In this document: positions 1 to 64,000 of the stretch, piece by piece
How positions within the stretch are numbered: position 1 is the stretch's first letter
How the letters are laid out: each line of letters begins with the position of its first letter
IMG/VR virus record: IMGVR_UViG_2609459792_000007
DNA from: a virus
Lineage: Duplodnaviria > Heunggongvirae > Uroviricota > Caudoviricetes
Strand: one strand, 5' to 3'
DNA length: 64,000 nucleotides
The notes under the pieces: generated by a model
Told to the model about the DNA's origin: nothing
The model's input: only the letters and a program-made list of their open reading frames with translations
The model's database searches: none
Translations under genes and position numbers: made by a program

Positions 1-1160
1 ACTTCATCGGTAAAGATATTGTTTACTTCCACAGCCTGTTCTGGCCTGCCATGCTGGAAGGCAGCAACTTCCGCAAGCCGACCAACCTGTTTGTTCACGG
101 CTATGTGACGGTGAACGGCGCGAAGATGTCCAAGTCTCGCGGCACCTTTATTAAAGCCAGCACCTGGCTGAATCATTTTGACGCCGACAGCCTGCGTTAC
201 TACTACACTGCGAAACTCTCTTCGCGCATTGATGATATCGATCTCAACCTGGAGGATTTCGTTCAGCGCGTGAATGCCGATATCGTGAACAAAGTGGTTA
301 ACCTGGCCTCCCGTAATGCAGGCTTTATCAACAAGCGTTTTGACGGCGTGCTGGCAAGCGAACTGGCTGACCCGCAACTGTACAAAACCTTTACTGATGC
401 CGCTGAAGTGATTGGCGAAGCATGGGAAAGCCGCGAATTTGGTAAAGCTATCCGTGAAATCATGGCATTGGCTGACCTGGCTAACCGCTATGTCGATGAA
501 CAGGCTCCGTGGGTGGTGGCGAAGCAGGAAGGACGCGATGCCGATCTGCAGGCGATTTGCTCTATGGGCATTAACCTGTTCCGCGTGCTGATGACGTACC
601 TGAAGCCGGTACTGCCGAAACTGACTGAACGTGCAGAAGCATTCCTGAATACAGAACTGACCTGGGATGGTATCCAGCAACCGCTGCTGGGCCATAAAGT
701 GAATCCGTTCAAGGCACTGTATAACCGCATCGATATGAAGCAGGTTGAAGCACTGGTGGAAGCATCCAAAGAAGAAGTGAAAGCCACAGCCGCACCGGTA
801 ACTGGCCCACTGGCTGACGACCCGATTCAGGAAACTATCACCTTTGACGACTTCGCCAAAGTTGACCTGCGCGTGGCGCTGATTGAAAACGCAGAGTTTG
901 TAGAAGGTTCTGACAAACTGCTTCGTCTGACGCTGGATCTCGGTGGTGAAAAGCGTAATGTCTTCTCAGGCATCCGTTCCGCTTATCCAGATCCACAGGC
1001 ACTGATTGGTCGTCACACCATTATGGTGGCTAACCTGGCACCACGTAAAATGCGCTTCGGTATCTCCGAAGGCATGGTGATGGCTGCTGGCCCCGGCGGG
1101 AAAGATATCTTCCTGTTAAGCCCGGATGCTGGTGCTAAACCAGGCCACCAGGTTAAGTAA
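1..1160 (+). CDS. metG: methionyl-tRNA synthetase, C-terminal about 385 aa (5' end outside window)
   Basis: Frame is open from position 3; translation ([20 protein letters not shown]...KMSKSRGT...GAKPGHQVK) is recognisable as enterobacterial MetG including the KMSKS motif; stop TAA at 1158-1160. Confidence 0.95.
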
Positions 1161-1180
1161 TTAAACAACCTCTGTTCGCA

Positions 1181-1207
1181 ATGCCCGGCAACACGCTGGG
1201 CATTTTC
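1181..1207 (+). terminator. putative hairpin terminator downstream of metG
   Basis: atgccc-ggcaacacgct-gggcat stem-loop followed by tttc. Confidence 0.4.
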
Positions 1208-1243
1208 ATATAGACACAATCCCTTCTGATTTACGCATACCCT

Positions 1244-1258
1244 AAAACAATTTGTTTT
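1244..1258. promoter_or_regulatory. operator-like palindrome AAAACAA-T-TTGTTTT (family A)
   Basis: Perfect 15-bp dyad; overlaps presumed -35 region upstream of GATAAT at 1274-1279. Confidence 0.5.
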
Positions 1259-1293
1259 CTGCCTTTTGTTAATTGAGATAATAAGCCACATAA

Positions 1294-1309
1294 GAAAACA
1301 AATTGTTTC
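1294..1309. promoter_or_regulatory. operator-like palindrome GAAAACAAATTGTTTC (family A)
   Basis: Dyad between a GATAAT -10-like hexamer and the RBS of the 1322 gene. Confidence 0.55.
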
Positions 1310-1321
1310 GGAGTGGTTGAA

Positions 1322-1621
1322 ATGTTGAACATTACCCAAGCCTACCAGGTGGCATTGATCAGCTCATCTCATACATCAGAGGAAGATGCTCGCCGATTCA
1401 TGATCGCAAGCAATGAGCTGGATTGGGTTTCACAAATTGAGTACGGTTGCATTGTCCACGCCGGGTTACAGGACGATGACTGGAAAGATGAGTTGCGTCG
1501 ATATGGTATATCCGAGGGCGCGATTGCGAACATTCAGAAAGTACTTGATGTAGGCTTTGACTCTGTACATTTTGATTGTGGCGCACCGGTCGTTGAAGGG
1601 CTTGAGTGCTGGCAATGGTAA
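1322..1621 (+). CDS. hypothetical small acidic protein
   Basis: ORF with RBS ggagtgg 6-8 nt upstream of ATG 1322 (ORF track starts at 1313); preceded by family A operator. Confidence 0.6.
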   Translation: MLNITQAYQVALISSSHTSEEDARRFMIASNELDWVSQIEYGCIVHAGLQDDDWKDELRRYGISEGAIANIQKVLDVGFDSVHFDCGAPVVEGLECWQW

Positions 1622-1657
1622 TCCGGCAATCGCTTCATACTAGATAACGGAGAATTT

Positions 1658-1843
1658 ATGCTTAAAGAAGACTCATATCTACTAAAGGCGCTTGAAATGC
1701 GTGGCGTTGAACCTACAGTGAAAAACGCTCACGATATCTACCTTCAGTTTTCGCCAGAGCTGAAACAGCTCATAAATAAATATGGAGTGAATGACTCCAG
1801 CGTCAAAGCCATGATAGATGATGAATTAGACCATCTCATCTAA
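1658..1843 (+). CDS. hypothetical protein (61 aa)
   Basis: ORF with RBS acggag 7 nt upstream of ATG. Confidence 0.5.
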   Translation: MLKEDSYLLKALEMRGVEPTVKNAHDIYLQFSPELKQLINKYGVNDSSVKAMIDDELDHLI

Positions 1844-1859
1844 CCAAACCGTTGATAAT

Positions 1860-2790
1860 GGCGGTCACAATTTGATTCTTTTCTATAAGAATCCGTTGAT
1901 CGCCACTACTCCCCTTCCATACCCGCAATCACATCCTTAAATATCAATAAGTTATAGTTGTTTATACAATCAAGAAAACAACTGAATAACAGATCAACGA
2001 AACGTCAACGCTTTCACCCGATTTGGTCTAAAAAATTGACGTTTTCACACATCACTGCTTATACCCGTAATTCTACGCAGCAGACAGCGCCACAGCGTCC
2101 AATTTTCACCACAGACGACCCAACACACTACCAACAAAAACACACGCTCAAAATCGTTCCCGTTGCGTTACATAACCATATAAACAACTTATTTTCAGGC
2201 ATAACAAAACAACTAAATAACACATATGCCATTACCAAAAACAACCAACCTCTTTATGGCAGGCTACCGAAAAGACCCACCTCTTCTTCCCAGGCTACCG
2301 GACAACCAACCTAACTTTCACAGGCAATCCGAAAACATTCATACGCGCGATACCCACGATACGCCATTCCCCAAATAGCGAAGCACACCAGAATCACTGA
2401 AACCCCCAACGAAGCCTGTAACCGCAAGGTTTCTCTCAATCCCAAAAGACACGAAACAGAACAATCACGGGAAACGCCATTACCCAACACACGAATAACT
2501 ACAAAAGCCTTTCACGCACTCCAGACAAACACAATAACGAAAGGAATCGCCCACCTGCCATTACTCCATATACGGAGAAGAACAATCACCAAAACGACGA
2601 GAACCCCCCATAGAAGAACCACCGCAAAACGAACGAAACCACATACACCGACAGATAAAACAACACACCCAATTCACCAACAGAAATAGTCGTCGTATAG
2701 AACGTTCTGGAAGGAGTGAGCATTAACGCCTATAGAGAGGTTGAGACAGATAAAACACGAAGAAAACACAACATGTATAGCGAAGAAGCC
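1860..2790. repeat. A+C-rich, G/T-poor non-coding tract (strong strand compositional skew)
   Basis: About 900 bp dominated by A and C on the plus strand; only a low-complexity ORF (1958-2314) with no RBS; recurring caggctaccg words. Confidence 0.6.
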
Positions 2791-2899
2791 AGGTATGTAT
2801 AAGTGGGGAGGGAAGGAGGGGTGTCGCCTCCTTTTTCGTATTTATTCAACTCCTGATTTTATCCCCCGTAACACCCCTACGGTCAGCCTTCGGTCCATA

Positions 2900-3035
2900 C
2901 AGGGAAAAGGTTGCATCCCGCTACAGAAACGGCTGGGTTGCCTTCGGGGAACGGCTGGAGGTTTTCAGGGAAACGGTCGAGTTGCCTGTGTGGATTTCGG
3001 GAGAAGGCTCGATGCCGGTTCAGGAACGGTGGCGT
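2900..3035. repeat. iteron-like direct repeats G(G/A)AACGG(C/T), about 22-bp spacing, 5 copies
   Basis: cagaaacggctgg 2924, gggaacggctgg 2947, cagggaaacggtcg 2967, gggagaaggctcg 2998, caggaacggtggc 3021. Confidence 0.6.
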
Positions 3036-3364
3036 ACCGGTATAGCGAGAGGGAGAGTTGCGGCTACCCACCTGTAATGTGCGGGAAGAAGAGAGGCGCT
3101 CACGTAGGCGGACTTGCTTACCGCTGGATTCCCTCTGAATGCCCAGCTACAGCGTAATTGTGCCAGACAGTCAGCGGGTCACAATCGATTTCAGTAGGTT
3201 TTCGGGGAGGGGATTATTCTGCCCACCAGCCATCTTCGGCCACTAAATCAGAATAATGTAAAAAGTGTACTCGATACTGAACCTGAAAACTCACTGCCAA
3301 AACAACATTCACCGGAATAAAATCCTTTTTAGCCTGTGCGTTATTGCGATAATAACACCAACGA

Positions 3365-3380
3365 GAAAACAAGTTGTTTA
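3365..3380. promoter_or_regulatory. operator-like palindrome GAAAACAAGTTGTTTA (family A)
   Basis: Sits 10 nt downstream of GATAAT (3345-3350) and just upstream of RBS aagga. Confidence 0.55.
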
Positions 3381-3391
3381 AGGATTGCTTT

Positions 3392-3721
3392 ATGTTTGCA
3401 AATATCGACATCAACCAAATCAAGAAATTAACTCAAAAAGAGTTTGATCAGTTTTATGAGTTAGAAGGTTGGTCTTCCACTCTGATCAATTCGCGGTGGG
3501 TGCTTGAGCTGATGACTCGTGATGACGCACCTGCTTTGATGATCAGCGACCTGGGTGAAGATGCTGACTTTATGGATATGAGCGAATTTTGTGTGGACAC
3601 ATACAACCGCAGCCAGAAGTACTACTTCACATGCGATAGCGAAAATGACGTGATTTCTAAGGTCTATCTTCACCTCGTCCAGCATTGGGACGTTCAGGAG
3701 TTTCTTGAAGTATTCGAGTAA
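3392..3721 (+). CDS. hypothetical small acidic protein
   Basis: ATG 3392 with RBS aagga at 3380-3384; ORF track alternative start 3374 lies inside the operator; D/E-rich translation. Confidence 0.6.
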   Translation: MFANIDINQIKKLTQKEFDQFYELEGWSSTLINSRWVLELMTRDDAPALMISDLGEDADFMDMSEFCVDTYNRSQKYYFTCDSENDVISKVYLHLVQHWDVQEFLEVFE

Positions 3722-3728
3722 CCCCAAC

Positions 3729-3757
3729 CAAAGCCAGCATTGCTGGCTTAATTTCTC
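3729..3757 (+). terminator. hairpin terminator
   Basis: aagccagc-attg-ctggctt followed by aatttctc. Confidence 0.5.
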
Positions 3758-3848
3758 TATAGCCGCAGGGAAGAACCTGCATATCGCTCATGCACCTGAT
3801 CAATATGCTTTGTAGCCGTTTTCTTACTGGTATTATTTACGCCATTGA

Positions 3849-3864
3849 GAAAACAAGTTGTTTA
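3849..3864. promoter_or_regulatory. operator-like palindrome GAAAACAAGTTGTTTA (family A)
   Basis: Downstream of TATTAT -10-like hexamer, immediately before RBS acggag. Confidence 0.55.
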
Positions 3865-3874
3865 CGGAGTTGTG

Positions 3875-4186
3875 ATGAAAAAATCATTGGTTCTTGGTCT
3901 GGACAAAGACCAGAAGAGAAAAGAGAAGCCTGCGCTGGTTGCTCAATTAACTTTGCTGGACATCGTTGCCAATGGAACCTCTATTCGTCTGTTCCGTGAA
4001 ACAGCGGTGTCTTTCGATAAAAACACCTTTACTCGTTATGTAATGAATGTTCGTCGCCAGCGTGGAAAAGGCTGGGTGGCATTTCAAAGAATGTGGCCGG
4101 AACATCAGCTCGAACTGGCTTTGATGGAAGTTAACCGCGTGGCCCAGCAAGAGATTCAGAGAGCATCAGTGATGGCAATAGCCTGA
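3875..4186 (+). CDS. hypothetical basic protein
   Basis: ATG 3875 with RBS acggag; ORF track start 3845 lies inside the operator. Confidence 0.55.
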   Translation: MKKSLVLGLDKDQKRKEKPALVAQLTLLDIVANGTSIRLFRETAVSFDKNTFTRYVMNVRRQRGKGWVAFQRMWPEHQLELALMEVNRVAQQEIQRASVMAIA

Positions 4187-4220
4187 TAATGTGCAAGTGG
4201 TAATTAGTCGACAGTACGAC

Positions 4221-4249
4221 AGCCCCGCCATCCTTACGGGGCTTTTTTG
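4221..4249 (+). terminator. rho-independent terminator
   Basis: agccccg-ccatccttac-ggggct followed by tttttt. Confidence 0.8.
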
Positions 4250-4253
4250 TATT

Positions 4254-4269
4254 GTAAGTACATACTTAC
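4254..4269. promoter_or_regulatory. palindrome GTAAGTA-CA-TACTTAC (family B, TAAGTA type)
   Basis: Perfect inverted repeat directly after the terminator and upstream of the 4313 gene. Confidence 0.5.
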
Positions 4270-4312
4270 GATCATAGAATATAAAAATAACCAAAACACT
4301 ACGGAGAGTGAA

Positions 4313-4708
4313 ATGACCGTTAAACGCGAAAAACTGACAGTTGATGTTTACTATGCCTCTGAAACCGCCGAAGGTAAGAATGTGGCAAAAATCACCGTTG
4401 TTACGTACAACACCGAAACTGGTGCCGAAGTCCAGGCCAGTACGATTGTGCGTAAAGGTGATGCCTCCGGCGGCGAGTACGCGACTCAATACCAGTCCAT
4501 TCTCGATGCAACTGACCCGCTGCTGCTGAAAATCGAGAACTACTTCCGCCAGGTTGATGAAGAGGTGTTTGAAACCATGATGAATATGGTTAACACCGTA
4601 TTCGCCTCCAGCCTGAATACCAACACTACCTGGATTGGTCAGTACGGCCTGCGCATTACCTCTGGCATTCCTGCCGACACCTTAATCCCTGAAAGCGTAT
4701 TCGCTTAA
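4313..4708 (+). CDS. hypothetical protein
   Basis: ATG 4313 with RBS ggagag 5 nt upstream. Confidence 0.65.
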   Translation: MTVKREKLTVDVYYASETAEGKNVAKITVVTYNTETGAEVQASTIVRKGDASGGEYATQYQSILDATDPLLLKIENYFRQVDEEVFETMMNMVNTVFASSLNTNTTWIGQYGLRITSGIPADTLIPESVFA

Positions 4709-4720
4709 TCCTCTTTAAAT

Positions 4721-4748
4721 GGCGCGTAAACCGCGCCATTTTATTATG
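4721..4748 (+). terminator. rho-independent terminator
   Basis: ggcgcg-taaacc-gcgcc followed by attttatt. Confidence 0.75.
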
Positions 4749-4751
4749 CCC

Positions 4752-4768
4752 GATAACAATTTGTTTTC
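4752..4768. promoter_or_regulatory. operator-like palindrome GATAACAATTTGTTTTC (family A)
   Basis: Same word plus tctgcc flank as the copy at 1244. Confidence 0.5.
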
Positions 4769-4825
4769 TGCCTTATCTGATTTGTGAAAATGATTTCACT
4801 GAAGCAACTTAATAAGGAAACCATC

Positions 4826-5200
4826 ATGGGACTTGATATCTATATCGAGACGCAGCCTAAAAACGATCTGAATAACGAGGCATCCAGAAAGCAGGTTGCT
4901 TACTTCCGTAAGTTCAATGCGCTCGTTGGGTGGATGGAGCGCAACGTAGGTGAAGTCGAAAATTGTGAGCTTTTAGAATTAACGATGAATGACATTTGTT
5001 TTCTGAAGGCTCATTTGATGCACATAAACGAAAGTAATTGCGAAGAGTACTTGCCTACCCGGGAAGGTTTTTTCTTCGGCAGTCAGGAGTACGATGAAGG
5101 TTACTGGCATGATGTGGGGCAGTTGAAAGAGCTTGTGGAAGATCTGATTAAGAACCACGACTTTCACAATAACAGACTGACCTTCTGCGCCTGGTGGTAA
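4826..5200 (+). CDS. hypothetical protein
   Basis: ATG 4826 with RBS aaggaaac; ORF track start at 4784. Confidence 0.6.
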   Translation: MGLDIYIETQPKNDLNNEASRKQVAYFRKFNALVGWMERNVGEVENCELLELTMNDICFLKAHLMHINESNCEEYLPTREGFFFGSQEYDEGYWHDVGQLKELVEDLIKNHDFHNNRLTFCAWW

Positions 5201-5202
5201 AT

Positions 5203-5346
5203 ATGGGCGATTTCAAGAAACGCCTGAAGGAAAGAGCCGAGATGGTCAGAAAGCGAAACGCCTCTTCTGTCATCAGATACGCAAGGCAGTTTAGTCGCAA
5301 CAACAAATCAGTTGAGGAAAAGATCCTTAGCGTAATCGGGCGATAA
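5203..5346 (+). CDS. possible small basic protein (47 aa), below ORF-track size cutoff
   Basis: ATG 3 nt after the upstream stop; K/R-rich translation MGDFKKRLKERAEMVRKRNA...; ends just before terminator. Confidence 0.3.
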   Translation: MGDFKKRLKERAEMVRKRNASSVIRYARQFSRNNKSVEEKILSVIGR

Positions 5347-5349
5347 TTA

Positions 5350-5377
5350 TTAAGGCCACCAGCATTGGTGGCCTTAA
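5350..5377 (+). terminator. hairpin terminator, copy 1 of a twin element
   Basis: ttaaggccacca-gcat-tggtggccttaa. Confidence 0.6.
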
Positions 5378-5501
5378 ATGACTTTTAATAACCGAAGGTT
5401 AGTTTGAAACCTGGCTATCAACTTCCAGAACCTTTCTTGTGTATTCAGCCTGTATTAACTTCTTTTATGCCTTATCTACACTGCGATAATTACACCAACA
5501 A

Positions 5502-5518
5502 GAAAACAACATGTTTAC
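5502..5518. promoter_or_regulatory. operator variant GAAAACAACATGTTTAC (family A)
   Basis: Preceded by GATAAT (5485-5490) plus tacaccaac spacer as at 3345 and 5970. Confidence 0.5.
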
Positions 5519-5535
5519 GCAGTGAGGATATGCTC

Positions 5536-5817
5536 ATGACTGATTTCACCATTACCCCTAAAGCACAAAATGTATTCCTTGAATCATGGCTGGACTTGCC
5601 GGAAACAGAACAGCAAGAAATGGATCATGTGGATTATGACGAGCAGGTAAGCACGCGATTCTTCCACTTTGAGGGCTGCGTTTACGACATTGCCGACTTC
5701 ATGCGAGATGACCGCTTCCCTGAATGGCACGCCAGTTATCCACTAAACGCCTTTGCCATGCTGATGATCCGTGTGGATGATTCAGGGGATACCATCGACA
5801 TCGGTCTGCTCCACTAA
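5536..5817 (+). CDS. hypothetical small acidic protein
   Basis: ATG 5536 with RBS gagga 7 nt upstream; D/E-rich. Confidence 0.6.
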   Translation: MTDFTITPKAQNVFLESWLDLPETEQQEMDHVDYDEQVSTRFFHFEGCVYDIADFMRDDRFPEWHASYPLNAFAMLMIRVDDSGDTIDIGLLH

Positions 5818-5820
5818 AGA

Positions 5821-5848
5821 TTAAGGCCACCAATGCTGGTGGCCTTAA
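5821..5848 (+). terminator. hairpin terminator, copy 2 of twin element (loop inverted)
   Basis: ttaaggccacca-atgc-tggtggccttaa; same stem as 5350 with loop gcat changed to atgc. Confidence 0.6.
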
Positions 5849-5986
5849 ATGACCATCCTGTTTCCCGCAGGCTAAAAACACCAACCTCTTACCTCCAGGC
5901 AACCGACAAACCCACCTGTTCCCGTCCGGCTACCGCAACTTTCCACTTTGACGCCTTATTCGTACAACGATAATTAACACCAACAA

Positions 5987-6002
5987 GAAAACAATTTGTT
6001 AT
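5987..6002. promoter_or_regulatory. sigma70-like promoter plus family A operator GAAAACAATTTGTTAT
   Basis: TTTGAC (5946-5951), 16-nt spacer, GATAAT (5968-5973), then the dyad, then RBS aagga. Confidence 0.6.
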
Positions 6003-6021
6003 TTACGATAAGGAATTAATC

Positions 6022-6504
6022 ATGAATTTTATCGCTACTGTAAACGCACCCGCACATGGCAATATCGCTGTAACGTTCTCTGACATTGAAAAACGAGTAC
6101 TTGGTGCATGGCGCGACAATGAGACGGTAGAACTGTCAGCACAAGAAAAATGCATTATTGCACGCGACATCATTGGCAATCGTCGTTACTCGCGGGTATT
6201 TGAGAAAGCGTATGTGGTAAATTCTGGGTTCGGAACGTTCGTCTTTCCGGTGCGCTCCGGGCGATTCTGCCAGTCCAAGCTGATTGAGTTCGCTACGCAG
6301 ATTTCTGTCTGGATTAAAACTCAATCGTCGTTCAAATTTTCCGACGATGAAGCAGTATCGCAGGGGATGCGGATCGCCAACAATGCGATTAAATGCAAAA
6401 ACATTACGTATACCGCTGGCGTTGACACATGGAAACTGTTTTGCGCTAACTTTATGCTGAATGTATACGCAAGCAACCGCATCCACATCCTTGATGGCGT
6501 GTAA
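6022..6504 (+). CDS. hypothetical protein (160 aa)
   Basis: ATG with RBS aaggaa; preceded by promoter/operator module. Confidence 0.65.
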   Translation: MNFIATVNAPAHGNIAVTFSDIEKRVLGAWRDNETVELSAQEKCIIARDIIGNRRYSRVFEKAYVVNSGFGTFVFPVRSGRFCQSKLIEFATQISVWIKTQSSFKFSDDEAVSQGMRIANNAIKCKNITYTAGVDTWKLFCANFMLNVYASNRIHILDGV

Positions 6505-6513
6505 CTGAGAAGA

Positions 6514-6535
6514 GGGCCAGAAACGGCCCTTTCTC
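6514..6535 (+). terminator. hairpin terminator
   Basis: gggcc-agaaac-ggccc followed by tttctc. Confidence 0.6.
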
Positions 6536-6553
6536 TATAGCCACCAGCTGCCG

Positions 6554-6633
6554 CAGGGAAATTTTCAGAAACGGCGAGGAACGTATTCATGAGCCGACGG
6601 GAAACGGCCAGGATTTTTTCGGGAAACGGCTGC
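6554..6633. repeat. second iteron-like cluster TTTTC(A/G)GGAAACGGC
   Basis: cagaaacggcgagg 6566, cgggaaacggccagg 6598, cgggaaacggctgc 6620; last two exactly 22 bp apart. Confidence 0.55.
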
Positions 6634-7088
6634 ATTCGCCTTTATGTAGAAAAAACATCGGGAAGCTGGTGGAATCCAACCAGCGGTTGTCGGACAGGCG
6701 AGCGGGGAAAATTATGATGACTTTCGTCGCCTGATACATCCAGATTTCTTTCGTAGCGTAATCACATACGTGATTAAGTGGTGTGATTATGTGAAAAATC
6801 ACGCGCACATAATACGCGAGCGGACACAGAACAACACAAAATGCCGATCCGCGCCGACAAATAAACGCGGATCACATAGCAAGACTAAAAGCCAATGATT
6901 AACCATACGCTATAGCGCAATATAACGCGTTTTAAGCGCGTTAATGTGTTAAGTAATGGGTATGTACTGGCAAGGATATAAAAGCGCGTCTATGGCGTTA
7001 TTTTGGCGCTTATTTTTATGTTGTTGGAGTGAGTTAAAGACAATAAAAAACGCCCCATCATGGGCGGGTTATGGGGGGAGTATTGAAA

Positions 7089-7128
7089 AAAAAAAAAGCG
7101 CCCATGGGGGGCGCTCGATTTTATTTGT
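7089..7128. terminator. bidirectional hairpin terminator
   Basis: A-run, gcgccc-catgg-ggggcgc, T-run; ends the minus-strand 8274-7121 operon. Confidence 0.7.
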
Positions 7129-7351
7129 GTAAACTGATTTTAAATCCCATTTCTACAAACGCTTTTAACATTAAAAATATATCAGCGTCGTTCACGTCTG
7201 CTTTTTTTCGCTCCTGGTCGCTCAATAAATCAATTTTACGCGTTGTTTCATCGATAAACTCGACTGCGCGCCCAGCGTAACCAGCGATCCCAGCGATGCG
7301 ATTAACATAATATTCGTTATGGACGTTAACGCCAGCGATAAGAACAAACAT
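7121..7351 (-). CDS. hypothetical protein (76 aa)
   Basis: ORF in AT-rich minus-strand block. Confidence 0.4.
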   Translation of the reverse strand: MFVLIAGVNVHNEYYVNRIAGIAGYAGRAVEFIDETTRKIDLLSDQERKKADVNDADIFLMLKAFVEMGFKISLHK

Positions 7352-7371
7352 GATTAAGCTCCTTAAAAAAA

Positions 7372-7620
7372 TTAAATAGAATTTTGAAGTTTTCCGATTA
7401 ATGCGCTTAAACGTAAGTATTCACGTTTGCGCTTGCAATCTCGCTTGCTGTTAAGCAAATCAGAAAACGTAAAATTTAATTGGTCGCGTTGCGCGATTAA
7501 ATCATCGATTAATTCTAGTTTATAAGCGCGATACTTTGCGCGATATTCCGCGCGGATCTTGTCATAGCTGACCATTTTCAAAGCTCCTTTAAAGCGCCCA
7601 TAGTGGGCGCTTGATTCCAT
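7372..7620 (-). CDS. hypothetical protein (start uncertain)
   Basis: ORF in AT-rich minus-strand block; K/R-rich. Confidence 0.4.
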   Translation of the reverse strand: MESSAHYGRFKGALKMVSYDKIRAEYRAKYRAYKLELIDDLIAQRDQLNFTFSDLLNSKRDCKRKREYLRLSALIGKLQNSI

Positions 7621-7623
7621 TAA

Positions 7624-8274
7624 TTACGCTTTGAAAGCATCAGCTAAATAATTGTAGAAATCATTTTTAATGAAGCGATATTGCTGAGTACCAGCTTTCG
7701 CGCTCCCAGCTCCTTTGACTTTTTCAACAAGTCCAAGACGTTCGCAAAGATTGATCAACTGGTTGGCTTGAGTATAGCCAGCGTCCAATTTAATTTCACA
7801 CGCTTTTTTAGCTTCATTCATTAAATCGAAAACAGCGCCATTAGTGAACGTGTCGATCTCGTCGTTAATCATATCGATTAAAGCGAATACACGAGATCCT
7901 GACATATCAGCGACGGAATAAACACATTTGCCAGCTTTAATGGATTTAACCAGATAAACCAGTTTTTCCAGAGAATAACTATTAGTCATTGCATCACGGA
8001 AAAATACTTCTGGCGCTTGTTTGCTTGCTTTAATCGCATAGTAGAAAACAGAGCATAATTTTTCGTCTTCTACAGCGTTTACAACGTTGTTGATGAAGTA
8101 AGCAAGTTTAGTGGTCGCAGCTTGCATATTTGCTTTGTCTGCTTTAGTGTGCGTACCATTTTTATAATGTTCATTATATGTTTGAGTTGCCAGATCTGCT
8201 TTTTCGCGCAGTTCATCGGATACAATGGAAGCAGCTTCAACGATGGATTTTTTAGAAATGATAATGTTAGCCAT
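7624..8274 (-). CDS. hypothetical protein (216 aa)
   Basis: Long ORF in AT-rich block; no recognisable motif. Confidence 0.6.
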   Translation of the reverse strand: MANIIISKKSIVEAASIVSDELREKADLATQTYNEHYKNGTHTKADKANMQAATTKLAYFINNVVNAVEDEKLCSVFYYAIKASKQAPEVFFRDAMTNSYSLEKLVYLVKSIKAGKCVYSVADMSGSRVFALIDMINDEIDTFTNGAVFDLMNEAKKACEIKLDAGYTQANQLINLCERLGLVEKVKGAGSAKAGTQQYRFIKNDFYNYLADAFKA

Positions 8275-8558
8275 GATAATTTTTCCTTATGTAAATTTAA
8301 AATTTATTGTCGTTAGCGTCTTCGCTTTCGACGAGTTCAATTATCGATATGCGAAAAAAGATTGCAAGTGTTTTTTTTAAATTTTTTTGCAGGGATGAAA
8401 GTCCTAGAAATAAAAGCGAGATCGTCGAAGGTGTTCCCTAAATAAATAATTGATTGCGGCTTTAGACCTTATATATATTTAGGTTATTTGATTTGTAGAT
8501 ATAAAGAAGTGATGTGAAAAATAATAACCGGACTTAGCCGGTTATTAACCTTATAGAT

Positions 8559-8867
8559 TTATTGAACAGACTCTACAGCCTTACGATTGGTGTCAAATAG
8601 CGCATCAACGAACTGTGCCGATGACTCGCTAGATTCGCAATCCAACATTGCCCGTTCTTCATTTGCCACTTTCTTACACAGTTCCACATTCTCACCTATC
8701 GCTTTTCCTGCTTTTACGGCTGCCGAAAATTGATACATGCAAACTGATACATTCTGAGACGTTGAGCACACGTCATTCATCAGCGACTGAATGACAGGCT
8801 TATAGTCCATTGCATTTGCCGCAACTGAGCAAAGTAAAAATAATGGTGGTAACAATATCGATTTCAT
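8559..8867 (-). CDS. secreted cysteine-containing protein with N-terminal signal peptide
   Basis: MKSILLPPLFLLCSVAANA signal-peptide-like N-terminus; followed on minus strand by a terminator hairpin at 8523-8546. Confidence 0.55.
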   Translation of the reverse strand: MKSILLPPLFLLCSVAANAMDYKPVIQSLMNDVCSTSQNVSVCMYQFSAAVKAGKAIGENVELCKKVANEERAMLDCESSESSAQFVDALFDTNRKAVESVQ

Positions 8868-8870
8868 AAC

Positions 8871-9395
8871 TCAAAAAGGCAAAATTCGTTCAACCCAATC
8901 GAACAAAACAACTATTTTTCTACCGTTCTCGACACGTAGTGTAACCTGACAAGCATCTGCGCCTGCTGACACCCCCTCAATTTCACGGCCATCCGCCATG
9001 TACACCCTTATAGATTTGTTTGCTTTGTAGGCTTGGTTGCAAATTGCAAAAAAATCGCGGCGTGATGGCCGATTATCGACATAATCAGGGTGAACTGTTA
9101 GTCGACCTTTGAAATCGTGAGCGATACTGTCAACCACACCTGATTCAATTGTACTAATGCGTTCAAGTGGGAGCCTTATACGATTTTCTTTGTCAAAAGG
9201 GGCTGGGCAAAGGTCAACTTTGTTACGAGATGGCATGAGGCCATAAACGTACATGCAAAACGCCTGGCCATCTTCGAGAGTGACCCTTACAGGAATTTGT
9301 TCTCTGCGCCAGAACATCAGTAGTTTTTCAACGTTAGTGTAATCTCGCGGCCAGAGTTCAGCTTGGATACCGTAGGTAATATCTTTGGTTGTCAT
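8871..9395 (-). CDS. hypothetical protein
   Basis: ORF; likely start MTTKD at 9395 overlapping upstream stop. Confidence 0.5.
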   Translation of the reverse strand: MTTKDITYGIQAELWPRDYTNVEKLLMFWRREQIPVRVTLEDGQAFCMYVYGLMPSRNKVDLCPAPFDKENRIRLPLERISTIESGVVDSIAHDFKGRLTVHPDYVDNRPSRRDFFAICNQAYKANKSIRVYMADGREIEGVSAGADACQVTLRVENGRKIVVLFDWVERILPF

Positions 9396-9399
9396 GTCA

Positions 9400-9822
9400 T
9401 CACAGAGTTGTTGGCAGAATGTCGATGTCACCAGAATTGCTGGTGAACACCCTGAACGCTTTTGTGTCTCCATTCTTCAGAGTCGTTTCTCGCTCTTGAC
9501 GAGCGGGGTTTAGAGCACATAAACCTGCACCTTCAAGAGATGCACCCACAATTAATTCTCCGGCATTTAAATGGAAAGTCGCTTTTTCGCCTGTAGCCAG
9601 TTTTGCGACAGTTTCGCCATTGATGAAAATGGAAGCATCACATCCAGCTCCTACAAAACCTGTGTCTCTCATTACCACCAACGTAGCTGGCGCTGCGCTT
9701 TGATACTTGAACACTTTGGCCTGCGGTGCTGGTTTGGCGTCATGGATTGATATTGGACGTGATTGGCACGCGGTAAGCATCAACACTGGTAACGTTAGTA
9801 GAGGGAGAAGCGAGTATTTCAT
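9400..9822 (-). CDS. putative lipoprotein
   Basis: MKYSLLPLLTLPVLMLTAC: signal peptide with lipobox LTAC. Confidence 0.6.
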   Translation of the reverse strand: MKYSLLPLLTLPVLMLTACQSRPISIHDAKPAPQAKVFKYQSAAPATLVVMRDTGFVGAGCDASIFINGETVAKLATGEKATFHLNAGELIVGASLEGAGLCALNPARQERETTLKNGDTKAFRVFTSNSGDIDILPTTL

Positions 9823-9890
9823 GATAGTTTTAGAACAGAAAGTGAACAGTATGGGAGACTTCATCTTTGTCTCCCTAATTGATAGCGTGA

Positions 9891-10169
9891 TTATTTTAAT
9901 CTGCTTAATAGCGTTTCGAGATCTTCCTTTGTCATATTAGAGTTCTCATAGATACGCATGATTTTCTCACGAGTCTTAGCGGAAGCCCCGACAGAAGATA
10001 TAACCTTGTCAAAGTCGGCCATTGTCAATTGTTCCAGAATGGTATTTATGACTTCAGCCTTAGACATTTTGATATTTTTTTCTTTTAGTTTCACTTGAAA
10101 CTTTCCAAGTTTGTCATTGGCCTTATCAGACAATGCTACCTGACAGTAAGTTGTTTTCTTTTCACTCAT
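9891..10169 (-). CDS. hypothetical protein (92 aa)
   Basis: ORF directly downstream of helicase gene on minus strand. Confidence 0.5.
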   Translation of the reverse strand: MSEKKTTYCQVALSDKANDKLGKFQVKLKEKNIKMSKAEVINTILEQLTMADFDKVISSVGASAKTREKIMRIYENSNMTKEDLETLLSRLK

Positions 10170-10171
10170 AA

Positions 10172-11731
10172 CTAATCTCGTTTCAGAACTCCAAAATCGA
10201 ATGCTCCATCAATAGGCAATACACCTTCTGCAAAGCCAGGTGTGGTGTCGATGATGTGTTTTCGCTCATAAGAGTGAGACAACAGGTATTTGTTGCTAAT
10301 GTCAATGAAATCAGTGATAAAACACACGTTTGCCTGATTTTTTTTGGCTCGTAAGCCACGACCGACACGCTGTCTCATTTCAACTTCTGCTTTCCCACCA
10401 CCAGCAAGAATGACCGCACCAACGCTTGGCACATCAACACCAACATCCAGAATAGTCGAGCCTATTAAAACATCTATTTCACCAGACGCTAAACTATTCA
10501 GCTTTGCTTGCCTTGTCGTCTGGTTAGATTCCCCATAGATGAAATCAACTTTAAGACCTGACTCCTTCATCATCTCCATCAGGATTTGCCCGTGGCGTTT
10601 AAGACGAACCAGAGTCATGCAGTTGAGTGAATGTTGCTTATAAAGCAATGCCTCGCGCACTATGGCCTCGTTACGTCCCAAATTATACACGATCCCCAAC
10701 TGATAAGCCTTTTGGTAGGCGGTGCCCATACCAACTCTAAAATTGAGGTGTTTGTTGGCAAGTTCGGCCTTGATTCTGGCCTCGTCTGGCTTGTAGGCAA
10801 CTTTATGATAAAGGAAGTACGGCTTTGCCAGAATGCCTCGATCAATCAGGTACTTTTCTGTGACTTTAATTTCAATTCGCCCGGCCACCGCCATCAGGCG
10901 CATGTTGGCTTCCGTCGAATCCTTCATGAACGGCGTGGCTGTAAGCGCCAGACGATAGTCTGCGTTCACACATAATCTGGCAATGTCATAGAAATTAGAG
11001 CCTGAAGACTCATGCGCTTCTTCCAGAATAAGCAGAGACACACTTGAAAGGAAGCGTTTCACCAACTCCCGACGTTTGAGGTGGTAGCTCTTTTTATCTG
11101 GTGTTGCATCGCGTGGTGGTTCTTCAAGGAAACTTGCCAGAGTTTGAACTGTAGCGACGTTGATATGTCGTGATACCTGGAACTCACCCGAGCCAATGAC
11201 TCCAACCTTTTGGCCCTTTAACCACGGTTCGCCATTTTCGGCGCGGTAGTCGATGGATCTCTGGAAGTTTTCGGCCATTTGAAACATCAGAACAGAGCGG
11301 GTTGTTAAAAATAATGTCATTCGACCGATACGTGCAGCTGCTTTGCAGGCAACGTTAGATTTCCCGCCACCAGTAGCGATCTGCGCAATCATCATTCCCT
11401 CTCGAACCAGTGTTTCCACAGTCTGATCCTGATACGCATAATCAGGATTGTATGGGAATGGGTTAACCGCCGGATTTGGTTTACCAAGCGCCGGGGCTTT
11501 GTCTTTGCGGATATGAACACATTTGATGCCCGCCTTGTTCAAGTTCGCCGCTACAGGCTTGGCAAAGCCAGCAGGGAACGAGTTTTTACTCCAGTTGAAC
11601 ATCGTGCTTGTGCCCTTCCAGTCGCCAGTCTCGACTTCGTAGCTCAACATTTGCTGCACCAGTTGCTTTACCTTGTCATCTGCGCCAGAAATAAGCGCAT
11701 TTACTGCGTTAGATACAATCCGAACAGTCAT
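10172..11731 (-). CDS. superfamily 2 DNA/RNA helicase
   Basis: Walker A-like TGGGKS, motif II LILEEAH (DEAH-type), C-terminal helicase-domain-like region. Confidence 0.75.
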   Translation of the reverse strand: MTVRIVSNAVNALISGADDKVKQLVQQMLSYEVETGDWKGTSTMFNWSKNSFPAGFAKPVAANLNKAGIKCVHIRKDKAPALGKPNPAVNPFPYNPDYAYQDQTVETLVREGMMIAQIATGGGKSNVACKAAARIGRMTLFLTTRSVLMFQMAENFQRSIDYRAENGEPWLKGQKVGVIGSGEFQVSRHINVATVQTLASFLEEPPRDATPDKKSYHLKRRELVKRFLSSVSLLILEEAHESSGSNFYDIARLCVNADYRLALTATPFMKDSTEANMRLMAVAGRIEIKVTEKYLIDRGILAKPYFLYHKVAYKPDEARIKAELANKHLNFRVGMGTAYQKAYQLGIVYNLGRNEAIVREALLYKQHSLNCMTLVRLKRHGQILMEMMKESGLKVDFIYGESNQTTRQAKLNSLASGEIDVLIGSTILDVGVDVPSVGAVILAGGGKAEVEMRQRVGRGLRAKKNQANVCFITDFIDISNKYLLSHSYERKHIIDTTPGFAEGVLPIDGAFDFGVLKRD

Positions 11732-11777
11732 AAACCTCTTTCCTTAGTGCCTTTTGTATGTTATTTGGCTATTATAA

Positions 11778-11796
11778 TAAGTAAGTGATTACTTAG
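11778..11796. promoter_or_regulatory. family B motif TAAGTAAGTGATTACTTAG
   Basis: Inverted TAAGTA / TACTTA in divergent intergenic region between helicase and ParB-like genes. Confidence 0.45.
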
Positions 11797-11813
11797 TGGA
11801 TTGTAGCAATAAA

Positions 11814-12494
11814 ATGGATGTAAAAATCACGATTTTGCAGGTTGATGTTGCCAACCTTCGCCCGAATACCTGGAACACCAATTCGGTTGGTGCGCAGAAT
11901 TTTGAAAAACTGAAAGGTTCTATCGAAAAATTGGGCTTTTTTAAGCCAATTTTGGCTCGTGAACTTGAAGATGGATTTTTTGAAATCCTCGGCGGCGAAC
12001 ATCGCTGGCGTGCTGCTATTGAGCAAGGAATTTCAACGGTTCCGGTGCTTTCTGTGGGCAAAATTAGCGATGTCGTAGCTAAACAGATGTCACTGGTGGA
12101 CAACGAGCGATACGGTGAAGACGACCAAATCGCATTGCAACGCTTCATTGAAGAAATTCAGTCAGAACTTGACTATCAACTGTCTGAAATCGCCCCGTAT
12201 GACGACGAAATCTCGATGGTTTTAGCAAAAGAGGCGGCAATCGACCTTGAAGCACTGGAGGCGTTGTCTCGTGGTAGTGATGAGCCTGTCGATACCGACA
12301 AACGAGAGAAAACCGAACGTGTGGGTGCGGAACATCAGACCATGCGCTTCAAAGTAACTTTCGATGCGTCAGATCGTGTTGCAGAAACCATAAAAAACAT
12401 CATCAAAGAGCAGGCTATTAACACCGGTAATGAAATGGAGAACGCTGGTGAGGCTCTGGTGTGGCTGGTCGACTACTACAAGGAGCGTATGTAA
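11814..12494 (+). CDS. ParB N-terminal domain (ParB/Srx-like) protein
   Basis: ILGGEHRWRAA motif typical of ParB-NTD; ATG 11814 (track start 11796). Confidence 0.7.
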   Translation: MDVKITILQVDVANLRPNTWNTNSVGAQNFEKLKGSIEKLGFFKPILARELEDGFFEILGGEHRWRAAIEQGISTVPVLSVGKISDVVAKQMSLVDNERYGEDDQIALQRFIEEIQSELDYQLSEIAPYDDEISMVLAKEAAIDLEALEALSRGSDEPVDTDKREKTERVGAEHQTMRFKVTFDASDRVAETIKNIIKEQAINTGNEMENAGEALVWLVDYYKERM

Positions 12495-13162
12495 TGACCA
12501 AAAAGTTTGAAATCGTATATCGCGACCCGGCAGATCTTATTCCCTATGAGATGAATGCCAAAAAGCATGATGAACAGCAGATCAGAGATCTGGCCGCAGC
12601 CATTAAAAAGCGCGGATTTGACCAGCCAATTACGGTCGATAAGAACGACGTAATTATTACTGGCCACGGCCGCCGTGAGGCTGCAATTTTTGCTGGACTT
12701 GAGCGCGTACCGGTTATTGTTCGCGATGATCTCAGTGATGACGAGGTTCGTGCGAAGCGCCTTGAAGATAACCGACTTGCCAGCATTGATTACGATGCAA
12801 TTAAGCTACAGAAAGAGCTTGAGTCGCTTGTTCTGGACGATATCGAGGTTTTCGGCTTTGAAGAGCGTGAGTTGAATGTTCTCGTTGGCAGTATGACAGA
12901 AGAAATGGACACCGACTCGCTAGTTATCGATCTTGGCGAAGAAACTAAACGACAGAAGGATGAACACACCGAGATCAGTCGTGAAGTTGCAGCGGAAGAA
13001 GTACGTGTTGTCGACGTATTGGGCTTTAAAACGCTCCCTGCTGGCTCTGCCATTGTTGTTGGTGATTTGCTTGCCCATATGGAAGAAATGACGGGAGAAA
13101 GCGGGGTAGACGCATTTGTGGCATATGCGGAGAAGATCTCTTCCGGGGAGATGGCTGCATGA
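12494..13162 (+). CDS. ParB N-terminal domain protein, second copy
   Basis: ITGHGRREAA motif; ATG 12494 overlaps upstream stop (TAATG); RBS aggagcg. Confidence 0.7.
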   Translation: MTKKFEIVYRDPADLIPYEMNAKKHDEQQIRDLAAAIKKRGFDQPITVDKNDVIITGHGRREAAIFAGLERVPVIVRDDLSDDEVRAKRLEDNRLASIDYDAIKLQKELESLVLDDIEVFGFEERELNVLVGSMTEEMDTDSLVIDLGEETKRQKDEHTEISREVAAEEVRVVDVLGFKTLPAGSAIVVGDLLAHMEEMTGESGVDAFVAYAEKISSGEMAA

Positions 13163-13824
13163 GCAAATACATCATCAACGTATCGTTTCAGACACGCGTA
13201 AATAAAACCACGCGCACGTTGGAAATCGCTGAGTCGTTCGGGCTTGGCCTGGACGAAAAAGAGTGGACGCTTTACGACAATCTGGAGCTGGAAGTGAAGC
13301 AGGGCGATGTGGTGTACATCACCGGCCAATCCGGTTCCGGCAAATCCGTTGTGCTGCGCGAGTTGCAACGACAGATGAAGGATGAAGGGCTGTCTGTAGC
13401 CTCCATCGATGATTTTACCTTCGATAATGAGGTTAACGTCATCGATCAGTTGGGCAAAACGACCAGTGATGCGCTTGGGTTGTTATCTATGGCTGGTCTG
13501 AACGATGCATATCTGTTTGTTCGCAAGCCTTCTGAAATGTCAGACGGCCAGAAATATCGTCTCAAGATTGCCAAACTGATTGAGTCAGGCGCTAAAGTAT
13601 GGGCTGCTGACGAGTTCGGCGCTGTTCTCGACCGTGTAACCGCTCAGGTTGTGGCGTCTAACCTCCAGCGTGCCGCGCGAAAGGTTGGTGCGACGGTAAT
13701 GGTGGCGACGACTCACGAAGACCTGAAGAACGCGCTGCGCCCGGATATGCAGATCACCAAGCACTACAAAGAACGCGTGAAGGTGGAATATCACAATGGT
13801 AGTCATGATGAGGTCCATTCATGA
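13159..13824 (+). CDS. minimal ABC-type ATPase
   Basis: Walker A GQSGSGKS, signature-like MSDGQKYRL, Walker B VWAADEFG, H-loop ATTHE. Confidence 0.7.
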   Translation: MSKYIINVSFQTRVNKTTRTLEIAESFGLGLDEKEWTLYDNLELEVKQGDVVYITGQSGSGKSVVLRELQRQMKDEGLSVASIDDFTFDNEVNVIDQLGKTTSDALGLLSMAGLNDAYLFVRKPSEMSDGQKYRLKIAKLIESGAKVWAADEFGAVLDRVTAQVVASNLQRAARKVGATVMVATTHEDLKNALRPDMQITKHYKERVKVEYHNGSHDEVHS

Positions 13825-14711
13825 CGGACATCATCATTAAACGCTACCGCCCTGAAGAGTTTCCGCGTCATCTGGACTTTCTGGAGCGAATGACTGTTAC
13901 AAAGGGAACTGTAGAGGACTGGCACGCTCTTAAGTCGCTTCACTACAAAACAGACGGCAAACCTTTCGCGCCAACTTACTATCGCTGCGAACTTGATGAC
14001 CGTCTGGTGGGCGTCGTGGTTATGGCTTACCCGAAACTACTGTTGGCACCTCGCCACCGCATGTTTCCTAAGTTGAAACCAACCACTAATACCACCGTGG
14101 CTAACCAGTACTGGGGTCGGTACGTGAATAACAACTTTGCGGTGATCAGTCGCTCAGTTGTGGATACTCAGTATCGTGGCGTAGGCGTCTCTTATCGAAT
14201 GATTAACCTGGTTAGCAGGATGCATGACCGGCCAATCATTGAGATCCAGTCCTCGATGAGCAAATACAATCCCTTCGCCATGAAAGCAGGGTTTAAGTTC
14301 ATCCGCCCTGAGCGACCGAAGAGCTATGAAAGTGCACTGCGTGTGTTCCAGCGCCATTTCCGCTCCGACCCGGGTGATAACGAGGCGATCGTCAAAGAGT
14401 TGTTCGCTATGAGCGAGTCTCGTCGTCGCCGTGCGCTGCGCGATTTGGTGGCGGACTACCATAAGAACAGTTCCCTGGCAAAAGCTGGGCGGAATCGTGG
14501 CACGACGATTCAGGACATTGCCGACAGTCTGGTGGACGAGGCCAGCATTGTGAAGCTGCTCAAGGACATTCACAACCTGAGCTTTACGTCTCCGTTGTAT
14601 GGTGTGTACCGAAACCCTGACTTTGGCCGTCGACTGCCTGACACGCTGCCACTGCTGGCATTCGACAAACAACCTTTGGATAAACCGTTAGAAATTGCTT
14701 TACCAGCATAA
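13821..14711 (+). CDS. hypothetical protein, possible acetyltransferase-like fold
   Basis: Translationally coupled to ATPase; segment VVDTQYRGVGVSYRMI resembles GNAT motif A (weak). Confidence 0.5.
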   Translation: MTDIIIKRYRPEEFPRHLDFLERMTVTKGTVEDWHALKSLHYKTDGKPFAPTYYRCELDDRLVGVVVMAYPKLLLAPRHRMFPKLKPTTNTTVANQYWGRYVNNNFAVISRSVVDTQYRGVGVSYRMINLVSRMHDRPIIEIQSSMSKYNPFAMKAGFKFIRPERPKSYESALRVFQRHFRSDPGDNEAIVKELFAMSESRRRRALRDLVADYHKNSSLAKAGRNRGTTIQDIADSLVDEASIVKLLKDIHNLSFTSPLYGVYRNPDFGRRLPDTLPLLAFDKQPLDKPLEIALPA

Positions 14712-14720
14712 GGATTTGCC

Positions 14721-14987
14721 ATGACGTTAACCGACAAACAAAAGGACATCATCAAAACGCTCAATCTCGGTTATGAGCGAGGTCATCTACTTGACCTGGA
14801 CGAATTGCTTGAAGTTTTGCCGTACAAGACAACCAAGCAAAGTATCCAGTTCTCAATTCGCGCTCTGATAAAAAAGGGGCTGGTGGAGAAAGGGCATACG
14901 CGCCAACGCAGTGACAATCGCTATCACCGCCGGACTCTTGGGTTAACCACTTTAGGTCGAGCCAAAGCGAAGTTACTGGTGATGTAA
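14721..14987 (+). CDS. putative winged-helix DNA-binding protein
   Basis: 88-aa basic protein; helix-turn-wing-like segment SIQFSIRALIKKGLVEKGH. Confidence 0.45.
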   Translation: MTLTDKQKDIIKTLNLGYERGHLLDLDELLEVLPYKTTKQSIQFSIRALIKKGLVEKGHTRQRSDNRYHRRTLGLTTLGRAKAKLLVM

Positions 14988-15011
14988 TCGGTCTGGGAGC
15001 TTATTTAAAGA

Positions 15012-15066
15012 CCTGCATCTGTATATATAAATAATAAGTAACTTATTAAATATATACGGAAGCAGG
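15012..15066. repeat. 55-bp imperfect palindromic element, copy 1
   Basis: cctgcatctgtatatataaataataagtaacttattaaatatatacggaagcagg; near-identical copy at 47817-47871. Confidence 0.8.
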
Positions 15067-15102
15067 CTTCGTAAGACATGCCAGACCTAATTAAACACCC
15101 CA

Positions 15103-15144
15103 GAAAACAAGTTGGTTAGCAGATGCAGTAAACAAGTTGTTTTA
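15103..15144. promoter_or_regulatory. two family A operator copies upstream of terminase operon
   Basis: gaaaacaagttggtta (15103-15118) and taaacaagttgtttta (15129-15144), then hairpin gagcgc-atggac-gcgctc. Confidence 0.5.
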
Positions 15145-15182
15145 GAGCGCATGGACGCGCTCTGTGTGTTTTAGAGGGATCT

Positions 15183-15815
15183 ATGACGGTCGAAAAAGAC
15201 GAGGTAAAAACTCGCCTGACACCAGCGGAGTGGGCCGAAGCTGAAGCCAAATGGACGTCAGGCGAATATACACTCTCAAAGCTGGAGGAAGAGTACGGCA
15301 TTCGTCGTGAAACACTCTCCAGACATTTCAAAAAGCGAGGATTAGAGAAAGGCGCGGACTCTGTTGGGAAGATGGTTCGTGAGTCTCTTAAATCTGACGC
15401 AGAGCTTCGCGCTAAAGCCCGTGCGGAAAAGATAGAAGAACGTCGTACACGTTATGACGGCTGGGCGTATGCGTTGGGGCAGATGGTGATGGTCGAAGTC
15501 ACTACGGCCAAACGTGAGGGTAAGCCTTTAGGGGCGATTGAGGATTCTCTCAAGAGCTTACAGAGAGCCAGTAATACCCTTGCAAAATGCTTTGAAGTTT
15601 CGTCCAAAGCATTGGGCATGGATCATGCGGAAAATGACGAGGAAGAAATTCCGAACCTGGTATTTGGTGAGCTTACGCCTTCCCAGGTGGCGAAATTACG
15701 TCAGGAAGACGACGAGCCTGAAATCATCGATGACGAATTGCTTGAGACGTTGGAAGAAGAAGCTCTAAGCGAATTTGATGCGACAGATGATGGAAGTGAA
15801 GGGGAGGACGAATAA
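15183..15815 (+). CDS. putative terminase small subunit
   Basis: HTH-like N-terminus, acidic C-terminus, immediately upstream of and overlapping large terminase. Confidence 0.55.
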   Translation: MTVEKDEVKTRLTPAEWAEAEAKWTSGEYTLSKLEEEYGIRRETLSRHFKKRGLEKGADSVGKMVRESLKSDAELRAKARAEKIEERRTRYDGWAYALGQMVMVEVTTAKREGKPLGAIEDSLKSLQRASNTLAKCFEVSSKALGMDHAENDEEEIPNLVFGELTPSQVAKLRQEDDEPEIIDDELLETLEEEALSEFDATDDGSEGEDE

Positions 15816-17071
15816 TGGCAATCCCGTCCTCGCTCAGTCTTGTGCAACTGCATTCTGGACAGATGAAAGTCTTCCAGTCTCCGCATCGATTTAAAGTTGT
15901 TTGTGCTGGTCGACGCTGGGGAAAATCCCGGTTGTCGATCTCCACTATTATTCGTGCGGCGGCAAAGGAAAAAAAGCAAAGAGTCTGGTATGTCGCTCCT
16001 ACTTACCAGATGGCTCGCCAGATTTTGTGGGACGATCTACAGGAAGTTCTGCCTCGTAAGTGGGTTAGGAAAAAGAACGACACCACGATGACAATCGTGT
16101 TGAAGAACGGTTCGGAGATCGCCCTCAAAGGTGCTGATAAGCCTGACACTCTGCGCGGCGTAGCGTTGCATTTTGTAGTGCTTGATGAATTTCAGGATAT
16201 GAAGGCTGACACCTGGTACAAGGTGTTACGACCTACTCTTTCATCGACACGCGGCGGTGCACTGATCATTGGTACGCCAAAAGGCTTCTCGGAATTTCAC
16301 AAACTGTGGACTATAGGCCAGAACGTAGAGCTGCAAAGAAAGGGACAGTGGAAGAGCTGGCAGTTTGTAACTGCCGATTCTCCGTTTGTACCTACGGCGG
16401 AAATTGAAGCTGCTAAGAACGATATGGACCCGAAATCGTTCGCTCAGGAGTACCTGGCGAGCTTTGAGAACATGTCCGGGCGCGTTTACTACCCGTTCGA
16501 TCGTAACGTGCATGTAAAACCGCTTCAGTTCAACCCTCGGTTGCCTATATGGGTAGGGCAGGACTTCAACATTGACCCGATGTCTTCAGTAATTTTGCAA
16601 CCTCAGCCAAATGGTGAGCTATGGGCAATTGATGAATTGGTGCTCTTTTCCTCTAACACGGCAGAGGTTTGTGATGAGCTTGAGAGACGCTTCTGGCGCT
16701 GGAAATCACAGATAACGGTATTTCCAGATCCGGCAGGTGCTTATCGCCAACATGCTCGCGGGGAGTCTGACGTCGACATATTCAAAGAGAAGGGATTCTT
16801 ACGTGTCGATTATTCGAAAAAGCACCCGCCAATTGCGGATCGTGTTAATGCTGTTAACCGAATGCTGATGACCGCATCTGGAGATATCCGGCTGTATATC
16901 GATCCGAAGTGCAAGCATTTGATTGATTCACTGGAAAAAGTCATCTACAAGCCTGGAACACGAGATATGGATAAGACAGGTGGCATTGAGCATAGTGCAG
17001 ACGCATTGGGCTATCCAGTACATCGTAGGTATCCAGTCAAAAACCGTGTTATTCTTGGTGGTTCTCGATAG
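15815..17071 (+). CDS. terminase large subunit
   Basis: ATPase motif VVCAGRRWGKS, Walker B-like VVLDEF, C-terminal nuclease-like region; precedes portal. Confidence 0.8.
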   Translation: MAIPSSLSLVQLHSGQMKVFQSPHRFKVVCAGRRWGKSRLSISTIIRAAAKEKKQRVWYVAPTYQMARQILWDDLQEVLPRKWVRKKNDTTMTIVLKNGSEIALKGADKPDTLRGVALHFVVLDEFQDMKADTWYKVLRPTLSSTRGGALIIGTPKGFSEFHKLWTIGQNVELQRKGQWKSWQFVTADSPFVPTAEIEAAKNDMDPKSFAQEYLASFENMSGRVYYPFDRNVHVKPLQFNPRLPIWVGQDFNIDPMSSVILQPQPNGELWAIDELVLFSSNTAEVCDELERRFWRWKSQITVFPDPAGAYRQHARGESDVDIFKEKGFLRVDYSKKHPPIADRVNAVNRMLMTASGDIRLYIDPKCKHLIDSLEKVIYKPGTRDMDKTGGIEHSADALGYPVHRRYPVKNRVILGGSR

Positions 17072-17084
17072 GTAAGTAATTATC
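17067..17084. promoter_or_regulatory. family B motif GATAGGTAAGTAATTATC
   Basis: Between terminase stop and portal start. Confidence 0.45.
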
Positions 17085-17097
17085 TAAGGTTATTCAA

Positions 17098-18672
17098 ATG
17101 GAATTGAACGACAAACAAATTAAGGATCTGGTGGCGCGACGCCACCCGGAATACGAAAAGAAAAAAGAACATTGGGACTTCCTCGCCAGCACTTACGCTG
17201 GCGGGCGTGGTTGGTTTACAGACAATATCTTTCGTTACTTTAAAGAGGGAGATCAGGAGTTTAAGGAGCGAGTTGAACGTGCTTATCGCTTCAACCACAC
17301 TCGTGAGGTGGTAAACCTCATCAACAAATATCTCTTTAAAGAAGACATTCATAGAAATATCGAAGAGGCACCAGAGCAGATCCGCAATTTCTGGAAACGT
17401 GCGACTCGCCAGAATGCCTCTATTGACTCATTTATGGCCGCTATTGATTTGCAGTCGTCTATTTACGGTCGCATATGGGTTGTTGTCGATAGCACGATGA
17501 GTGGTGATGTTGAGTCAGTAGCTGACGAGAAAAAGAAAGATGCTCGCGCCTACGCCTACTGGATTTCACCTCAGCAAATGCTGGATGTGGCATGGGACGA
17601 CGACGGGAATATGTTGTGGGCGTTAATTGTGGAAGTCGCTCGTGATGACGCAGATCCTTTTACTTCTACAGGTCAGGAATACCAACGTTATCGTCTGTGG
17701 ACACAAAACGAGTGGTATCTGTTCCGTGAGGAAGTGAAGAAGGGCGCTGGTGGAGCAGGTCGCCGTCAGGCAAAAGTTATTTTAGAGGATAGCGGTGAGC
17801 ATAATCTCGGCGTAGTTCCTGTGTTTCCTGTTGATTGTATTGGAGAAAGTGAATCACCGTATTTCAGCCCATCGTTGATCGATGATATCGCTTATCTTGA
17901 TCGTGCGGTTGCAAACTATCTGTCAAACCTTGATGCCATTATTCAGGATCAGACATTTAGCCAGTTGGCTATACCGGTACAGTCGCTTTTACCTGGTGAT
18001 GAAAACCACACTAAAGTGCTTGAAATGGGCACAAAGCGAGTCTTCACCTACGATTCTGAAGGTGGAAACCAGCCGTTTTATCTGTCACCAGACCCGAAAC
18101 AAGCTCAGATGATCATCACTACGATTAAGACGGTGATTAACGAAATCTACCATTCAGTTGGTGTAGCTGGTGAGCGAACGAAGCAGGACAACGCACAGGG
18201 AATCGATAATTCATCTGGTGCCGCAAAAATGTATGACTTCCAGCGTGTAAATAGCTTGCTTGTCACAAAAGCAGAGCGTCTGGAAAGGGCTGAACGCCAA
18301 ATCATGCTACTGGTTGCGAAATGGATGGGGGTAGATCTGGACGAAGACCACTCTTTAATTGCATATCCAGAAAGTTTCGATATTCGTGGCCTTACTGATG
18401 AATTTTCTGTTGCCGAGAAACTGTCATTACTTCAGGCACCGGACTCTGTACGTCGTCACCAGATGGAAATGCTTATTGAGAAGATTTTCCCGAACATTAC
18501 TGAGGCGATGAAAAAGGAATTTGATAAAGATCTCTTGAATTTTCCTCCAAAAAATGATCTAAATACCCTTGAAAATAAGTCAGTACTTACTTATGATCGT
18601 GGTGCAGCCCAAGAAAGCGGGCAAGATCAACCCCGAGGGAATGGGGACTCATCTACTCAAGAGAACGAGTGA
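17098..18672 (+). CDS. portal protein
   Basis: 524-aa ORF between terminase and scaffold genes; RBS aaggttattcaaATG. Confidence 0.75.
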   Translation: MELNDKQIKDLVARRHPEYEKKKEHWDFLASTYAGGRGWFTDNIFRYFKEGDQEFKERVERAYRFNHTREVVNLINKYLFKEDIHRNIEEAPEQIRNFWKRATRQNASIDSFMAAIDLQSSIYGRIWVVVDSTMSGDVESVADEKKKDARAYAYWISPQQMLDVAWDDDGNMLWALIVEVARDDADPFTSTGQEYQRYRLWTQNEWYLFREEVKKGAGGAGRRQAKVILEDSGEHNLGVVPVFPVDCIGESESPYFSPSLIDDIAYLDRAVANYLSNLDAIIQDQTFSQLAIPVQSLLPGDENHTKVLEMGTKRVFTYDSEGGNQPFYLSPDPKQAQMIITTIKTVINEIYHSVGVAGERTKQDNAQGIDNSSGAAKMYDFQRVNSLLVTKAERLERAERQIMLLVAKWMGVDLDEDHSLIAYPESFDIRGLTDEFSVAEKLSLLQAPDSVRRHQMEMLIEKIFPNITEAMKKEFDKDLLNFPPKNDLNTLENKSVLTYDRGAAQESGQDQPRGNGDSSTQENE

Positions 18673-18693
18673 TAAGTAACAAAAGGAATTTTT

Positions 18694-19581
18694 ATGAATC
18701 TGTGGCAAATGCTTTTGGCCCGTCGTGGTCTGATGGATGTCGCTGAAGCGCATGAGCGTGGAGGCGCTGGCGGTGTAGCTGCTGATAATGAGCAGAGTAC
18801 ACAAGATCCTGACAAACAGGGTGAACAAAAAGAGCAGCCGAAGGGCGATGACGAATACGCTGGCATGACTCAGGAAGAGTTACTGGCCGAACTTCGTAAA
18901 ACCAAGAAAGCTGGTGCTGAACTGCTGAAGGAGAACATGAAGCGCAAAGAGAAAGAGCGCACATTGGCCGATCAGCTTGCTCAGTACGGTGATATCGATC
19001 CGGCTCGTGCTCGCCAGCTTTTAGAAGCTGAACAGGCCGCAGAAAACGCACGTCGTGAGGCGGAGCAAGCTGAACTGGAGCGTCGTGGTGAGTTCGATGC
19101 TGTTAAAAAACAGATGATCGAAGCACACCAGGCAGAGCTGGCACAGCGTGACGAACGTTATGCAGCACTGGAAAGTGAAAACGCATTACTGAAATCTCAA
19201 TTAGTCGAGATGACCGTGGGCGCTTCCTTCAGTAACTCTCTCTTCCTACGTGACAAAGTTCTGATGACCCCGGCAAAAGCCCGCGTGATCTACGGTTCTC
19301 ATTTTGAAGTGGGTGAAGACGGTAGCGTAGTGGGTTATGACAAACCGGCAGGTCACAAAGAACGAGCTGTTCTGGTTGACGGTGAAGGTAAGCCGTTGCC
19401 GTTTGAATCCGCGATTGAACGCATTGTGCGGGCAGATCCGGAAGCTGACGCATTGATGCGTAGCGAAGCCAAGCAGGGTGTAGGCTCACATTCCAAATCG
19501 ACCTACACAATATCCCAACCGAAGAACAAGTCGACTATGGATAAGTTGGCCTCCGGTCTGGGGAAAATTGGACTTAAGTAA
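18694..19581 (+). CDS. scaffolding protein
   Basis: Charged, coiled-coil-like 295-aa protein between portal and capsid genes. Confidence 0.6.
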   Translation: MNLWQMLLARRGLMDVAEAHERGGAGGVAADNEQSTQDPDKQGEQKEQPKGDDEYAGMTQEELLAELRKTKKAGAELLKENMKRKEKERTLADQLAQYGDIDPARARQLLEAEQAAENARREAEQAELERRGEFDAVKKQMIEAHQAELAQRDERYAALESENALLKSQLVEMTVGASFSNSLFLRDKVLMTPAKARVIYGSHFEVGEDGSVVGYDKPAGHKERAVLVDGEGKPLPFESAIERIVRADPEADALMRSEAKQGVGSHSKSTYTISQPKNKSTMDKLASGLGKIGLK

Positions 19582-19606
19582 CATCTAAATCAAAGGGAAT
19601 TGATAG

Positions 19607-20482
19607 ATGCCATTACTGCGTGAAGAAGCTGAAAAGCTGTCTAACAACGAACTTGAACAGGGTGTGATCGAAACTATCATCGATCGCGATGACCTGTTTG
19701 CCATCCTGCCTTTTATGAAAATTAATTCAAAGGCATATCTGTACAACCGTGAAAAAACGCTGAGTGAAGCTACCTTCATCGACGTTAACGACACCATCCC
19801 TGAAGGTGCAGCAACCTTCGAAGAATGCGTTGCGAAACTGCGTATTCTGGCTGGTGACGTAGACGTTGATAAATTCCTGGCGACCACTATGGCCGACACC
19901 AACAACCAGTTGGCTATTCAGGTTCGTCAGAAAGTTAAAGGTCTGGCTCGTGCGTTCCGTCGCAACCTGATTTTGGGTGACTCCAGCTCCAACAACAAGG
20001 CGTTTGACGGCATTCCACGCCTGATGCACGCAGATCAGAAGATCGATATCGCCGGTGCATCTATGACTTTCTCTATGTTCGACGAACTGGTCGATGCGGT
20101 GAAAGATCTTGGTGCTGACTGCATCATGATGCGTTCAGAGCACCTGCGTGCTTACCGTGCGCTGCTGCGTACAGTAAACGTAGGTCCGTCTGAAATCATG
20201 ATGGAGAACTTCGGTCGTCCGATGCTGTGTCATAACGGCGTTCCGTTCATCATCAACGACTTCATCCCGACCGATTCTGGCAAAGCAAGCATCTACTGCC
20301 TGCATCTGTCAGAAGAGAACGGCGTTACTGGTCTGTATGGCGGCGACAACGCAGGTATCGTTGTTGAAAACATTGGTACTGTACAGAACAAAGACGCAGT
20401 ACGTACCCGTGTGAAGTGGTACTGCTCTCTGGCGAATAAGCACGATAAGGCTATCGCTGCACTGACCAATGTAAAAATTTAA
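19607..20482 (+). CDS. major capsid protein
   Basis: Position after scaffold; RBS aaagggaattgatagATG; size consistent with a capsid subunit. Confidence 0.7.
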   Translation: MPLLREEAEKLSNNELEQGVIETIIDRDDLFAILPFMKINSKAYLYNREKTLSEATFIDVNDTIPEGAATFEECVAKLRILAGDVDVDKFLATTMADTNNQLAIQVRQKVKGLARAFRRNLILGDSSSNNKAFDGIPRLMHADQKIDIAGASMTFSMFDELVDAVKDLGADCIMMRSEHLRAYRALLRTVNVGPSEIMMENFGRPMLCHNGVPFIINDFIPTDSGKASIYCLHLSEENGVTGLYGGDNAGIVVENIGTVQNKDAVRTRVKWYCSLANKHDKAIAALTNVKI

Positions 20483-20493
20483 TCAGTGAAGTA

Positions 20494-20507
20494 GATAAGT
20501 AATTATC
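20494..20507. promoter_or_regulatory. family B motif GATAAGTAATTATC
   Basis: Same word as at 17067; sits between capsid stop and hairpin. Confidence 0.45.
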
Positions 20508-20515
20508 TATGTTAA

Positions 20516-20541
20516 AGGGTGGGCTATACGCCCACCCTTTT
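20516..20541 (+). terminator. rho-independent terminator after capsid gene
   Basis: gggtgggc-tatac-gcccaccc followed by ttttt. Confidence 0.8.
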
Positions 20542-20555
20542 TGTAGGAGCGAGAA

Positions 20556-21476
20556 ATGCCAGAACAAAAGATGAAGATTACGGAAGAGGCATTTTCGGAT
20601 TTTACGGGGCATATGTGCCGTGCCGGATTTACCAATTCTATCTCCGATGAACCTTTAACCGAGCGACAACAAAGTCAGCTATCTGCTTGTTTGCAGGCGG
20701 TTCCCTTCTCCCGATCCGTAAACATAACCCCGGCTTCACCGTCAGTTTTGGTTGGGAAAACTGTTCAACTTAGTGCAGGTATTACTATGGGTAAGAGTGC
20801 CAGTTCATTCACCTGGAAGTCAGCCAATGATCAAATTGCAACCGTCAACGGCACTGGATTAGTAACTGGCGTAGCACCAGGCAAAGTGAAAATTACCGCA
20901 ACTGATCAGGAAACCCAGCTTTCCGCGTCAGTGGAAGTCACCGTAAATCCGGTAGCCGTTCAATCCGTAACGGTAACGCCAGACTCAACCTCTGTTGAGA
21001 AAGGGAAATCAGTCAGTCTGAAAGCGAATGTTCAGCCGTCAAATGCGACGAATAAGGCAGTTACTTGGTCTTCCAAAAATGAAGACAAGGCAACGGTAGA
21101 CCAGAGCGGGAACGTTACTGGTGTAGAAGTTGGCACTGCGACGATTGAGATCGTTTCCCAAGATGGCAGCAAAAAGGGAACTGCAACGGTGGAAGTAACT
21201 GCGCCTGTTGTGGCTGTTACCGGCGTCGAAATCGACCCAAATAGCACAACCGTTGAGGCAAACAAAACTGTTCAGCTGACCGCAAATGTCGAGCCGGCAG
21301 GAGCAACAAATAAAACCGTTACTTGGGAATCCAAAAATACCGAGTTTGCAACGGTGGATAGCGAAACCGGTGTTGTAACTGGCGTTGCGGCTGGTACTGC
21401 CACAATCGAGGTTACTACCCAAGATGGTAGCCACAAAGCGACAGCGACCGTAGAAGTCACTGCTGCACAGGAATAA
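20556..21476 (+). CDS. Ig-like (BIG2-type) domain protein, likely capsid decoration
   Basis: Three repeated Ig-like segments (VTVTPDSTSVEKGKSVSL..., VEIDPNSTTVEANKTVQL...); follows capsid gene. Confidence 0.65.
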   Translation: MPEQKMKITEEAFSDFTGHMCRAGFTNSISDEPLTERQQSQLSACLQAVPFSRSVNITPASPSVLVGKTVQLSAGITMGKSASSFTWKSANDQIATVNGTGLVTGVAPGKVKITATDQETQLSASVEVTVNPVAVQSVTVTPDSTSVEKGKSVSLKANVQPSNATNKAVTWSSKNEDKATVDQSGNVTGVEVGTATIEIVSQDGSKKGTATVEVTAPVVAVTGVEIDPNSTTVEANKTVQLTANVEPAGATNKTVTWESKNTEFATVDSETGVVTGVAAGTATIEVTTQDGSHKATATVEVTAAQE

Positions 21477-21520
21477 TCAATATTGGGCGGCGAAAGCCGC
21501 CCATGTAGAGAGAATGCGTT

Positions 21521-21955
21521 ATGAAACCAGCAAAAATTGTTTTATTAGAACCGCAATTTTCCGGTTATTCGGGAATGTTGTGCGGCGTTCAGTTCGAGAA
21601 CGGGGTGTCCGTAGCGGAGTTGCCTTTTATCGATCAGCAAAGGATTTGTGCCTCAATGCGAGCATCAACAGTCGAGGGCAAAAATGTTTCTCCGTCTGCC
21701 GCATACAGTGATCGTGGCGAGTTGACCGCAGACCTGATTACCGAGCCAGCAGCACCTGACATTGTGCCAATGAAACGTGGGACACCAGATGAACCGGCCA
21801 AACAGATCCAGACTTTCACACGAGAAGAGTTGGAGTCAATTGCAGACAATGAAGGCATTGCCGGTCTACGTGTGATTGGTAATCAGGTTGGTGTCAAAGC
21901 GAAAGGAATTGTCGAGATGATTGAAGGCATCCTGAAAGCACAAGGCGGTGAGTAA
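21521..21955 (+). CDS. hypothetical head/neck protein
   Basis: ORF in morphogenesis block; preceded by hairpin gggcggc-gaaa-gccgccc at 21486-21503. Confidence 0.5.
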   Translation: MKPAKIVLLEPQFSGYSGMLCGVQFENGVSVAELPFIDQQRICASMRASTVEGKNVSPSAAYSDRGELTADLITEPAAPDIVPMKRGTPDEPAKQIQTFTREELESIADNEGIAGLRVIGNQVGVKAKGIVEMIEGILKAQGGE

Positions 21956-22788
21956 TGGCGCAGATCGACTCGTATCGTAGCGGTGAAGCTGTTTCCCTTT
22001 CATTTGCCTTCAACGTGCTGGATATCGAATCTGCTACCTACACAGTAAAGGACAGCACCGGGGCTATTCTCGTTGATGGCGAGCCGCTAGAAATTACCAG
22101 CGGTCAAATGTCGATTCCGGTTGTCGTGTCGGCTGAATATAACCAGCTCTCTGAGAAAGAACGCGATCTGCGGTACGTCATTGTGAAGGCTGTTGCATCG
22201 GGTCTGACGCATGAAGAGCGGCAAATGTATGTTCTGCTGAATAGTTTTGAACTGTCGATACCAGAACAGTCGTTTGCAACTGTCGCTGATGCTCAAATGC
22301 AGGCGATCGATATGCTGAATGGGGACACTTTGCTGTCGGATGGTGAAGGCTTAATGCGCAAGCGTCTCATTGAGGCTACCAGACGAATTAAAACTTTACC
22401 GTTCTCAATCCGCAAAATTCTACGTATCGACTTTGACCGATACGATCGCCCTCAAAATATGCTGAATGTGTATGACATTCCGTGGGGAGCAGATGGAGCG
22501 TACCGGCATGATTTAGTCGATTGGGAAAAGATGACGCAGGAGAAGTTTGAAGAGTTCCCTGACTACTTCAAAGAAGCGTTGATGCTTGCCGTTGTCAACG
22601 AAGCGTGTGAGATCGCAAATGGCAATGATGTTGCCGCAGCACGAGAGGATGGCATTTTGTCAGAGTCAATCGGTGAAACAACCAACATGTACCGTACCGG
22701 TAAAGCTGCAAACGTTCATGTGGCTCGCAGTACCTGGCGCTTGCTGGTCAGTTACATCAACAACCGTATGATTGTTCGCCGTGCGTAA
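21955..22788 (+). CDS. hypothetical head-tail joining protein
   Basis: ORF translationally coupled to upstream gene. Confidence 0.5.
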   Translation: MAQIDSYRSGEAVSLSFAFNVLDIESATYTVKDSTGAILVDGEPLEITSGQMSIPVVVSAEYNQLSEKERDLRYVIVKAVASGLTHEERQMYVLLNSFELSIPEQSFATVADAQMQAIDMLNGDTLLSDGEGLMRKRLIEATRRIKTLPFSIRKILRIDFDRYDRPQNMLNVYDIPWGADGAYRHDLVDWEKMTQEKFEEFPDYFKEALMLAVVNEACEIANGNDVAAAREDGILSESIGETTNMYRTGKAANVHVARSTWRLLVSYINNRMIVRRA

Positions 22789-22867
22789 CGCCAGTCGCAT
22801 TATTTACTTTTGGTCGAAAGGGTTTTTGGCCAGTAATGAGAGCGACCGACAACAACAGAGAGAGAGC

Positions 22868-23212
22868 ATGAATATTTCGTGGCAAACAGAAATTGCGATC
22901 TACCGCTTTGGCGCAAAGAACGTTTACGGCGAGGCGCAATTACAATTCGTCAGGAAGACGAATGTCGGCGTGGTTAAGTTCGAACAGAGTAATGAGAAAT
23001 CGTCAGTTCGTGCTGATAGCTCTGGTAGTCGTGGTAAGGCGAGTCTGGAGCTGTTTGATGCTGTGTTAGTTGTCCCTTTAGAAGCGGCTGTACAACTTGA
23101 TGATGTGCTGATCCTTGAAGGTCAAAAATTAAAGGTGTCCAGTGTTCATCGCCGCTGGGGGCTACGAGGAAGACCTGGGCATCTTGAAGTAGGGGCGAAT
23201 ATATGGGTCTGA
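22868..23212 (+). CDS. hypothetical head-tail protein
   Basis: ATG 22868 after RBS gagagagag; track start 22772 overlaps upstream gene. Confidence 0.45.
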   Translation: MNISWQTEIAIYRFGAKNVYGEAQLQFVRKTNVGVVKFEQSNEKSSVRADSSGSRGKASLELFDAVLVVPLEAAVQLDDVLILEGQKLKVSSVHRRWGLRGRPGHLEVGANIWV

Positions 23213-23676
23213 AATACGATGCGCATCAGTTCAAACGTGCGGGGAATCGACTCAACAACAGCCAGAAAGCATTTAAGCGATATCTTATCCGGGACATGGA
23301 AAAGCTGGCGCGTTTGGTTGAGCGTCTCAGCCGTGCAATGGCCCCGCTGGAAACCGGATCTCTGGAGACAGCCATCTTTGCCAGGGTGATTAAAGAAGGT
23401 TATTCAGGGCTGCGTATTGAGCTTTCTGTGTCTGGAGCAAAACCACGTCAGGGGCATCCGGGCGTAGAAGTAGGTGACTATGCTAAGTACATGGAGCTGG
23501 GTAAATACCGACTCGGTTATCTTTCTCGAATGAAGAACGTGACAAACCCACCAATTGCCGGTGTTAAACCCCGTGTTGGGCCACACTTTCTGGAAAGAGC
23601 GGTGGAAATTAGCGAGAAGCAGTTCTCAGAAGCGATTCTTGAGGCTGCCAGAAAAGCCGGATTTACGAGAGGTTAA
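23203..23676 (+). CDS. hypothetical head-tail protein
   Basis: ORF overlapping upstream stop. Confidence 0.5.
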   Translation: MGLKYDAHQFKRAGNRLNNSQKAFKRYLIRDMEKLARLVERLSRAMAPLETGSLETAIFARVIKEGYSGLRIELSVSGAKPRQGHPGVEVGDYAKYMELGKYRLGYLSRMKNVTNPPIAGVKPRVGPHFLERAVEISEKQFSEAILEAARKAGFTRG

Positions 23677-23677
23677 T

Positions 23678-24061
23678 GTGTTTATTGAAGCGTTTGCAAG
23701 TTTGATGCAGAAGGCAAAGATTGGCACGGTCGGGACTGACATTTTCTGTCACTACTTGCCTGCCAATGTGAAATCTGGCGTCCTGCTTATTAACCCAAAT
23801 ACCGGCATCAGCATCGATCATGAGCTACAGGGCTTTTATCACGAATCATTCACAATCATTGTGCGTGGTTCGTCAATTACTACGACGGTTGAGAAAGCCC
23901 ATAAAATCATTGAGATGTTTCCAGTAGAGGAAACGGAATCTGGTGGTGTTTATTTTCGACTTGTACGACCGATGGCGATGCCAATCATTTATCCCAAAAA
24001 TGATGGGGCATTAATAGAAGCAGGCATTCCTGTTGAATTTGCTGGCTATTTATTGAATTAA
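23678..24061 (+). CDS. hypothetical tail completion protein
   Basis: GTG 23678 two nt after upstream stop, RBS gagagg. Confidence 0.5.
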   Translation: MFIEAFASLMQKAKIGTVGTDIFCHYLPANVKSGVLLINPNTGISIDHELQGFYHESFTIIVRGSSITTTVEKAHKIIEMFPVEETESGGVYFRLVRPMAMPIIYPKNDGALIEAGIPVEFAGYLLN

Positions 24062-24066
24062 CTCAA

Positions 24067-24086
24067 TTAGTAAGTATATACTTACT
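24067..24086. promoter_or_regulatory. family B perfect palindrome TAGTAAGTATATACTTACTA
   Basis: 20-bp perfect dyad just upstream of major tail gene. Confidence 0.5.
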
Positions 24087-24134
24087 ATTAGCGCAATGAA
24101 TGCGTAGAATTAACGGAAAAAGGAGTTTTCCATC

Positions 24135-24882
24135 AATGTCTAATACCCATGTAAAAAACATCAAACTTGGTGCCTGTAAGGTATCGTTTGGTGGTGTGGA
24201 TTTGGGTTACACCAAAGGTGGTGTTCAGGTTGAAGTAGCCACTGAAACGCTGAAAGTCACCGTCGATCAGTTGGGGCAGACCGTAATTTCCGAATTAGTT
24301 CAGGGGCGCAACATTACCATCACCGCGCCTCTGGCTGAGTCTGTACTCCAAAACATGGTTGACCTGATGCCTGGTTCTACTCTGAGCGAAGATGACAACT
24401 CTGTCACGATCACATCTGCACAGGGCGTTAACCTGATTGATGTGGCGAAGGAGCTGGTTCTGACTCCGCAGGACACCACCGACTATGTGTTGACCATCCC
24501 GAAAGCGGCAACCGCGGGCAACTTCACTATGACCTACCAGTCTGATGATGTTCGTGTGTTCTCTGTTCAGTTCAGCGCATACCCGGATGATGAAGGCGTT
24601 CTGGGCAAAATGAGCGGTCCTAAACCGGTAAAAACTGTGTCGATCTCACCGGAATCTCCAACCGTAAAAGCTGGAGAAACTGTGCAACTGACAGCCGAAA
24701 TCACTCCAGCTGATGCCGCAGACAAAACCGGTGTTTGGGAATCCGAAGACCAGGAAAAGGCCACGGTAGATCAAACGGGTCTGGTACGTGGTGTGGCGCA
24801 GGGTTCTACAAATATCTCCTTCACCAGCAATAGCGGTGGTAAGAAGGCAACTAAGTCAGTAACGATTAACCCCGCAGATTAA
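24135..24882 (+). CDS. major tail protein with C-terminal Ig-like domain
   Basis: ATG 24135 with RBS aaaaaggag; C-terminal BIG2-like segment VSISPESPTVKAGETVQL...; followed by terminator. Confidence 0.7.
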
Positions 24883-24895
24883 TCAGTAATTAAGC

Positions 24896-24923
24896 AGAGG
24901 CTCAGGATGGGCCTCTCTTTTAA
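24896..24923 (+). terminator. rho-independent terminator after major tail gene
   Basis: agaggctc-aggatg-ggcctct followed by cttttaaaa. Confidence 0.7.
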
Positions 24924-24937
24924 AAGGATTTTAACCA

Positions 24938-25255
24938 ATGACCAAATTACTCGATCTCGATTCCATTCTGCCTCCGAAGAAAAGCATCAAATTTGGCGGT
25001 CAGGAATATCCCATCGTTGAAATGACGGTAGGTCTGTTCGTTTCCATCAAGCAGATGGAAGGCAAAGATCTCATGAACATGTCTCCTGTTGAGCAAGTGA
25101 CAGCTTATGCAGATCTGGTTCGTAAGGTTATCCCTTCAGTACCTGACGAAGTTCTTGAAAAACTGACTGTTCCGCAACTCCAGCAGATCTTCACCTTCGC
25201 TATGGAAGTGATTGATGAAGAAAACGAAAAAGCGGCTGGCGAAGGGGCAAAGTAA
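24938..25255 (+). CDS. tail assembly chaperone (G-like)
   Basis: Small acidic ORF immediately before tape measure gene. Confidence 0.6.
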   Translation: MTKLLDLDSILPPKKSIKFGGQEYPIVEMTVGLFVSIKQMEGKDLMNMSPVEQVTAYADLVRKVIPSVPDEVLEKLTVPQLQQIFTFAMEVIDEENEKAAGEGAK

Positions 25256-25605
25256 TTTCCCGCGATGAATCCGGGACAAGGACCGTCTCAATAGATCTCG
25301 GATTCTATTTCAGTCGTGTAGTTGCTCACTACGCCGTGTCGCCATTAGAGCTACTGAACGTTCCTCTCACGATGTTCTGGATGCTCAGTCGCAATATAGA
25401 CCGTCTGCGTGCGGAAGAGGATGTCCGCAACTTACAAGTCGCTCGTGCGTCCCAGGCGGATGGCGAGGCTGTGAAGGCGTTCATGGAGGGTTTGCAACTC
25501 AGGATTGGAAGACCAGTCGTAACAGATAAAGTCTACGATCCAAGCCAGGATAAGGCAGACCCTGACGCCAAAGAGCAACTGATGCAAATATTTGGCAGAG
25601 GATGA
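24938..25605 (+). other. putative G-T fusion via programmed -1 frameshift
   Basis: -1 frame is open from 25219 to 25605 overlapping the end of G; A-rich stretch gaa-aaa-gcg at 25226-25234 could allow slippage. Confidence 0.4.
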
Positions 25606-25612
25606 CAAGGGA

Positions 25613-28600
25613 ATGTCACAAAACGTAGAGTTTATCCTGTCGCTGGAAGACAAACAGTTTACAGCGTCAATCGATCGTGCGGGGAAACTGCTTACTCGAT
25701 TTGGTGAGCAGGTAACAAAGCCTGCTCAAAAAATCCAAACCTTTGAACGCTCTTTGGGTTCGGTCGCCCGTATCATTGGCGTTCTGGAAAGCAAGCTCGA
25801 TTCTACGGCAGATAAACTACAGGATGTAGCTGCCGGTTTTGAGCTTGCTTCAGATGCTACGCGTAAAATGCGTGGCAACATCACCAGCCTCAATTCTGGT
25901 CTTAAAGCCCTGATTGAGCGCGTCGATACGACAACTTCTTCAGTAGATAAACTCACCGCGTCATTACGTAAAGTGCAATCAGAGCTAAATGATTTCTCTG
26001 ATTGGGCGACCTATGCAAGCAAAAGCGCAAGCCGCTTTGGTACGGAGGCCAAAGAAGCCTCTGCGTCCGTGAGTGGCATGAATACGCGCCTTAATACCAC
26101 GACGAAGCGACTCAGTAATTGGGGTGTCACAACGAGTCAGGCTGCCGAGGGACTGAAAAAGGTTCGTGAGCAGATGGACGAAGTTATCGGACGTCAGCAA
26201 CTGATTAGCAAGCCGGTACGCGTTCGTACATCTGGAAGTGGCGATGGTGGTAGCGGGCGGCGTAGCGGCGCTTCTGGCCATAGCGGTAAAAGTAACGAAG
26301 GAGGTATGTTCTCTGGCCTTCGTGGCAACATTTTCCTGCTTGGCGAGATCGGAGATGCAGCCAGAACGGTTACTGACATCATGTTTGGGTGGCAGAAGCC
26401 TATTGTTGAAGCTGCGGCCGAAATGGAACGTATGCGGGTGATGCTTCGAGGGTTGAATAAGGAGAAGTCCAACCCGGGCCAGGCTGCCGCTGATGATATG
26501 AAGTACATCGTAGACATGGCGCAAAATGCGCCGTTCGCGATGCAGGCGTTAACAGATTCCTTCGTGAAGTTTCGTTCTGCTGGCTTAGATCCAACCGATG
26601 GTTCTCTGAAGGCGCTGGTGGACTCCGTTGCTCGTTTTGGTGGTGATAGTGAGCTGTTGAAACGTGCGGCTGTGGCCGTTCAGCAGATGTCCGGTAAGGG
26701 CGTTGTGTCAATGGAAGAGCTACGTCAGCAATTAGGTGAAGCCGTTCCTAACGCGATGCAGGCAATGGCAGACGCCGCAGGCATCACTATGGGGGAACTG
26801 ACTAAAGCCGTTGCCAGCGGTACGGTTGAGGCAAAACAGGCGTTGTCTCTGATGTTTGTTGGTCTGCGTGCGGAGAATGAGAACGCAGCGAAAGACATGA
26901 TGCAAACCTACACAGGTGCGCTGGCGCAACTTCAGACGTCATTCACGTTATTTGCTGATCGGGTTGGTCAGGCCGGATATCTGGATTCTCTATCGAAGGG
27001 GATGAAAGAACTGGCTTCAATCATGAATAGCGCCGAAGGGATTTCGTTTGCCAATTCTTTAGGCTCGGGGTTAACGACGGCAATCGATGGGTTGCGTCAG
27101 CTTGCTCAATGGTTAGCAAAGAACCAAGAGCTGGTAATTAATCTCGGTAAGGTCGTGGCCGCGATGGTTGCGTTCAAACTGATGCGAGCAGGGATCATGG
27201 GGGTAGTTGGCGCAGGCAGCCAGATGGTTAGCACCTTTGCCACGATGGCGACCGCCATACAGACTCCATTTAACCTCGGCGCTACAGCAGTAACCCGATT
27301 CAATCGTGCGGCACGTATGGGGCTGGCTCCGATCCCCTCTCTTATTTTCGCCATCCGTGGGGCGATTACGGGGCTTAAAGGCGCTTTTGCTGGATTAACG
27401 GCGTTCATTGCAGCAAACCCTATAGGGGCAGCATTTACAGTTGCCACTGTAGCTGTTGCTGGCCTAATCACGTACATGACCATGCTCCGCAGCGAAACTT
27501 CAAAGGTCGTTGACGAGATTAGGAAAATACCAGAGGCGATGACGGCGGCCAAACGTGCACAAATGGCCGACCGCGCAGAAAAGCTCGAAAAGCAGATTCT
27601 TGCTGATCAACGAGCATTAAAAACTGGTGAGGGTGTTAATTACGTATCTAACTCTGCCGGTGTTATTACTCACAAAGAGTCGAAGGCTGACATCGAAGCA
27701 CGCCTGAAAAAAAATCAGGAAGAGTATCAAAAGATAACCGGCACGATAGCTCTTGGTGACGGCGCTGTAGCAAAGCGTTTGGCTAAAGAGGCTGCCGAAT
27801 CTCAGATTGAGAAAATTCGAGCGGAAAACCAGATTTTCGCGGCAACATTCGTGAAAGCCCGGCAGGAGGCTCTGGATAAGATCCAGAAAATCAATGATGA
27901 CGGTTCACTTTCAGATGACGAAAAGAACAAGCTATTGGCACCGTTACGTGAAACGGTAAACAAAAGCTATCTGGAGCCTGCGCAAAAACTGGTTGATTCA
28001 CTTTCTTCTCGTAAGAATGCGACCGAGAAGCAAATTGCGACTCTTAATGATCAGCTTGAAAAAGCCAAAAAGGATGGAAATACCGAGCAGATCCAGAAAC
28101 TGCAAGGCAGTATTCGTGGTTATCAGGAGCATTTGGAAGCCGTTGCTCAGGAGCTGACTCAGGCAGAGTTCGAGAGAGATAACGCGGCCAAAACTGGTAA
28201 GGGCGTAATGTCAAACCAGGGGACTGTTCTTGGGTTAGGTACAACTGATAAAGCTGCTCAGAAGGCGTTGGCGCAATATATGCGAAACCAGATGGATTCT
28301 GCGACTTATCAGCGTACTTTGCCTGACGGCACTCCGATGATGGACTTCGAAGGTAAGCCGATTATTGGGCCTAAACAACTCAAGACGCAGCTTAATTTGC
28401 AGAAAGCATCCAGTGCCAGCTCTCTGGAGAAAATGAGCGATGAAGAGCGTGCCGCAGCCATTGCCGCACTTACTAAAGCTCGTGAACAGGATGCAGCAGC
28501 TGCCGAGAAAGCAGCCCAACGATCAGCTAACGCCTCGCAGCGTGCGGCCAAGAAGGAACAGGCAGCGCAACAGAAACTGGCAGCCGGATACCAGAAGGCT

Positions 28601-30184
28601 CTGGACAAAGCTGATCAGCTTATGGGGCAAATGGGTGAAAGCTCTAAGGCTACGGTATCGTTTGATCAGTCTCTTCGCGATACAACGAAATCGCTGACAG
28701 ATTTGGCTAATGCGGTACCTAACGAGTTCATCACTCAAGAGATGATCGACAAGGCGAAAAAACGTCTTGAAGACCTCAAAAATGCGACACCTGAATATCG
28801 CGAGATGTTTAATCGCCGCAATGTTGAGCAGATGATCTCCACTTGGGCACCGGAGGCGGATTCCATTATTAGTGCTGGCTATACGCCGTCTCGCGAAGAG
28901 AAAGTTGCTGATTTCGAAGACACCTACAACCGCAATCTCAAAGCGTTGATAGAACTTCGTGATAAGGCGTCTGATCCTAAAGTTGTGGCGCTTTATACAA
29001 AGAAAATCAATCAACTGATTGCTGCTGGCAATACCGCGCTTATTAAAGAGACGGGGACTGCGACGCAGAAGTTGGCACTGGAATACGAAAATCTGGCAGA
29101 GCAGATCGAAAGCACCTGGACTGATTTGTTTAGTGGCTTAACTGATGTCCTGACTGATTTCGTTATTAACGGGAAGATGAGCTTCTCCAGCCTATCTCAG
29201 TCCATTTTGAAAGATATCACCAATATGGTCGTGAAGTCGCAGATCACGCTGCCTCTAATGAACATGTTGGGGATGGGAACCACCGCAGCTGGTAGTTCAC
29301 AGAGTGGTAATTTGCTCACCGGGGTTGCTTCCGCAGTTGCCAATCAAGGTGTGCGCATAAGCAACACTGTTAATGGCGACAAGTCGGTAGGAGAAGCCAC
29401 GAAGGAGACGTCCAGTTCGGTAACTGGATTGGGGCAAACGACACAGCAGACCACCAGCGCAATTGGCACAGCAACAAATGCGATTGGTAGCTGGGTATCA
29501 GGGCTATTTAATAGCACCGAAGCCAAAGATGCTGAGACAAAAGCAGTGAAGGACTCCATCTTCTCGATGCAGAACCTCAGCTCTGTTACCGGCGCTCTGT
29601 CTGCCGCGTTTGCAATGCTTGGAGCTAATGCTTCCGGCTCTGGTAATAAGTGGTTGAATTTCGGCGCGACAGTTGCATCTGGTTTGGTTTCAGTATGGGC
29701 TGGTGGTGGATTCGATGGATTGATGTCCGGTTCTTCTGGCTCAACTTCCGGGTTCAACAATCTGACCAGTTCTGCTGCCGATGGCACGAATGGTATTCCT
29801 GCAATTCCGAAGTTTGCAAATGGTGGCATATTCGGAAAAGACGGCGTGATCCCGCTCCGGGCATACCAGAAAGGCGGTATCGCCAACTCACCTCAATTGG
29901 CGTTGTTTGGGGAAGGCGATATGAATGAGGCGTATGTTCCATTGCCTGATGGTCGAACAATCCCTGTAACGCTCAGTACCGATGGTATGAGTGGAGGAGG
30001 AAATGTTCTTTCTCCTGTATCAATTGAGATCAACGTCCATAGTGACGGTAGCACAACTGAATCCGGCGATACAGAAAGCATATGGAACAATGCCGCTCAA
30101 CGGATGAAAGCAATCGCGCTTGAGACTATCGCTCAAGAGAAACGCCCTGGCGGATCACTCAACCCAAACACTCAACGTAACTAA
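25613..30184 (+). CDS. tail tape measure protein
   Basis: About 1520-aa mostly alpha-helical protein downstream of G/GT; ATG 25613 with RBS aaggga. Confidence 0.85.
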   Translation: MSQNVEFILSLEDKQFTASIDRAGKLLTRFGEQVTKPAQKIQTFERSLGSVARIIGVLESKLDSTADKLQDVAAGFELASDATRKMRGNITSLNSGLKALIERVDTTTSSVDKLTASLRKVQSELNDFSDWATYASKSASRFGTEAKEASASVSGMNTRLNTTTKRLSNWGVTTSQAAEGLKKVREQMDEVIGRQQLISKPVRVRTSGSGDGGSGRRSGASGHSGKSNEGGMFSGLRGNIFLLGEIGDAARTVTDIMFGWQKPIVEAAAEMERMRVMLRGLNKEKSNPGQAAADDMKYIVDMAQNAPFAMQALTDSFVKFRSAGLDPTDGSLKALVDSVARFGGDSELLKRAAVAVQQMSGKGVVSMEELRQQLGEAVPNAMQAMADAAGITMGELTKAVASGTVEAKQALSLMFVGLRAENENAAKDMMQTYTGALAQLQTSFTLFADRVGQAGYLDSLSKGMKELASIMNSAEGISFANSLGSGLTTAIDGLRQLAQWLAKNQELVINLGKVVAAMVAFKLMRAGIMGVVGAGSQMVSTFATMATAIQTPFNLGATAVTRFNRAARMGLAPIPSLIFAIRGAITGLKGAFAGLTAFIAANPIGAAFTVATVAVAGLITYMTMLRSETSKVVDEIRKIPEAMTAAKRAQMADRAEKLEKQILADQRALKTGEGVNYVSNSAGVITHKESKADIEARLKKNQEEYQKITGTIALGDGAVAKRLAKEAAESQIEKIRAENQIFAATFVKARQEALDKIQKINDDGSLSDDEKNKLLAPLRETVNKSYLEPAQKLVDSLSSRKNATEKQIATLNDQLEKAKKDGNTEQIQKLQGSIRGYQEHLEAVAQELTQAEFERDNAAKTGKGVMSNQGTVLGLGTTDKAAQKALAQYMRNQMDSATYQRTLPDGTPMMDFEGKPIIGPKQLKTQLNLQKASSASSLEKMSDEERAAAIAALTKAREQDAAAAEKAAQRSANASQRAAKKEQAAQQKLAAGYQKALDKADQLMGQMGESSKATVSFDQSLRDTTKSLTDLANAVPNEFITQEMIDKAKKRLEDLKNATPEYREMFNRRNVEQMISTWAPEADSIISAGYTPSREEKVADFEDTYNRNLKALIELRDKASDPKVVALYTKKINQLIAAGNTALIKETGTATQKLALEYENLAEQIESTWTDLFSGLTDVLTDFVINGKMSFSSLSQSILKDITNMVVKSQITLPLMNMLGMGTTAAGSSQSGNLLTGVASAVANQGVRISNTVNGDKSVGEATKETSSSVTGLGQTTQQTTSAIGTATNAIGSWVSGLFNSTEAKDAETKAVKDSIFSMQNLSSVTGALSAAFAMLGANASGSGNKWLNFGATVASGLVSVWAGGGFDGLMSGSSGSTSGFNNLTSSAADGTNGIPAIPKFANGGIFGKDGVIPLRAYQKGGIANSPQLALFGEGDMNEAYVPLPDGRTIPVTLSTDGMSGGGNVLSPVSIEINVHSDGSTTESGDTESIWNNAAQRMKAIALETIAQEKRPGGSLNPNTQRN

Positions 30185-30226
30185 CTATCGACTGCCCCGA
30201 CCGGGGCAGTCTCACAAGGATGTGAG

Positions 30227-30562
30227 ATGGAAAGACAAACGTTTAATTGGTATCCAGATTACGAATCTGAAAAAAGCGTAAAACCGAATGTAACGGTACT
30301 TAATTTTGGTGATGACTACGAGCAGCGACAGGCTCAAGGTCTTAATCGTATTAAAGAAGAATGGTCGTTAACCTTTACCAGATCATACAACGAAATTAAT
30401 GCAATCGATGACTTCCTGACTGAGCGAGCAGGCGTTGAGTCGTTCTATTGGGTTAATCCAAGAGGAAAACGGATTGTAGTTGTATGTGACAGTCATACGG
30501 TCAAGCGATATCAGGGGTACTGTGTCTTAACTGCTACATTCAGACAAGTATTTGAGGCTTAA
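30227..30562 (+). CDS. minor tail protein (lambda M-like position)
   Basis: First ORF after tape measure; preceded by hairpin gactgcccc-gacc-ggggcagtc at 30189-30210. Confidence 0.6.
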   Translation: MERQTFNWYPDYESEKSVKPNVTVLNFGDDYEQRQAQGLNRIKEEWSLTFTRSYNEINAIDDFLTERAGVESFYWVNPRGKRIVVVCDSHTVKRYQGYCVLTATFRQVFEA

Positions 30563-30611
30563 GTATCTGGATAAGTAAGTACTAATTTACTATCATTGTG
30601 GCGCTGACAGG

Positions 30612-31343
30612 ATGTTAGCGCCTACTTATTTCAAGGATGAAACAATGGGAATTAAAGCTGATATTCAGAGCTTATCTCCCTCTGCACTCATTGAGTTGTT
30701 CGTACTGGATATGTCGAACACAACTTCAGGGGGGAAGTTATTCTTCCACGCCGGAACAAACGAACTGATGCAACCGGTCGTCTGGCAAGGAGTGACATAC
30801 GAGCCGTGGCCAATCAAAGCATCAGGCTTTGACAAAACTGGCCAGGGAACGTTGCCACGTCCAAAAATTCAGGTATCGAACTTTGCCGGAACCGTCTCTG
30901 CGGAAGTTCAGGCGAACGACGATCTTGTTGGCTGCCGCATTATTCGCAAGATGACGCTGGCTCGCTTCCTCGATGCCGTTAATTTTAAAGACGGCAACCC
31001 AACAGCAGATCCAAACCAACATTTCCCGGATGAAATGTGGTTTATCGAACAGAAAACTCTCGAAACTCATCAGGTTGTCGAGTTTGAATTGTCCAGTGTG
31101 TTCGATTTGATGGGGGTGCAACTGCCGTATCGTCAGATCATTAAAAACACCTGCCCGTGGAAATACCGAGGGCCAGAATGCGGCTATACCGGTCCATATT
31201 TCGACAAAAATAACCAGCAGACGTCTATGTCTGGTGCGGATTACTGCACAAAACGTTATGACGCCTGTAATGCGCGTCGGAATTATTTTGCCGACGGTGT
31301 GATCCATTTTGGCGGATTTATTGGAGCTACGCGGTATGGGTAA
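30612..31343 (+). CDS. minor tail protein (lambda L-like position)
   Basis: 243-aa ORF with several cysteines; start may be ATG 30645. Confidence 0.6.
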   Translation: MLAPTYFKDETMGIKADIQSLSPSALIELFVLDMSNTTSGGKLFFHAGTNELMQPVVWQGVTYEPWPIKASGFDKTGQGTLPRPKIQVSNFAGTVSAEVQANDDLVGCRIIRKMTLARFLDAVNFKDGNPTADPNQHFPDEMWFIEQKTLETHQVVEFELSSVFDLMGVQLPYRQIIKNTCPWKYRGPECGYTGPYFDKNNQQTSMSGADYCTKRYDACNARRNYFADGVIHFGGFIGATRYG

Positions 31344-32133
31344 TAAAGCAATCCCTGAGCTTGGCTCTGACGTTATGCAGCAAATCTATCTCTGCGCCAT
31401 AAATCGCTACCCTAATGAAGCGTGTGGCTTTCTGGTTAGAACTAATGGCGACAAATATCGCTTTATGGAAGCGCGGAATGTTTCGGAGAACCCGCAGAAC
31501 ACTTTTGTAATGCACGTTGACGACATTATGGCGGCAGAGGATGCGGGTGATGTTATCGCAATCTGGCATTCACATACTGATGAATCAGCAGAAGCATCTG
31601 ATGCCGATCGTGCAGGCTGTGAAGCGACGGAAGTTCCGTGGATGATTCTGGCTATTCGCAAGAATGTTGAGGGAGATGCCCCTTTCCATTTTAGCGAGAT
31701 GAATGTGATCACACCTGATGGTTTCGAAATGCCATACCTGGGCAGACCGTATGTATTTGGCGTATTCGATTGCTGGATGTTGTGTCGGGACTATTTGAAG
31801 CGTGAGTTTAACGTCAAACTAAACCCGAACGCACACCTGCATATTCCATCGTGGTACACCGGCGATAACGACATTCTCGATCAGAACTACCGAAACGAAG
31901 GATTGGTACGGCTTGCGCCCGGAACAGAACCTCAACGTGGGGACGTCTTCTTTATCCAATACGGAAAAATGCCTGACCACTGTGCGGTTTATATCGGCGA
32001 TGGAATGATTCTTCATCACCAGATCGACCGCCTTAGTTGTCGTGCTTATTACGGCGGGATGTATCAGAAACATACGACGCATCACTTGCGTCACAGAGAC
32101 TTGCTCAAGGGAGATGAGACGTGTCTGAGTTAG
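31309..32133 (+). CDS. tail tip assembly protein (lambda K-like; JAB/MPN plus NlpC/P60)
   Basis: JAB-like motif HSHTDESAEASDAD and Cys/His pair (DCWMLC ... HCAVYIGDGMILHH). Confidence 0.7.
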   Translation: MADLLELRGMGNKAIPELGSDVMQQIYLCAINRYPNEACGFLVRTNGDKYRFMEARNVSENPQNTFVMHVDDIMAAEDAGDVIAIWHSHTDESAEASDADRAGCEATEVPWMILAIRKNVEGDAPFHFSEMNVITPDGFEMPYLGRPYVFGVFDCWMLCRDYLKREFNVKLNPNAHLHIPSWYTGDNDILDQNYRNEGLVRLAPGTEPQRGDVFFIQYGKMPDHCAVYIGDGMILHHQIDRLSCRAYYGGMYQKHTTHHLRHRDLLKGDETCLS

Positions 32134-32711
32134 TTCATGTGCAGCTTGGCGGCCCTATGGCCAAACATTTTGGCCGCCACTGGCATCTAAAGGTGCGCAA
32201 TACAAAACAGGCTCTGGATTTAATTGAGGCCAACAAGCCAGGGTTTAAAGCATGGATGAAGCGCAACATCAAAACCTATGACAGATACCACATCCAGATC
32301 ACCAATAAACAGGGCCACAAGTGGTCTGTGGACGAGAGTGAATATCAGATGATGGGGCAGTCTGACAATATTGCAAAAATCCGCATTACCCCTGTTCCGC
32401 GAGGAAGTGGTGGATCTGCTTTTGGATGGTTTCAGACGGTTGTTGGAGCAGTATTAATGGTTGCCTCGATATGGGTGCCCGCTCTTGCGCCTCTCGGTTT
32501 GTCACTGATGATGGGCGGTATAGCGCAAATCATATCTCCGCAAGCCACTAACGAAAGTGTGAGGCAGGCGGATAACTCGAACTCTTATTACTTTGATGGA
32601 CCTCAAAACACAACAAACCAGGGGAACCCTGTACAGCTTATCTATGGCGAGGAAATTTTAGTTGGCTCACAGGTCGTGAGTTCTTCTATCACCATCGACC
32701 AGCTTATGTAA
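32121..32711 (+). CDS. tail assembly protein (lambda I-like)
   Basis: Position between K-like and J-like genes; hydrophobic central segment. Confidence 0.6.
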   Translation: MSELVHVQLGGPMAKHFGRHWHLKVRNTKQALDLIEANKPGFKAWMKRNIKTYDRYHIQITNKQGHKWSVDESEYQMMGQSDNIAKIRITPVPRGSGGSAFGWFQTVVGAVLMVASIWVPALAPLGLSLMMGGIAQIISPQATNESVRQADNSNSYYFDGPQNTTNQGNPVQLIYGEEILVGSQVVSSSITIDQLM

Positions 32712-32722
32712 TCAAGGATTTT

Positions 32723-35700
32723 TTGGACATGGAACAGTTCAAGAAGAAAAAATTACCGCTTCTTATTGCCGGTGCTGGTGGCAAGAAAAGTAAAAGCTCC
32801 AGCCGTACCCCGGTTGAAGCTGATGATACTGTCAATTCTCGTGCTATGGCAGCCATCCTCGACCTTCTTGGCGAGGGGGTTATCGGTGGCCTGGTAAATG
32901 GCGCAAAGTCGATCTTCATCGACGATTTACCGATCTTGAATGAAGATGGCTCTTCCAACTTCAGCGGTATTACATGGGATTTTCGTGACGGCTCACAAGA
33001 CCAGACGCCAATGGCTGGTTTTGATTTTGTTGAAACGCCTAAGTCCGTAAATATTCAGCTTAAAAAAACACACGACGTTACGGTTTCAATCGATAACGAT
33101 GAAGCTGATCGCGTTCGTGTCATCATGAAATTCCCCTCTTTACGTAGCGTTGATAAAAGCTCTGGCGATACAAATGGCACTACGGTGAAGTACAAATTCC
33201 AGATCGCCAACGGAGACGCAACATTTTCTGATGTAGTGGCAGAAGGTGAGAAAAGCGTTGATATCACGCTAACGGCAAAGAAAACAGGCGTGTATTACCG
33301 TAGCTATGAGCTGAAACTACCTAAGCCTGGTCGTGCATACAAGGTTAGGGTGATTCGTCTTACAGATGATAACAGTAGCCAGTACCTCTACAACGACACA
33401 TGGGTTGATTCCATAGGTGAGATTGTCGACACGCCAATGAACTACCCTAACTCTGCTCTTGTTGGCTTGAAGGTCAATTCAGAGCAGTTTGGTAGCACAA
33501 TGCCTTCCCGTTCGTATTTGGTGCGCGGTATCAAAATCCGAGTACCGTCAAACTACAACGAATACACCAATACTTATGTCGGCGTATGGGACGGTACTTT
33601 TAAGCTGTTGTCTTCTTCAAACCCTGCGTGGATTCTCTACGATTTGCTTACCAATACTCGGTATGGTCTTGGGCAATTTGTGTCGGAATCCATGATTGAC
33701 CTCGGCCAGCTCTACCAGATTGGTCGATATTGTGACGAAGAGGTCGATGATGGCTTTGGGGGTAAAGAGAAACGCTTTGCAATCAATACGCAGATCACCA
33801 GTCGACAAGACGCATACCGATTAATTCAGGATATTGCCGGTGCATTCCGCGGCATGGTGTTTTGGGCTGGTGGCATGGTTAACATCATGCAGGATAGCCC
33901 ATCAGATCCGGTAATGATGTTTACCAACTCCAACGTCAAAGATGGACTGTTTACCTATAAAGGTTCTGCGCGTAAAGATCGCCCATCCGTTGCGCTCGTA
34001 ACCTACAACAACAAGGAGGACGGTTATAAGCAAAATATCGAGTACGTTGAAGATCAGGACGCAATGCGCCGTTATGGTGAGCGTAAAACAGAAGTCGTAG
34101 CATTTGGATGTACAAGCCGAGGCCAGGCTCACCGAGTTGGTTTGTGGCTTTTGTATACCGCCAGAATGGAGTCGGATGTAATTACATTTACTGCCGGCTT
34201 AGACGCCTCATTTCTGATGCCCGGTGAAACCGTTCTGATTCAGAACAAATATCGTGCAGGTAAACGTAACTCCGGTCGAATTGTGGAGTTTACCAAAAAC
34301 AGCATCACTCTCGATGCGCCTGTGTCGTTAGCTAAAAGCGGCAGCTTTATTCGGATATTGAATCAGGAAGGCAAAATCGTTGAACGTGATGTTCTTGAAA
34401 CTGGCGAAAACATAACAAAGGTTACGTTTTCAAAAGCTCTGTCGTCAGCGGAAACGCCTGTTTTGAACGGTGTCTGGACAATTACAGAACCAGATCTCGA
34501 ACCTATGCGCGTTCGCATCGTTAACATCGCGCAGGGGGAAACGCCGGGTAGCTTTGACATCACCGCTGTTGAGAACAATCCGTCTAAATATGAGGCAATC
34601 GACAATGGTGCAACGCTTATCCCGCAGAATACGACGGTATTGGACCCGACTTACTCTAAGCCATCTAATTTGCAAATCACTGAAGGGACTTATCTCTCAA
34701 GCCCGGGCAACCTGTCAGTAAAACTGACTGCAACATGGGAAGGAAAATCTCCAGAGTATTGGATCAGTTGGCGACGTTCTGATGAAAACAATGTATCGAA
34801 CTGGCAATCGGCGCGTGTAACCGAAGAGCAATACGAAATCGTTAATGTCGCGGAGAATGGACGCTACGACTTCCAACTGTATGCGGTTTCATTCAACGGT
34901 AAAAAAACAGAGATTATCAGTACCGTTTATCAGGTGTTGGGCACAATGACACCGCCGGATGCCCCAACGTCATTAACGGCCGTTGGAGACTATCGTAATG
35001 TGATACTGAATTGGGTTAATCCAGATTCGGTAGACCTTGATCACATTAATGTTTACGCATCCCAGACCAACAATCTGGATACGGCGAAACTGATCGCAGA
35101 GTCTGCAAGCACCACCTTTACACATGCTGGTCTTGGGGATAGCGAAACGTGGTATTACTGGGTTCGAGCATCGAACAAGCGAGGTATGTTAAGCCCTCCG
35201 AACTCAAACTTGGGTACAGAGGCGACAACTCGCGATGTACTGTCGTTCCTGGCTGGCAAAATTACATCTTCCGAGCTTGGTCAGGCTCTGCTTGAGGACA
35301 TCAACAGTAAAGCCTCTCAAGAAGCAGTTGACGAGTTAAATGAGCATATCAACCAGAGCGTCGAATCTTTGGAGGGGTCGGTAAACGACGTTAAGGAAGA
35401 TATAGCTGAATTAGATAAGCAGTTCAGCGATAACCTCGCGGGTTTTGAAATAAAATTCAACGAGCGTAGCGATGCTTTGGAGAACGCACAAACCGAGCTT
35501 AAAGGTGAGGTTTCGGCAACGATCGACAAGGTCAATGAAGCGTTTGAAAAAATTGATGCTACTGATGCTGCAATTGTTGAAATCGAAAACACCGTATCTG
35601 AACACGATAAAGCTCTCGCTAATACAGTCGAGGCAATAAAGGCTGCAAGAGACGAAGCGGCGGCTCTTATTGCTAAGGAAAGCGAGGCTCGTGTAGAAGG

Positions 35701-37453
35701 TGATGCCGCAAACGCTAAACAACTGGAAGTGTTGCAGTCGACGGTAGAGGAAAGTTCCGCAGCTGTTGAAGAAATGAAAAAGACGGTTGCAGAGGTCGAT
35801 CGTGCCAGTGCAGAACTGACTACGAACATTGAGGCGTTAGCCAAAACAAATATTGACCTGGCTCTTCGTCAAGATGAAGACCAGCACAAGCAGATGGTCA
35901 ATAACGCGAAGATCGCAACAACACAGAAAACCTTTGCTGATGATATGTCTGCAATGGCCACGAAGGTTGAGGAAATTCGCGTAGAAATTGGCGAAGACAT
36001 TAAGGCCAGTATTCTGGAAGAGTCCACCGCTCGTGCCGATGGCGATGAAGCGTTGGCAAAGCGTGTCACTCAGCTGCAATCTAAGTTTGAAGGAGATATC
36101 AGCGCGGCGATTAGTACAGAACAGGAGGCTCGTACATCTGCCGATGAAGCTTTGACGAAACAAATAACTCAGCTTGAGTCGAAAGTAAGCAACGATATTG
36201 TCGCAGCCATTAAGGAAGAGCAAGAAGCCCGAGCAACGGAAGATTCGGCTCTGGCAAGCCAGATCACCCAACTTCAGGCAAAAGTTGATGATGATATTTC
36301 TGCTGCAATACGCAGTGAGCAGGAGGCGCGTGCGAGCGGAGACTCTGCGTTAGCTAAACAAATAAACCAGCTTCAAGCAAAGGTTGACGGTGATATATCC
36401 GCCGCCATCACTCAGGAGCAGGAGGCCAGAGCAAGTGCTGACGAGGCGCTCTCACGAGAAATTAACAGCCTGCGGGCGCAGACCGGAACTGACATTGCCG
36501 CAGCCGTTGCTGTAGAGACAAAGGCAAGGACTGACGCCGATAGTGCATTGTCCAGCCAGATTACATCTCTTACAGCAAAAGCTAATGATCTCGAGGCGTC
36601 TCTTGCCAAAGAAACAACGGCTCGTGCAGATGGCGATACCGCTTTAACAAAAGAGGTTTCAAGTTTAAAAGCACAGACTGCGAAAGATATTAGTGCGGCC
36701 GTTGCAGTGGAAACGCAGGCTCGAACTGATGCTGACTCGGCGCTATCGTCTCAGATCACCAAGCTGACCTCTCAATACAAAGAGGATATTAAAGCGGCTG
36801 TAGCAACCGAAACGAAAACGCGTACAGAGCAAGATGCGGCACTGGCGACTCAAATCACAAACTTAGAGTCTCAAACAGCAGCCAACATTTCTGCGGCGGT
36901 CACAACTGAAACGACAGCGAGAACGCAGGCAGATAATGCACTAAGTGGGCGAATCGATACTCTGAAAGCAGAGGTGGATGGAAATACCGCGACAATTCAA
37001 CAGCAGGCAACAGCCATTGCTGATACCAACAAAAAAGTCTCAACCGCGTGGACGTTGAAAATGGAGACTTCAACGAGCGGAGGGCAGAAGTATGTTGCCG
37101 GTATTGCGCTTGGTATCGACACCACCGGTCTTTCTCAGTTTTTGGTGCAGGCGGACAGATTTGGTTTGGTCAACTCTGTTAACGGGAAGATCACCACGCC
37201 ATTTGTTATCGAAAACAGTATCGCCTATATGAATGGTGCGTATATCAAGGATGGCACAATCACCAATGCAAAAGTAGGCGATCTGCAATCTACCAATTTT
37301 GTTAGCGGTAGATCTGGATGGCGGTTCGGCAAAAATGGAACGCTTGAGATCAACGGTAATAGCGGCGGCAATGGGCGACTGGTCATAAATGGTCAGCGGA
37401 TTGACGTTTATGACGATAACAACGTCCTACGAGTAAGAATTGGCCTTCTGTGA
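32723..37453 (+). CDS. tail tip / host specificity protein (lambda J-like) with internal tandem repeats
   Basis: 1576-aa ORF after the M/L/K/I-like series; central block of about ten 33-aa repeats. Confidence 0.8.
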   Translation: MDMEQFKKKKLPLLIAGAGGKKSKSSSRTPVEADDTVNSRAMAAILDLLGEGVIGGLVNGAKSIFIDDLPILNEDGSSNFSGITWDFRDGSQDQTPMAGFDFVETPKSVNIQLKKTHDVTVSIDNDEADRVRVIMKFPSLRSVDKSSGDTNGTTVKYKFQIANGDATFSDVVAEGEKSVDITLTAKKTGVYYRSYELKLPKPGRAYKVRVIRLTDDNSSQYLYNDTWVDSIGEIVDTPMNYPNSALVGLKVNSEQFGSTMPSRSYLVRGIKIRVPSNYNEYTNTYVGVWDGTFKLLSSSNPAWILYDLLTNTRYGLGQFVSESMIDLGQLYQIGRYCDEEVDDGFGGKEKRFAINTQITSRQDAYRLIQDIAGAFRGMVFWAGGMVNIMQDSPSDPVMMFTNSNVKDGLFTYKGSARKDRPSVALVTYNNKEDGYKQNIEYVEDQDAMRRYGERKTEVVAFGCTSRGQAHRVGLWLLYTARMESDVITFTAGLDASFLMPGETVLIQNKYRAGKRNSGRIVEFTKNSITLDAPVSLAKSGSFIRILNQEGKIVERDVLETGENITKVTFSKALSSAETPVLNGVWTITEPDLEPMRVRIVNIAQGETPGSFDITAVENNPSKYEAIDNGATLIPQNTTVLDPTYSKPSNLQITEGTYLSSPGNLSVKLTATWEGKSPEYWISWRRSDENNVSNWQSARVTEEQYEIVNVAENGRYDFQLYAVSFNGKKTEIISTVYQVLGTMTPPDAPTSLTAVGDYRNVILNWVNPDSVDLDHINVYASQTNNLDTAKLIAESASTTFTHAGLGDSETWYYWVRASNKRGMLSPPNSNLGTEATTRDVLSFLAGKITSSELGQALLEDINSKASQEAVDELNEHINQSVESLEGSVNDVKEDIAELDKQFSDNLAGFEIKFNERSDALENAQTELKGEVSATIDKVNEAFEKIDATDAAIVEIENTVSEHDKALANTVEAIKAARDEAAALIAKESEARVEGDAANAKQLEVLQSTVEESSAAVEEMKKTVAEVDRASAELTTNIEALAKTNIDLALRQDEDQHKQMVNNAKIATTQKTFADDMSAMATKVEEIRVEIGEDIKASILEESTARADGDEALAKRVTQLQSKFEGDISAAISTEQEARTSADEALTKQITQLESKVSNDIVAAIKEEQEARATEDSALASQITQLQAKVDDDISAAIRSEQEARASGDSALAKQINQLQAKVDGDISAAITQEQEARASADEALSREINSLRAQTGTDIAAAVAVETKARTDADSALSSQITSLTAKANDLEASLAKETTARADGDTALTKEVSSLKAQTAKDISAAVAVETQARTDADSALSSQITKLTSQYKEDIKAAVATETKTRTEQDAALATQITNLESQTAANISAAVTTETTARTQADNALSGRIDTLKAEVDGNTATIQQQATAIADTNKKVSTAWTLKMETSTSGGQKYVAGIALGIDTTGLSQFLVQADRFGLVNSVNGKITTPFVIENSIAYMNGAYIKDGTITNAKVGDLQSTNFVSGRSGWRFGKNGTLEINGNSGGNGRLVINGQRIDVYDDNNVLRVRIGLL
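35990..36980 (+). repeat. about ten tandem 99-bp (33-codon) repeats inside the J-like gene
   Basis: Repeating EQEARxxADxALxxQITxLxxKVxxDISAAI units. Confidence 0.8.
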
Positions 37454-37482
37454 TGGTAGAAAAAAATATTTATATCGGTAAA

Positions 37483-37525
37483 AATAAGTAGGTACTTACT
37501 TAATGGTGGGCAAGGATAGCCCACC
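37483..37525. promoter_or_regulatory. family B motif plus GGTGGGC hairpin upstream of fibre gene
   Basis: aaataagtaggtacttactta then ggtgggc-aaggata-gcccacc, then RBS aaggag. Confidence 0.5.
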
Positions 37526-37546
37526 AAATCAAGGAGCATATTCAAC

Positions 37547-40500
37547 ATGTGGTACAGGGAAGGTACTATCACATTTACACAGGGTAGTAATACTCTGGTT
37601 GGGGTTGGGACAGCCTGGAACGTAACAGCTAATGGTGTGTTGCCGGGGATGATCGTCATTGGCCCCGACAATAAGCTGTATGAGATCAAGCGCGTAACAA
37701 GCGATACGAACATTGTTCTCTCAGAACCTTATACCGGTGAAACTCAGTCTGAAGTTCCGTGCCGAATCATTACTACCTATGAAGGCGACTTAACACAGTT
37801 TAGCGCGCGCTTTACCGCGCTAATGTCGCGTATGTCGGCTGATTCCAAGTCCATGCGTAGTTGGTTGACTGCTCTGGATGAGGTGACAATCGAGCGTGAA
37901 GACGGTACAGAAGTGACCGTTAAGCCGCTGATGCAGATCGTCAACGAGCACAACGAAAACGTTGAGTGGTATAAAAATAACACTGACGCGATTGATGCCG
38001 CTGGTGACAAAGCTCGTGAGGCGGCGGCCAGTGCTGCCGCAGCAGCAGAAAGCGCCAATACCGCTGGAGAAAAAGCATCTCAAGCGTCTCAAAGTGCATC
38101 CGCTGCGGCATCCTCACAAAGTGCCGCAAGTGCGAGTGCAACTGCTGCGAAAAAATCTGAAACGAACGCAGAATCAGCATATCTATCGGCAGCAGAATCA
38201 GCGTCTGTAGCGTCGACCAAAGCATCGGAGGCAGCAACATCTGCGTCCAGTGCCTCTGCATCTAAGGATGCAGCCAAAGCATCAGAGACTAACGCTTCAT
38301 CGAGTGCAAACGCGGCTGCATCATTTGCAACAGAAGCTGAAAATTCGTCTAAGGCAGCAAAAGCGTCAGAGACAAACGCAAAAGCATCTGAAACGGCAGC
38401 CGGGCAGAGTGCATCGTCTGCAAACAGTTCGAAATCTGCGGCAGAAGCGTCAGCAAGCGCAGCCTCAGCAAGTGCGGATAGTGCTTCATCAAGTGCAACT
38501 GCGGCAGGAAAATCTGCGGAAAGCGCGTCGTCATCAGCGACAACAGCTACCGCAAAAGCGACTGAGGCGACGAATCAGGCTACAGCTGCTAAAAATTCAG
38601 CATCGGCAGCAAAATCCTCTGAAACAAATGCAAAGGCTTCTGAAGATAATGCCGCTTCCTCTAAAGAGGCAGCTGCTGAATCTGCAAGTTCTGCGTCTGC
38701 ATCAGCCACCTCGGCATCTGCTTCAAAAGATGAGGCGACCAAGCAGGCATCAGCTGCGAAGGGGAGTGCTTCAACGGCATCCACGAAAGCAACAGAGGCG
38801 GCAGGTAGTGCGACGGCTGCATCTCAGAGCAAAGCTGCTGCTGAATCCGCTGCGACCCGTGCAGAAGCTGCCGCTGATCGTGCTGAAGAGATCGCCGGTG
38901 CAGTTGCGATGGAAGACGCAAGCCTTACCACCAAAGGTGTTGTGAAACTTAGCAGTGCTGTCGATAGCACCAGTGAATCGCTGGCCGCAACGCCAAAGGC
39001 AGTTAAAGCAGTCAATGACAATGCGAACAGCAGGGTGCCATCTAACCGAAAAATTAACGGGAAAGCACTGACTGCGGATATCACATTAACGCCGAAAGAT
39101 ATTGGTACTTTAAATTCAATAACGATGTCTTTCTCTGGCGGGGCCGGGTGGTTCAAACTGGCTACTGTTACAATGCCACAAGCGAGTTCCATCGTTTACA
39201 TCGCATTGATTGGTGGCGCTGGTTACAACGTCGGCTCCCCACATCAGGCAGGCATTTCAGAACTGGTTCTACGAGCAGGCAATGGAAACCCCAAAGGGAT
39301 TACAGGTGCTTTGTGGAAGCGTACAGCTGTCGGATTAACGAATTTCGCCTGGATCAACACATCCGGCGATACATATGATATTTACGTTGAAATTGGCAAT
39401 TATGCGACGAGTGTAAATATCCATTGGGATTGTACTGCAAATGCGTCAGTTTCTATTTATACATCGCCAACATATTCAGCGAGTAAGCCTTCCAGCGTTA
39501 CCGATGGTGTTGTTTATACGTTGTATAGCACACATCAGAAACCGACGCCGTTAGATATTGGAGCACTGCCAACAACCGGAGGAACAGTTTCAGGTCCGTT
39601 GTCTGTTACTGGTGGGATCACCGGAACATTAAATGGTAATGCAAGTACAGCAACGAAATTGCAGACGGCAAGATCTATCGGTGGAGTTGTTTTCGACGGT
39701 TCTGCAAATATTAACCTTCCAGGTGTAAACACTACGGGTAATCAGAACACCACTGGTAATGCTGCAACTGCTACAAAACTTCAGACGGCACGCACAATTG
39801 GCGGGGTAGCATTTGATGGCAGTGTCAATATCGACCTGCCGGGCGTGAATAAAGCAGGCAATCAGAGCACTACCGGCAATGCTGCAACCGCTACAAAACT
39901 ACAGACAGCGCGTACAATCAACGGTGTTAAGTTTGATGGTTCTGCGGACATAACGCTGACTCCTGCGAACCTTGACGTATACAGCAAAAGCGAAATAGAC
40001 AATAAAAAAGGGATGAGAAAATACACTTTTTCAGCGCCTGCAAATGCAGTAAGCGGTAAGTGGTATCCTATAGTCTTTCGCCGATCTGGAGGCAGTACCG
40101 ATGAATTAGCCTCACGAGTTGTGATAACTACTTATTCCTCAGCTGGCGGATACGCCATGAATAATTGTGAATTTAATGGGTTTGTTATGCCTGGCGGTTG
40201 GTCTGATCGCGGTTCATATGCGGCTGGTTTTTTCTCAATATATTCTACTGCTGAGCGAGCTATACACTCGATTATTTCAAGTGTGAAAGATGACGATTTG
40301 TGTAGTGTATTTTACGTTGAAGCCAGAGCATTCCCTATCAAGATATTTGCTGAGGAGGGCTTGAACGTAATTGTTCCAACGGCTGATTATGCAGTTGGTC
40401 AAACCACTTATAAGTGGGGGGCAACTGATCCTTTATCAGAAAGTACGAATGCACAGATAATTTTGGACTTTAAAAATGGACGAGGTTATTACTGTTCACA

Positions 40501-41704
40501 TCCATTTATTTCAAGTCTTTCAGGAAATGCTGCTACAGCAACGAAATTGCAGACTGCAAGAACTATCGGCGGCGTGGCCTTCGATGGATCTGCGAACATA
40601 AATTTGCCTGGTGTAAACACGGCAGGTAATCAGAATACAACGGGCAACGCGGCTACTGCTACGAAGTTGCAAACAGCGAGAAACATCAATGGTGTTAAGT
40701 TTGATGGCTCAGGCGATATCAACATTAATACATTGGTATCTCGTGGCCGAGTTACGGCGTTAAGCGGCTCTACTCAAGGCACTGCTGGCATTCAAATGTA
40801 CGAGGCGTACAACAATAGTTATCCGACCACGTATGGCAACGTATTGCACATGAAAGGTGCGAGTGCTGCTGGTGAGGGCGAGTTGCTTATTGGCTGGAGT
40901 GGTACGAGCGGTGCACATGCGCCGGTTTTCATTCGCTCCCGAAGAGATACCACTGATGCGGCATGGTCAGCGTGGGCGCAGGTATATACCGCTAAGGATT
41001 CAATCCCTGGTGTGAATACAACCGGTAATCAGAACACTACTGGTAATGCCGCAACCGCCACAAAATTGCAGACAGCAAGGAAAATTGCTGGTGTGGCGTT
41101 TGATGGCTCTGCCGATATTACTTTGACTGCGGCTAACCTTAATGCTTACACGAAAACAGAGGTAACAAACCTTCTAAGTTCCTATGCAAGCAGATCATCA
41201 CTGACAGGCTATAGTGGCAACCTGGATATTATTGCTGAAACACTGGTTGTCAAATCAGGCGGTAGTGGAGGGTTTGCTATATGGGATATTGGCACAACTA
41301 CTAGCGGTGCCAATATGTACATTGATCCAAACCCAGGTATCAATACAGTTTGGCGTTCAACATCTTCAAGGCGCTATAAAAAGGATATTGAAACATTACA
41401 AGATCGATATGCTGATGAACTTTTGTCATTAAGACCTGTTTGGTATCGTTCAATTTGTCGAGGTGACCGAAAGGATTGGGGGTATTACGGCCTTATTGCT
41501 GAAGAGGTTGGTGAGATTGCCCCGCAATATGTCCATTGGCGTGAACCAACAAATAATGATTCTCCAGAAGATATTTCCTCCAATGGTATGGTCGCTGAAG
41601 GAGTGATGTATGAACGTTTGGTTGTACCACTCATTCATCATATTCAGCAATTGACCAAAAGGGTTGAGGAGCTTGAAAAGAAGTTAAATTCACCTAAAGA
41701 ATAA
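37547..41704 (+). CDS. long tail fibre with C-terminal intramolecular chaperone (peptidase S74-like)
   Basis: 1385 aa; Ala/Ser-rich segment; repeats NTTGNQNTTGNAATATKLQTAR; C-terminus ...DWGYYGLIAEEVGEIAPQYV... typical of autoproteolytic chaperone domains. Confidence 0.8.
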   Translation: MWYREGTITFTQGSNTLVGVGTAWNVTANGVLPGMIVIGPDNKLYEIKRVTSDTNIVLSEPYTGETQSEVPCRIITTYEGDLTQFSARFTALMSRMSADSKSMRSWLTALDEVTIEREDGTEVTVKPLMQIVNEHNENVEWYKNNTDAIDAAGDKAREAAASAAAAAESANTAGEKASQASQSASAAASSQSAASASATAAKKSETNAESAYLSAAESASVASTKASEAATSASSASASKDAAKASETNASSSANAAASFATEAENSSKAAKASETNAKASETAAGQSASSANSSKSAAEASASAASASADSASSSATAAGKSAESASSSATTATAKATEATNQATAAKNSASAAKSSETNAKASEDNAASSKEAAAESASSASASATSASASKDEATKQASAAKGSASTASTKATEAAGSATAASQSKAAAESAATRAEAAADRAEEIAGAVAMEDASLTTKGVVKLSSAVDSTSESLAATPKAVKAVNDNANSRVPSNRKINGKALTADITLTPKDIGTLNSITMSFSGGAGWFKLATVTMPQASSIVYIALIGGAGYNVGSPHQAGISELVLRAGNGNPKGITGALWKRTAVGLTNFAWINTSGDTYDIYVEIGNYATSVNIHWDCTANASVSIYTSPTYSASKPSSVTDGVVYTLYSTHQKPTPLDIGALPTTGGTVSGPLSVTGGITGTLNGNASTATKLQTARSIGGVVFDGSANINLPGVNTTGNQNTTGNAATATKLQTARTIGGVAFDGSVNIDLPGVNKAGNQSTTGNAATATKLQTARTINGVKFDGSADITLTPANLDVYSKSEIDNKKGMRKYTFSAPANAVSGKWYPIVFRRSGGSTDELASRVVITTYSSAGGYAMNNCEFNGFVMPGGWSDRGSYAAGFFSIYSTAERAIHSIISSVKDDDLCSVFYVEARAFPIKIFAEEGLNVIVPTADYAVGQTTYKWGATDPLSESTNAQIILDFKNGRGYYCSHPFISSLSGNAATATKLQTARTIGGVAFDGSANINLPGVNTAGNQNTTGNAATATKLQTARNINGVKFDGSGDININTLVSRGRVTALSGSTQGTAGIQMYEAYNNSYPTTYGNVLHMKGASAAGEGELLIGWSGTSGAHAPVFIRSRRDTTDAAWSAWAQVYTAKDSIPGVNTTGNQNTTGNAATATKLQTARKIAGVAFDGSADITLTAANLNAYTKTEVTNLLSSYASRSSLTGYSGNLDIIAETLVVKSGGSGGFAIWDIGTTTSGANMYIDPNPGINTVWRSTSSRRYKKDIETLQDRYADELLSLRPVWYRSICRGDRKDWGYYGLIAEEVGEIAPQYVHWREPTNNDSPEDISSNGMVAEGVMYERLVVPLIHHIQQLTKRVEELEKKLNSPKE

Positions 41705-41764
41705 ACAACTTCAATCGGGGCTGGAACTAAACCAGCCCCTGCTTAAAAGTATAAGGATATATTT

Positions 41765-42019
41765 ATGAGCTATGGTGCACAGGTTTGGTCGCCATCAAGA
41801 CAGGAGATGGTCGATGCGTTGGCCCCTGTTTATTACCTCGATTATTTTACTCCCTCTGGTTCTGGAAGTAGAACATATGAGGTTGAGGCGGGATTGGGAA
41901 TCGACTATTACATAATGGACGTAACCAATGGGAAATACACAAGTCTTACGGTTTCTGGAAATACCATTTCATGGTCTGGAGCTAGTGGCAATTTAAACAT
42001 ATTGGTTTTTCAAAAATAA
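41765..42019 (+). CDS. hypothetical protein (84 aa)
   Basis: AT-rich ORF after fibre gene; RBS aaggatatatttATG. Confidence 0.5.
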   Translation: MSYGAQVWSPSRQEMVDALAPVYYLDYFTPSGSGSRTYEVEAGLGIDYYIMDVTNGKYTSLTVSGNTISWSGASGNLNILVFQK

Positions 42020-42627
42020 TGTACGGAAGCAAGATATATCGATCTGACGGGAAGGTCTGGATGTCTCCTTCTTTGTCTCCTATCGTTTTTCAGAGAAAGC
42101 AGGTTGTTTCTTTGTCTGGCGGGACAGAGTTTAACACCCAAATATCTCCAGATCGTTCACCGATGATTTTTGTTGCCTATTCGAAAGCTGTTTCATTAAT
42201 AGCCAACAGAATAGTGCGTAACAACCAGGTGATTTACAGTTTCGGAGGTCAGGGTAGCGACTCTAGTGCCACGATATACGTATTTTCGAAAGGTATAGCC
42301 AAAAAAGAAACTTGGGGCATGAGTTTTTTCAATGCGCGAGGAGAGGAGATCTATAATACGGCAAATATCCCACTTTCATTTACCTTTCTTAATAATACGG
42401 AGTGGAACAGTTCTGGAGGGCATGTTTTTGATTACCCGCCAGCGATAATCCCAACATATGCAAATGTGTTCGCGGTTCCAGTACCGGGCGGGGCCATGAC
42501 AATGGTTTATGGATATGCGGCATATGGAAATACTGTTAGTTCCATATTCGTAAACCAACTTAATGGCGGCCATAGTTTTAGCGTAAATGGCAGAGTACCG
42601 GTAATAAATAGAAATCTGTATAACTGA
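42019..42627 (+). CDS. hypothetical protein (202 aa)
   Basis: AT-rich ORF coupled to upstream gene. Confidence 0.5.
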   Translation: MYGSKIYRSDGKVWMSPSLSPIVFQRKQVVSLSGGTEFNTQISPDRSPMIFVAYSKAVSLIANRIVRNNQVIYSFGGQGSDSSATIYVFSKGIAKKETWGMSFFNARGEEIYNTANIPLSFTFLNNTEWNSSGGHVFDYPPAIIPTYANVFAVPVPGGAMTMVYGYAAYGNTVSSIFVNQLNGGHSFSVNGRVPVINRNLYN

Positions 42628-42637
42628 TGAGTAAACG

Positions 42638-42868
42638 ATGAAAAGATTATTTCTAACAATAGCTGTTGTTCTCTCTCTTACTGGCTGTCAGAAATTGCCG
42701 ACACCCATATGTTATGGTGAGGCTATCATTGGTGGACAGGAGACAGTCATACCTATATATGCTGTTAAAAAGGTTAACGGCTATACCTTATACAAAGCGG
42801 GTAGCATCTATAACTGGCGATGGGTTGGAGTAGGTGCTTTCTCATCAGTGCGTTGCAATGCTGAATGA
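42638..42868 (+). CDS. small lipoprotein
   Basis: MKRLFLTIAVVLSLTGC: signal peptide with lipobox LTGC. Confidence 0.6.
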   Translation: MKRLFLTIAVVLSLTGCQKLPTPICYGEAIIGGQETVIPIYAVKKVNGYTLYKAGSIYNWRWVGVGAFSSVRCNAE

Positions 42869-42888
42869 TAAGTAAGTACACACCTACA
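42864..42888. promoter_or_regulatory. family B motif GATAAGTAAGTAC
   Basis: Upstream of lysis genes; followed by TTGACT -35-like hexamer at 42925. Confidence 0.45.
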
Positions 42889-42949
42889 ACAAAAGGGTGA
42901 AATGTGATATAAATCCGCCATCCCGATTTGACTTTTCATGGAGGAAAAC

Positions 42950-43273
42950 ATGTCGAACGAGATGGCGGGCGTTACAACAGAGCAAGTTGAGCGTATTGCC
43001 GCGATCGTTGCTCGGGAGGTTGTTGGCAAATTAGGTAAAGAGCTACGTGAAGAAATTGGCCAGGAGGTCAATGATCAGCTGAAAACCTACTTTGGTGATA
43101 TGACCCCGGCGCAACATAGTATTCAACACTCCAATCTGGACAAACTCCTTAACCGGTTAGATTCCATCTCCAGTGGGTTCTTTGGCGGCATTGTTTCTAA
43201 AATAACGTCGTTCATTATTACCGCACTGCTTTTGGGGTTAGCCGCGTATGGCGTAAAAAATGGACTGCAATAA
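42950..43273 (+). CDS. putative holin-like membrane protein
   Basis: Single C-terminal hydrophobic helix (ITSFIITALLLGLAAYGV); first gene of lysis cluster; start uncertain (42938 or 42950). Confidence 0.4.
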   Translation: MSNEMAGVTTEQVERIAAIVAREVVGKLGKELREEIGQEVNDQLKTYFGDMTPAQHSIQHSNLDKLLNRLDSISSGFFGGIVSKITSFIITALLLGLAAYGVKNGLQ

Positions 43274-43286
43274 CAGGAGATCAAGG

Positions 43287-43979
43287 ATGAAGACTCCGAG
43301 AGGCATTCGTAATAATAACCCCGGTAATCTTGATAAAGGATCACCGTGGCAAGGTCTGGTTGCGAATCCAGACGAACCGCGTTTTTGCACGTTTAAAGAC
43401 CCTGTTTGGGGGATTCGTGCGCTGGCGGTGACTCTAATTACCTACCACGACAAACGTCGCGCAAAAGACGGCTCAAGTATCGATACCATTCGTGAAGTTA
43501 TTGAACGTTGGGCACCGCCGAATGAAAACAACACTGACGCCTACATTAATGAGGTGTCTAAAGCCGTTGGTGTAACCGCAGACATGATCATCGATCTGCA
43601 TGATTACGACATCCTTCGACCTTTGGTTGAGGCAATCATTCGCCACGAGAATGGCCGGGGTCCGCTAAAAACGCTGAACACCTGGTATGCGGCAGAAGTT
43701 ATTGAGGAAGGTCTGCGTCGAGCTGGCGTTGTTAAGCCGGTGAAAACCGTGAAGGCTGTTCCTGTAACTAAAGAAACAGCAGGCGCAACTGTTACAGCAG
43801 GTATTGGTCTGGCGCAACTGGCCGATGTTATGCCGCAGGTTTCCGCTGCTATGGATAAGGCACAAGGCCATATCTCTAGCGGGGATACAGTACGCATCAT
43901 CTTCGGTATTGCCACTATTGTTGTGGCCGGATTCATTGCCTGGTCGCAGGTAAGAAAACACCAGAAAGGGATGGTCTAA
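43287..43979 (+). CDS. putative endolysin with C-terminal membrane anchor
   Basis: ATG 43287 with RBS caggaga; position between holin-like and spanin genes; C-terminal hydrophobic helix; catalytic class not assignable. Confidence 0.45.
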   Translation: MKTPRGIRNNNPGNLDKGSPWQGLVANPDEPRFCTFKDPVWGIRALAVTLITYHDKRRAKDGSSIDTIREVIERWAPPNENNTDAYINEVSKAVGVTADMIIDLHDYDILRPLVEAIIRHENGRGPLKTLNTWYAAEVIEEGLRRAGVVKPVKTVKAVPVTKETAGATVTAGIGLAQLADVMPQVSAAMDKAQGHISSGDTVRIIFGIATIVVAGFIAWSQVRKHQKGMV

Positions 43980-43980
43980 T

Positions 43981-44232
43981 ATGCTAGGCAGCCTGATGAC
44001 AAAGCTAAAAGTTGCTTTGATTACGCTGGCTGCCGTTCTTTTCGTTCTGGTCGGCGCTTACACGATGGGCGGGAATGCAGCACGACGAGCAATGGAAGAG
44101 AAGGCAAAACAGGAAGACAGAAAACGACTTCAAAGCACAGTGGACGTCAAAAATGAAACACTTGATGAGTTACGGCGCAAGGATGCTTCTTCTGTTCATC
44201 ATGAGTTGCACAATAAGTGGTTGCGTGATTAA
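43981..44232 (+). CDS. i-spanin (Rz-like)
   Basis: N-terminal TM helix then charged periplasmic region. Confidence 0.6.
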   Translation: MLGSLMTKLKVALITLAAVLFVLVGAYTMGGNAARRAMEEKAKQEDRKRLQSTVDVKNETLDELRRKDASSVHHELHNKWLRD

Positions 44233-44383
44233 GCCTCAACCCGCTGGTGTGCTTTTCTGCGATGCGGCTACACCGCTATACATCAGCCGTGATGATCTCA
44301 TGACCGAAGAGACTGAAAGAGAGGTGCTTTTTCACAATATGATAGGGGAGCGATTGTGTGGATGGGGCAGAAAAGTACCATAA
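44153..44383 (+). CDS. o-spanin (Rz1-like lipoprotein), overlapping i-spanin in another frame
   Basis: MKHLMSYGARMLLLFIMSCTISGC lipobox; begins inside i-spanin gene. Confidence 0.55.
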   Translation: MKHLMSYGARMLLLFIMSCTISGCVIKPQPAGVLFCDAATPLYISRDDLMTEETEREVLFHNMIGERLCGWGRKVP

Positions 44384-44560
44384 CAGAAGAGGAGTTTTCT
44401 AACATAAAATTTGCATATTATTAGAGCACAAGGTAGATTTGGCACATGGATGTCAAGTAAATCATCCCTTGCATTAATGCTGCGACGCATACTCGTAGCC
44501 TCTAAACCCTGACAAGGGTCGCCGCTATGACATTAAGTTAATACCGGCTAAGGTGGACAC

Positions 44561-44944
44561 ATGCTGAACGAAAAACGTTCTATACAAACAATTCGCGATT
44601 GCACGAGTGTTATCGCAACTCATGTGCTGAATAAGCGCAAACTTGAGGTGCGTAAACTTAACAACGATGCGACTGCGCCAAAAGACACTCGCTTCATCGT
44701 AACTTTCAAAGACGATGTTGAGAATGCTGGTGCCAGTGTAAAACCGTTGGCTGAAGCGATTTTCCTGAACGATCGTGTTCGTTTCATTGTGAAGCCAGCA
44801 AAACAATACCCTGAATTAGCACGGTTTAGTGACCAATTCTCTGAAATTATTGAGAGTGCAATTCGCCGCTTTCTTAATACTCATGGTAGCATTGTCAGCA
44901 ATACAACTGCTGATGGTACTGCTCTAAGATGGCACCTACACTAG
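44561..44944 (+). CDS. hypothetical protein
   Basis: ORF with RBS aaggtggacacATG. Confidence 0.5.
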   Translation: MLNEKRSIQTIRDCTSVIATHVLNKRKLEVRKLNNDATAPKDTRFIVTFKDDVENAGASVKPLAEAIFLNDRVRFIVKPAKQYPELARFSDQFSEIIESAIRRFLNTHGSIVSNTTADGTALRWHLH

Positions 44945-45681
44945 AACGCACATACTCTAAAAATCTTTATGAGTTTCCTCACCGTGGGGAAACTCGCGTT
45001 TCACGTTTTGGCTACCTCATCAACGAAGCATCGCTTTTCAAAATATCTGAAATAACCATTATCGAGCCTGATGATGATATCTGTCTGTATATCCTGATGG
45101 AGAAAGTTGGAGCACGAGATCAGGGTGAACTGATGGACTTCATTCTGGACAGAGGCGAAGATGGAATGTCTGATTCGGACATTATTCAAGCAATTCTGCG
45201 TTCCGACATGCTCGATCAGAGCAGAAACACGATAGCAGGCAGAATTGCATTGCGTGAATACACATTCATCGAGGATGGGGTAGAGATTGACTGCTATCAG
45301 ATTGCAGGTGTTGAAACAGAAAGAGCAATAAGGCAAAGGGGACTGTGCAACCTCACGTATCGCTTCCTCCTTCATTGGTACGAACATCTTGTCTGTGATT
45401 ACAATCAGACCATTCCTGGCGCAAAAATCTGGGCCGGTCCATTAATGCGAACAGGTGATGTAAGAATTTACAACGCAAAAACTGAGACGTTCGAGGATGT
45501 GTTAGGCGAATATGGGATGGGAAAAGAAACCGGCTTTTTGCCGTGGAACAGAGGATTGTTACTTGATCCAGAATTAAGCTCTTGGTTTCCAAATAAGGTG
45601 CAAGTTAACGTTGAGAAATTTATCGTACTTATCATCTCCCGCAAAACAAGAACCCCAGTTGGTTTATATCTAAAAGATTAA
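44929..45681 (+). CDS. hypothetical protein (250 aa)
   Basis: ORF followed by terminator. Confidence 0.55.
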   Translation: MAPTLERTYSKNLYEFPHRGETRVSRFGYLINEASLFKISEITIIEPDDDICLYILMEKVGARDQGELMDFILDRGEDGMSDSDIIQAILRSDMLDQSRNTIAGRIALREYTFIEDGVEIDCYQIAGVETERAIRQRGLCNLTYRFLLHWYEHLVCDYNQTIPGAKIWAGPLMRTGDVRIYNAKTETFEDVLGEYGMGKETGFLPWNRGLLLDPELSSWFPNKVQVNVEKFIVLIISRKTRTPVGLYLKD

Positions 45682-45685
45682 CAAT

Positions 45686-45708
45686 TAGGCGACTTCTGTC
45701 GCCTTTTT
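45686..45708 (+). terminator. rho-independent terminator
   Basis: aggcgac-ttct-gtcgcct followed by tttttt. Confidence 0.8.
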
Positions 45709-45807
45709 TGTTAACAGCCATTGATTCTCGCCTAAAAATTCTAAGGCAGCACCTACCATTTAACCTTTACACAGCAGCCGTAGGCATTTAGGCTATATCA
45801 CATATAA

Positions 45808-45823
45808 GAAAACAAGTTGTTTC
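45808..45823. promoter_or_regulatory. family A operator GAAAACAAGTTGTTTC upstream of partition operon
   Basis: Dyad between promoter-like sequence and RBS of ParA-like gene. Confidence 0.55.
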
Positions 45824-45857
45824 AGACAATAATAATAGACGCAAAGGGAACTCTCCA

Positions 45858-46526
45858 ATGACCAAGATCTTTGTGGTTGGCGGCACAAAGGGCGGGCCTG
45901 GCAAATCCACCGTTGCCCAGCAAATTGCCGTTTGCCTGAAAGTCAAAAAGAAGAAGAAGGTTTATATCACTGATATAGATATTCAGCGCACGACAACAAG
46001 CTGGTGTGAAGACCGTCGACAGAACGAAGACCTTGAGCTGATTCCTTTTGCATACGTTCAGGATGACATCATTAAGCACCTAAAATCGCTTCAGGGTAGA
46101 GCTGAGTTTGTAGTGGTAGATGCTGGTGGCTTTGACTCCGAAATTCAGCGACAAGCGATGCTGATGGCCGACGTTATCATTATCCCGCTTCGTCCTAAGC
46201 GTCGTGATTTGAAATCTCTGCGTGACATCGATCCTATTATCGACAATGTTCGTAATGTAAACGATAAAGTGAAGGTCCGCGCGGTCATGAACCAGTGCCC
46301 GGCTTTGCCATCACAAGTGTCTCGCATTCTGGCGGCTAAAGAGATTGTCGAGACGTTTGGCATCGAGTCTGCGCCAGTCAATCTATATAACCGCAACGTC
46401 TACGATGATGCGGAAGAGTCAGGTCGTTCTATCTTTGAAATGACCGGTAGCGAGCGCGACAAAAAGGCGGAAGCCGAGTTTGAAGAATTTGTAGATTATC
46501 TGTTGAGTCTGGAGGAAGAAGAATAA
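45858..46526 (+). CDS. ParA/MinD-family partition ATPase (small type)
   Basis: Deviant Walker A GGTKGGPGKST; about 220 aa. Confidence 0.8.
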   Translation: MTKIFVVGGTKGGPGKSTVAQQIAVCLKVKKKKKVYITDIDIQRTTTSWCEDRRQNEDLELIPFAYVQDDIIKHLKSLQGRAEFVVVDAGGFDSEIQRQAMLMADVIIIPLRPKRRDLKSLRDIDPIIDNVRNVNDKVKVRAVMNQCPALPSQVSRILAAKEIVETFGIESAPVNLYNRNVYDDAEESGRSIFEMTGSERDKKAEAEFEEFVDYLLSLEEEE

Positions 46527-46885
46527 TGTCCATGAAAATGGGTGACCTAGCAAAGCGCAAAGAGCCTGATGCACCGGCTAAGAACACAACTCCTTTGCGC
46601 CAACCAGTCAGACCACAAGGACGCCCGACTCGTGGCAAAGAGAAAATTAAAAGCCGCACTATGTCACTGGAAGACGAATACTTCGAGCTTCTGGAAATGA
46701 TGAAGTTTATCCCTCGTTTCGAGAAGTTCACCCGCTCTGATGTGATTCGTGCTGCTATTTTCCATCTGGCAGAGAAGTCACCGCAGGAAATCGAGGACAT
46801 CGTGAAACTTAACGAGGCGATCACCGCTGCCGATGTCACGATGCGTACCGATGAAATCAAACGAGAGTTGATGAAGAAAGGTTAA
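46526..46885 (+). CDS. putative partition centromere-binding protein
   Basis: Coupled to ParA-like gene (ATGTCCATG overlap); basic N-terminus and ribbon-helix-helix-like C-terminal half. Confidence 0.5.
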   Translation: MSMKMGDLAKRKEPDAPAKNTTPLRQPVRPQGRPTRGKEKIKSRTMSLEDEYFELLEMMKFIPRFEKFTRSDVIRAAIFHLAEKSPQEIEDIVKLNEAITAADVTMRTDEIKRELMKKG

Positions 46886-46890
46886 AAATC

Positions 46891-46921
46891 ATGCATTGGC
46901 GCGTACATTGCGCCAATGCAT
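46891..46921. repeat. perfect 12-bp inverted repeat atgcattggcgc-N7-gcgccaatgcat
   Basis: Directly downstream of partition operon, between convergent genes. Confidence 0.7.
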
Positions 46922-46937
46922 AACTACAGTGTCAGCT

Positions 46938-47705
46938 TTATGCCGCGCTAACACTATGTTCAGTCCTAACCACCCCAACCTTCACAAAAGGGCTACCGTA
47001 GCTTGGTGGCTTCTTGATTAATTTGCCTACATACAGTTTTCTAATATGCTCATCGGCTATTCTGCCAACAAATTCATATCGTTTTGTGTCGGGGCCAAGA
47101 GCTATATCCCTTGTAAAGTACTGCTGAGAACCGGCTTTGACCCAGCATTCAATCTGATAAACTTCCATTATTAGCCCACCATATGTAGCGTAGGCATATT
47201 TGAGATTCTCGTCTCTTGGAACCTTTGCCCATACGCCACGCGTAGCTTCATATAATGCCAGAGCGGACATTCCTGATTTGTAGGTGCTGTTTAGCAGGAA
47301 GGCAAGACCGGCGTGCTCAGGAGCAATTTCAGTTTCCTCTTGCAGCACTAAGTGATGGTAGGCGTCCAGTGATATTCTGCCCATCATGGAACCACTTCCT
47401 CGAACCTTATTCGTAAGCTCTCCGACCCCCATAAGGTCGATGCATGTCGCCTCAACAAGTTTGGCTGTGGTTTCATCCATACCATGACGAAGAATATCTA
47501 TGCCTAATTTTTTATTAGCCAAAAGTTCTTTGATCCGCATGGATTTGGGAGAGTCATCGGGATACTTGATGTGATCGAGACAACGAGTCGATTTGCCTTT
47601 TCCTATGTAAAACGGTCTTTTCATCTTGTCTTCTGTATCATAGAGACAGTAAACATAGTATTTAGCCTTATCCAAGGATCTCGCGTATACCGATAAATCG
47701 TCCAT
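46938..47705 (-). CDS. GIY-YIG nuclease domain protein
   Basis: N-terminal YYVYCLY ... FYIGKGK motif. Confidence 0.6.
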   Translation of the reverse strand: MDDLSVYARSLDKAKYYVYCLYDTEDKMKRPFYIGKGKSTRCLDHIKYPDDSPKSMRIKELLANKKLGIDILRHGMDETTAKLVEATCIDLMGVGELTNKVRGSGSMMGRISLDAYHHLVLQEETEIAPEHAGLAFLLNSTYKSGMSALALYEATRGVWAKVPRDENLKYAYATYGGLIMEVYQIECWVKAGSQQYFTRDIALGPDTKRYEFVGRIADEHIRKLYVGKLIKKPPSYGSPFVKVGVVRTEHSVSAA

Positions 47706-47816
47706 TATTGCATCTCTTAGCTACTGACTAATGCGTTCTATTTTACACATAAGTTTTTAATCAATTTAACAGGCTCAAAGTGTAGAGCTTCTGGGCGTCT
47801 AAGACGACAAGTTATG

Positions 47817-47871
47817 CCTGCTTCTGTATATATAAATAATAAGTAACTTATTAAATATATACGGAAGCAGG
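47817..47871. repeat. 55-bp imperfect palindromic element, copy 2
   Basis: Identical to copy at 15012 except one base (cctgcTtctg vs cctgcAtctg). Confidence 0.8.
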
Positions 47872-47952
47872 TCTTTTAAAAGACACCACCAGAACAACTC
47901 CCTTCCGTTTCCACTTCCAAAAACTGCCACCAGTCGCTATCATCCGCTCATT

Positions 47953-47976
47953 GTGATAAGTAAGTAACTACCTACC
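47953..47976. promoter_or_regulatory. family B motif GATAAGTAAGTAAC
   Basis: About 25 nt upstream of the 47988 gene. Confidence 0.45.
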
Positions 47977-47987
47977 AGGTGAGCCAC

Positions 47988-48728
47988 ATGAGCCAAATCT
48001 TTTTCGATACCATCGACAACGACCAGTACGACTTCATGACAGAGTGGAATACCGCTGTTATGGACAAGTGGGTCGCTGAAAACATTGGTTTGTCGCGCTG
48101 TAAAGACGAGGCTGAACTCTTCGAGACGAAGTGGTTTGATTACCGCGACATGCATCCTCTCATGGCCACCTGTCTTTTTACGGAGGCATACAAACGTCAG
48201 TACTCAAATATCATGCTGACGCACGGTCGCGAACACTTTGAAACAGCTCCGTTCACCACCGGGTTAAAACGCCTGCCTTATCAGGAGTTGTCGACTGCCA
48301 ATAAAACGTCGCTATGGAAAGCACGCCAGTTTGCGGATCGCTATTGCTGCTCATACGACTATTTTATCTCCACCGTTCTTTCCGCAGCTGCACGACGGCT
48401 GTGGGACAAGCTGCCGCGCCCACAGCATTTATGGCAGCCAGAGCTGGTTGAGATATTCGAAGAGAAATTAGCCAGACGCGCAACAACCCGTCTGGATGAC
48501 TCTCTGGTTAGTTTTAAGCATATGGGAGACATGCAGTTCAACCCGATTCAGGAAAGCTATTTTGAGTGGATTCTGGAGCGTTTACGCGCCATCCCCCGCA
48601 GCAAGCGCATACGCGCAATTTTCTCCGCTATCTGGCTAATGGAAATCGTTCCAGAGCGCCTTATTTCCGCCCACTTTCCAGAAGAACTGGAAGAAGCACG
48701 GCGGTTTATTGATCCCCTATCTAATTAA
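47988..48728 (+). CDS. hypothetical protein upstream of replicative helicase
   Basis: ATG 47988 with RBS aggtgag; position suggests a replication accessory role. Confidence 0.55.
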   Translation: MSQIFFDTIDNDQYDFMTEWNTAVMDKWVAENIGLSRCKDEAELFETKWFDYRDMHPLMATCLFTEAYKRQYSNIMLTHGREHFETAPFTTGLKRLPYQELSTANKTSLWKARQFADRYCCSYDYFISTVLSAAARRLWDKLPRPQHLWQPELVEIFEEKLARRATTRLDDSLVSFKHMGDMQFNPIQESYFEWILERLRAIPRSKRIRAIFSAIWLMEIVPERLISAHFPEELEEARRFIDPLSN

Positions 48729-48737
48729 CTAATACTA

Positions 48738-48753
48738 GAAAACAATTTGTTTA
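48738..48753. promoter_or_regulatory. family A operator GAAAACAATTTGTTTA upstream of helicase gene
   Basis: Dyad followed by RBS aaaggaaag. Confidence 0.55.
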
Positions 48754-48771
48754 AAAAACAAAGGAAAGCAC

Positions 48772-50112
48772 ATGACCGAACTTTGCCATACAGGACGCGG
48801 GCTGTCCGAAGAGTTTGATGAAGATTTCCAGAACAGACTGACGGCATATTTTTGTCGTGATCACGAGTTTCTTACTCGTGCGGGAGATCTGGTTGTGCCT
48901 AGCCAATTTGCCAATGCGGCCAATGCCATATTGGTTAATATGGTTTCGGGCTATTACCGTATGTACAAGAGCGCGCCCTCTTCATCTGCAATTCTGGATA
49001 TGCTTAAGCGTGCGAAACGCGATAAGACTATCCGTGAGGAACTATTCGCCGATGTTGTTGCTGCGTTTAAGCGCATCCTTGCAGAAAAATTGTCCGATAC
49101 CTCGTACATGGTTGACCAGGTATCAACCTTCGCAAAAAGCGTAGCGTTTGATGATGCTCTGATTAAGGCTGCTGAACTGAAAGAGAAAGGCGACTTTCAG
49201 GGGGCGATGGCAATCATGGCCAAGGTTCAGCAGATTGGATCGAACGAAGCGACCGGAATCTATGACTACTACACCTCCGCAAGTGAGCGATTGAAAGCGC
49301 GTGAATATGAGGCTTCAGAGGAGTATGTGCCAAACAGCATTACAACTGGACTCCCTCTGCTCGATAGGTTGCTGTACCAAAAAGGCTGGGCGAAGCGTGA
49401 AATGGTGCTCTTCATGGGGTTCGCTAAATCCGGTAAATCGACCGCAATGGGTGAGTTTTCCATAAACGCAACGCTTGCTGGCTACAATGTTCTGTATCTC
49501 TCGCTGGAGGTTCACACCAACATTTTGTCCGACCGTTTTGATGCAAGATTGTCGGAGACGGAAATGTCCAAGTTGGTGGAACGGCGCGATGAAGTTCATC
49601 GTAAGTTGGCAGAGTTGGGAGCCTCTAAGGGGATTGGTAGTTTGTGGGTTGTTGAGCGTCCGTCAGGAAGTATGTCACCGGCAGATCTGGACCGTATGCT
49701 TAACAGCATGAAAGCCAACGGCATGGTGCCTGACATGGTTGTTGTCGACTACGCAGATTTGATGCGTGCCAGTTATGACCTTCGTGATGATCGCGCCAAC
49801 ATTCGTAGTATCTACACCGATTTACGTGCTCTTTATGACAAGCATAACGTTGCTGGTATCACGGCGTCGCAAACAAACCGTGAAGGTGGCGCGTCAGAAG
49901 TTGCCACAATGATGCACGCTGCCGACAACATCGAAAAAGTACGTATTGCTGACCTGGTAATAACGATCAACAAAACCGAAGAAGAAGAAGCGAAAGGAGA
50001 GGCTCGTCTCTACTTTGCTGGTTCGCGTAACCAGCAGGGAGGGATCAGCATTCGCGTTAAACAAAACCTCGAACAAATGCGCTTCATTGAGCGGATCTTA
50101 GACGTTACCTAA
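48772..50112 (+). CDS. DnaB-family replicative helicase
   Basis: RecA-like C-terminal domain with Walker A GFAKSGKST and Walker B VVVDYADLM. Confidence 0.75.
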   Translation: MTELCHTGRGLSEEFDEDFQNRLTAYFCRDHEFLTRAGDLVVPSQFANAANAILVNMVSGYYRMYKSAPSSSAILDMLKRAKRDKTIREELFADVVAAFKRILAEKLSDTSYMVDQVSTFAKSVAFDDALIKAAELKEKGDFQGAMAIMAKVQQIGSNEATGIYDYYTSASERLKAREYEASEEYVPNSITTGLPLLDRLLYQKGWAKREMVLFMGFAKSGKSTAMGEFSINATLAGYNVLYLSLEVHTNILSDRFDARLSETEMSKLVERRDEVHRKLAELGASKGIGSLWVVERPSGSMSPADLDRMLNSMKANGMVPDMVVVDYADLMRASYDLRDDRANIRSIYTDLRALYDKHNVAGITASQTNREGGASEVATMMHAADNIEKVRIADLVITINKTEEEEAKGEARLYFAGSRNQQGGISIRVKQNLEQMRFIERILDVT

Positions 50113-50121
50113 AAAATAAGC

Positions 50122-51375
50122 GTGGAGAACACCTCCACGCTTGATTCATTGGTGAAACAACTTTTCTTTTGCCAAACCACAAAAGAAAAACACATGAGCC
50201 TTTATGTTATATCAACATTTAGGTTGGTCACAATATTGCCTGTTAAAAGTGGAATTATCGTGAGCGAGCTGAAAGAGCTAATTACCGAATTAGATTTTGA
50301 ACAATGGTTGGACACTGAAGGTATCGTTTATCGACGTGGAGGCGTGAGTGCTCGCGGTCGTGAAGTGAATATCAAGGAGTGTCCGGTATGCGGCAGCTCC
50401 AACTGGAAGGTATATTTCAATCTGACCAGTGGCGTCGGCAAATGCTTTGCTGGTGATCATCCCGAAGAGATTCAGTTCAATAAGCTGGTCTTCCTCAAGC
50501 ACTACAGCGGTAAATCACGACGACAGTTCGAGGAATATGTGCAGAACGCTCTTCTTTCCCAGGGGTGGGCACCAAAGAAAGAAGAGCTAGTGCTTGCAAG
50601 CACAGTCGAGTTAGAGGGGCCAGTTGCACTCCCTCGTCATTACGAGCTTCCTATAGATGGCCGTCTTCCAGACTATCTGGTTGAACGAAACATATCACCT
50701 GAAATGGCAAAGTATTTTGACCTACGATACTGCGTCGAAGGCAAGCACGCTTATGTAGATCCGTATACAGATCAGGTAAAAGGGCAGATATTCGATATGC
50801 GAGTACTGATACCGGTTTACGATCTGGATGGGGTAATGAAGACATTTCAGGGACGAGACATTACCGGTACAGCAGAACGCCGCTACCTCTTTCCTATGCA
50901 GCTTCCAGCTTCAGGTAAATTTCTCTACAACGGCCATAATGCAGTCGGCAAACAGACTGTAGTTGTCTGTGAGGGTGCGTTCGATGTTATGGGGGTCAAA
51001 CGAGCTATTTTCGACGAAGAAACATTACGTGATTACGTGGAGCCAATAGGAACGTTCGGGATGCATCTATCTGGTAACACCACTCAGGATGCAGAAGATC
51101 AGTTAGGCGCGTTCCTGACGCTCAAGGCGCGTGGGTTACGTAATGTGATCATGATGTGGGATAGTGAAAAGCAAGCTATACGCAACACTATGGCCGCAGC
51201 CAGGCGACTGACCAGTATCGGTCTTAATGTCAAAGTTGCGTGTTTGGGTGAGGAAGGACTCGACCCGGGCGGTGCAACGCCAGAACAAATTATCAAAGCC
51301 TATTATCGGGCAAAACCGTATACCAAACAGTTGGAGTTGCAAAGCAAGGTTTTGGGCATTAAGGCGCTATCGTAA
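50122..51375 (+). CDS. DNA primase (zinc-binding plus TOPRIM)
   Basis: CPVCGSS...KCF zinc-ribbon-like segment and TOPRIM-like VVVCEGAFD; start codon uncertain. Confidence 0.7.
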   Translation: MENTSTLDSLVKQLFFCQTTKEKHMSLYVISTFRLVTILPVKSGIIVSELKELITELDFEQWLDTEGIVYRRGGVSARGREVNIKECPVCGSSNWKVYFNLTSGVGKCFAGDHPEEIQFNKLVFLKHYSGKSRRQFEEYVQNALLSQGWAPKKEELVLASTVELEGPVALPRHYELPIDGRLPDYLVERNISPEMAKYFDLRYCVEGKHAYVDPYTDQVKGQIFDMRVLIPVYDLDGVMKTFQGRDITGTAERRYLFPMQLPASGKFLYNGHNAVGKQTVVVCEGAFDVMGVKRAIFDEETLRDYVEPIGTFGMHLSGNTTQDAEDQLGAFLTLKARGLRNVIMMWDSEKQAIRNTMAAARRLTSIGLNVKVACLGEEGLDPGGATPEQIIKAYYRAKPYTKQLELQSKVLGIKALS

Positions 51376-51386
51376 CAAGTGCCGCT

Positions 51387-51410
51387 AAAATAAGTAGATG
51401 ATTACTTATC
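51387..51410. promoter_or_regulatory. family B motif, reverse orientation
   Basis: aataagtagatgattacttatc. Confidence 0.45.
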
Positions 51411-51450
51411 TTTCTGTAAGAATACTTTCATCTGTTAGCTAGGAGTTGGT

Positions 51451-52233
51451 ATGAAAGACGAAATTCACAAATTAGCCTGCGACATCATTGATAAAACTGG
51501 TTTAGAAATCAGCGAGAGCAATCGACTAGACATCATTGAAAAAGCGGTAAAAACAGCAATGGATCATATCGCCACTCGTTTGGTTGAGATCCCGCTACCA
51601 GGGCTACCTTATCTGAAAGTTGAGTTACACGTATGGGGTGAACCTTCTTGTGCACGGCGTTCTGCATTAGTTGTTTTTATTAGCAAAGAAAACCCGCTCA
51701 GTCTTAAAGTGCAGGTTGGTGCATGGATGGATGGCAAAGTGATCTACACAAATACCGTTTTTTGTGCGCCAAACGACAGTATTATTGAAGAGGCTATTCA
51801 GGAATCACTTCTAACTATGCATAGCTTAGTTTTGCTGGAAGACAAGCAAAACTACGAAGAGTACTTACGGTCGATAAAAGGTGAGAGAACATTGTCACTT
51901 AGAGCCGATTTCGTTACCCCGACAAACCTGTTGGAAGTCTTGCTTAATAAAGGGGCTAATGATGCCGTAAATGTAATCAGAGAGAGTGAGTATGCGTCTC
52001 TTTGCGACATGTGCAAAAGCCAGTTGGATCTGGTGCATATCGTTATTGATGCTGGGAAGGCATGTGATGGCGTAATGGCGGAATTTGCTGGGAAGATGGT
52101 CAGGATTGCTAACGAATTACCGATGATAGAGCAAGAGGCTAAATCATACGCCACCAATCATGTCACAGAGCTTCTTGTCCCCTATCGCTTAGAAAGCAAT
52201 CAGCGCAAGATGATTAGCTGGGGAAGTTGGTAA
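51451..52233 (+). CDS. hypothetical protein (260 aa)
   Basis: ORF with RBS aggag. Confidence 0.55.
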   Translation: MKDEIHKLACDIIDKTGLEISESNRLDIIEKAVKTAMDHIATRLVEIPLPGLPYLKVELHVWGEPSCARRSALVVFISKENPLSLKVQVGAWMDGKVIYTNTVFCAPNDSIIEEAIQESLLTMHSLVLLEDKQNYEEYLRSIKGERTLSLRADFVTPTNLLEVLLNKGANDAVNVIRESEYASLCDMCKSQLDLVHIVIDAGKACDGVMAEFAGKMVRIANELPMIEQEAKSYATNHVTELLVPYRLESNQRKMISWGSW

Positions 52234-52265
52234 TCTCTCCGCGCGTCGTTTTTTTACGCAAACAA

Positions 52266-52285
52266 TGATAGGTAAGTACAAGATT
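52266..52285. promoter_or_regulatory. family B motif GATAGGTAAGTAC
   Basis: Ends about 12 nt before the ATG of the 52290 gene. Confidence 0.45.
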
Positions 52286-52289
52286 ATTT

Positions 52290-52772
52290 ATGGCGATAGT
52301 TGTGAAAGCTGATTTGTCAAAAATCCCCTCTATTTCAGGAAATAATGGTTATTCACTTCGTTGTGAGGAAGTAAAGATAAACGGTGAGTCGGCATATTGC
52401 AGTTACTCCGTTTGCCAGCACACCATTCTTGCCTTCAAAGAAAACCGTCTTCCTCGAACTTCTTTCCAGTCGTGCGCAACCGCTATTAAAGCAGGCAAAT
52501 GCAAGGCGTTAAAAATGATGGTTGAAGAGATTCGTAAAGGAGAATCTCTGTATTTCGAAGATATGACCGCACTCATTAAGGAGGTTGAAGAACGGAATAA
52601 ACAAGCCAGAACTATAAAACGAAAACGTGACAGTGTAACGATTAATAGCATGGTTAAGAAGAGCGCCACATCACAAACAGCGATCACTGACGTGTATGCG
52701 GCGTTGCTTGAAGAAACAACAAAAGAAACACATGAGCAAATCGATCAACATATGGAGGCAAAACAACAATGA
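52290..52772 (+). CDS. hypothetical cysteine-containing protein
   Basis: ORF between primase and ligase genes. Confidence 0.5.
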   Translation: MAIVVKADLSKIPSISGNNGYSLRCEEVKINGESAYCSYSVCQHTILAFKENRLPRTSFQSCATAIKAGKCKALKMMVEEIRKGESLYFEDMTALIKEVEERNKQARTIKRKRDSVTINSMVKKSATSQTAITDVYAALLEETTKETHEQIDQHMEAKQQ

Positions 52773-54091
52773 AAAAGTTGATCGCACTTAAGCATAAGCT
52801 GGACGAAATGAAAGCTATGGGAACCAATGCAAAAAAAGAGGCATTGGCCAACATGGATGACTTTGAACAAAGCATGGTTTCATTGATGCTCAACCCTTTC
52901 ATCCGTTTTGGGGTAAAGAAATACAAAGTGGCAGAGCCGCTTAGTGAGTCCGTCCCAAGTGACGAAAAAGCCATTGATGTACTGAATAAGCTGGCCTCTC
53001 GCGAGCTGACGGGGAACGCAGCAATAGTTGCTGTTGAGTCTATCGTAGCGTCAATGTGCGCCGATGGGCAGGACGTGTTCCGTCGTTTCCTCTTAAAAGA
53101 CCCGAAAGCAGGTGTTGGGATTAGCCTATGCAACAAGGTTTTTGAGAATCCCATTCCGAAATTCGAGGTGCAGCTGGCGTCACCGTATAAAGAAAAAGGC
53201 GACAAATACCCCTTCAAGCCAAATCCTAAAGCAAAATGGCCGATGATTGGCAGTCTTAAGCTCGATGGTTTGCGAGTAATTTGCGAGGTTATTGTTGACG
53301 AGGAAGAGGTTAACTTCCTTTCTCGTACTGGTAATCCAATCACGTCTCTCGATCACCTAAAGCCAGCAATGCTCGAATTAGGCAAACTTTCAGGCCACAA
53401 ACACATCTTCTTCGATGGTGAAGGAACAGCCGGTTCATTTAACCAGTCCGTATCTGCATTGCGCAAAAAGAACGTGCAGGCAATTGGCGCTATTTATCAT
53501 GTTTTCGACTTCTTCCTACCGGAATGGCGGGCACAGGCTAAATCCAAAGAGTATGCAAAGACAGGTATGAAGCTGAAAGAGCGCCTGGCTATGCTGGTGG
53601 CGTTGTTCAAAAACGATCGCAGTGAAGGCTACGGACAAGACATTCACCTGCATCCGTTCTATATCATCCATAGCCACGAAGATTTCATCGAACGCTTTAT
53701 GAAACGCCTGGACGATAACGAAGAAGGGGAGATGGGCAAAGATCCGAACTCTGTTTACGAGTTTAAACGTACCCGCAGCTGGTGGAAGTTAAAAGACGAA
53801 GATTCAGAAGATGGTGAAATTATCGACTTTGAGCCGGGCGACCCGGACTCTGGTTTTGCCAACACACTTGGAAAAATTGTTATTCGTCTTGAAAACGGCG
53901 TCATCGTTCGTGCGAGCGGCATTAAGCATAAATATCTGGACGAGATCTGGAACAACAAAGAGAAGTACCGTGGTCGTATTGTTGAGGTTCATTGTCACGA
54001 GAAAACGCCGGATGGCAGCTTACGCCACCCACGACTGAAATGGCCGCGTTGCTTACGCGATACAGAAGATCGAATCGGAGATAAAGAATGA
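52769..54091 (+). CDS. ATP-dependent DNA ligase
   Basis: Adenylation motif KLDGLR (SLKLDGLRVICEV) and downstream nucleotidyltransferase-like motifs. Confidence 0.8.
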   Translation: MKKLIALKHKLDEMKAMGTNAKKEALANMDDFEQSMVSLMLNPFIRFGVKKYKVAEPLSESVPSDEKAIDVLNKLASRELTGNAAIVAVESIVASMCADGQDVFRRFLLKDPKAGVGISLCNKVFENPIPKFEVQLASPYKEKGDKYPFKPNPKAKWPMIGSLKLDGLRVICEVIVDEEEVNFLSRTGNPITSLDHLKPAMLELGKLSGHKHIFFDGEGTAGSFNQSVSALRKKNVQAIGAIYHVFDFFLPEWRAQAKSKEYAKTGMKLKERLAMLVALFKNDRSEGYGQDIHLHPFYIIHSHEDFIERFMKRLDDNEEGEMGKDPNSVYEFKRTRSWWKLKDEDSEDGEIIDFEPGDPDSGFANTLGKIVIRLENGVIVRASGIKHKYLDEIWNNKEKYRGRIVEVHCHEKTPDGSLRHPRLKWPRCLRDTEDRIGDKE

Positions 54092-54267
54092 TGCTCGGCT
54101 GGATGATTGCATTTTTAGCGGTTGGTTTTTTAATCGGTATTGTGGTGATGTCCAGTTGCATCAATGACTACATTAAAAGCGGTGTTATAGAACGACGCGG
54201 TCGTATTTATCGCATTGTAGAAATAACCCACACAGTGAAGGAGATTAAGGATGATCGTATTAAGTAA
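54088..54267 (+). CDS. small membrane protein (59 aa), not in ORF track
   Basis: ATGA overlap with ligase stop; N-terminal TM helix; C-terminal RIYRIVEIT resembles the ORF at 54463. Confidence 0.35.
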   Translation: MMLGWMIAFLAVGFLIGIVVMSSCINDYIKSGVIERRGRIYRIVEITHTVKEIKDDRIK

Positions 54268-54466
54268 GCGGGAGAAGGAAACGCTTCATGAAATCAGTAA
54301 GTGGCCGGAGTTCCCTGAGTACTGGAAGCCTAAAACGCGGGCTAAGTTAGAGCGGTTAGGGTTGGTTGCAAACGTTTCTGAAACGTGGTGTTCGGCCAAC
54401 TACCAGTTAACTGATAAAGGGAAAGTATTGCTACAGCAATTAGTAGAATCAGGAGCGTTAAAATGA
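54251..54466 (+). CDS. hypothetical protein (71 aa)
   Basis: ORF with RBS gaaggag. Confidence 0.45.
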   Translation: MIVLSKREKETLHEISKWPEFPEYWKPKTRAKLERLGLVANVSETWCSANYQLTDKGKVLLQQLVESGALK

Positions 54467-54615
54467 TTCCATACATCTCATTAGCTTTTATGGGTGGCTT
54501 CCTTATTGGCTTCGGCATCTGTCGTGATTTAATTAAGCAGGAACTTAAAACCAAAACACTGTGCATCGGAAAGCGTGTGTATCGGGTAGTTCATGAAACA
54601 AAGGTTAGAAAATGA
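54463..54615 (+). CDS. small membrane protein (50 aa), paralogue-like, not in ORF track
   Basis: RBS aggagcg; starts with the ATGATTCCATACATC word; TM helix then RVYRVVHET. Confidence 0.35.
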   Translation: MIPYISLAFMGGFLIGFGICRDLIKQELKTKTLCIGKRVYRVVHETKVRK

Positions 54616-54902
54616 GCAATTTAACTTCTTGGGACTGGTGGTTGGTCACCTATTTCTTAGCGGCTGGAGTAGCATTCGCCTTTTACGTAGGTCAGTTAGT
54701 CGTAAAACTGTTGCTGATTAAATTTGCTAGTCATAAACGTATCGATGATGGTCTGTGGCGTCTTGGCACCTTGGTGGAAACTCGCTACGGGCAACTTAAG
54801 GAGAACGAAACCATTACTATCCAAGCGAAACGATTCACTGCCACCATCACAAGAACACCTAGTCGTAGAGTGGCCTTGATCAAAAAAGTCACAACCGAAT
54901 AA
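54612..54902 (+). CDS. membrane protein (96 aa)
   Basis: N-terminal TM helix WWLVTYFLAAGVAFAFYV. Confidence 0.45.
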   Translation: MSNLTSWDWWLVTYFLAAGVAFAFYVGQLVVKLLLIKFASHKRIDDGLWRLGTLVETRYGQLKENETITIQAKRFTATITRTPSRRVALIKKVTTE

Positions 54903-54910
54903 AAATACAA

Positions 54911-54933
54911 TGATAAGTATTTACTTACTTATC
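54911..54933. promoter_or_regulatory. family B motif GATAAGTA-N7-ACTTATC
   Basis: Inverted GATAAGT arms at the start of the structured region before the tRNAs. Confidence 0.45.
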
Positions 54934-55681
54934 TTATATGTATAAGATGACTTTGTTTTCGTTGAGACGCGACTGTTTGAACTTAAATACAAGTGCAAAC
55001 GAAGAAGTCTATCTGGCAGTAGCCTAATAAGCCAAACACCAGCGAGGTCAGTTTCCAGCCTCGTTACCGAAATGGGACACACTGAGCGAGTGTGATTGCA
55101 GAACGCAGGAGGGAACATTCATGTTCCCTCCGATGAAGTAACAGAATGGGCGGTTGGTATATTTTCAACTCCATATGACTCCCGGATTCTTAGCCACTGA
55201 CCGCCCATTCTGTTACGTCATTTTGTTCAATTATGTCGTTTATACTGGGTTAAAAAGCGGCGACGTAGCCCGGCTGGTATGGTCAGCCAGCACACAACGT
55301 TGAGGCCATTACATTTTTATCAATTCTAAGGTTCTATTCACAGAGATACCGGCGAGCGTTGATATGTAACATGTTGGGCAAACATTCAATCGGAGTAGTG
55401 GCCTCAACGTTGTGAAAATAGGATAGTTGTGTAGGTTTAACCACTGTTGCCATTGGTACCTGTTTTCACAACAAATGATTCCATACATCACATTGTATAA
55501 ATTACAAAGTAGGTGCTGTCCTCAGAAACATCATCTACTTAAATAATTTGCCTTCTACTATTGAGCGAAGTCGAAAGCGTCTGGCACTAACGAAAAGTGC
55601 AAGTAGCGGTGCGTTTCCTGGCAGAAACTAACACCGCCGCGATTGGCACTGTTGAGTAATAAATACTGGCAGTGCTGAATT

Positions 55682-55756
55682 GATGGTGTAGCTCAGCGGT
55701 AGAGCAGTTGGCTGTTAACCAACTGGTCGGTGGTTCGAATCCACCCACCATCGCCA
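55682..55756 (+). tRNA. tRNA-Asn (anticodon GTT)
   Basis: Manual cloverleaf: acceptor gatggtg/caccatc, D arm gctc-agcggta-gagc, anticodon loop ctGTTaa, T loop ttcgaat. Confidence 0.85.
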
Positions 55757-55761
55757 ATTTA

Positions 55762-55848
55762 GGGGAGTTAGTCCGTAGAGGTAGCGGGGTAGACTGTAAA
55801 TCTACTGTCATGGAGACTCGGGTGGTTCGACTCCATCACTCCCCACCA
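55762..55848 (+). tRNA. tRNA-Tyr (anticodon GTA), long variable arm
   Basis: Acceptor ggggagt/actcccc, anticodon stem-loop gtaga-ctGTAaa-tctac, long variable arm, T loop ttcgact, 3' CCA. Confidence 0.7.
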
Positions 55849-55852
55849 AATT

Positions 55853-55928
55853 GCCGGTTTAGCTCAGTTGGTAGAGCGCCTGCCTTGTAAGCAGGATGTC
55901 AGCGGTTCGAGTCCGTTAACCGGCACCA
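55853..55928 (+). tRNA. tRNA-Thr (anticodon TGT)
   Basis: Acceptor gccggtt/aaccggc, D arm gctc-agttggta-gagc, anticodon loop ctTGTaa, T loop ttcgagt, 3' CCA. Confidence 0.8.
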
Positions 55929-56152
55929 ATACAACGATAAGATCATTACGGTTAATCGTCGTTCATGTGCACAATGACTGGTCGAAAGGTAGTGATCTTA
56001 CCGTTGTGGTGGATTCGCAGACTGATGCGATAGCTTTCTTGGATGTTAGGGAAATGCGGCCGCAAATCTTCCCTTTCGCGAGCGGTGATCGTCCGTAGTC
56101 CTAATTGGCTGCACCGTATGCCGGAGATTCAGTACCGGCCACCACAACGGCC

Positions 56153-56239
56153 GGAGAGTAGGGAGCATGGTGCTCAAGCGGTCTTGAAAACCGTCCCATT
56201 GCGCAAGCGATGATGGTTCGATTCCATTACTCTCCGCCA
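56153..56239 (+). tRNA. tRNA-Ser (anticodon TGA), long variable arm
   Basis: Acceptor ggagagt/actctcc, anticodon stem-loop gcggt-ctTGAaa-accgt, long variable arm, T loop ttcgatt, 3' CCA. Confidence 0.7.
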
Positions 56240-56396
56240 GACACAGCGTTGAGCGGTTTGGCCTTTTAATCAACTCGATTAAGACTCCGCTAACATAAAC
56301 CAGACCGCTCAACGCTGTGATAGACAATTACGGCAGACGTTCTTAACCATAGCTTGCTAACATCCTAGCAACACTTTTTTTCAGCGCAAAATTCAA

Positions 56397-56423
56397 AGGG
56401 GCTTCGGCCCCTTTTTTGCAACT
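56397..56423 (+). terminator. rho-independent terminator after tRNA cluster
   Basis: aaaggggc-ttcg-gcccctttt followed by ttgc. Confidence 0.85.
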
Positions 56424-56460
56424 GAAAGAGTCAAGTCTACGAACTTTGTAGGGAGAAATA

Positions 56461-56811
56461 ATGACCAGCAAAGAGAACACACCACTAAAAGTCACCCCTG
56501 AACACATTGAACAACTCATTCAAAGTGAACATTATTTCACTGCATATGATGCCAGCCACGGGGATAACTTCATCTCTGTTTACAATTCAAAAACAGATAT
56601 CGACAAAGGTCATGAGTCGTTAAAACTCTTAACGTTCTGCGTTATGGTTCTCAAAAATGGATATACCGTAACGGGAAAATCTGCGTGCGTAAGACCAGAA
56701 ATCTTCAACTTTGATGTTGGTCGTGAGTACGCTCGAAAAGATGCTATCGATCAAATCTGGCCCCTGGAAGGCTATCTCCTGAAGCAAAAGTGGCATGAGG
56801 CAAAGCAATGA
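56461..56811 (+). CDS. hypothetical protein (116 aa)
   Basis: ORF with RBS gggagaaataATG; coupled to glutaredoxin gene. Confidence 0.5.
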   Translation: MTSKENTPLKVTPEHIEQLIQSEHYFTAYDASHGDNFISVYNSKTDIDKGHESLKLLTFCVMVLKNGYTVTGKSACVRPEIFNFDVGREYARKDAIDQIWPLEGYLLKQKWHEAKQ

Positions 56812-57053
56812 CGATCACTATCTACGGACGAGATAACTGCTCATACTGCAAACGTGCGGTCGAGCTGGCGAAGCAACTAAAGGGACATGGCTACGGTGAT
56901 TATGAGTACATAGACATCACCACTGCCGGTATCGACAAGAAAAAACTAAGTGAAATTGTTGGTAAACCGGTAGAGACTATCCCCCAAGTACTGATCGATG
57001 GTCAACCGATTGGCGGATACACAGAACTGGCTGCATACGTCAGCACCCTCTGA
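56808..57053 (+). CDS. glutaredoxin-like (NrdH-type) redox protein
   Basis: CSYC active-site motif near N-terminus; 81 aa. Confidence 0.75.
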   Translation: MTITIYGRDNCSYCKRAVELAKQLKGHGYGDYEYIDITTAGIDKKKLSEIVGKPVETIPQVLIDGQPIGGYTELAAYVSTL

Positions 57054-57131
57054 TTTTAACGGCTCACAGGAGCCGTTTTTATTACCACCAAACTCACTCC
57101 CATTTCCCTTAAAATTCAAAAAACAACGTCA

Positions 57132-57164
57132 AAATGATTCCATACCTACTATGTATGGAATCAT
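57132..57164. other. candidate site-specific recombination site: perfect 13-7-13 inverted repeat
   Basis: AATGATTCCATAC-ctactat-GTATGGAATCATT, 100 bp upstream of tyrosine recombinase gene. Confidence 0.55.
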
Positions 57165-57217
57165 TAGTGAAAATGAGTTACTTTTACTCTTGATCCTATA
57201 AGAATCTATGCCTAATA

Positions 57218-57237
57218 TACTGTTTACTTATACAGTG
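57218..57237. promoter_or_regulatory. LexA-box-like sequence upstream of recombinase gene
   Basis: TACTGT-ttacttat-ACAGTG fits CTGT-N8-ACAG; 27 bp upstream of ATG 57264. Confidence 0.45.
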
Positions 57238-57263
57238 AATCGGCGTAACTCGGTGATTGTCAT

Positions 57264-58367
57264 ATGAAAAATAGCTTTGACAGAGCACGCGCTGCGGAGA
57301 ACACCTCAAAAGAGGCGATTGAGTATCTCGAAAGAGCATCTCAAATGCAGGCCGTTATGATCTCGCAGGTTAGCATTGATATGAGATTCTCGGACGCATT
57401 CATGTTATTCACTCGCTTATCTCTGCTGATAACCAGACGTCGGCCAGAGATCGCTGTTCATTGTATTTTGATACATGTTTTGCCGCACATTGCCGATGTA
57501 AAAGTAAGTGACATTAATAGGTTCATGGTGAACCAGCTGGTCAACCCACTAATACTGGATGGCAAAATTGTTATGGGCCGCCGCGTTTTCTCTCTGATGA
57601 AACAGTTCCTTAGCTGGTGCGCCTTCCAGGGGATGATAGACGTGTCACCGTTAAACGATATGTCACTAAACAAAGTTGCCGGTGGCGCAAAGCCCACACC
57701 TCGCGAGCGGAAGCTGACCGACGCAGAGGTATGGGTGTTCTGGAATATATGGGACTACTTCAATGTGTGCGCTGGTACAAAATGGGCGGCCAGGCTGTGT
57801 CTTGTATCAGCAAGACGACCTGACGAAGTACTGCGGGCTAAAAAAAGTGAGTTCAATCTTAAGCGTGGGGTTTGGAATCAAGGCAAGAGAAACAAGTCAG
57901 CACGTGAGCATTCGCTGCCTTTAAGCACATTAATGCGCACATGCATTGAAGAGTTGTTCGAATACGGTAAAGACAGCCAGTGGCTCGTGCCTTCGAATAA
58001 AAAAATCGGGAAAGACCTTCCTATGTCTAAAGTGGCAATAGCCCAGGCATTACGTCGTATTCTGGAACGACCAGAACTGATGGAGCTTGAGCCATTTACA
58101 CCCCGAGATTTGCGCCGTACTGCGCGTAGTTACTTCCCAGCATTAGGCATAAGCCAGGAGGTATCACGCAAAATCATGAACCACAGTCTTGAGGGGATAG
58201 ATCGGGTCTACGACCGGCACGATTATATGGACGAGATGCGAGACGCCTTAGAAAGTTTCTCGACGTACATCGCATCAATCGTAGAGCAACCGGATTTAGA
58301 CGAAATTGACCACAAATTCAAGGGAGATCGTCTATCAACAGAGCTTATTCGTGTAAATTTTTCATAG
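57264..58367 (+). CDS. tyrosine recombinase / integrase family protein
   Basis: C-terminal catalytic-domain-like residues (ARRPDE, DLRRTARSY, MNHS, RVYDRHDY). Confidence 0.7.
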   Translation: MKNSFDRARAAENTSKEAIEYLERASQMQAVMISQVSIDMRFSDAFMLFTRLSLLITRRRPEIAVHCILIHVLPHIADVKVSDINRFMVNQLVNPLILDGKIVMGRRVFSLMKQFLSWCAFQGMIDVSPLNDMSLNKVAGGAKPTPRERKLTDAEVWVFWNIWDYFNVCAGTKWAARLCLVSARRPDEVLRAKKSEFNLKRGVWNQGKRNKSAREHSLPLSTLMRTCIEELFEYGKDSQWLVPSNKKIGKDLPMSKVAIAQALRRILERPELMELEPFTPRDLRRTARSYFPALGISQEVSRKIMNHSLEGIDRVYDRHDYMDEMRDALESFSTYIASIVEQPDLDEIDHKFKGDRLSTELIRVNFS

Positions 58368-58748
58368 AGACTTTATGGCCTCAACAACCTTTTGTGATGC
58401 GCCTTTCTCTTTACCGAATCGCTCGTTATACGCAGCAAGAACCTGTTTTTCGTCCTCGTTAAGAGGAGCGGTGCCTTCTTTGTATAAAAATGCTGCGAGT
58501 TCAGGTTGGCGTTCTTCCAGCACCATCATCATAAGACGACTTGGTTCAATACCCAGCGCCAGCGCCAGCGGACGAACCTTATCGATAGGCAAAGGAATTT
58601 TGCCACTTTTAATTAAAGAAAGGTTGTTGGCATTTTTATAACCAATAAGTCTGGCTATTTGGGCCTGACTCATAGGTGAGGATTCAATCAGCCCTGCGAT
58701 AAAAGCAGCATAGCGACTTTCTATAAATTCAATCTTGTTGTCAGACAT
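58362..58748 (-). CDS. XRE-family helix-turn-helix transcriptional regulator
   Basis: HTH-like segment SQAQIARLIGYKNANNLSLIKSGK in a 128-aa protein. Confidence 0.7.
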   Translation of the reverse strand: MSDNKIEFIESRYAAFIAGLIESSPMSQAQIARLIGYKNANNLSLIKSGKIPLPIDKVRPLALALGIEPSRLMMMVLEERQPELAAFLYKEGTAPLNEDEKQVLAAYNERFGKEKGASQKVVEAIKSL

Positions 58749-58786
58749 TGTTACAACCTTTGCGCGTTTAATTCTCTCTGGTAAGT

Positions 58787-58800
58787 GCTTACCGATATTA
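58787..58800. promoter_or_regulatory. palindrome GGTAAG-TG-CTTACC upstream of regulator gene
   Basis: Perfect dyad about 40 bp upstream of the regulator start; related to family B. Confidence 0.45.
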
Positions 58801-58999
58801 CATCAAAGGTTAGGGTTGTAAAGCTATTATCATTTTTTTCGGCAGGCACTTGTAAGACCGAGCAAAGGTCCATGCATGGAGAAAAACTAGCCCAAAATAG
58901 GTAAGAAAATTAACTTGCATCTGATATAGATGTATTCAGTATTGATACAAATTTTAGTAGTATTCCTTACCATAGTATAAGTTAGAATGGATTGATTGA

Positions 59000-59212
59000 A
59001 TGAAAACCACTATTTCCAGCCTAATCGCTCTTGAGATCGGACACGTACAGAAATTAGCTGATGAGTGTGTAGCTGACATCCTCACCGATCTACCGAATGA
59101 GCAGATTCAGGTTGGTGTGAATGACACAACTGGCTTTATATTCGAACTTAACAACAAACGCTTCACGCTTCTCAATACCGGCTCCGGGTCTTTAGCCGTC
59201 AGAATCTGTTAA
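59000..59212 (+). CDS. possible small protein (70 aa)
   Basis: ORF in AT-rich intergenic region; followed by hairpin ctgcgcgaa...ttcgcgcag. Confidence 0.3.
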   Translation: MKTTISSLIALEIGHVQKLADECVADILTDLPNEQIQVGVNDTTGFIFELNNKRFTLLNTGSGSLAVRIC

Positions 59213-59310
59213 CCCCTCTTCTCCCTGCGCGAATGGCTTAGTTCCCTGTTCGCGCAGTGCTACATTAAACACACTAGTAAATAATTTGTTTTCATAACAA
59301 AGGATTAGCC

Positions 59311-61419
59311 ATGTCTAAAAAACGTTCCATCAAAGAGGTTCAGGACTTCCGTGACAGTGTAAAACGAGTAGTCGCTCTCCTTTCAGGTAAAAACATCCCT
59401 GTTGCAGAACGAGGGGACGACGCTTATGTACGCTATAACGATGATGGAGAGCCAATTCTCGTAAACATCCCATCAATCCCGGATAACGCAACACCGGCAT
59501 TGATGAATGCTGTGCGCGGATTTCTCGATCATGAGGTTGCTCACATTTTGTTTACCGATATTCGTGTGTCCAACAAAATGAGAGAAAAAGGACGCGTTCC
59601 TTCCTGGTCGCTATGGAATGCCTTAGAAGACGTGTTCATCGAGCGAAAAATGGGTCAGGTCTTTAACGGAACAAGACGTAATCTGATGGCAACTCAGCGC
59701 CTTATAATCGAAAAAGTCTTTAAACCAAAGGCTTCAGAGGCTATTGCTTATTGTGGCAAAGATCAGCGCGCGCTTTTTCTAAACTTCTTTCTCTGTCCGG
59801 TTGTAAGAGCCTGGGATGGCCAAGCACCGTTCGTAGATTTCATGGATGAATATTGGCCTGTCATTGAGAAACCAATTTCATTATTAAAAGAACATGGTAT
59901 CGATGTGGCCGTGCGTAACATGTCTTGCACCGAGGATTGTGTAAAGGTGGCTGCGACCATAGCTAAGATCCTCAAAGACACTGAAAGTGAAAGCAAAGGT
60001 AAGGAGTCAGCTCCGGGAAAAACTTCCGATCCTTCAGACGCTGACCAGACGGATGCCTCTGGAGAAAACAATGAAGACAACGAAGATCATGAGACACCCT
60101 CATCGTTAGATAATCACAAATCTATTAAATCAGAGTCACATAGTAAGCACAAACATGATAATAACGACAGTGATGATTCAGATAATCCTGAATCATCAGA
60201 AACAATATTCGATGATACAGAAAATGATAAAGCGGTATCAGATTCTGATGCTTCTGATAACGCGGCGTCAGAATCATTAACCGCTGACCACGAAAAAAGA
60301 AAAACGACAGAAGACGGCTCTTCAGACATTCCAACTCCGTCAAAAATGAGTCTGGAAGAGGCTTTAGAGGAGTTGGATAGCATGGAAGATGAAGTCGGAG
60401 GCATGACAGAAGATGCGCTATCCGAAACGATTAAAAGCGAGTTAACAGAAAGCTCGAAAAGCGAATACAGGCCATACAATCGCTCATACGACTTCATCGG
60501 CTCGATTGATCAGGCAGAAGCCCATATCAAACGGCTTATTAAAACATTCTCCGATATTGATTTAGGTGGATATCCAATCAGCCGTTATCGCATCGTTCCT
60601 GAAGGCAACCAACTCTTCGACAAATATATTGAAAAGCACCTTTCGTCAGGTGTTTCGTCGACGCTGGCAAAAGACCTGGAACGTGCAATAGCAAGCAGAA
60701 ACAGAGTTCAGTTTATACCTGGCCAGCGTCGGGGGCGCATTCATGGTTCAAGTATCTACAGATTAACAATGAATGATGATCGCGTGTTTCGTAAAAAAGA
60801 AGAATCTAAAGCCGTTAACGCCTGTGTTCAACAAGTGATTGATTTATCGGGTTCAATGAGTGGCGAAACGATAAAACTAGCTCTTGCAAGTGCATATACC
60901 ATCGCCGATGCACTTGATCGAATAAATGTTCCCAACATTATCACCGGCTTCACTACATTTGGCAGTCATATGGCAGCAGGAGAACTTAAGGCTATCAAAT
61001 ATGAGTTCTCTCGCTTTGAATCTTTAATGCTACCTATCATCAAAAATTGGAATGAAAAAGCAAATTCTCGCGAAGTTCGCTCACGTATGGGGTGCGTAGG
61101 CTACACATTCCCACTTCTTAATAACGTGGATGGTGAAAGCATAGCCAGCCTTGCATCGTTATTTTCCGGTCGCTTGGAGGACAGGAAGATCATGCTTGTT
61201 CTGAGCGATGGCGCGCCGTGGGCTGTTGGGAGAGGTTTTGACGCCCATTTGCGTTCGGTTACGAAGCAAATTGAAACGCAGACTGACATTGATTTGATGG
61301 CAATTGGCATCATGACTGATGCACCGGAGAGATTTTACGCAAATCATGCCCTGGTAACTAGTGTTGATAGTCTTGGTTCATCTGTAGTTACTGAACTATC
61401 TCGTATCATTTTGAAGTAA
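59311..61419 (+). CDS. CobT-like von Willebrand factor A domain protein with acidic linker
   Basis: MIDAS-like motif VIDLSGSMSG; long D/E/S-rich low-complexity region. Confidence 0.65.
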   Translation: MSKKRSIKEVQDFRDSVKRVVALLSGKNIPVAERGDDAYVRYNDDGEPILVNIPSIPDNATPALMNAVRGFLDHEVAHILFTDIRVSNKMREKGRVPSWSLWNALEDVFIERKMGQVFNGTRRNLMATQRLIIEKVFKPKASEAIAYCGKDQRALFLNFFLCPVVRAWDGQAPFVDFMDEYWPVIEKPISLLKEHGIDVAVRNMSCTEDCVKVAATIAKILKDTESESKGKESAPGKTSDPSDADQTDASGENNEDNEDHETPSSLDNHKSIKSESHSKHKHDNNDSDDSDNPESSETIFDDTENDKAVSDSDASDNAASESLTADHEKRKTTEDGSSDIPTPSKMSLEEALEELDSMEDEVGGMTEDALSETIKSELTESSKSEYRPYNRSYDFIGSIDQAEAHIKRLIKTFSDIDLGGYPISRYRIVPEGNQLFDKYIEKHLSSGVSSTLAKDLERAIASRNRVQFIPGQRRGRIHGSSIYRLTMNDDRVFRKKEESKAVNACVQQVIDLSGSMSGETIKLALASAYTIADALDRINVPNIITGFTTFGSHMAAGELKAIKYEFSRFESLMLPIIKNWNEKANSREVRSRMGCVGYTFPLLNNVDGESIASLASLFSGRLEDRKIMLVLSDGAPWAVGRGFDAHLRSVTKQIETQTDIDLMAIGIMTDAPERFYANHALVTSVDSLGSSVVTELSRIILK

Positions 61420-61432
61420 TTAAAACAGCCTT

Positions 61433-61457
61433 AATGATAAGTAACTACTTACCATAG
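61433..61457. promoter_or_regulatory. family B motif GATAAGTAACTAC
   Basis: Between the CobT-like and CobS-like genes. Confidence 0.45.
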
Positions 61458-61514
61458 TTAATGGTATATTTATATAAGAACTTGAACGCTCATTAGAGAA
61501 CAAAGGAAAAGCGC

Positions 61515-62750
61515 ATGACTACTACTGCACTGCAAAATGATAAAAATCCTTCTGATTACCTTGTTTGCAAGTGGTGCGGCAAATCATTTCACTATTTTAA
61601 GTCCCATGTAGCCAATGGTAATTGCGAGGGCATTCCTGAGTCAGTAAAAGATGCCGATCCTGACACCGTACTGAAAATGTACACAACGCAGTTTCCAGAT
61701 GAACCAACGCTATCGAAAAAGGCACTTGATGCAATTCAAGCTAAACGTGCCGAGCAAAAAAGCGAAATGGCGAAATCTTCTGGCTTGACCAGTAGCCCAG
61801 GCTACACAGGCACAGTTGAGTACAAGACAGATCTGGTCGCAGCTCACGAACTGCTAAACGTAACGGTGGAAGAACTCGGAACAAAACGTGGGACGCCGCT
61901 CATGGTTAGCGTCAACGTCAATACGCCGTATCCAGAGTTCGTTCCAGAAGTGAAGAAGGGCTACGTATATGGCGACTTCGAACTTATCAAAGATATTTTC
62001 ATGATGCTTGAACTTGGCATACCTGGCTATTTGTGGGGTCATGCAGGAACAGGCAAATCGTCATTGCCTACACAGCTATGTGCTTTGCTCAATCGTCCGT
62101 TGATCCGTGCCCAACATACAGCATCAATGGAAGAGGCACATGTTACGGGGCAAATTCTGGCGCGTGATGGCTCTACGTATTTCGAGCCTGGCTTGCTTGC
62201 GCTCGCAATGAAGCATGGCTGGGTTTACCTCGCGGATGAATACGACTTTGCGTTTCCACAAATTCTTGGCGTGTATCAGCCAGTGCTGGAAGGTGAGGCG
62301 TTGGTCATCAAAGAGGCAACTCCAGAATGGCGTCGCATTACTCCGCATGAACGGTTTGCTTTCATTGGCACTGGCAACACAAACGGTTCTGGTGATGAAA
62401 CCGGCTTGTACCAGGGTACAAACATCCAGAACGCCGCGAACTTTTCACGTTTTGGCATCGTTTCGAATGTGAAATACATGAGCAAAGAGGCAGAGATCAA
62501 CATGTTGATAAATGCCGGTATCGTGGATGAATACGCAGAAAAGATGGTTAAGTTTGCCGGTATCGTTCGCGATGGATACGAAGAACACCTTATCAGTCAG
62601 CCAATTGGCCCTCGTGAACTTTTGTTGTCGGCCAAGATTGGAATGATGCGAGGCGACTTTGTGACAGGTATTGAGCGTTCTTTCATTAACAAACTCCCTT
62701 CAGCTTCTGCACAAGCGGCTCGTGAAGTTGTTCAAAAAATATTTGGTTAA
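61515..62750 (+). CDS. CobS/MoxR-like AAA+ ATPase
   Basis: Walker A GHAGTGKSS, Walker B VYLADEYD. Confidence 0.7.
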   Translation: MTTTALQNDKNPSDYLVCKWCGKSFHYFKSHVANGNCEGIPESVKDADPDTVLKMYTTQFPDEPTLSKKALDAIQAKRAEQKSEMAKSSGLTSSPGYTGTVEYKTDLVAAHELLNVTVEELGTKRGTPLMVSVNVNTPYPEFVPEVKKGYVYGDFELIKDIFMMLELGIPGYLWGHAGTGKSSLPTQLCALLNRPLIRAQHTASMEEAHVTGQILARDGSTYFEPGLLALAMKHGWVYLADEYDFAFPQILGVYQPVLEGEALVIKEATPEWRRITPHERFAFIGTGNTNGSGDETGLYQGTNIQNAANFSRFGIVSNVKYMSKEAEINMLINAGIVDEYAEKMVKFAGIVRDGYEEHLISQPIGPRELLLSAKIGMMRGDFVTGIERSFINKLPSASAQAAREVVQKIFG

Positions 62751-62929
62751 TCGTGCGTAAAGGATGTTTCGGCTCTCTTATCGCTGCTTCTGAAACTGGT
62801 AAGGCTTGTCTGGTGTGTCCAGACAAGCCCGATTGTCACCAATCAGCAAAAGAAGTTGCGATTTCGATGCATGGGAAGTTCGTAGGCTTCCCCAATGACA
62901 AAATCAAAAAACCAGAAAGGTAAAAACAC

Positions 62930-64000
62930 ATGAAGGCACTGATGGTTCGAACTGACTTCTCACTTGGGGAGTCGGCTCTAAAAGCAGAAAACGCGGTGAA
63001 GATTGCCAGAGAAGCTGGCTACACCGCTGTAATTTCAGCAGATAGCATGAATATTGCGAGCGTTATTCCACTACAACGTGCCGCTGGTGACGACATGGCG
63101 GTTATTTGTGGTGTGAAACTAAACATTGTTGATGATCCCACATACGAGCACCGGGCTAAACTTGCTAAAGAATCTATGAGATGTATGGAATCATTAGAGC
63201 GGGGACGTAACTACTCGTTTACCGCTCTAATTAAAAATGAGCAAGGATATCGCGACATCTGCGAACTAATGACGGCGGCCAACACACGAGAACAGTTCTA
63301 CTTTGTACCGCGTCTCTCGCTCGAACAGTTGGTTTCTACATATGCCAAAGGCAACATCATCCTGCTTACTTCCGACATCGGTAGCGTGTTCCAACGCAAC
63401 GATTTTGCAAAAATCATAAGCACACTGATTACAGCGGGTGGAAAAGACAACTTCTATAGTGTGGTTTATCCGCACCCTACCCCATTCTACGACCAGATTA
63501 ACGTCCGGGCGATGAAAGTCGCCAGCGCATTGAAAATAGAGCCAGTGGCGTTCTATCCCGCTTATTACGAATCGATCGACGATGCAGACATTAAAGACAT
63601 TGCGCACATGGTTACGAACAACATAAAAATCGACCAGCCGCATCGTCTGCGTATCCCCCACCAGCGAGATAACGCCGTCAATGGTCGCCGCCATCTCCTT
63701 GAGGCGCTTAAAGCCTTCTCCGTTCGCATGGATGTGCCGGTAACAGCTGCAATGGCCTCAACAACGCAGGACTCCATTATCGAAGCCTGTACATGGCGCT
63801 GGCATGAATTGCCACCAGCACTGCCCAAGATGGCAGACGACGAGCCTGCAACGCTGATGAAACTGGCTGTTGCAGGGCTGCGCAAACGTCTTACCACAAA
63901 AGAGTTTGGCTACACACCACCGGCTTCTGAGAACAGGGTTTATGTTGAGCGACTTAAGTACGAAATGGACACGCTTACTCGCCTGGGATTTTGTGGTTAC
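62930..64000 (+). CDS. DNA polymerase III alpha-like protein, N-terminal PHP region (3' end outside window)
   Basis: Open frame from ATG 62930 (RBS aaagg) to window end, absent from ORF track because it has no stop; layout resembles DnaE N-terminus. Confidence 0.6.
   Translation, partial: MKALMVRTDFSLGESALKAENAVKIAREAGYTAVISADSMNIASVIPLQRAAGDDMAVICGVKLNIVDDPTYEHRAKLAKESMRCMESLERGRNYSFTALIKNEQGYRDICELMTAANTREQFYFVPRLSLEQLVSTYAKGNIILLTSDIGSVFQRNDFAKIISTLITAGGKDNFYSVVYPHPTPFYDQINVRAMKVASALKIEPVAFYPAYYESIDDADIKDIAHMVTNNIKIDQPHRLRIPHQRDNAVNGRRHLLEALKAFSVRMDVPVTAAMASTTQDSIIEACTWRWHELPPALPKMADDEPATLMKLAVAGLRKRLTTKEFGYTPPASENRVYVERLKYEMDTLTRLGFCGY

Follow-up and report, generated by a model that had tools for sequence, protein, structure and literature searches.

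The locus examined here raises a simple question: what do two ParB-domain proteins, an ABC-type ATPase and an acetyltransferase-like protein, encoded together just ahead of the terminase genes, do for a tailed virus? The whole stretch of DNA that was analysed (64,000 nt) is called the window below; it represents an SSU5/Cyrano-type E. coli phage-plasmid (99% identical). A preliminary description of the sequence proposed that the four genes could be a module with a role in DNA modification, anti-defence or packaging. We find that DNA modification is the best supported of these three options, in agreement with a published computational prediction.

Gene content of the locus

ORF translation reproduced to the base the four + strand genes of the preliminary description, at 11814-14711 (Table 1). 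Their junctions (TAATG, ATGA and ATGA) are overlaps of 1, 4 and 4 nt, so that the four genes are translationally coupled. Each protein matches a PHROG family with an E-value between 1e-59 and 1e-165; therefore, the genes are real and conserved, not chance ORFs.

Table 1. Features of the cassette and of neighbouring regions of the window
Feature	Coordinates	Strand	Details
DEAD/ResIII helicase, divergently transcribed	10172-11731	-	Pfam
ParB1	11814-12494	+	226 aa, phrog_723
ParB1 arginine box G60-G-E-H-R64	11991-12005	+	alignment A3
ParB2	12494-13162	+	222 aa, phrog_930
ParB2 arginine box G57-H-G-R-R61	12662-12676	+	alignment A4
ABC-type ATPase, soluble	13159-13824	+	221 aa, phrog_293
GNAT-fold acyltransferase (predicted)	13821-14711	+	296 aa, phrog_886
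Acyl-CoA pyrophosphate-binding motif R119-G-V-G-V-S124 (R-x-x-G-x-A/G/S)	14175-14192	+	alignment A1
wHTH protein, basic, phrog_900	14721-14987	+	88 aa; PHROG E 2e-45
Spacer between cassette and terminase genes	14988-15182		intergenic; sequence
AT-rich imperfect palindrome in the spacer	about 15019-15058
Terminator-like hairpin in the spacer	15143-15164
210-aa acidic DNA-binding protein, phrog_867, probable small terminase	from 15183	+	PHROG
Terminase large subunit (TerL)	15815-17071	+	Pfam Terminase_6N/6C
tRNA genes of the element	55682-56239

The module is separated from TerL by the wHTH gene and the gene of the 210-aa protein, which is probably the small terminase (TerS). The wHTH protein (pI 10.2) has weak matches to wHTH domains of LexA/Lrs14 type. 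Its gene was found by tblastn directly 3' of the GNAT gene in 21 of 30 related loci, and is thus the usual fifth gene of the cassette. A promoter/terminator scan of 11600-15900 gave no more hits than shuffled controls; the operon boundaries are those we infer. The GenBank records of SSU5 and Cyrano were opened inside the spacer, at about 15050.

Two ParB-domain proteins

Both proteins at the head of the cassette, described earlier as ParB/Srx-like, score above the Pfam ParB_N cut-off (PF02195, 26.3 bits), ParB1 with 50.0 bits and ParB2 with 35.2 bits. They match their PHROG families with E-values of 1e-78 and 1e-112, respectively. Both are acidic (pI 4.55 and 4.53), strongly so in their C-terminal halves (pI about 4.2). 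Profile matches include Spo0J, Noc, ParB and sulfiredoxin structures; for ParB1 they are confined to the N-domains of Noc/Spo0J/ParB. The G-x-x-R arginine box, an NTP-binding or catalytic site, is present in both proteins. Across 16 orthologues of each protein, residues N21, N23, N29, K32 and R49 as well as the box G60-G61-x-H63-R64 are invariant in ParB1 (alignment A3), and so is G57-H-G-R60 in ParB2 (alignment A4).

Relatives of these genes are annotated as 'chromosome partitioning protein ParB' and 'ABC transporter ATP-binding protein'; taken literally, and with the Pfam ParB_N and ABC_tran matches, such labels would make the cassette a plasmid partition ParB gene joined to a transporter subunit gene. 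This possibility is effectively refuted. The partition ParB of ParABS systems (a CTPase clamp) shares the N-terminal ParB/Srx domain and the arginine box with the window proteins, but we found no Pfam match at E<=0.1 to HTH_ParB, a dimerisation domain or another DNA-binding domain in ParB1 or ParB2. Thus, the HTH/parS-binding and C-terminal dimerisation domains of ParABS ParB are missing. The operon has neither ParA nor a membrane subunit, the neighbouring ATPase is of ABC rather than ParA/MinD type, and its ABC domain is found fused to GNAT, not to permease domains. A separate ParA partition gene, CYRAN_28, is annotated elsewhere in the 99%-identical Cyrano. The cassette is also carried by LE3/LE4 phages, described as lytic in the title of the paper on them, and by integrated archaeal proviruses.

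ParB2 matches phrog_498 'DNA methyltransferase' (E 1.7e-31) and PADLOC MTase_II (E 2.9e-17), i.e. the ParB domain of ParB-methyltransferase fusions. ParB2 belongs to a subtype that is fused elsewhere to DNA N6/N4 methyltransferases; in that sense, the GNAT protein fills here the slot of an amine-modifying DNA enzyme. The ParB domains of ParB-ABC-GNAT triple fusions (see below) match PHROGs 620 and 498, as ParB2 does. Of the two ParB proteins, ParB2 is therefore taken as the canonical partner and ParB1 as a paralogue specific to the lineage. The annotation of gene 1 of Gordonia phage BiggityBass as ParB was not confirmed by Pfam at E<=0.01.

A soluble ABC-type ATPase

The 221-aa protein, noted earlier as an ABC ATPase, scores 50.1 bits against ABC_tran (PF00005, cut-off 25). 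Its motifs are complete: Walker A G56-K62-S63 (GQSGSGKS), signature S128-D-G-Q131, Walker B D151-E152 (AADE) and H-loop H186. All four are invariant or near-invariant across 40 fused homologues (alignment A2). Within the lineage the ATPase is 52-64% identical, and its conservation equals that of TerL. The domain is nearest in sequence to transporter-type nucleotide-binding domains, not to SMC or MutS, a point that counts against an action on DNA bases. No permease partner was found among the operon neighbours (ParB, GNAT, wHTH), nor any permease fusion in the sample of homologues examined, where the partners are GNAT, ParB and polymerases. The ABC domain of one homologue (P0164) contains an intein.

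A GNAT-fold protein with a conserved CoA motif

The 296-aa protein, in which an acetyltransferase-like motif had been suspected, has the GNAT alpha/beta fold. A GNAT domain (residues ~20-165) is followed by a helical domain and by a C-terminal hairpin bearing the family motif Y-G-x-Y-x-N-P; the protein is basic (pI 9.8). The superfamily motif Q/R-x-x-G-x-G/A is present after strand 4. R119 and G122 of the CoA motif are invariant in alignment A1, and their equivalents in the fused family, R320 and G323, are invariant in alignment A2. The protein itself stays below the Pfam gathering score (Acetyltransf_10, 14.4 bits, cut-off 23.6); its homologues P335 Orf25 (Acetyltransf_1, 31.1 bits, cut-off 20.7) and P0238 are above the Pfam GNAT cut-off. 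There was no match in NCBIfam or PADLOC, and a sequence search against PDB returned noise only (AlkD at E about 1).

One of the top structural neighbours is the Mom protein of phage Mu, which has a GNAT fold and acts on DNA as an adenine N6 acyl/carbamoylmethyl transferase. The likeness is one of fold, with no Mom-family match in Pfam, PHROGs or NCBIfam. Mom acts alone, as a stand-alone protein of ~230 aa with neither an ATPase nor a ParB partner, whereas the 296-aa protein carries a further ~130 aa at its C-terminus, a domain with an invariant motif of its own.

Conserved gene order, fusions and neighbours

The order ParB1/ParB2/ABC/GNAT is kept in 30/30 related loci, down to 37-45% identity; the count covers loci with enough sequence (L110 ends upstream of the ABC gene). 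The hosts are gamma-, alpha- and beta-proteobacteria, and identities range over 33-64%. The DEAD/ResIII helicase gene flanks the cassette in 29 of the 30 loci, the exception being L110, whose sequence ends first. The position of the terminase is conserved as well, and the ABC/GNAT junction is a hot spot of insertion among relatives.

The first search of viral contigs with alignment A1 returned near-identical SSU5-like loci only. A profile of the GNAT protein pulls out hundreds of ABC-GNAT fusions, members of a homologous family in which single-chain fusions number more than 2593 proteins. Triple ParB-ABC-GNAT fusions were also detected (P0194, P0214, P0217, P0218 and P0267). Elsewhere the ABC-GNAT pair is fused to PolB (P0207; on at least 24 contigs), to UDG-PolA (L164), to a DnaA-like ATPase (P0202) or to TFIIB (P0154). 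Some copies are located within replication modules, far from any terminase, and those of L121 adjoin DNA methyltransferases. In all, the family is spread over phages from at least five bacterial phyla and archaeal proviruses. The four-gene linkage reflects function rather than chance: the products of these genes form one machine. The notion of a coherent module is thereby upheld.

Co-occurrence across phages, named in the preliminary description as a check, placed the cassette beside terminases in unrelated phage lineages, with very strong four-gene linkage. The same result corrects the view that such a cassette is unusual for a packaging region, since cassettes of this type are widespread ahead of terminase genes or next to them. 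The arrangement ParB-ABC-GNAT-terminase recurs in Lactococcus, Streptococcus, Pasteurella and Leptospira phages too. SSU5-like, P335, phiNIH1.1, Pmp13 and LE4 phages carry the module directly ahead of TerS/TerL, and so does L117, whose portal family differs. Among 78 related viral loci, 42 have a TerL homologue as the gene just upstream, and 51 have one at most three genes away; in archaeal proviruses the ABC-GNAT gene directly follows TerL, with an overlap of a few bases.

This placement, along with a conservation of the ABC protein on par with that of TerL, favours an accessory of packaging or concatemer processing that works with the terminase. The ParB proteins would then be NTP-regulated nicking nucleases or binders of the pac region (ParB-family domains are in some cases nicking nucleases or NTPases; PMC5512222). 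The ABC-GNAT pair would time or license packaging, either as a sensor of acetyl-CoA or by acetylation of a packaging factor such as TerS, TerL or the portal. We regard this role as unlikely on balance, given the fusions to PolA, PolB and the DnaA-like ATPase and the copies in replication modules remote from terminases. A probable TerS is already encoded, and the use of a GNAT would be unprecedented among packaging systems; we know of none that has one.

Neighbouring genes bear on the same choice. A Formyl_trans_N gene lies directly 3' of the cassette in three unrelated phages, an Amidoligase_2 gene follows in L123 and L134, and an ASCH-domain gene follows in phiNIH1.1. Such neighbours suggest small-group chemistry, not packaging mechanics. 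All of them belong to other lineages; their absence from the cassette of this window counts against a role in base acylation here. The gene CYRAN_64 of Cyrano, annotated as 'ASCH', was not confirmed by Pfam and was left out of the evidence.

HMM searches detected no ParB near the TerL-coupled ABC-GNAT clade (L123-L202), and ParB is therefore a non-obligatory partner. For this large archaeal fused clade, ParB-free and coupled to TerL, a packaging role fits equally well as DNA acylation.

Predicted acylation of phage DNA

An ABC ATPase-GNAT pair that acylates a DNA base was predicted by Iyer, Zhang, Burroughs and Aravind (2013, NAR 41:7635, as cited in PMC7824862), and the prediction was restated by Iyer et al. 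(2021, Viruses 13:63). Our leading interpretation, held tentatively and with less than even confidence, is that the window module belongs to this system and acylates DNA before packaging, driven by ATP and assisted by ParB. The module is thus of a kind already predicted, here in a split, two-ParB form in a tractable E. coli system. Our literature search found no experimental work on the ABC-GNAT module and no report of a modified base in SSU5-like phages.

The catalytic core would consist of the GNAT acyl-CoA transferase and the ABC ATPase, separate chains here and one chain in most relatives, and the complex would act on replicated phage DNA shortly ahead of packaging. ATP-driven dimerisation of the ABC heads may clamp or open the duplex, and loading or activation of the enzyme would fall to the NTP-binding ParB domains. 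A CoA thioester would supply the acyl group (acetyl, or a larger acyl or aminoacyl), which the basic GNAT protein would place on an exocyclic amine of a base, for example N4 of C or N6 of A. The mark could shield the incoming genome from host nucleases.

Several lines of evidence point to this mechanism. The conserved order and the ABC-GNAT and ParB-ABC-GNAT fusions indicate a unit, and conservation of the ABC, CoA and arginine-box motifs predicts active enzymes. The context is that of DNA: fusions to polymerases, the DnaA-like ATPase and TFIIB, the intein, location in replication modules, methyltransferase neighbours, and basic GNAT and wHTH proteins. The methyltransferase-associated subtype of ParB2 and the formyltransferase, amidoligase and ASCH neighbours, of a type expected in modification pathways, argue in the same direction; ASCH proteins are N4-acylcytosine amidohydrolases (PMC6972931). 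Precedents are provided by Mom, by PaMx11 gp48 and by the ParB-like partners of T-dioxygenases. Against DNA acylation stand, besides the transporter-type ABC domain, the acidity of both ParB proteins with no recognisable DNA-binding domain, and the fact that no cognate restriction partner was seen.

A more specific proposal, possible though rather doubtful, is that the module would be the first DNA acyltransferase working on canonical bases. An ATP-powered, ParB-loaded GNAT would write N4-acyl-cytosine or N6-acyl-adenine just before terminase packaging, the acyl group being acetyl, or an aminoacyl that is later formylated in some lineages.

The GNAT could instead serve host takeover or anti-defence by acetylating a protein of the host, for instance RecBCD or another nuclease, a defence effector, RNA polymerase or a nucleoid protein, with ABC and ParB targeting it on DNA. 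Acetylation of host proteins by a phage GNAT has precedents, AcrVA5 among them. The Rac protein of phiKMV-like phages is another (PMC7824862). Fusion partners associated with DNA would suit action on DNA-bound proteins too. Nevertheless, we consider a host protein target quite improbable: the module is conserved like a core gene over very deep divergence, archaeal viruses included, and one ABC domain bears an intein, whereas anti-defence genes evolve fast. Its place in a late operon is a poor fit for early takeover. No match to anti-defence families was obtained, and in PADLOC the four proteins gave generic ParB-domain and ABC P-loop matches only (mad3/PtuA for the ABC domain).

Comparison with known systems

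The ABC ATPase-GNAT system of Iyer et al., known as a prediction only, couples the same two domains and is a homologous family. Its named exemplar is Tenacibaculum phage pT24, and the fused homologue P0185 matches pT24 BPT24_038 (E 8e-14, ABC part only). JGI and GenBank label relatives 'ABC-type ATPase with predicted acetyltransferase domain' (COG2401 / 'MK0520'), and among close relatives the annotation 'ABC-type ATPase fused to a predicted acetyltransferase' is already in use. The window differs in having ABC and GNAT split into overlapping genes, with two distinct ParB paralogues ahead of them.

Dependence of DNA base modification on ParB is familiar from clade E T-dioxygenases, for which a phage ParB-like protein is an obligatory partner and whose genes co-occur with terminases. 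DpdB, of the Dpd 7-deazaguanine system, is likewise a ParB-domain partner of DNA modification. The enzyme served in the window, by contrast, is a GNAT with an ABC ATPase, and it is served by two paralogous ParB proteins with acidic C-terminal halves.

PaMx11 gp48 is an experimentally supported phage GNAT that acetylates a base within DNA, namely 5-aminomethyl-dU in the polymer (PMC8989533). It differs in being stand-alone and in needing a hypermodified thymidine pre-installed via the hmdU pathway; the cassette encodes neither a 5-hmdU kinase nor an aGPT-Pplase that we could see, and the annotated genes in the part of Cyrano examined include none.

TmcA and NAT10, ATP-dependent GNAT enzymes (as cited in PMC8989533), follow the same logic of an NTPase and a GNAT that acetylate a base-paired or buried exocyclic amine. 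By analogy, the ATPase of the window might hand a cytidine to the GNAT and yield ac4C in tRNA or rRNA, e.g. on the phage's own tRNAs. The element does bear tRNA genes (Table 1), and ASCH proteins, represented by a neighbour in one lineage, erase tRNA ac4C (bioRxiv 10.64898/2026.02.27.708502). Still, an RNA substrate seems very unlikely. The ATPase of TmcA/NAT10 is a RecD-type helicase instead of an ABC protein, and DUF1726 and tRNA-binding domains are further parts of these enzymes; the structural matches listed include no chain of TmcA or NAT10. All fusion partners of the family (ParB, PolA, PolB, DnaA-like, TFIIB) bind or process DNA, and small phages such as P335 and LE4 are numerous among the carriers.

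If the prediction of DNA acylation holds, acylation of ordinary bases would add a chemically new class to the modifications of phage genomes, with bearing on restriction evasion, on host range in phage therapy and possibly on sequencing bias, and the enzymes could be used for DNA labelling. If canonical bases are acylated, an entire class of DNA modification would have been overlooked, as the module occurs in thousands of tailed viruses of bacteria and archaea. Even with a protein or packaging target, it would be new to biology that terminases and polymerases have a deeply conserved ParB-ABC-GNAT partner. The E. coli phage-plasmid version makes the 2013 prediction directly testable by standard genetics and nucleoside mass spectrometry; K-12 MG1655 is the listed host of a close relative, PhiR41_1.

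Organization of the cassette

The window belongs to the SSU5-type phage-plasmids of E. coli. Over region 11700–15900, identity is 98–99% with the Escherichia phages CMS-2020a, PhiR41_1 and Cyrano; it drops to 85% with Salmonella phage SSU5 and to ~80% with Klebsiella relatives. The coordinates of the two ParB genes, the ABC ATPase gene and the gene for the 296-aa GNAT protein in the preliminary description agreed exactly with our ORF list. The junctions between the four genes are, in order, TAATG, ATGA and ATGA; the genes are therefore translationally coupled.

Features of the cassette region and selected genes of related loci (L-numbers)
Feature	Coordinates	Strand	Basis or remark
DEAD/ResIII helicase	5′ of cassette	− (divergent)	Pfam
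ParB1	11814-12494	+	ORF list
ParB2	12494-13162	+	ORF list
ABC ATPase, 221 aa	13159-13824	+	ORF list
GNAT, 296 aa	13821-14711	+	ORF list
Basic winged-helix (wHTH) gene, 88 aa	14721-14987	+	3′ of GNAT gene
Spacer, 195 bp, between cassette and terminase genes	14988-15182		sequence
Acidic DNA-binding protein, 210 aa	after 195-bp spacer	+	probable small terminase
Large terminase (TerL)	15815-17071	+	followed by portal
Streptococcus phage phiNIH1.1, GNAT ORF	L204:4558-5049		unannotated
Burkholderia phiE255 gp30	L213:4589-5203		Formyl_trans_N
Porphyromonas phage009a gene	L215:4586-5059		Formyl_trans_N
Gordonia BiggityBass gene 3	L203:1823-2473		Formyl_trans_N

The spacer carries an imperfect AT-rich palindrome (~15019-15058) and a terminator-like hairpin (15143-15164). 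GenBank records of SSU5 and Cyrano both open inside it, at ~15050, which could be the annotator's choice or a pac/cos-proximal site.

Both ParB proteins score above the Pfam ParB_N threshold and the ATPase, which has the full set of ABC catalytic motifs, above that of ABC_tran; ParB1, ParB2, ABC and GNAT fall into the well-populated PHROG families 723, 930, 293 and 886, respectively. ParB1 and ParB2, both acidic (pI 4.5), represent separate lines of orthologs; the arginine box is invariant in each and reads GGEHR in ParB1 and GHGRR in ParB2. Their profile matches are confined to the N-terminal domains of Spo0J, Noc, ParB and sulfiredoxin; no HTH domain was detected in either. The subtype of ParB2 is one otherwise fused to DNA methyltransferases (phrog_498, E 2e-31; PADLOC MTase_II, E 3e-17). 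The GNAT protein and its wHTH companion are basic.

A literal reading of the annotations, partition ParB plus ABC transporter, was rejected: the ParB proteins lack an HTH domain, neither a ParA nor a permease accompanies them, Cyrano (99% identical) has a separate ParA annotated at another position, and the cassette occurs in phages described as lytic as well as in integrated proviruses.

Conserved linkage of the four genes

That the four genes form a linked unit, as first proposed from the window alone, was borne out by synteny, gene fusion and recurrence in unrelated viruses; by sequence comparison, these three independent lines indicate that the linkage is real.

Synteny was assessed in 30 loci from species-representative genomes and metagenomes, with hosts including Xenorhabdus, Morganella, Halomonas, Acinetobacter, Sphingomonas, Rhizobiales, Paracoccus, Magnetospirillum and Paraburkholderia. 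The order helicase(−)/ParB1/ParB2/ABC/[insert]/GNAT/(wHTH)/210-aa/TerL/portal is kept in all 30, as far as the contigs reach. The lowest identities were 33–44% for the ParBs, 37–45% for GNAT and 52–64% for ABC, whose conservation equals that of TerL (54–65%).

The ABC-GNAT gene junction, a 4-nt overlap in the window (13824/13821), is an insertion hot spot, with small inserted genes taking up 0 to ~1.2 kb in the 30 loci. Klebsiella relatives have an additional 183-aa gene there, without a Pfam match (L001:6086-6637). Another insert (L003:6961-7999) holds small genes including those for Phage_gp49_66 and RyR-domain proteins, a further one lies at L105:5767-7001, and Rhizobium phages carry genes annotated as DUF2829-domain proteins. 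Near-identical SSU5-like elements (GNAT identity 90–99%) were found in L085, L087 and L088, assemblies labeled Yersinia pestis NCTC5923, ‘Bacillota bacterium’ MAG and ‘Candidatus Fimivivens’ MAG; the MAG labels probably reflect faulty binning of an enterobacterial phage-plasmid.

Gene fusions

Searching 1.8 billion representative proteins by profile gave 889 hits related to the GNAT protein; many are 440–500 aa long, with the GNAT portion at about residues 200–480. Pfam and PHROG scans revealed ABC-GNAT fusions among these relatives, as well as ParB-ABC-GNAT triple fusions (homologs P0194, P0214, P0217, P0218 and P0267), PolB-ABC-GNAT (P0207, P0179), ABC-GNAT-UDG-PolA (locus L164), DnaA-like-ABC-GNAT (P0202) and ABC-GNAT-TFIIB (P0154). 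More than 2593 proteins belong to the fused family; those with an organism name are mostly from archaeal MAGs (Bathyarchaeia, Nitrososphaerota). Residues conserved in the split family are conserved in the fused family as well.

The fusion partners of the module are all DNA-binding or DNA-processing domains, which disfavors a TmcA-like role in RNA modification, a reading we regard as very improbable. The ABC ATPase domain of P0164, an 847-aa protein from a JGI metagenome, is interrupted by an intein that contains Hint and LAGLIDADG domains. Inteins reside mostly in essential proteins of DNA metabolism. Acetylation of proteins for takeover or anti-defence fits poorly with such an intein and with core-gene-like conservation, and we consider it quite unlikely.

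Recurrence beside terminase genes

The order ParB→ABC(-)GNAT→(TerS)→TerL→portal recurs across several unrelated viral lineages. Lactococcus phage P335 has three separate genes (Orf23-25), like the window; the same order before TerL is seen in Pasteurella phage Pmp13, Leptospira phage LE4, the metagenomic phage L117, whose portal belongs to a different family, and Streptococcus phage phiNIH1.1. The GNAT ORF of phiNIH1.1 (164 aa, record ~15890-16381) matches the GNAT domain of the family at E 3e-12. It shares bases with the end of the ‘ABC transporter’ gene, and the ASCH-domain gene p26 directly follows it.

The fused-family alignment retrieved another 78 viral loci. The gene immediately upstream of ABC-GNAT encodes a TerL homolog in 42 of these, and in 51 one lies no more than three genes away; in archaeal proviruses the ABC-GNAT and TerL genes overlap by a few bases. 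This persistent adjacency, together with translational coupling to TerL in the archaeal proviruses, would fit a packaging-accessory role, which we hold to be unlikely. Other ABC-GNAT copies are located in replication modules. In Arthrobacter phage EastWest ParB→ABC-GNAT adjoins the gene for the DNA polymerase III beta clamp, with no terminase gene within the stretch read.

IMG/VR loci L123-L202 are strongly asymmetric, and ABC-GNAT usually closes the (pro)virus, straight after TerL: a contig or provirus end lies at most 7 kb downstream in 67 of 80 loci (within 600 nt in ~31 of the 67), and no upstream end is nearer than 1349 nt. The downstream end is probably a provirus edge, not a physical genome end.

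Predicted function

In three unrelated phages (see table), the gene that comes straight after ABC-GNAT encodes a Formyl_trans_N (PF00551) protein, which suggests a two-step acyl/formyl modification in these lineages. The BiggityBass gene is annotated ‘tRNA-methyltransferase’. An amidoligase directly follows the module in loci L123 and L134, and an ASCH-domain protein does so in phiNIH1.1; ASCH proteins are N4-acylcytosine hydrolases (PMC6972931). Formyltransferase, amidoligase and ASCH are the neighbors that would be expected of a base-modification pathway.

There are precedents for the components as well. DNA modification by a GNAT is known from Mom. Gp48 of PaMx11 adds an acetyl group to a base in DNA (PMC8989533), and phage ParB-like proteins, which co-occur with terminases, are obligatory activators of DNA T-dioxygenases (bioRxiv 10.1101/2025.08.14.668559, now PNAS). 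Iyer et al. (PMC7824862) give a prediction of DNA-base acylation for the ABC-GNAT pair, citing their own 2013 NAR paper and phage pT24, whose gene is matched by the fused homolog P0185.

The fusion partners, the ParB2 subtype with its link to DNA amine-methyltransferases, the basic GNAT and wHTH proteins, the neighbors, these precedents and the prediction of Iyer et al. therefore lead us to favor, tentatively, a DNA acyltransferase that would be driven by ATP, assisted by ParB and active between replication and packaging. The ABC ATPase would clamp or open DNA, the ParB proteins would load or activate the enzyme and the GNAT would acylate an exocyclic amine of a base.

The genes are already in GenBank, where relatives are labeled ‘ABC-type ATPase fused to a predicted acetyltransferase’, and the kind of system, as restated in PMC7824862, is not new, having been predicted computationally more than 10 years ago. 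Candidate additions, which may overlap with the 2013 paper, are that the SSU5 lineage has a split architecture with two ParBs, that ParB-ABC-GNAT and polymerase fusions exist, that the module is systematically associated with TerL, also in archaeal proviruses, and that formyltransferase, amidoligase and ASCH genes occur as neighbors. We found no experimental study of the ABC-GNAT module in the literature; the DNA-acylation prediction is directly testable because this version of the module sits in E. coli phage-plasmids.

Other genes of the window and of Cyrano

Four tRNA genes (Asn-GTT, Tyr-GTA, Thr-TGT, Ser-TGA) occupy 55682-56239; the Cyrano record has only three (Asn, Thr, Ser) annotated at its cluster. 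In Cyrano (OV696614.1), CYRAN_64 (62432-63076) is annotated ‘ASCH RNA-binding domain’ and has no Pfam match. CYRAN_75 (74621-75265), annotated ‘ABC transporter ATP-binding protein’, looks like a small P-loop kinase-type protein (AAA_28), not a second ABC ATPase, from its first 126 residues. Cobalamin genes at 59311-62750, located by matching ORF lengths, encode, by the Cyrano annotation, a 702-aa dimethylbenzimidazole phosphoribosyltransferase-like protein and cobalamin synthase; cobalamin-related genes are typical of SSU5-like elements.

What the first reader, a model, noticed from the sequence alone, without database searches (positions are those of the whole stretch)
15012..15066. Duplicated 55-bp imperfect palindrome 32.8 kb apart (second copy 47817-47871)
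Two copies differing by one base sit in the intergenic region before the terminase operon and between the GIY-YIG gene and the replication genes. An AT-rich dyad of this size could be a regulator binding site, a bidirectional terminator, or a recombination or nuclease recognition site.
Basis: seen in the sequence. Interest (0 to 1): 0.6.

Follow-up and report, generated by a model that had tools for sequence, protein, structure and literature searches.

The report
Triplicated boundary dyad of SSU5-like phage-plasmids
The two 55-bp palindromes are real and belong to a conserved, undescribed three-copy DNA signal that marks the junctions between the virion, replication and plasmid-maintenance gene blocks of SSU5-type phage-plasmids (the family that includes Yersinia pestis pMT1); its exact job is still unknown.

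Summary
In detail: 15012-15066 and 47817-47871 differ by one base, with 0 matches expected by chance. The window is an E. coli SSU5-like phage-plasmid. A third copy lies outside the window in a near-identical plasmid.

Three intact genomes (E. coli proxy, Salmonella phage SSU5, a Klebsiella plasmid) each carry exactly three copies. All are intergenic and co-oriented. They sit at the junctions of the virion/lysis, replication and plasmid/lysogeny modules.

The conserved part is two inverted 14-bp boxes (CCTGCKTYYGTATA). They clamp a 23-29-bp spacer of 80-93% A+T that varies in sequence and length. Inverted TCTGGG/CCCAGA hexamers flank the boxes. Box variants combine without regard to complementarity, so each box looks like a separate recognition site rather than half of a stem.

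Sites B and C are followed by a T-run on the + strand only; site A is not. Relatives with only 59-75% identical terminase keep an AT-rich dyad at the same place with different arms.

My best reading is an element-specific protein-binding boundary site, with B and C doubling as terminators. Plain terminator, lytic origin, centromere-like and packaging (pac) readings are not excluded.

The GIY-YIG gene is a PD-T4-3-type defence cargo and is not a partner of the site. I found no description of the element in the literature I could search.

The parts
15012..15066 (+). Site A core: left box CCTGCATCTGTATA, 27-bp spacer of 93% A+T, right box TATACGGAAGCAGG
   Evidence: The A at box position 6 was seen only in this window's sequence among the 64 distinct site sequences collected.
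14990..15087 (+). Site A extended dyad: outer inverted GGTCTGG (14990-14996) and CCAGACC (15081-15087) around the core
   Evidence: one hairpin of -44.2 kcal/mol. (31 pairs, 96% of cells paired, 4 pairs with compensatory change).
47817..47871 (+). Site B core: CCTGCTTCTGTATA, AT-rich spacer, TATACGGAAGCAGG
47788..47895 (+). Site B extended dyad: CTTCTGGG (47788-47795) upstream and CCAGAAC (47889-47895) downstream of the core
47872..47879 (+). T-rich tail TCTTTTAA directly 3' of site B (terminator-like on the + strand only)
   Evidence: mean 5.6 T in the 8 nt after site B in 23 variants, against 3.5 on the other strand.
15105..15142 (+). Two operator-like dyads, AAACAAGTTGGTT and AAACAAGTTGTTT, between site A and the terS-like gene (context, a separate repeat family)
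   Evidence: 13 copies in the window against 0.45 expected.
15143..15174 (+). Canonical GC hairpin plus T-run just before the terS-like gene (context)
   Evidence: Conserved in SSU5 and pMT1.
14721..14987 (+). 88-aa winged-helix protein gene ending 3 nt before the site A dyad (candidate binder, inferred only)
   Evidence: sub-threshold LexA/Lrs14 wHTH hits. (AF2, pLDDT 72.5). (the LexA DNA-binding domain is the top fold match, with a weak E-value).
15183..15815 (+). terS-like DNA-binding protein gene, the first gene of the virion module after site A
   Evidence: phrog_867. (SSU5_001). (annotated as terminase small subunit in Cyrano).
46938..47705 (-). GIY-YIG gene in the variable cargo slot left of site B; not part of the element
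   Evidence: PF22945, E 5.5e-7. (PD-T4-3, E 1.3e-23). The slot holds other genes in SSU5 and Klebsiella.
47979..48728 (+). 249-aa orphan protein gene, the first gene of the replication module after site B
   Evidence: phrog_2500, unknown function. (confident helical model with no PDB fold match).
45858..46885 (+). ParA-like ATPase (222 aa) plus a 119-aa protein; this operon is the conserved left neighbour of site B when no cargo is present
   Evidence: In L115 the palindrome starts 26 nt after this operon.

Best explanation
Each copy is a cis-acting DNA site specific to SSU5-type phage-plasmids. Two inverted 14-bp boxes (consensus CCTGCKTYYGTATA) clamp a 23-29-bp spacer of 80-93% A+T. One inverted TCTGGG lies upstream, and one to several CCCAGA(C)-like repeats lie downstream.

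An intact genome has exactly three copies in the same orientation. They sit where the plasmid/lysogeny block meets the virion block (A), the virion/lysis block meets the replication block (B), and the replication block meets the plasmid block (C).

The most likely mechanism is that an element-encoded DNA-binding protein recognises the boxes, and probably the flanking hexamers, on duplex or extruded DNA. The three junctions would then be controlled together as boundary or regulatory elements. At B and C the GC clamp followed by a T-run also acts as a + strand intrinsic terminator that closes the upstream block.

Shown here: the anatomy, copy number, positions, orientation, the conservation pattern, and the independence of the two boxes.
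Inferred only: that a protein binds, which protein it is, and that the outcome is transcriptional boundary control.
For: Reality and distribution:
- The pair is real.
- A profile search finds exactly three copies, with the + orientation scoring higher, in the E. coli proxy genome, SSU5 and K. pneumoniae p23-2.
- All 120 viral-contig hits map to site A, B or C.
- All 7 hits in 185,579 species-representative genomes are SSU5-like contigs.

Conservation pattern:
- Boxes are 89-94% identical between both orthologous and paralogous sites, while ungapped 40-nt flanks are 27-42% identical.
- A relative whose neighbouring protein is only 64% identical keeps identical boxes with an unrelated centre.
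- The centre folds no better than shuffled centres in many variants (mean z -1.3), and total length varies 51-57 bp.

Independence of the two boxes:
- Four box variants combine without regard to complementarity. Examples: left CGTCTG with right TT(T/C)CG in 21 contigs; left CTTCCG with right CGTCTG in 14 contigs.
- The Y9/R47 combinations fit independent variation.

Terminator component and deep conservation:
- The T-run is on the + strand only, at B (5.6 T of 8) and C (4.7 T of 8).
- Relatives with 59-75% identical TerL, and Acinetobacter plasmids, keep an AT-rich dyad with other arms at the same places. In Acinetobacter it has CTTGGG/CCCAAG outer repeats.
- A winged-helix gene ends 3 nt before site A.
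Against: - No binding protein is identified, and there are no binding or transcript data. The only expression table found shows background on both sides of A in lysogeny.
- The spacer length varies by up to 6 bp, which argues against a rigid dimer bridging both boxes.
- Site A shows some compensatory changes in its outer helix. These are site-specific rather than genome-wide. This favours a nucleic-acid structure, or at least local dyad symmetry, over a simple change in protein specificity.
- Hairpins of -18 to -32 kcal/mol form in every variant, so an RNA-level role cannot be excluded.
- In this window B lies between divergent genes, and the parA operon has its own terminator at 46893-46921. 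A terminator role is therefore not obviously needed there.
Confidence: 0.4

Rival explanations
1. Plain factor-independent transcription terminators. The RNA hairpins stop + strand transcription at the end of each of the three co-directional gene blocks, and no trans-acting factor reads the sequence.
For: - In SSU5 all three sites lie at the 3' ends of + strand gene strings.
- The hairpins are strong.
- A + strand T-run follows B and C.
- In Morganella, a canonical GC hairpin plus T-run occupies the site B position.
- Distant relatives conserve the position but not the sequence, as terminators do.
Against: - Site A has no T-run (3.0 T of 8 on either strand), and a separate canonical terminator follows it at 15143-15174.
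- Box sequence is near-invariant across genera and across the three sites, while arm variants break pairing at 2-3 positions in dozens of contigs.
- Many variants leave 23-29-nt unpaired loops.
- Dyads in distant relatives have 43-77-bp centres and no T-run.
Confidence: 0.2
2. Lytic replication origins or initiator/helicase loading sites. Inverted initiator boxes flank an AT-rich unwinding element with iteron-like CCAGAC repeats, used when the plasmid switches to phage replication.
For: - The architecture is origin-like: inverted boxes, a spacer of 80-93% A+T with (TA)n, and 4-6 CCAGAC-like repeats about 11 bp apart after site C.
- Site B lies directly upstream of the orphan 249-aa gene, the DnaB-like helicase and the primase.
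- The Acinetobacter counterpart has doubled CTTGGG/CCCAAG repeats around an AT-rich core next to replication genes.
- From my own knowledge, not tested here: phage SPP1 has two origin sites about 32 kb apart, and T4 and T7 have several origins.
Against: - Cumulative GC skew shows no turning point at the sites.
- No initiator is identified. The 249-aa protein has no fold match.
- Sites A and C are not next to replication-initiation genes.
- pMT1 keeps only site A, although it has lost the helicase and primase region.
Confidence: 0.15
3. Dispersed centromere-like or clamp-loading sites for an element-encoded partition or silencing protein (the ParA plus 119-aa pair, or the two ParB_N proteins). 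This would resemble N15 SopB sites, RK2 KorB OB sites or pSM19035 omega sites.
For: - Three palindromes are spread about one third of the circle apart.
- The parA-119aa operon is the conserved left neighbour of B.
- The 119-aa protein has a weak ribbon-helix-helix-like hit.
- A ParB_N x2 / ABC-ATPase / wHTH operon ends at site A in every lineage examined, including distant ones.
- The phage-defective E. albertii plasmid keeps two copies plus parA.
Against: - The boxes are 14 bp and about 25 bp apart, unlike known parS, sopC or OB sites.
- pMT1 lacks parA-119aa yet keeps a perfect site A.
- In Acinetobacter a different dyad pair (18106 and 68232) sits next to parA, while the A/B-type elements lie elsewhere.
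- There is no evidence that the ParB_N proteins bind DNA specifically.
Confidence: 0.1
4. Packaging recognition site (pac or cos). The terS-like protein binds the TCTGGG/CCCAGA repeats and terminase cuts in the AT-rich centre.
For: - Site A lies directly upstream of terS-terL in all lineages.
- The SSU5 GenBank record starts inside site A (window 15049).
- Repeats flanking a central region recall the P1 and SPP1 pac sites (my own knowledge).
Against: - There are three copies per genome, two of them far from the terminase genes.
- The Cyrano record start was copied from SSU5, so it is not independent evidence.
- Palindromes also break assemblies, which could explain the SSU5 record start.
- TerL carries Terminase_6N, Terminase_3 and Terminase_6C domains. 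From my own knowledge these fit headful packaging, where no precise end is expected.
Confidence: 0.06
5. RNase III-type processing hairpins that cut long polycistronic transcripts at module junctions, as the R sites of phage T7 do.
For: - The hairpins are about 100 nt, imperfect, and fold at -41 to -44 kcal/mol.
- They sit between gene blocks and share sequence, as T7 R sites do (my own knowledge).
- Site A shows some compensatory change.
Against: - Neither strand is preferred in folding energy (20 against 19 variants).
- Arm variants break pairing.
- Site B in this window is not inside an obvious + strand transcript.
- The window gave no Rfam hit other than three tRNAs.
Confidence: 0.05
6. 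Recombination, homing or mobile element: a target of the GIY-YIG nuclease, a site-specific recombination site, or a miniature transposable element.
For: - The slot left of B carries different cargo in different lineages.
- An extra copy in E. albertii p3RM15112 sits at a junction with 2.2 kb of foreign toxin-antitoxin DNA.
- 'One flank novel' is more frequent at the sites than at control positions (18 against 9 and 6).
Against: - Lineage switches are not enriched at the sites (4 against 7 and 6 at controls).
- Positions are fixed, and no copies occur elsewhere in 2.9 million viral contigs or 185,579 genomes.
- Three direct copies of a recombination site would fragment the genome.
- The GIY-YIG gene is a PD-T4-3-type defence gene and is absent from most lineages that have the site.
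Confidence: 0.04

Closest known systems
Dispersed palindromic protein-binding sites of plasmids and phage-plasmids: N15 SopB centromere repeats, RK2 KorB OB operators, pSM19035 omega parS1-3 (recalled from my own knowledge, not tested here)
   Same: A few copies of one dyad are scattered round a plasmid or phage-plasmid in intergenic or promoter-proximal positions. The sequence is specific to the element and shared between copies within a genome. ParA-type and ParB_N-type genes are present nearby.
   Different: Known sites are short (13-16-bp palindromes or 7-bp heptad arrays). Here two 14-bp boxes lie about 25 bp apart with extra outer hexamers. No cognate protein is shown. pMT1 keeps site A without parA-119aa.
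Rho-independent (intrinsic) terminators
   Same: A GC-rich stem base followed by a T-run on the transcribed strand at B and C, at the ends of co-directional gene strings.
   Different: Site A has no T-run. The stem sequence is conserved instead of co-varying freely. Arm variants break pairs. The AT-rich interior is long and often unpaired.
Origin-type architecture: inverted initiator boxes flanking an AT-rich unwinding element, with iterons (for example archaeal ORB/DUE, lambda ori, SPP1 oriL/oriR; my own knowledge)
   Same: Inverted boxes, a spacer of 80-93% A+T, neighbouring short direct repeats, and one copy next to the helicase and primase genes.
   Different: There are three equivalent copies. 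No initiator is known, there is no skew signal, and the plasmid replicon (repA) lies elsewhere.
Protelomerase target telRL of N15-type linear phage-plasmids (a 56-bp palindrome; my own knowledge)
   Same: Similar size (55-57 bp), a palindrome with a TA-rich centre, further inverted repeats outside it, and a phage-plasmid host element.
   Different: The complete plasmid records (pTIC, K. pneumoniae p23-2, E. albertii p3RM15112, A. baumannii, pMT) are circular; the SSU5 phage record is deposited as linear. There are three internal copies. No protelomerase was seen among the annotated genes of the records read.

Membership tests
Intrinsic terminator | Stable GC-rich stem-loop in the transcript | tested here: met
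   All 43 distinct cores fold at -17.5 to -32 kcal/mol. With flanks they fold at -41 to -44 kcal/mol.
Intrinsic terminator | U-tract immediately 3' of the stem on the transcribed strand | tested here: inconclusive
   Met at B (5.6 T of 8) and C (4.7 T of 8). Not met at A (3.0 of 8, the same as the opposite strand).
Intrinsic terminator | Stem evolves by compensatory change, with sequence free to vary | tested here: not met
   Boxes are 89-94% identical across genera and sites. Variants combine into 2-3 mismatches per stem in 35 or more contigs.
Dispersed centromere or global-regulator sites (N15 SopB, RK2 KorB, pSM19035 omega) | Several copies of one element-specific dyad dispersed on the replicon | tested here: met
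   Exactly 3 copies in each of three intact genomes, 30-50 kb apart.
Dispersed centromere or global-regulator sites (N15 SopB, RK2 KorB, pSM19035 omega) | A cognate ParB- or RHH-type protein that binds the site and co-occurs with it | tested here: inconclusive
   ParA plus the 119-aa protein, and two ParB_N proteins, are present. However pMT1 keeps site A without parA-119aa. Binding cannot be tested with these tools.
Replication origin | AT-rich unwinding element flanked by repeated initiator-binding sites | tested here: met
   Spacer of 80-93% A+T between inverted boxes. CCAGAC-like repeats lie downstream.
Replication origin | Initiator protein, and replication starting at the site | not testable with these tools
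   No initiator was identified. GC skew is uninformative. Marker-frequency data are needed.
pac/cos packaging site | A single site next to the terminase genes, where virion DNA ends map | tested here: not met
   There are three copies, and only A is next to terS/terL. The SSU5 record start inside A is the only hint, and the Cyrano start is derived from it.
Protelomerase target (telRL) | Linear replicon with hairpin ends and a protelomerase gene | tested here: not met
   The complete plasmid records (pTIC, K. pneumoniae p23-2, E. albertii p3RM15112, A. baumannii, pMT) are circular; the SSU5 phage record is deposited as linear. The sites are internal.
Miniature mobile element / IS end | Copies at variable positions, also outside the family | tested here: not met
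   All 120 viral-contig hits and all 7 genome hits are at sites A, B or C of SSU5-like elements. The one exception is a rearranged E. albertii plasmid.
Known RNA family (Rfam) | Match to a curated covariance model | tested here: not met
   Only three tRNAs reach gathering score in the window.

The most novel reading that the evidence does not exclude
The three sites could be the switch points of the phage-plasmid life style. In this reading they are co-oriented loading sites, each an AT-rich unwinding or cruciform-prone core clamped by specific boxes. An element-encoded factor would start lytic replication there, or load a ParB-like/ABC-ATPase machine encoded by the operon that ends at site A. 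Alternatively, the element's own Mre11/SbcC-type nuclease would make programmed breaks there to start recombination-dependent replication. Either way, one protein-site pair would coordinate all three gene modules.
Probability: 0.15. Interest if true: 0.75.

Novelty: new member of a known kind. Interest (0 to 1): 0.45.

Why it matters
SSU5-type phage-plasmids are very common in Enterobacterales. 837 plasmid records matched the site A region. They include Y. pestis pMT1, SSU5-like plasmids of Salmonella enterica (the published group name is SSU5_pHCM2), and many Klebsiella, Enterobacter and E. coli plasmids.

In the papers I could search, nothing describes how these elements separate plasmid maintenance, replication and virion expression, or where lytic replication and packaging start.

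A three-copy, family-specific cis-signal at exactly the three module junctions gives a concrete handle for experiments. It can be mutated, footprinted or used as bait to find the protein that reads it.

It is also a practical marker. It defines module borders, including the cargo/defence slot left of site B, and it explains why assemblies and records tend to break at these points.

Tried and rejected
- **Literature.** I found no paper holding 'SSU5' with 'palindrome', none with terminase/packaging/cos terms, and none containing the box sequences. Two phage-plasmid papers say nothing about the site. The SSU5 genome announcement and a 2026 preprint are not held in the library.
- **Rfam.** The window gives only tRNAs.
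- **Sigma-70 promoters.** The scan finds none around either copy.
- **GC skew.** It rises monotonically through A, B and C, with no origin or terminus signal.
- **Strand-specific RNA signal.** There is none: folding energy favours + in 20 variants and - in 19. The C/A combination at positions 9/47 is not depleted (3 observed, 4.5 expected).
- **Recombination hot spot.** Lineage switches are no more frequent at the sites than 800 nt away.
- **Arms of distant lineages in viral contigs.** One pattern gave two chance hits and the other gave none, so I could not test whether those lineages also have three copies.
- **The 249-aa protein after site B.** No Pfam, NCBIfam or PDB sequence hit, and no fold match despite a confident model.
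- **Expression table for Cyrano (pLF82).** Background on both sides of site A in lysogeny, so it is uninformative.
- **Cyrano record start as independent evidence for a physical end.** Rejected, because the record is pLF82 re-annotated and starts one base from the SSU5 record start; that it was oriented on SSU5 is my inference.
- **An early coordinate mapping of the window onto MF554642.1** was wrong: the record has about 4.4 kb more than the window. I corrected it.

Full report
**1. The observation**

The 55-mer is present at 15012-15066 and 47817-47871 on the + strand. The only difference is position 6: A in copy A and T in copy B. No other match with up to 3 mismatches exists in the window, and 100 shuffles gave none. 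Both copies are imperfect palindromes. Their cores fold at -11.9 and -15.2 kcal/mol as DNA (z -5.7 and -9.0).

The dyad extends beyond the reported coordinates. At A, GGTCTGG (14990-14996) pairs with CCAGACC (15081-15087). At B, CTTCTGGG (47788-47795) mirrors CCAGAAC (47889-47895). These give ~100-nt hairpins of -44.2 and -41.5 kcal/mol as RNA. Both copies are intergenic.

**2. What the window is**

The window is an SSU5-like phage-plasmid of E. coli.
- The 1.1-kb site A region is 100% identical to plasmid pTIC (MF554642.1).
- The two site regions tested (3 kb each) are 97.5-99.7% identical to Escherichia phages CMS-2020a and Cyrano.
- The same regions are about 80% identical to Salmonella phage SSU5.
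- 837 plasmid records match the site A region, from Klebsiella, Escherichia, Enterobacter, Yersinia (pMT1), Salmonella and others.

Gene context:
- Upstream of A lies an operon of two ParB_N proteins, an ABC-type ATPase, a 296-aa protein and an 88-aa protein.
- Downstream of A come the terS-like gene, terL and the virion genes.
- Upstream of B lie a ParA-like ATPase, a 119-aa protein and the minus-strand GIY-YIG gene.
- Downstream of B come a 249-aa orphan protein, a DnaB-like helicase and a primase.

**3. A third copy, and exactly three per genome**

I scanned the rest of the near-identical plasmid MF554642.1. A third copy lies at its positions 14812-14866. It has the same orientation as A and B, the same arms and a diverged centre, and it lies between a DNA methylase gene and a small gene.

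A profile built from all collected copies finds exactly three sites in each of three genomes:

| Genome | Site A | Site B | Site C |
|---|---|---|---|
| E. coli proxy (108.7 kb) | 15012 | 47817 | ~92759 |
| SSU5 | across the record ends | 33458 | 78304 |
| K. pneumoniae p23-2 | 21822 | 58027 | 108266 |

In every case the + orientation scores higher.

The three sites divide the circle into three blocks:
- A to B: virion, lysis and parA genes.
- B to C: replication and nucleotide metabolism.
- C to A: plasmid replicon, lysogeny control and accessory genes.

**4. Distribution**

Every one maps to site A, B or C of an SSU5-like element. The same pattern in one genome from each of 185,579 species gave only 7 hits. 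All are site A or B of SSU5-like contigs, from Kluyvera, Buttiauxella, Y. pestis and one probably mis-binned MAG.

The degenerate pMT1 keeps only site A, in perfect form. It has lost the B and C regions and the parA-119aa operon.

E. albertii p3RM15112 is a rearranged derivative without virion genes. It keeps B and has one extra copy at a junction with 2.2 kb of foreign toxin-antitoxin DNA.

**5. What is conserved**

The arms are conserved and the centre is not.
- Across nine sites in three genomes, the 14-bp boxes are 89-94% identical, both between orthologous sites and between the three sites of one genome. Ungapped 40-nt flanks are 27-42% identical.
- Total length varies from 51 to 57 bp, largely through (TA)n and A/T changes.
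- The centre is 80-93% A+T. In many variants it folds no better than a shuffled centre (mean z -1.3).
- A relative whose 249-aa protein is only 64% identical has identical boxes around an unrelated, non-palindromic centre.

Outside the boxes, a TCTGGG-type hexamer lies 12-22 nt upstream. Its complement CCCAGA(C) lies 15-20 nt downstream. After site C there are 4-6 further CCAGAC-like repeats about 11 bp apart.

**6. Hairpin or recognition site?**

Two results point in different directions.

*For a structure or local dyad symmetry.* Over 17 distinct site A sequences the extended dyad keeps 96% of cells paired, and 4 pairs show compensatory change. In one lineage the outer helix changed from GGTCTGGG/CCCAGACC to CAACTGGG/CTCAGTT, while site C on the same contig kept the standard motif. 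That favours local dyad symmetry or base pairing.

*For independent recognition boxes.* The boxes come in four variants: CCTGCTTCTG, CCTGCTTCCG, CCTGCTTTCG and CCTGCGTCTG. These combine without regard to complementarity.
- Site A of the Klebsiella type has left CGTCTG with right TT(T/C)CG in 21 contigs.
- Site C of the SSU5 type has left CTTCCG with right CGTCTG in 14 contigs.
- Both arms carry TTTCG at site C in 13 contigs.
- The Y9/R47 combinations (TG 18, CG 15, TA 8, CA 3) fit independent variation (3 CA observed, 4.5 expected).
- Neither strand folds better overall (20 against 19).

I read this as follows: each box is a recognition unit with consensus CCTGCKTYYGTATA. Pairing between the two boxes is not the main constraint.

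**7. The terminator component**

The 8 nt after the right box hold on average 5.6 T at B and 4.7 T at C, but only 3.0 T at A. The mirror positions on the other strand hold 3.1-3.5 T. So B and C look like + strand intrinsic terminators and A does not. A is followed 75 nt later by a separate canonical GC hairpin plus T-run (15143-15174).

In Morganella, the site B position holds an ordinary terminator hairpin. In this window the parA operon already has its own terminator at 46893-46921, and B lies between divergent genes. Termination therefore cannot be the whole story.

**8. Distant relatives**

Elements with only 59-75% identical TerL keep the synteny ParB_N / ABC ATPase / small protein / gap / terS / terL. 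The gap holds an AT-rich dyad with unrelated arms: ACCGCGCTTCC...GGGAACGCGGT in one lineage and GTTTTGCTCC...GGAGCAAAAC in another.

In an Acinetobacter phage-plasmid, the site B position reads: CTTGGG x2, GATCACTAT, AT-rich core, ATAGTGATTC, CCCAAG x2. The doubled CTTGGG motif recurs only at the site A position.

So the position and architecture are old, the arms are lineage-specific, and copies within a genome share sequence. This pattern is expected for sites read by an element-encoded factor. I could not test whether these lineages also have three copies.

**9. Candidate partners**

- The 88-aa protein encoded 3 nt upstream of site A is predicted to be a winged helix (AF2 pLDDT 72.5). LexA DNA-binding domains are the top fold matches, but E-values are weak and the family hits are sub-threshold.
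- The 119-aa protein has a weak ribbon-helix-helix-like hit.
- The 249-aa protein gives a confident helical model with no fold match.
- The GIY-YIG ORF matches the PD-T4-3 defence family (E 1.3e-23). It occupies a slot that holds DUF2971 in SSU5 and a P-loop NTPase in Klebsiella. It is cargo, not a partner of the site.

**10. Other readings tested**

- *Packaging.* The SSU5 record starts inside site A. The Cyrano record is pLF82 re-annotated and starts one base from the SSU5 start; that it was oriented on SSU5 is my inference. Palindromes also break assemblies, and three copies do not fit a pac or cos site.
- *Recombination.* Lineage switches are not enriched at the sites (4 against 7 and 6 at controls). 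Novel DNA does abut the sites more often (18 against 9 and 6), which reflects the cargo slot left of B.
- *Origin.* The architecture fits, but GC skew is uninformative and no initiator is known.
- *Centromere.* It is conceivable by analogy with N15, RK2 and pSM19035. However pMT1 keeps site A without parA-119aa, and in Acinetobacter a different dyad pair accompanies parA.
- *Expression data.* The data for Cyrano in lysogeny are at background on both sides of A.

**11. Verdict**

The finding is real and larger than reported. It is a conserved, three-copy composite dyad at the three module junctions of SSU5-type phage-plasmids, and I found no description of it in the literature I could search.

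The best-supported reading is an element-specific protein-recognition and boundary site, with B and C doubling as + strand terminators (confidence about 0.4). Plain terminators (0.2), lytic origins (0.15) and centromere-like sites (0.1) remain open. In kind it is a new member of known classes of cis-acting sites. Its interest lies in giving a direct experimental handle on how this very common phage-plasmid family is organised.

Noticed in passing
window 1245-6001, 15105-15142, 45810-45822, 48740-48752, 59279-59291: The operator-like dyad AAACAANTTGTTT occurs 13 times with up to 1 mismatch, against 0.45 expected. Most copies lie 15-40 nt upstream of gene starts, and two lie between site A and the terS-like gene. 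It looks like the dispersed operator of a global repressor.
   Followed up: partly
window 11774-11795, 18572-18593, 30569-30590, 37481-37502, 42866-42887, 47954-47975, 51387-51408, 54910-54931, 61413-61455: A second repeat family, ATAAGTA-N4-5-TACTTA(CTTA) / TGATAAGTAAGTAC..ACCTAC, lies upstream of many genes in all modules. Acinetobacter relatives carry an analogous TCAGTCA..TGACTGA motif. It may be a promoter or operator of the family.
   Followed up: partly
window 46938-47705 (-): The 'GIY-YIG gene' matches the single-gene anti-phage defence family PD-T4-3 (E 1.3e-23). It sits in a slot left of site B whose content differs between lineages: DUF2971 in SSU5, a P-loop NTPase in Klebsiella, and nothing in some. 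This looks like a cargo/defence hot spot.
   Followed up: partly
window 11796-14987; L132, L133, L134, L140: An operon of two ParB_N proteins, an ABC-type ATPase, a ~296-aa protein and a small winged-helix protein is conserved directly upstream of terS-terL. This holds even in relatives with 59-75% identical TerL. Its function is unknown, and it may belong to packaging or to whatever reads site A.
   Followed up: partly
window 47900-47923: The stretch CCCTTCCGTTTCCACTTCCAAAAA (three spaced TTCC repeats) between site B and the 249-aa gene is conserved from E. coli to SSU5 and beyond.
   Followed up: no
NC_018843.1 position 1 (window 15049): The SSU5 GenBank record begins inside site A, 10 nt right of the dyad centre. 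The Klebsiella p23-2 record begins about 100 nt after site C. These may be physical ends or assembly breaks at palindromes.
   Followed up: partly
window 5350-5377 and 5821-5848: Twin 28-bp perfect GC-rich hairpins (TTAAGGCCACC...GGTGGCCTTAA) flank a small gene. In E. albertii p3RM15112 this cassette is replaced by a palindrome copy plus toxin-antitoxin genes.
   Followed up: partly
window 38271-41118: Internal direct repeats of 113-201 nt and 39 nt lie inside the 1385-aa tail-fibre-like ORF 37547-41704 (families D1, D2, D4).
   Followed up: no
window 55682-55925: There is a cluster of three tRNA genes (Rfam).
   Followed up: no
window 10172-11731 (-): The DEAD/DEAH helicase gene that diverges from the ParB_N operon matches PbeA-type defence models (E 1e-22).
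   Followed up: no
NZ_CP115646.1 18106-18157 and 68232-68283 (L139, L140): The Acinetobacter phage-plasmid has a different pair of related dyads (GTATTACCGT...ACGGTAATAC) 50 kb apart. One is next to its parA and integrase genes. They could be its centromere or resolution sites.
   Followed up: no
Cyrano CYRAN_43 (paper PMC9928086, Table 1): One hypothetical gene of the LF82 phage-plasmid is expressed 723-fold above the local background in lysogeny, according to that paper.
   Followed up: no

What the first reader, a model, noticed from the sequence alone, without database searches (positions are those of the whole stretch)
25216..25260. Probable programmed -1 frameshift producing a G-T tail chaperone fusion
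The -1 frame opens at 25219 inside the 3' end of the G-like gene and runs to 25605 just before the tape measure start. An A-rich run at 25226-25234 is the likely slip site, though it is not a canonical heptamer.
Basis: partly seen in the sequence, partly recalled or inferred. Interest (0 to 1): 0.4.

Follow-up and report, generated by a model that had tools for sequence, protein, structure and literature searches.

The report
Unannotated tail-chaperone frameshift, corrected slip site

Summary
The -1 frame opens at 25219 inside the 3' end of a 105-aa gene (24938-25255) and runs to 25605, just before the tape measure gene (25613-30184). The window is an SSU5-like E. coli phage-plasmid, 99.6% identical to phage Cyrano.

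A G-T-type -1 programmed frameshift is well supported:
- The 28 codons between the G stop and the first possible start (25252-25335) are under purifying selection in the -1 frame (dN/dS 0.08-0.24).
- They contain no start codon.
- All three publicly annotated "T" starts lack a ribosome-binding site.
- Five distant relatives with full DNA context (24-30% identity, same gene order) carry canonical heptamers at the same place (A_AAA_AAG, G_GGA_AAG, G_GGA_AAC).

The proposed slip site (25226-25234) is wrong. In 27 of 56 unique relatives, SSU5 included, a -1-frame TGA lies 10 nt before the G stop. That confines a conserved shift to 25243-25252. The invariant motif there is GCA/GUA_AAG_UAR, so tRNA-Lys most likely slips on A_AAG (25249-25252) next to the stop codon. 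A downstream hairpin (25261-25318) with some covariation may help.

This is a new, unannotated member of a known kind with a minimal slip site. No experiment was possible. Interest is low to moderate.

The parts
24136..24882 (+). Major tail protein with a C-terminal Big_2 Ig-like domain. It is the upstream neighbour that fixes the G-T position.
   Evidence: Pfam Big_2 at 5.8e-26 and phrog_1280 at 1e-162. The start at 24136 has a Shine-Dalgarno sequence (dG -8.2) and is the annotated start in Cyrano.
24938..25255 (+). G-like tail assembly chaperone ORF, 105 aa, the zero-frame product.
25247..25252 (+). Proposed slip site: hexanucleotide GCA_AAG, with core tetranucleotide A_AAG at 25249-25252. 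tRNA-Lys re-pairs from AAG (25250-52) to AAA (25249-51).
   Evidence: It is the only -1 re-pairing site inside the conserved 10-nt shift window 25243-25252. The third base of codon 104 (A) and codon 105 (AAG) are invariant in 56 unique genes in which 96 of 105 third positions vary. Distant relatives have A_AAA_AAG plus stop at the same position.
25253..25255 (+). G stop codon UAA (UAG in a few relatives), directly 3' of the slip codon. It may slow decoding and favour the slip.
   Evidence: It is adjacent in every SSU5-like locus. The stimulatory role is an inference.
25252..25605 (+). T-like segment read in the -1 frame: 117 codons from GTA 25252, then TGA 25603-05. The predicted G-T fusion is 222 aa with junction ...AAGEGAK-VISRDESG...
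   Evidence: One search gives the translation. phrog_1131 at 4.9e-40 covers only the part annotated as an ORF. The start-less first 28 codons show variable sites 12/2/22 by codon position and dN/dS 0.08-0.24. The alignment with distant relatives begins right at the junction.
25261..25318 (+). Candidate stimulatory hairpin. The core stem pairs 25267-25276 with 25296-25305. The outer stem pairs 25261-25266 with 25313-25318, starting 8 nt after the slip codon.
   Evidence: In 12 sequences, 97.7% of cells in the consensus core helices (11 pairs; 10 form in the window) pair, against at most 71% when partners are slid, and 3 pairs change on both sides, for example U25270-A25302 to G-C in L085. Relatives fold with z -2.4 to -4.6 (mononucleotide shuffles), but the window itself gives only z -0.8.
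25613..30184 (+). Tape measure protein, the downstream neighbour and presumed client of G and G-T.
   Evidence: phrog_1292 over its full length, plus Pfam TMP_3 and Tape_meas_lam_C. The Shine-Dalgarno sequence before ATG 25613 has dG -6.3.
25226..25234 (+). It is rejected as the conserved slip site.
   Evidence: In 27 of 56 unique relatives a -1-frame TGA at the equivalent of 25240-42 lies downstream of it. L085-L088 lack the A-run altogether.

Best explanation
Genes 24938-25255 (G-like) and 25252-25605 (T-like, -1 frame) form a tail assembly chaperone pair expressed by -1 programmed ribosomal frameshifting.

Proposed mechanism:
- Most ribosomes terminate at UAA 25253 and make the 105-aa G protein.
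- A minority slip back one base when tRNA-Lys is on the last sense codon AAG (25250-52). It re-pairs with AAA (25249-51). The ribosome then reads GUA AUU UCC... and makes a 222-aa G-T fusion ending 8 nt before the tape measure gene.
- The site is a minimal A_AAG tetranucleotide in an NNA_AAG hexanucleotide (GCA or GUA before it).
- It is probably helped by the adjacent stop codon and by a hairpin starting 8 nt downstream.

By analogy with lambda gpG/gpGT, G and the G part of G-T would coat the tape measure protein, and the T part would recruit the major tail protein.

Shown here: the frame anatomy, coding constraint on the start-less extension, absence of ribosome-binding sites, a shift window limited to 10 nt, and canonical heptamers in distant homologues.

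Inferred: the exact tRNA event, the stimulators, the efficiency and the assembly role.
For: 1. Anatomy and context are as described.
2. All 92 SSU5-like loci (all retrieved by similarity to the window, to G or to its homologues, not by the motif) keep the -1 frame open from the G stop into T wherever the locus extends that far. This includes a 3-nt in-frame indel in the L080-84 group.
3. The segment 25252-25335 has no ATG, GTG or TTG in the -1 frame. Its variable sites are 12/2/22 at codon positions 1/2/3, and its dN/dS is 0.08-0.24, similar to the annotated T part at 0.09-0.17.
4. Public records use three different T starts: 25336 in Cyrano, 25372 in SSU5 and 25381 in RefSeq PGAP. None has a Shine-Dalgarno sequence (dG at best -1.6), whereas real starts nearby score -5.4 to -8.2.
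5. A -1-frame TGA 10 nt before the G stop in 27 of 56 unique genes limits the shift to 25243-25252. Only A_AAG allows cognate re-pairing there, and it is invariant at synonymous positions.
6. Five distant relatives with full DNA context (24-30% identity, same synteny) carry A_AAA_AAG plus stop (L093, L095), G_GGA_AAG (L094, L096) or G_GGA_AAC (L097), 0-4 codons before the G stop. Their -1 ORF runs to the tape measure gene, and their T peptides align from the junction. A sixth (L092, 3'-truncated) has GAG_GGG_AAG plus stop, not a canonical heptamer.
7. Published work: A_AAG is the most shift-prone tetramer in E. coli. The shifty tetramers reach 0.26-5.6% with a strong downstream stimulator and are near background without one (PMC4066793). 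NNA_AAG sites are used by IS1222 and occur in B. subtilis cdd (PMC5009743).
8. Hairpin conservation and covariation are moderate.
9. In relatives L086-88 the same XXA_AAG_UAA design joins the major tail protein to its Ig domain in the -1 frame.
Against: - No protein or ribosome-profiling data exist for this element.
- The site is not a canonical heptamer, and tetramers alone are barely shifty in E. coli reporters. The model therefore leans on stimulators that are only moderately supported. The window's own hairpin is no more stable than shuffled sequence (z -0.8), and its arms also encode conserved residues, which confounds covariation.
- The SD-like GAAGGGG (25241-47) is too close for the known -1 stimulatory spacing and is not conserved.
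- G has no significant Pfam or NCBIfam chaperone hit, and the fold matches are weak.
- hhalign against lambda gpG finds nothing.
Confidence: 0.85

Rival explanations
1. T is made as a separate protein by termination-reinitiation or coupling at a near-cognate start codon overlapping the G stop (UAAUU: AUU 25255-57), using the SD-like GAAGGGG at 25241-47. No G-T fusion is made.
For: The SD-like element has dG -7.1 and lies 7 nt before AUU 25255. Within the SSU5 clade this codon is AUU, AUA or GUU, all near-cognate starts. This would also explain coding constraint from 25255 onward.
Against: The codon is ACC, GAA or AAA in distant relatives with the same layout. The SD-like element decays to GAAGAAG or GAAGACG in relatives. 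This model does not explain the invariant synonymous A_AAG or the canonical slippery heptamers in five distant relatives with full context. Near-cognate initiation is very inefficient in E. coli (general knowledge). In lambda the G part of G-T is functionally required (PMC5009743).
Confidence: 0.05
2. T is an independent gene initiating at GTG 25336, ATG 25372 or ATG 25381, as in all public annotations. The upstream open frame is incidental.
For: Cyrano, SSU5, PhiR41_1, pJN2-26 and RefSeq PGAP all annotate it this way. phrog_1131 models only this part.
Against: There are three mutually inconsistent starts, none with a Shine-Dalgarno sequence. GTG 25336 is ATT in L085 and L086. The 28-43 upstream codons are as constrained as the rest and contain family-wide invariant residues D15 and Y27. 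No promoter-like site lies in the junction.
Confidence: 0.04
3. The shift occurs at the first reader's A-run (25226-25234), by ribosomal slippage on A_AAA or by transcriptional slippage on the A5 run.
For: In the window and 28 of 56 unique relatives the -1 frame is open from 25219. A_AAA is weakly shift-prone. One database protein (P0001) has exactly this fusion.
Against: It is blocked by the -1-frame TGA at 25240-42 in 27 of 56 unique relatives, SSU5 included. The A-run is absent in L085-88. Five As are too few for efficient RNA polymerase slippage (general knowledge). P0001 is a single-member cluster that diverges again after 'SIDL', so it looks like an assembly error.
Confidence: 0.03

Closest known systems
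Phage lambda gpG/gpGT tail assembly chaperones (Levin 1993; Xu, Hendrix and Duda 2004, 2013, 2014, as cited in PMC5009743)
   Same: Two ORFs lie between the major tail protein and the tape measure gene. The second is in the -1 frame, lacks its own start, and overlaps the 3' end of the first. The shift is near the G stop and involves tRNA-Lys on AAG. The fusion ends just before the tape measure gene.
   Different: Lambda uses the canonical heptamer G_GGA_AAG, ending 15 nt before the G stop. Here there is only GCA_AAG, directly abutting the stop. There is no detectable sequence similarity to lambda gpG (hhalign probability 1%) and no Pfam G or T family hit. The proteins are smaller: 105 and 222 aa, against 140 aa for lambda gpG and, from the annotated coordinates and the slip site, roughly 280 aa for gpGT.
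A_AAG / NNA_AAG minimal -1 frameshift sites (IS1222 G_CGA_AAG, B. subtilis cdd A_CGA_AAG, IS3-family tetramer users; PMC5009743, PMC4066793)
   Same: A single tRNA-Lys re-pairs AAG to AAA. The 5' codon cannot re-pair. A downstream stimulator is needed for percent-level efficiency.
   Different: The 5' codon here is GCA or GUA, not CGA. The slip codon is the last sense codon, so a stop codon occupies the next position. The setting is a phage tail chaperone rather than a transposase.
Distant members of the same G family with canonical heptamers (L093-L097, metagenomic and Piscirickettsiaceae-associated contigs)
   Same: Homologous G (profile E values 1e-18 to 1e-28) and T, identical synteny, and a shift 0-4 codons before the G stop.
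   Different: They carry A_AAA_AAG, G_GGA_AAG or G_GGA_AAC. The SSU5 clade has lost the P-site half of the heptamer.
Ig-like domains appended to phage structural proteins by programmed frameshift (Fraser et al. 2006, from my own knowledge)
   Same: Relatives L086-88 place the Big_2 domain of the major tail protein in the -1 frame after C_CCA_AAG_UAA. This is the same cassette design as the G-T junction.
   Different: It is a different gene. In the window the Ig domain is fused in frame, so no shift is needed there.

Membership tests
Phage G/G-T tail assembly chaperone frameshift system (functional class, Xu et al. 2004) | Two ORFs located between the major tail protein gene and the tape measure gene. 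| tested here: met
   Major tail protein 24136-24882, G 24938-25255, T to 25605, tape measure from 25613. The synteny is the same in every relative, including distant ones.
Phage G/G-T tail assembly chaperone frameshift system (functional class, Xu et al. 2004) | The downstream ORF overlaps the 3' end of the upstream one in another frame and has no translation start of its own. | tested here: met
   The -1 frame is open from 25219. There is no ATG, GTG or TTG before 25336, and no Shine-Dalgarno sequence at any annotated start. The start-less part is under purifying selection.
Phage G/G-T tail assembly chaperone frameshift system (functional class, Xu et al. 2004) | A conserved slippery sequence lies in the overlap. 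| tested here: met
   A_AAG is invariant in the SSU5 clade, and five distant relatives with full context have canonical heptamers. The window's own site is a tetra/hexanucleotide, not a canonical heptamer.
Phage G/G-T tail assembly chaperone frameshift system (functional class, Xu et al. 2004) | Both the G and G-T proteins are actually produced at a skewed ratio and are required for tail assembly. | not testable with these tools
   This needs proteomics, reporter assays or genetics.
Tail assembly chaperone fold (HK97 2OB9-type) | The G protein adopts the chaperone fold. | tested here: inconclusive
Lambda-type G and T sequence families (Pfam) and other Pfam Phage_TAC families | A significant profile match. 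| tested here: not met
   There is no Pfam or NCBIfam hit for G or T at E<0.1. hhalign against lambda gpG gives probability 1%. Only 3 of 108 distant relatives touch Phage_TAC_7, with a best E of 1.3e-4.
Canonical X_XXY_YYZ heptanucleotide -1 PRF signal | Both the P-site and A-site tRNAs can re-pair in the -1 frame. | tested here: not met
   The site is G/A_GCA_AAG or C/A_GUA_AAG. GCA or GUA cannot re-pair at -1.
Z_ZZN tetranucleotide / NNA_AAG hexanucleotide -1 PRF signal | A_AAG in the zero frame, with a downstream stimulator 5-9 nt away. | tested here: met
   A_AAG lies at 25249-52, and the outer stem starts at 25261, an 8-nt spacer. Stimulatory function itself is untested.

The most novel reading that the evidence does not exclude
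The SSU5 lineage may use a compact 'A_AAG + stop codon + hairpin' cassette as a reusable module. It sits at the G-T junction in all members and at the junction between the major tail protein and its Ig domain in some (L086-88). Because the slip would compete directly with termination at the adjacent stop codon, the G:G-T ratio would depend on release-factor activity. That would make it a termination-coupled -1 frameshift rather than the classical two-tRNA slip.
Probability: 0.25. Interest if true: 0.45.

Novelty: new member of a known kind. Interest (0 to 1): 0.3.

Why it matters
- SSU5-like phage-plasmids are common. 232 of 5426 complete E. coli genomes carry this exact region on a plasmid. 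They also occur in Salmonella and Klebsiella, including a Klebsiella element whose name indicates a KPC carbapenemase.
- Every public record inspected labels these genes as two unrelated hypothetical proteins, with three different invented starts for the second.
- Recognising the G-T frameshift fixes that annotation and assigns functions to phrog_893 and phrog_1131.
- It would add a natural, conserved example of a minimal A_AAG slip site next to a stop codon.
- It does not change the understanding of tail assembly.

Tried and rejected
- Searching the 5.8-billion protein set with the fused 222-aa product gave only 6 hits, all truncated, chimeric or frameshifted assemblies. None is evidence of an annotated fusion.
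- The search for related loci with a 52-sequence alignment failed because no block was conserved enough. Single distant proteins P0040 and P0046 found nothing in IMG/VR. Distant contexts came from the look-up of encoding contigs instead. One of these (P0187) returned no DNA.
- A profile search of PDB sequences gave no significant hit.
- Rfam found nothing in 24850-25700.
- hhalign against lambda gpG was negative.
- A literature search for SSU5 plus frameshift found no description of this shift.
- Also considered and rejected: a GGG-run slip at 25244-47, because that codon is GAG, GAA or GAC in relatives; the small 5-bp hairpin 25258-62/25272-76, which is superseded by the longer conserved stem; and the SD-like GAAGGGG as a stimulator, which is not conserved and has the wrong spacing for -1.

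Full report
**What is there**

The window is an SSU5-like phage-plasmid.
- The region 24000-26000 is 99.6% identical to Escherichia phage Cyrano and 86% identical to Salmonella phage SSU5.
- The 24900-25650 stretch occurs in 232 of 5426 complete E. coli genomes, always on plasmids of about 100-120 kb.
- On the + strand the gene order is:
  - Neck1/tail completion and a tail terminator (PF12691);
  - a major tail protein with a Big_2 domain (24136-24882);
  - a 105-aa ORF (24938-25255, phrog_893, function unknown);
  - a -1-frame ORF ending at 25605 (phrog_1131, function unknown);
  - a 1523-aa tape measure protein starting at 25613.

**The downstream ORF is translated but has no start**

- Public records annotate it with three different starts: GTG 25336 (Cyrano, PhiR41_1), ATG 25372 (SSU5, pJN2-26) and ATG 25381 (RefSeq PGAP).
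- None has a Shine-Dalgarno sequence (duplex dG at best -1.6 kcal/mol). The G, tape measure, major tail and Neck1 starts score -5.4 to -8.2.
- No promoter-like or terminator-like site lies in the junction.
- Across 62 unique related sequences, the 28 codons from 25252 to 25335 contain no ATG, GTG or TTG in the -1 frame. They vary at 12, 2 and 22 sites at codon positions 1, 2 and 3.
- Their dN/dS against divergent relatives is 0.08-0.24. The annotated part of T gives 0.09-0.17.
- A divergent group (L080-84) has a 3-nt, frame-preserving insertion in this "intergenic" stretch.
- The stretch is therefore protein-coding in the -1 frame and can only be reached from the G frame.

**Where the shift happens**

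- In 27 of 56 unique G genes, SSU5 included, the -1-frame codon equivalent to 25240-42 is TGA; it is CGA in the window. One sequence has a further TGA at 25225-27, and relatives L085-88 lack the A-run altogether.
The shift window is 25243-25252.
- Within that window the codon at 25244 varies (GGG, GAG, GAA, GAC). The motif GCA/GUA_AAG_UAR is invariant.
- The third base of codon 104 and the AAG of codon 105 are among only nine invariant third positions in the 105-codon gene. Five of the nine lie in the last 12 codons.
- No SSU5-like locus lacked the motif, although all loci were retrieved by similarity to the window, to G or to its homologues, not by the motif.
- The only cognate -1 re-pairing available is tRNA-Lys moving from AAG (25250-52) to AAA (25249-51). 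The next codon read is GUA.
- The predicted product is 222 aa, with junction ...AAGEGAK-VISRDESGTRTVSIDLGFYFSR...

**Family-level support**

- A profile of G finds 462 cluster representatives of about 100-130 aa, many ending in ...GK...GKE...GN[AE] or ...KK.
- Six distant members (24-30% identity) were fetched with DNA; five have full context and one (L092) is 3'-truncated. The five have identical synteny and a -1 ORF running to the tape measure gene.
- Those five carry canonical slippery heptamers 0-4 codons before the G stop:
  - A_AAA_AAG followed directly by the stop (L093, L095);
  - G_GGA_AAG (L094, L096);
  - G_GGA_AAC (L097).
- L092, the truncated one, has GAG_GGG_AAG plus stop instead, which is not a canonical heptamer.
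- Their -1 peptides align with the window's T from the junction onward. Invariant residues D15 and Y27 lie inside the start-less extension.
- The SSU5 clade thus looks like a derivative that kept the A-site half of the heptamer and the position next to the stop.

**Plausibility of a minimal site**

- In E. coli reporters, A_AAG is by far the best Z_ZZN tetramer. The shifty tetramers reach 0.26-5.6% with a strong downstream stimulator and are near background without one (PMC4066793).
- NNA_AAG sites are used by IS1222 and occur in B. subtilis cdd. Their efficiency depends on the wobble behaviour of the tRNA that reads the 5' codon (PMC5009743).
- A few percent would match the roughly 30:1 gpG:gpGT ratio of lambda (PMC5009743).
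- From my own knowledge, which I did not check here, GCA and GUA are both read in E. coli by cmo5U34 tRNAs with broad wobble. That would fit this rule.

**Candidate stimulators**

- A hairpin is predicted downstream. The outer stem pairs 25261-66 with 25313-18, 8 nt after the slip codon. The core stem pairs 25267-76 with 25296-305.
- In 12 diverse sequences, 97.7% of cells in the consensus core helices (11 pairs) pair, against at most 71% with slid partners.
- Three pairs change on both sides, and at most 4 of 500 shuffles reach the observed values on four of the five measures, 8 and 16 of 500 on the other two.
- Downstream folds in relatives have z scores of -2.4 to -4.6 (my mononucleotide shuffles). 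Even distant relatives pair a 5' arm with the codons for IDFGF.
- Caveats: the window's own fold is not exceptional (z -0.8). Both arms encode conserved residues. The structure was derived from the same sequences.
- I rate the hairpin as plausible, not established.
- The adjacent stop codon may slow decoding and favour the slip. This is an inference.
- The SD-like GAAGGGG (25241-47) is not conserved and is too close to act as a -1 stimulator.

**Is G a tail assembly chaperone?**

- Position, size and coupling to T say yes.
- The AF2 model (pLDDT 72.9) is a beta-hairpin followed by helices.
- The best BFVD match is annotated "Tail assembly chaperone" (E 1e-3, TM 0.62), and about ten more chaperones are in the top 50.
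- Pfam and NCBIfam give nothing for G or T. Three of 108 distant relatives weakly touch Phage_TAC_7. hhalign against lambda gpG is negative.
- It therefore works like a G/G-T pair, but it is not a sequence-family member of lambda G or T.

**Rivals**

- Reinitiation at the near-cognate AUU overlapping the stop has some appeal within the clade, where that codon is AUU, AUA or GUU. It fails in distant relatives and does not explain the conserved slippery motifs.
- Independent initiation at the annotated starts is contradicted by the constrained start-less extension.
- Slippage at the A-run is contradicted by the stops in relatives.
- No published description of this frameshift in SSU5-like phages was found.

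**Verdict**

This is a real, conserved but unannotated G-T-type -1 programmed frameshift. The slip site is corrected to A_AAG at 25249-25252, next to the stop codon. It is a new member of a well-known kind, with a minimal slip signal. Its value is mainly for annotation, with a modest mechanistic point. All mechanistic steps beyond the sequence anatomy remain untested.

Noticed in passing
L086:1203-1948, L087:1205-1950, L088:1204-1949 (relatives). The window equivalent is 24136-24882.: In these Raoultella-type relatives the major tail protein ORF ends ...GCC CCA AAG TAA, a C_CCA_AAG heptamer directly followed by a stop. The Big_2 Ig-like domain (96 aa) lies in the -1 frame with no start of its own. 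This looks like a second -1 frameshift built like the G-T junction. In the window the Ig domain is fused in frame, and L085 (Photorhabdus) lacks it.
   Followed up: partly
window 24893-24918: A strong hairpin (AGAGGCUCA-GGA-UGGGCCUCU followed by CUUUU; -16.6 kcal/mol for the folded stretch 24880-24930, z -3.2) sits between the major tail gene and G. It may be a leaky terminator or attenuator that lowers expression of the chaperone and tape measure genes relative to the major tail protein. The simple terminator scan missed it.
   Followed up: partly
window 25205-25252: Synonymous variation is suppressed at the 3' end of G. Among 56 unique G genes only 9 of 105 third codon positions are invariant, and 5 of them are in the last 12 codons (94, 97, 102, 104, 105). 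This extends further upstream than the -1 coding overlap requires. The three invariant GAA codons are unexplained.
   Followed up: partly
P0001 (ENA protein, 139 aa), equivalent to window 24905-25300: A database protein fuses G to the -1 frame through a 1-nt loss in the A-run 25227-31 and then diverges again. It is most likely an assembly or sequencing error rather than evidence for slippage there.
   Followed up: no
window 24100 vs 24136; 23555 vs about 23678: The mechanical ORF list over-extends the major tail protein and tail terminator ORFs. The starts supported by a Shine-Dalgarno sequence and by public annotation are 24136 for the major tail protein and the equivalent of Cyrano CYRAN_11 for the terminator.
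   Followed up: partly
NC_001416 (lambda) 10115-10549, fetched as L098: The RefSeq lambda record in this collection lists T as a separate CDS rather than a joined G-T product. Even the archetype is not annotated as a frameshift there.
   Followed up: no
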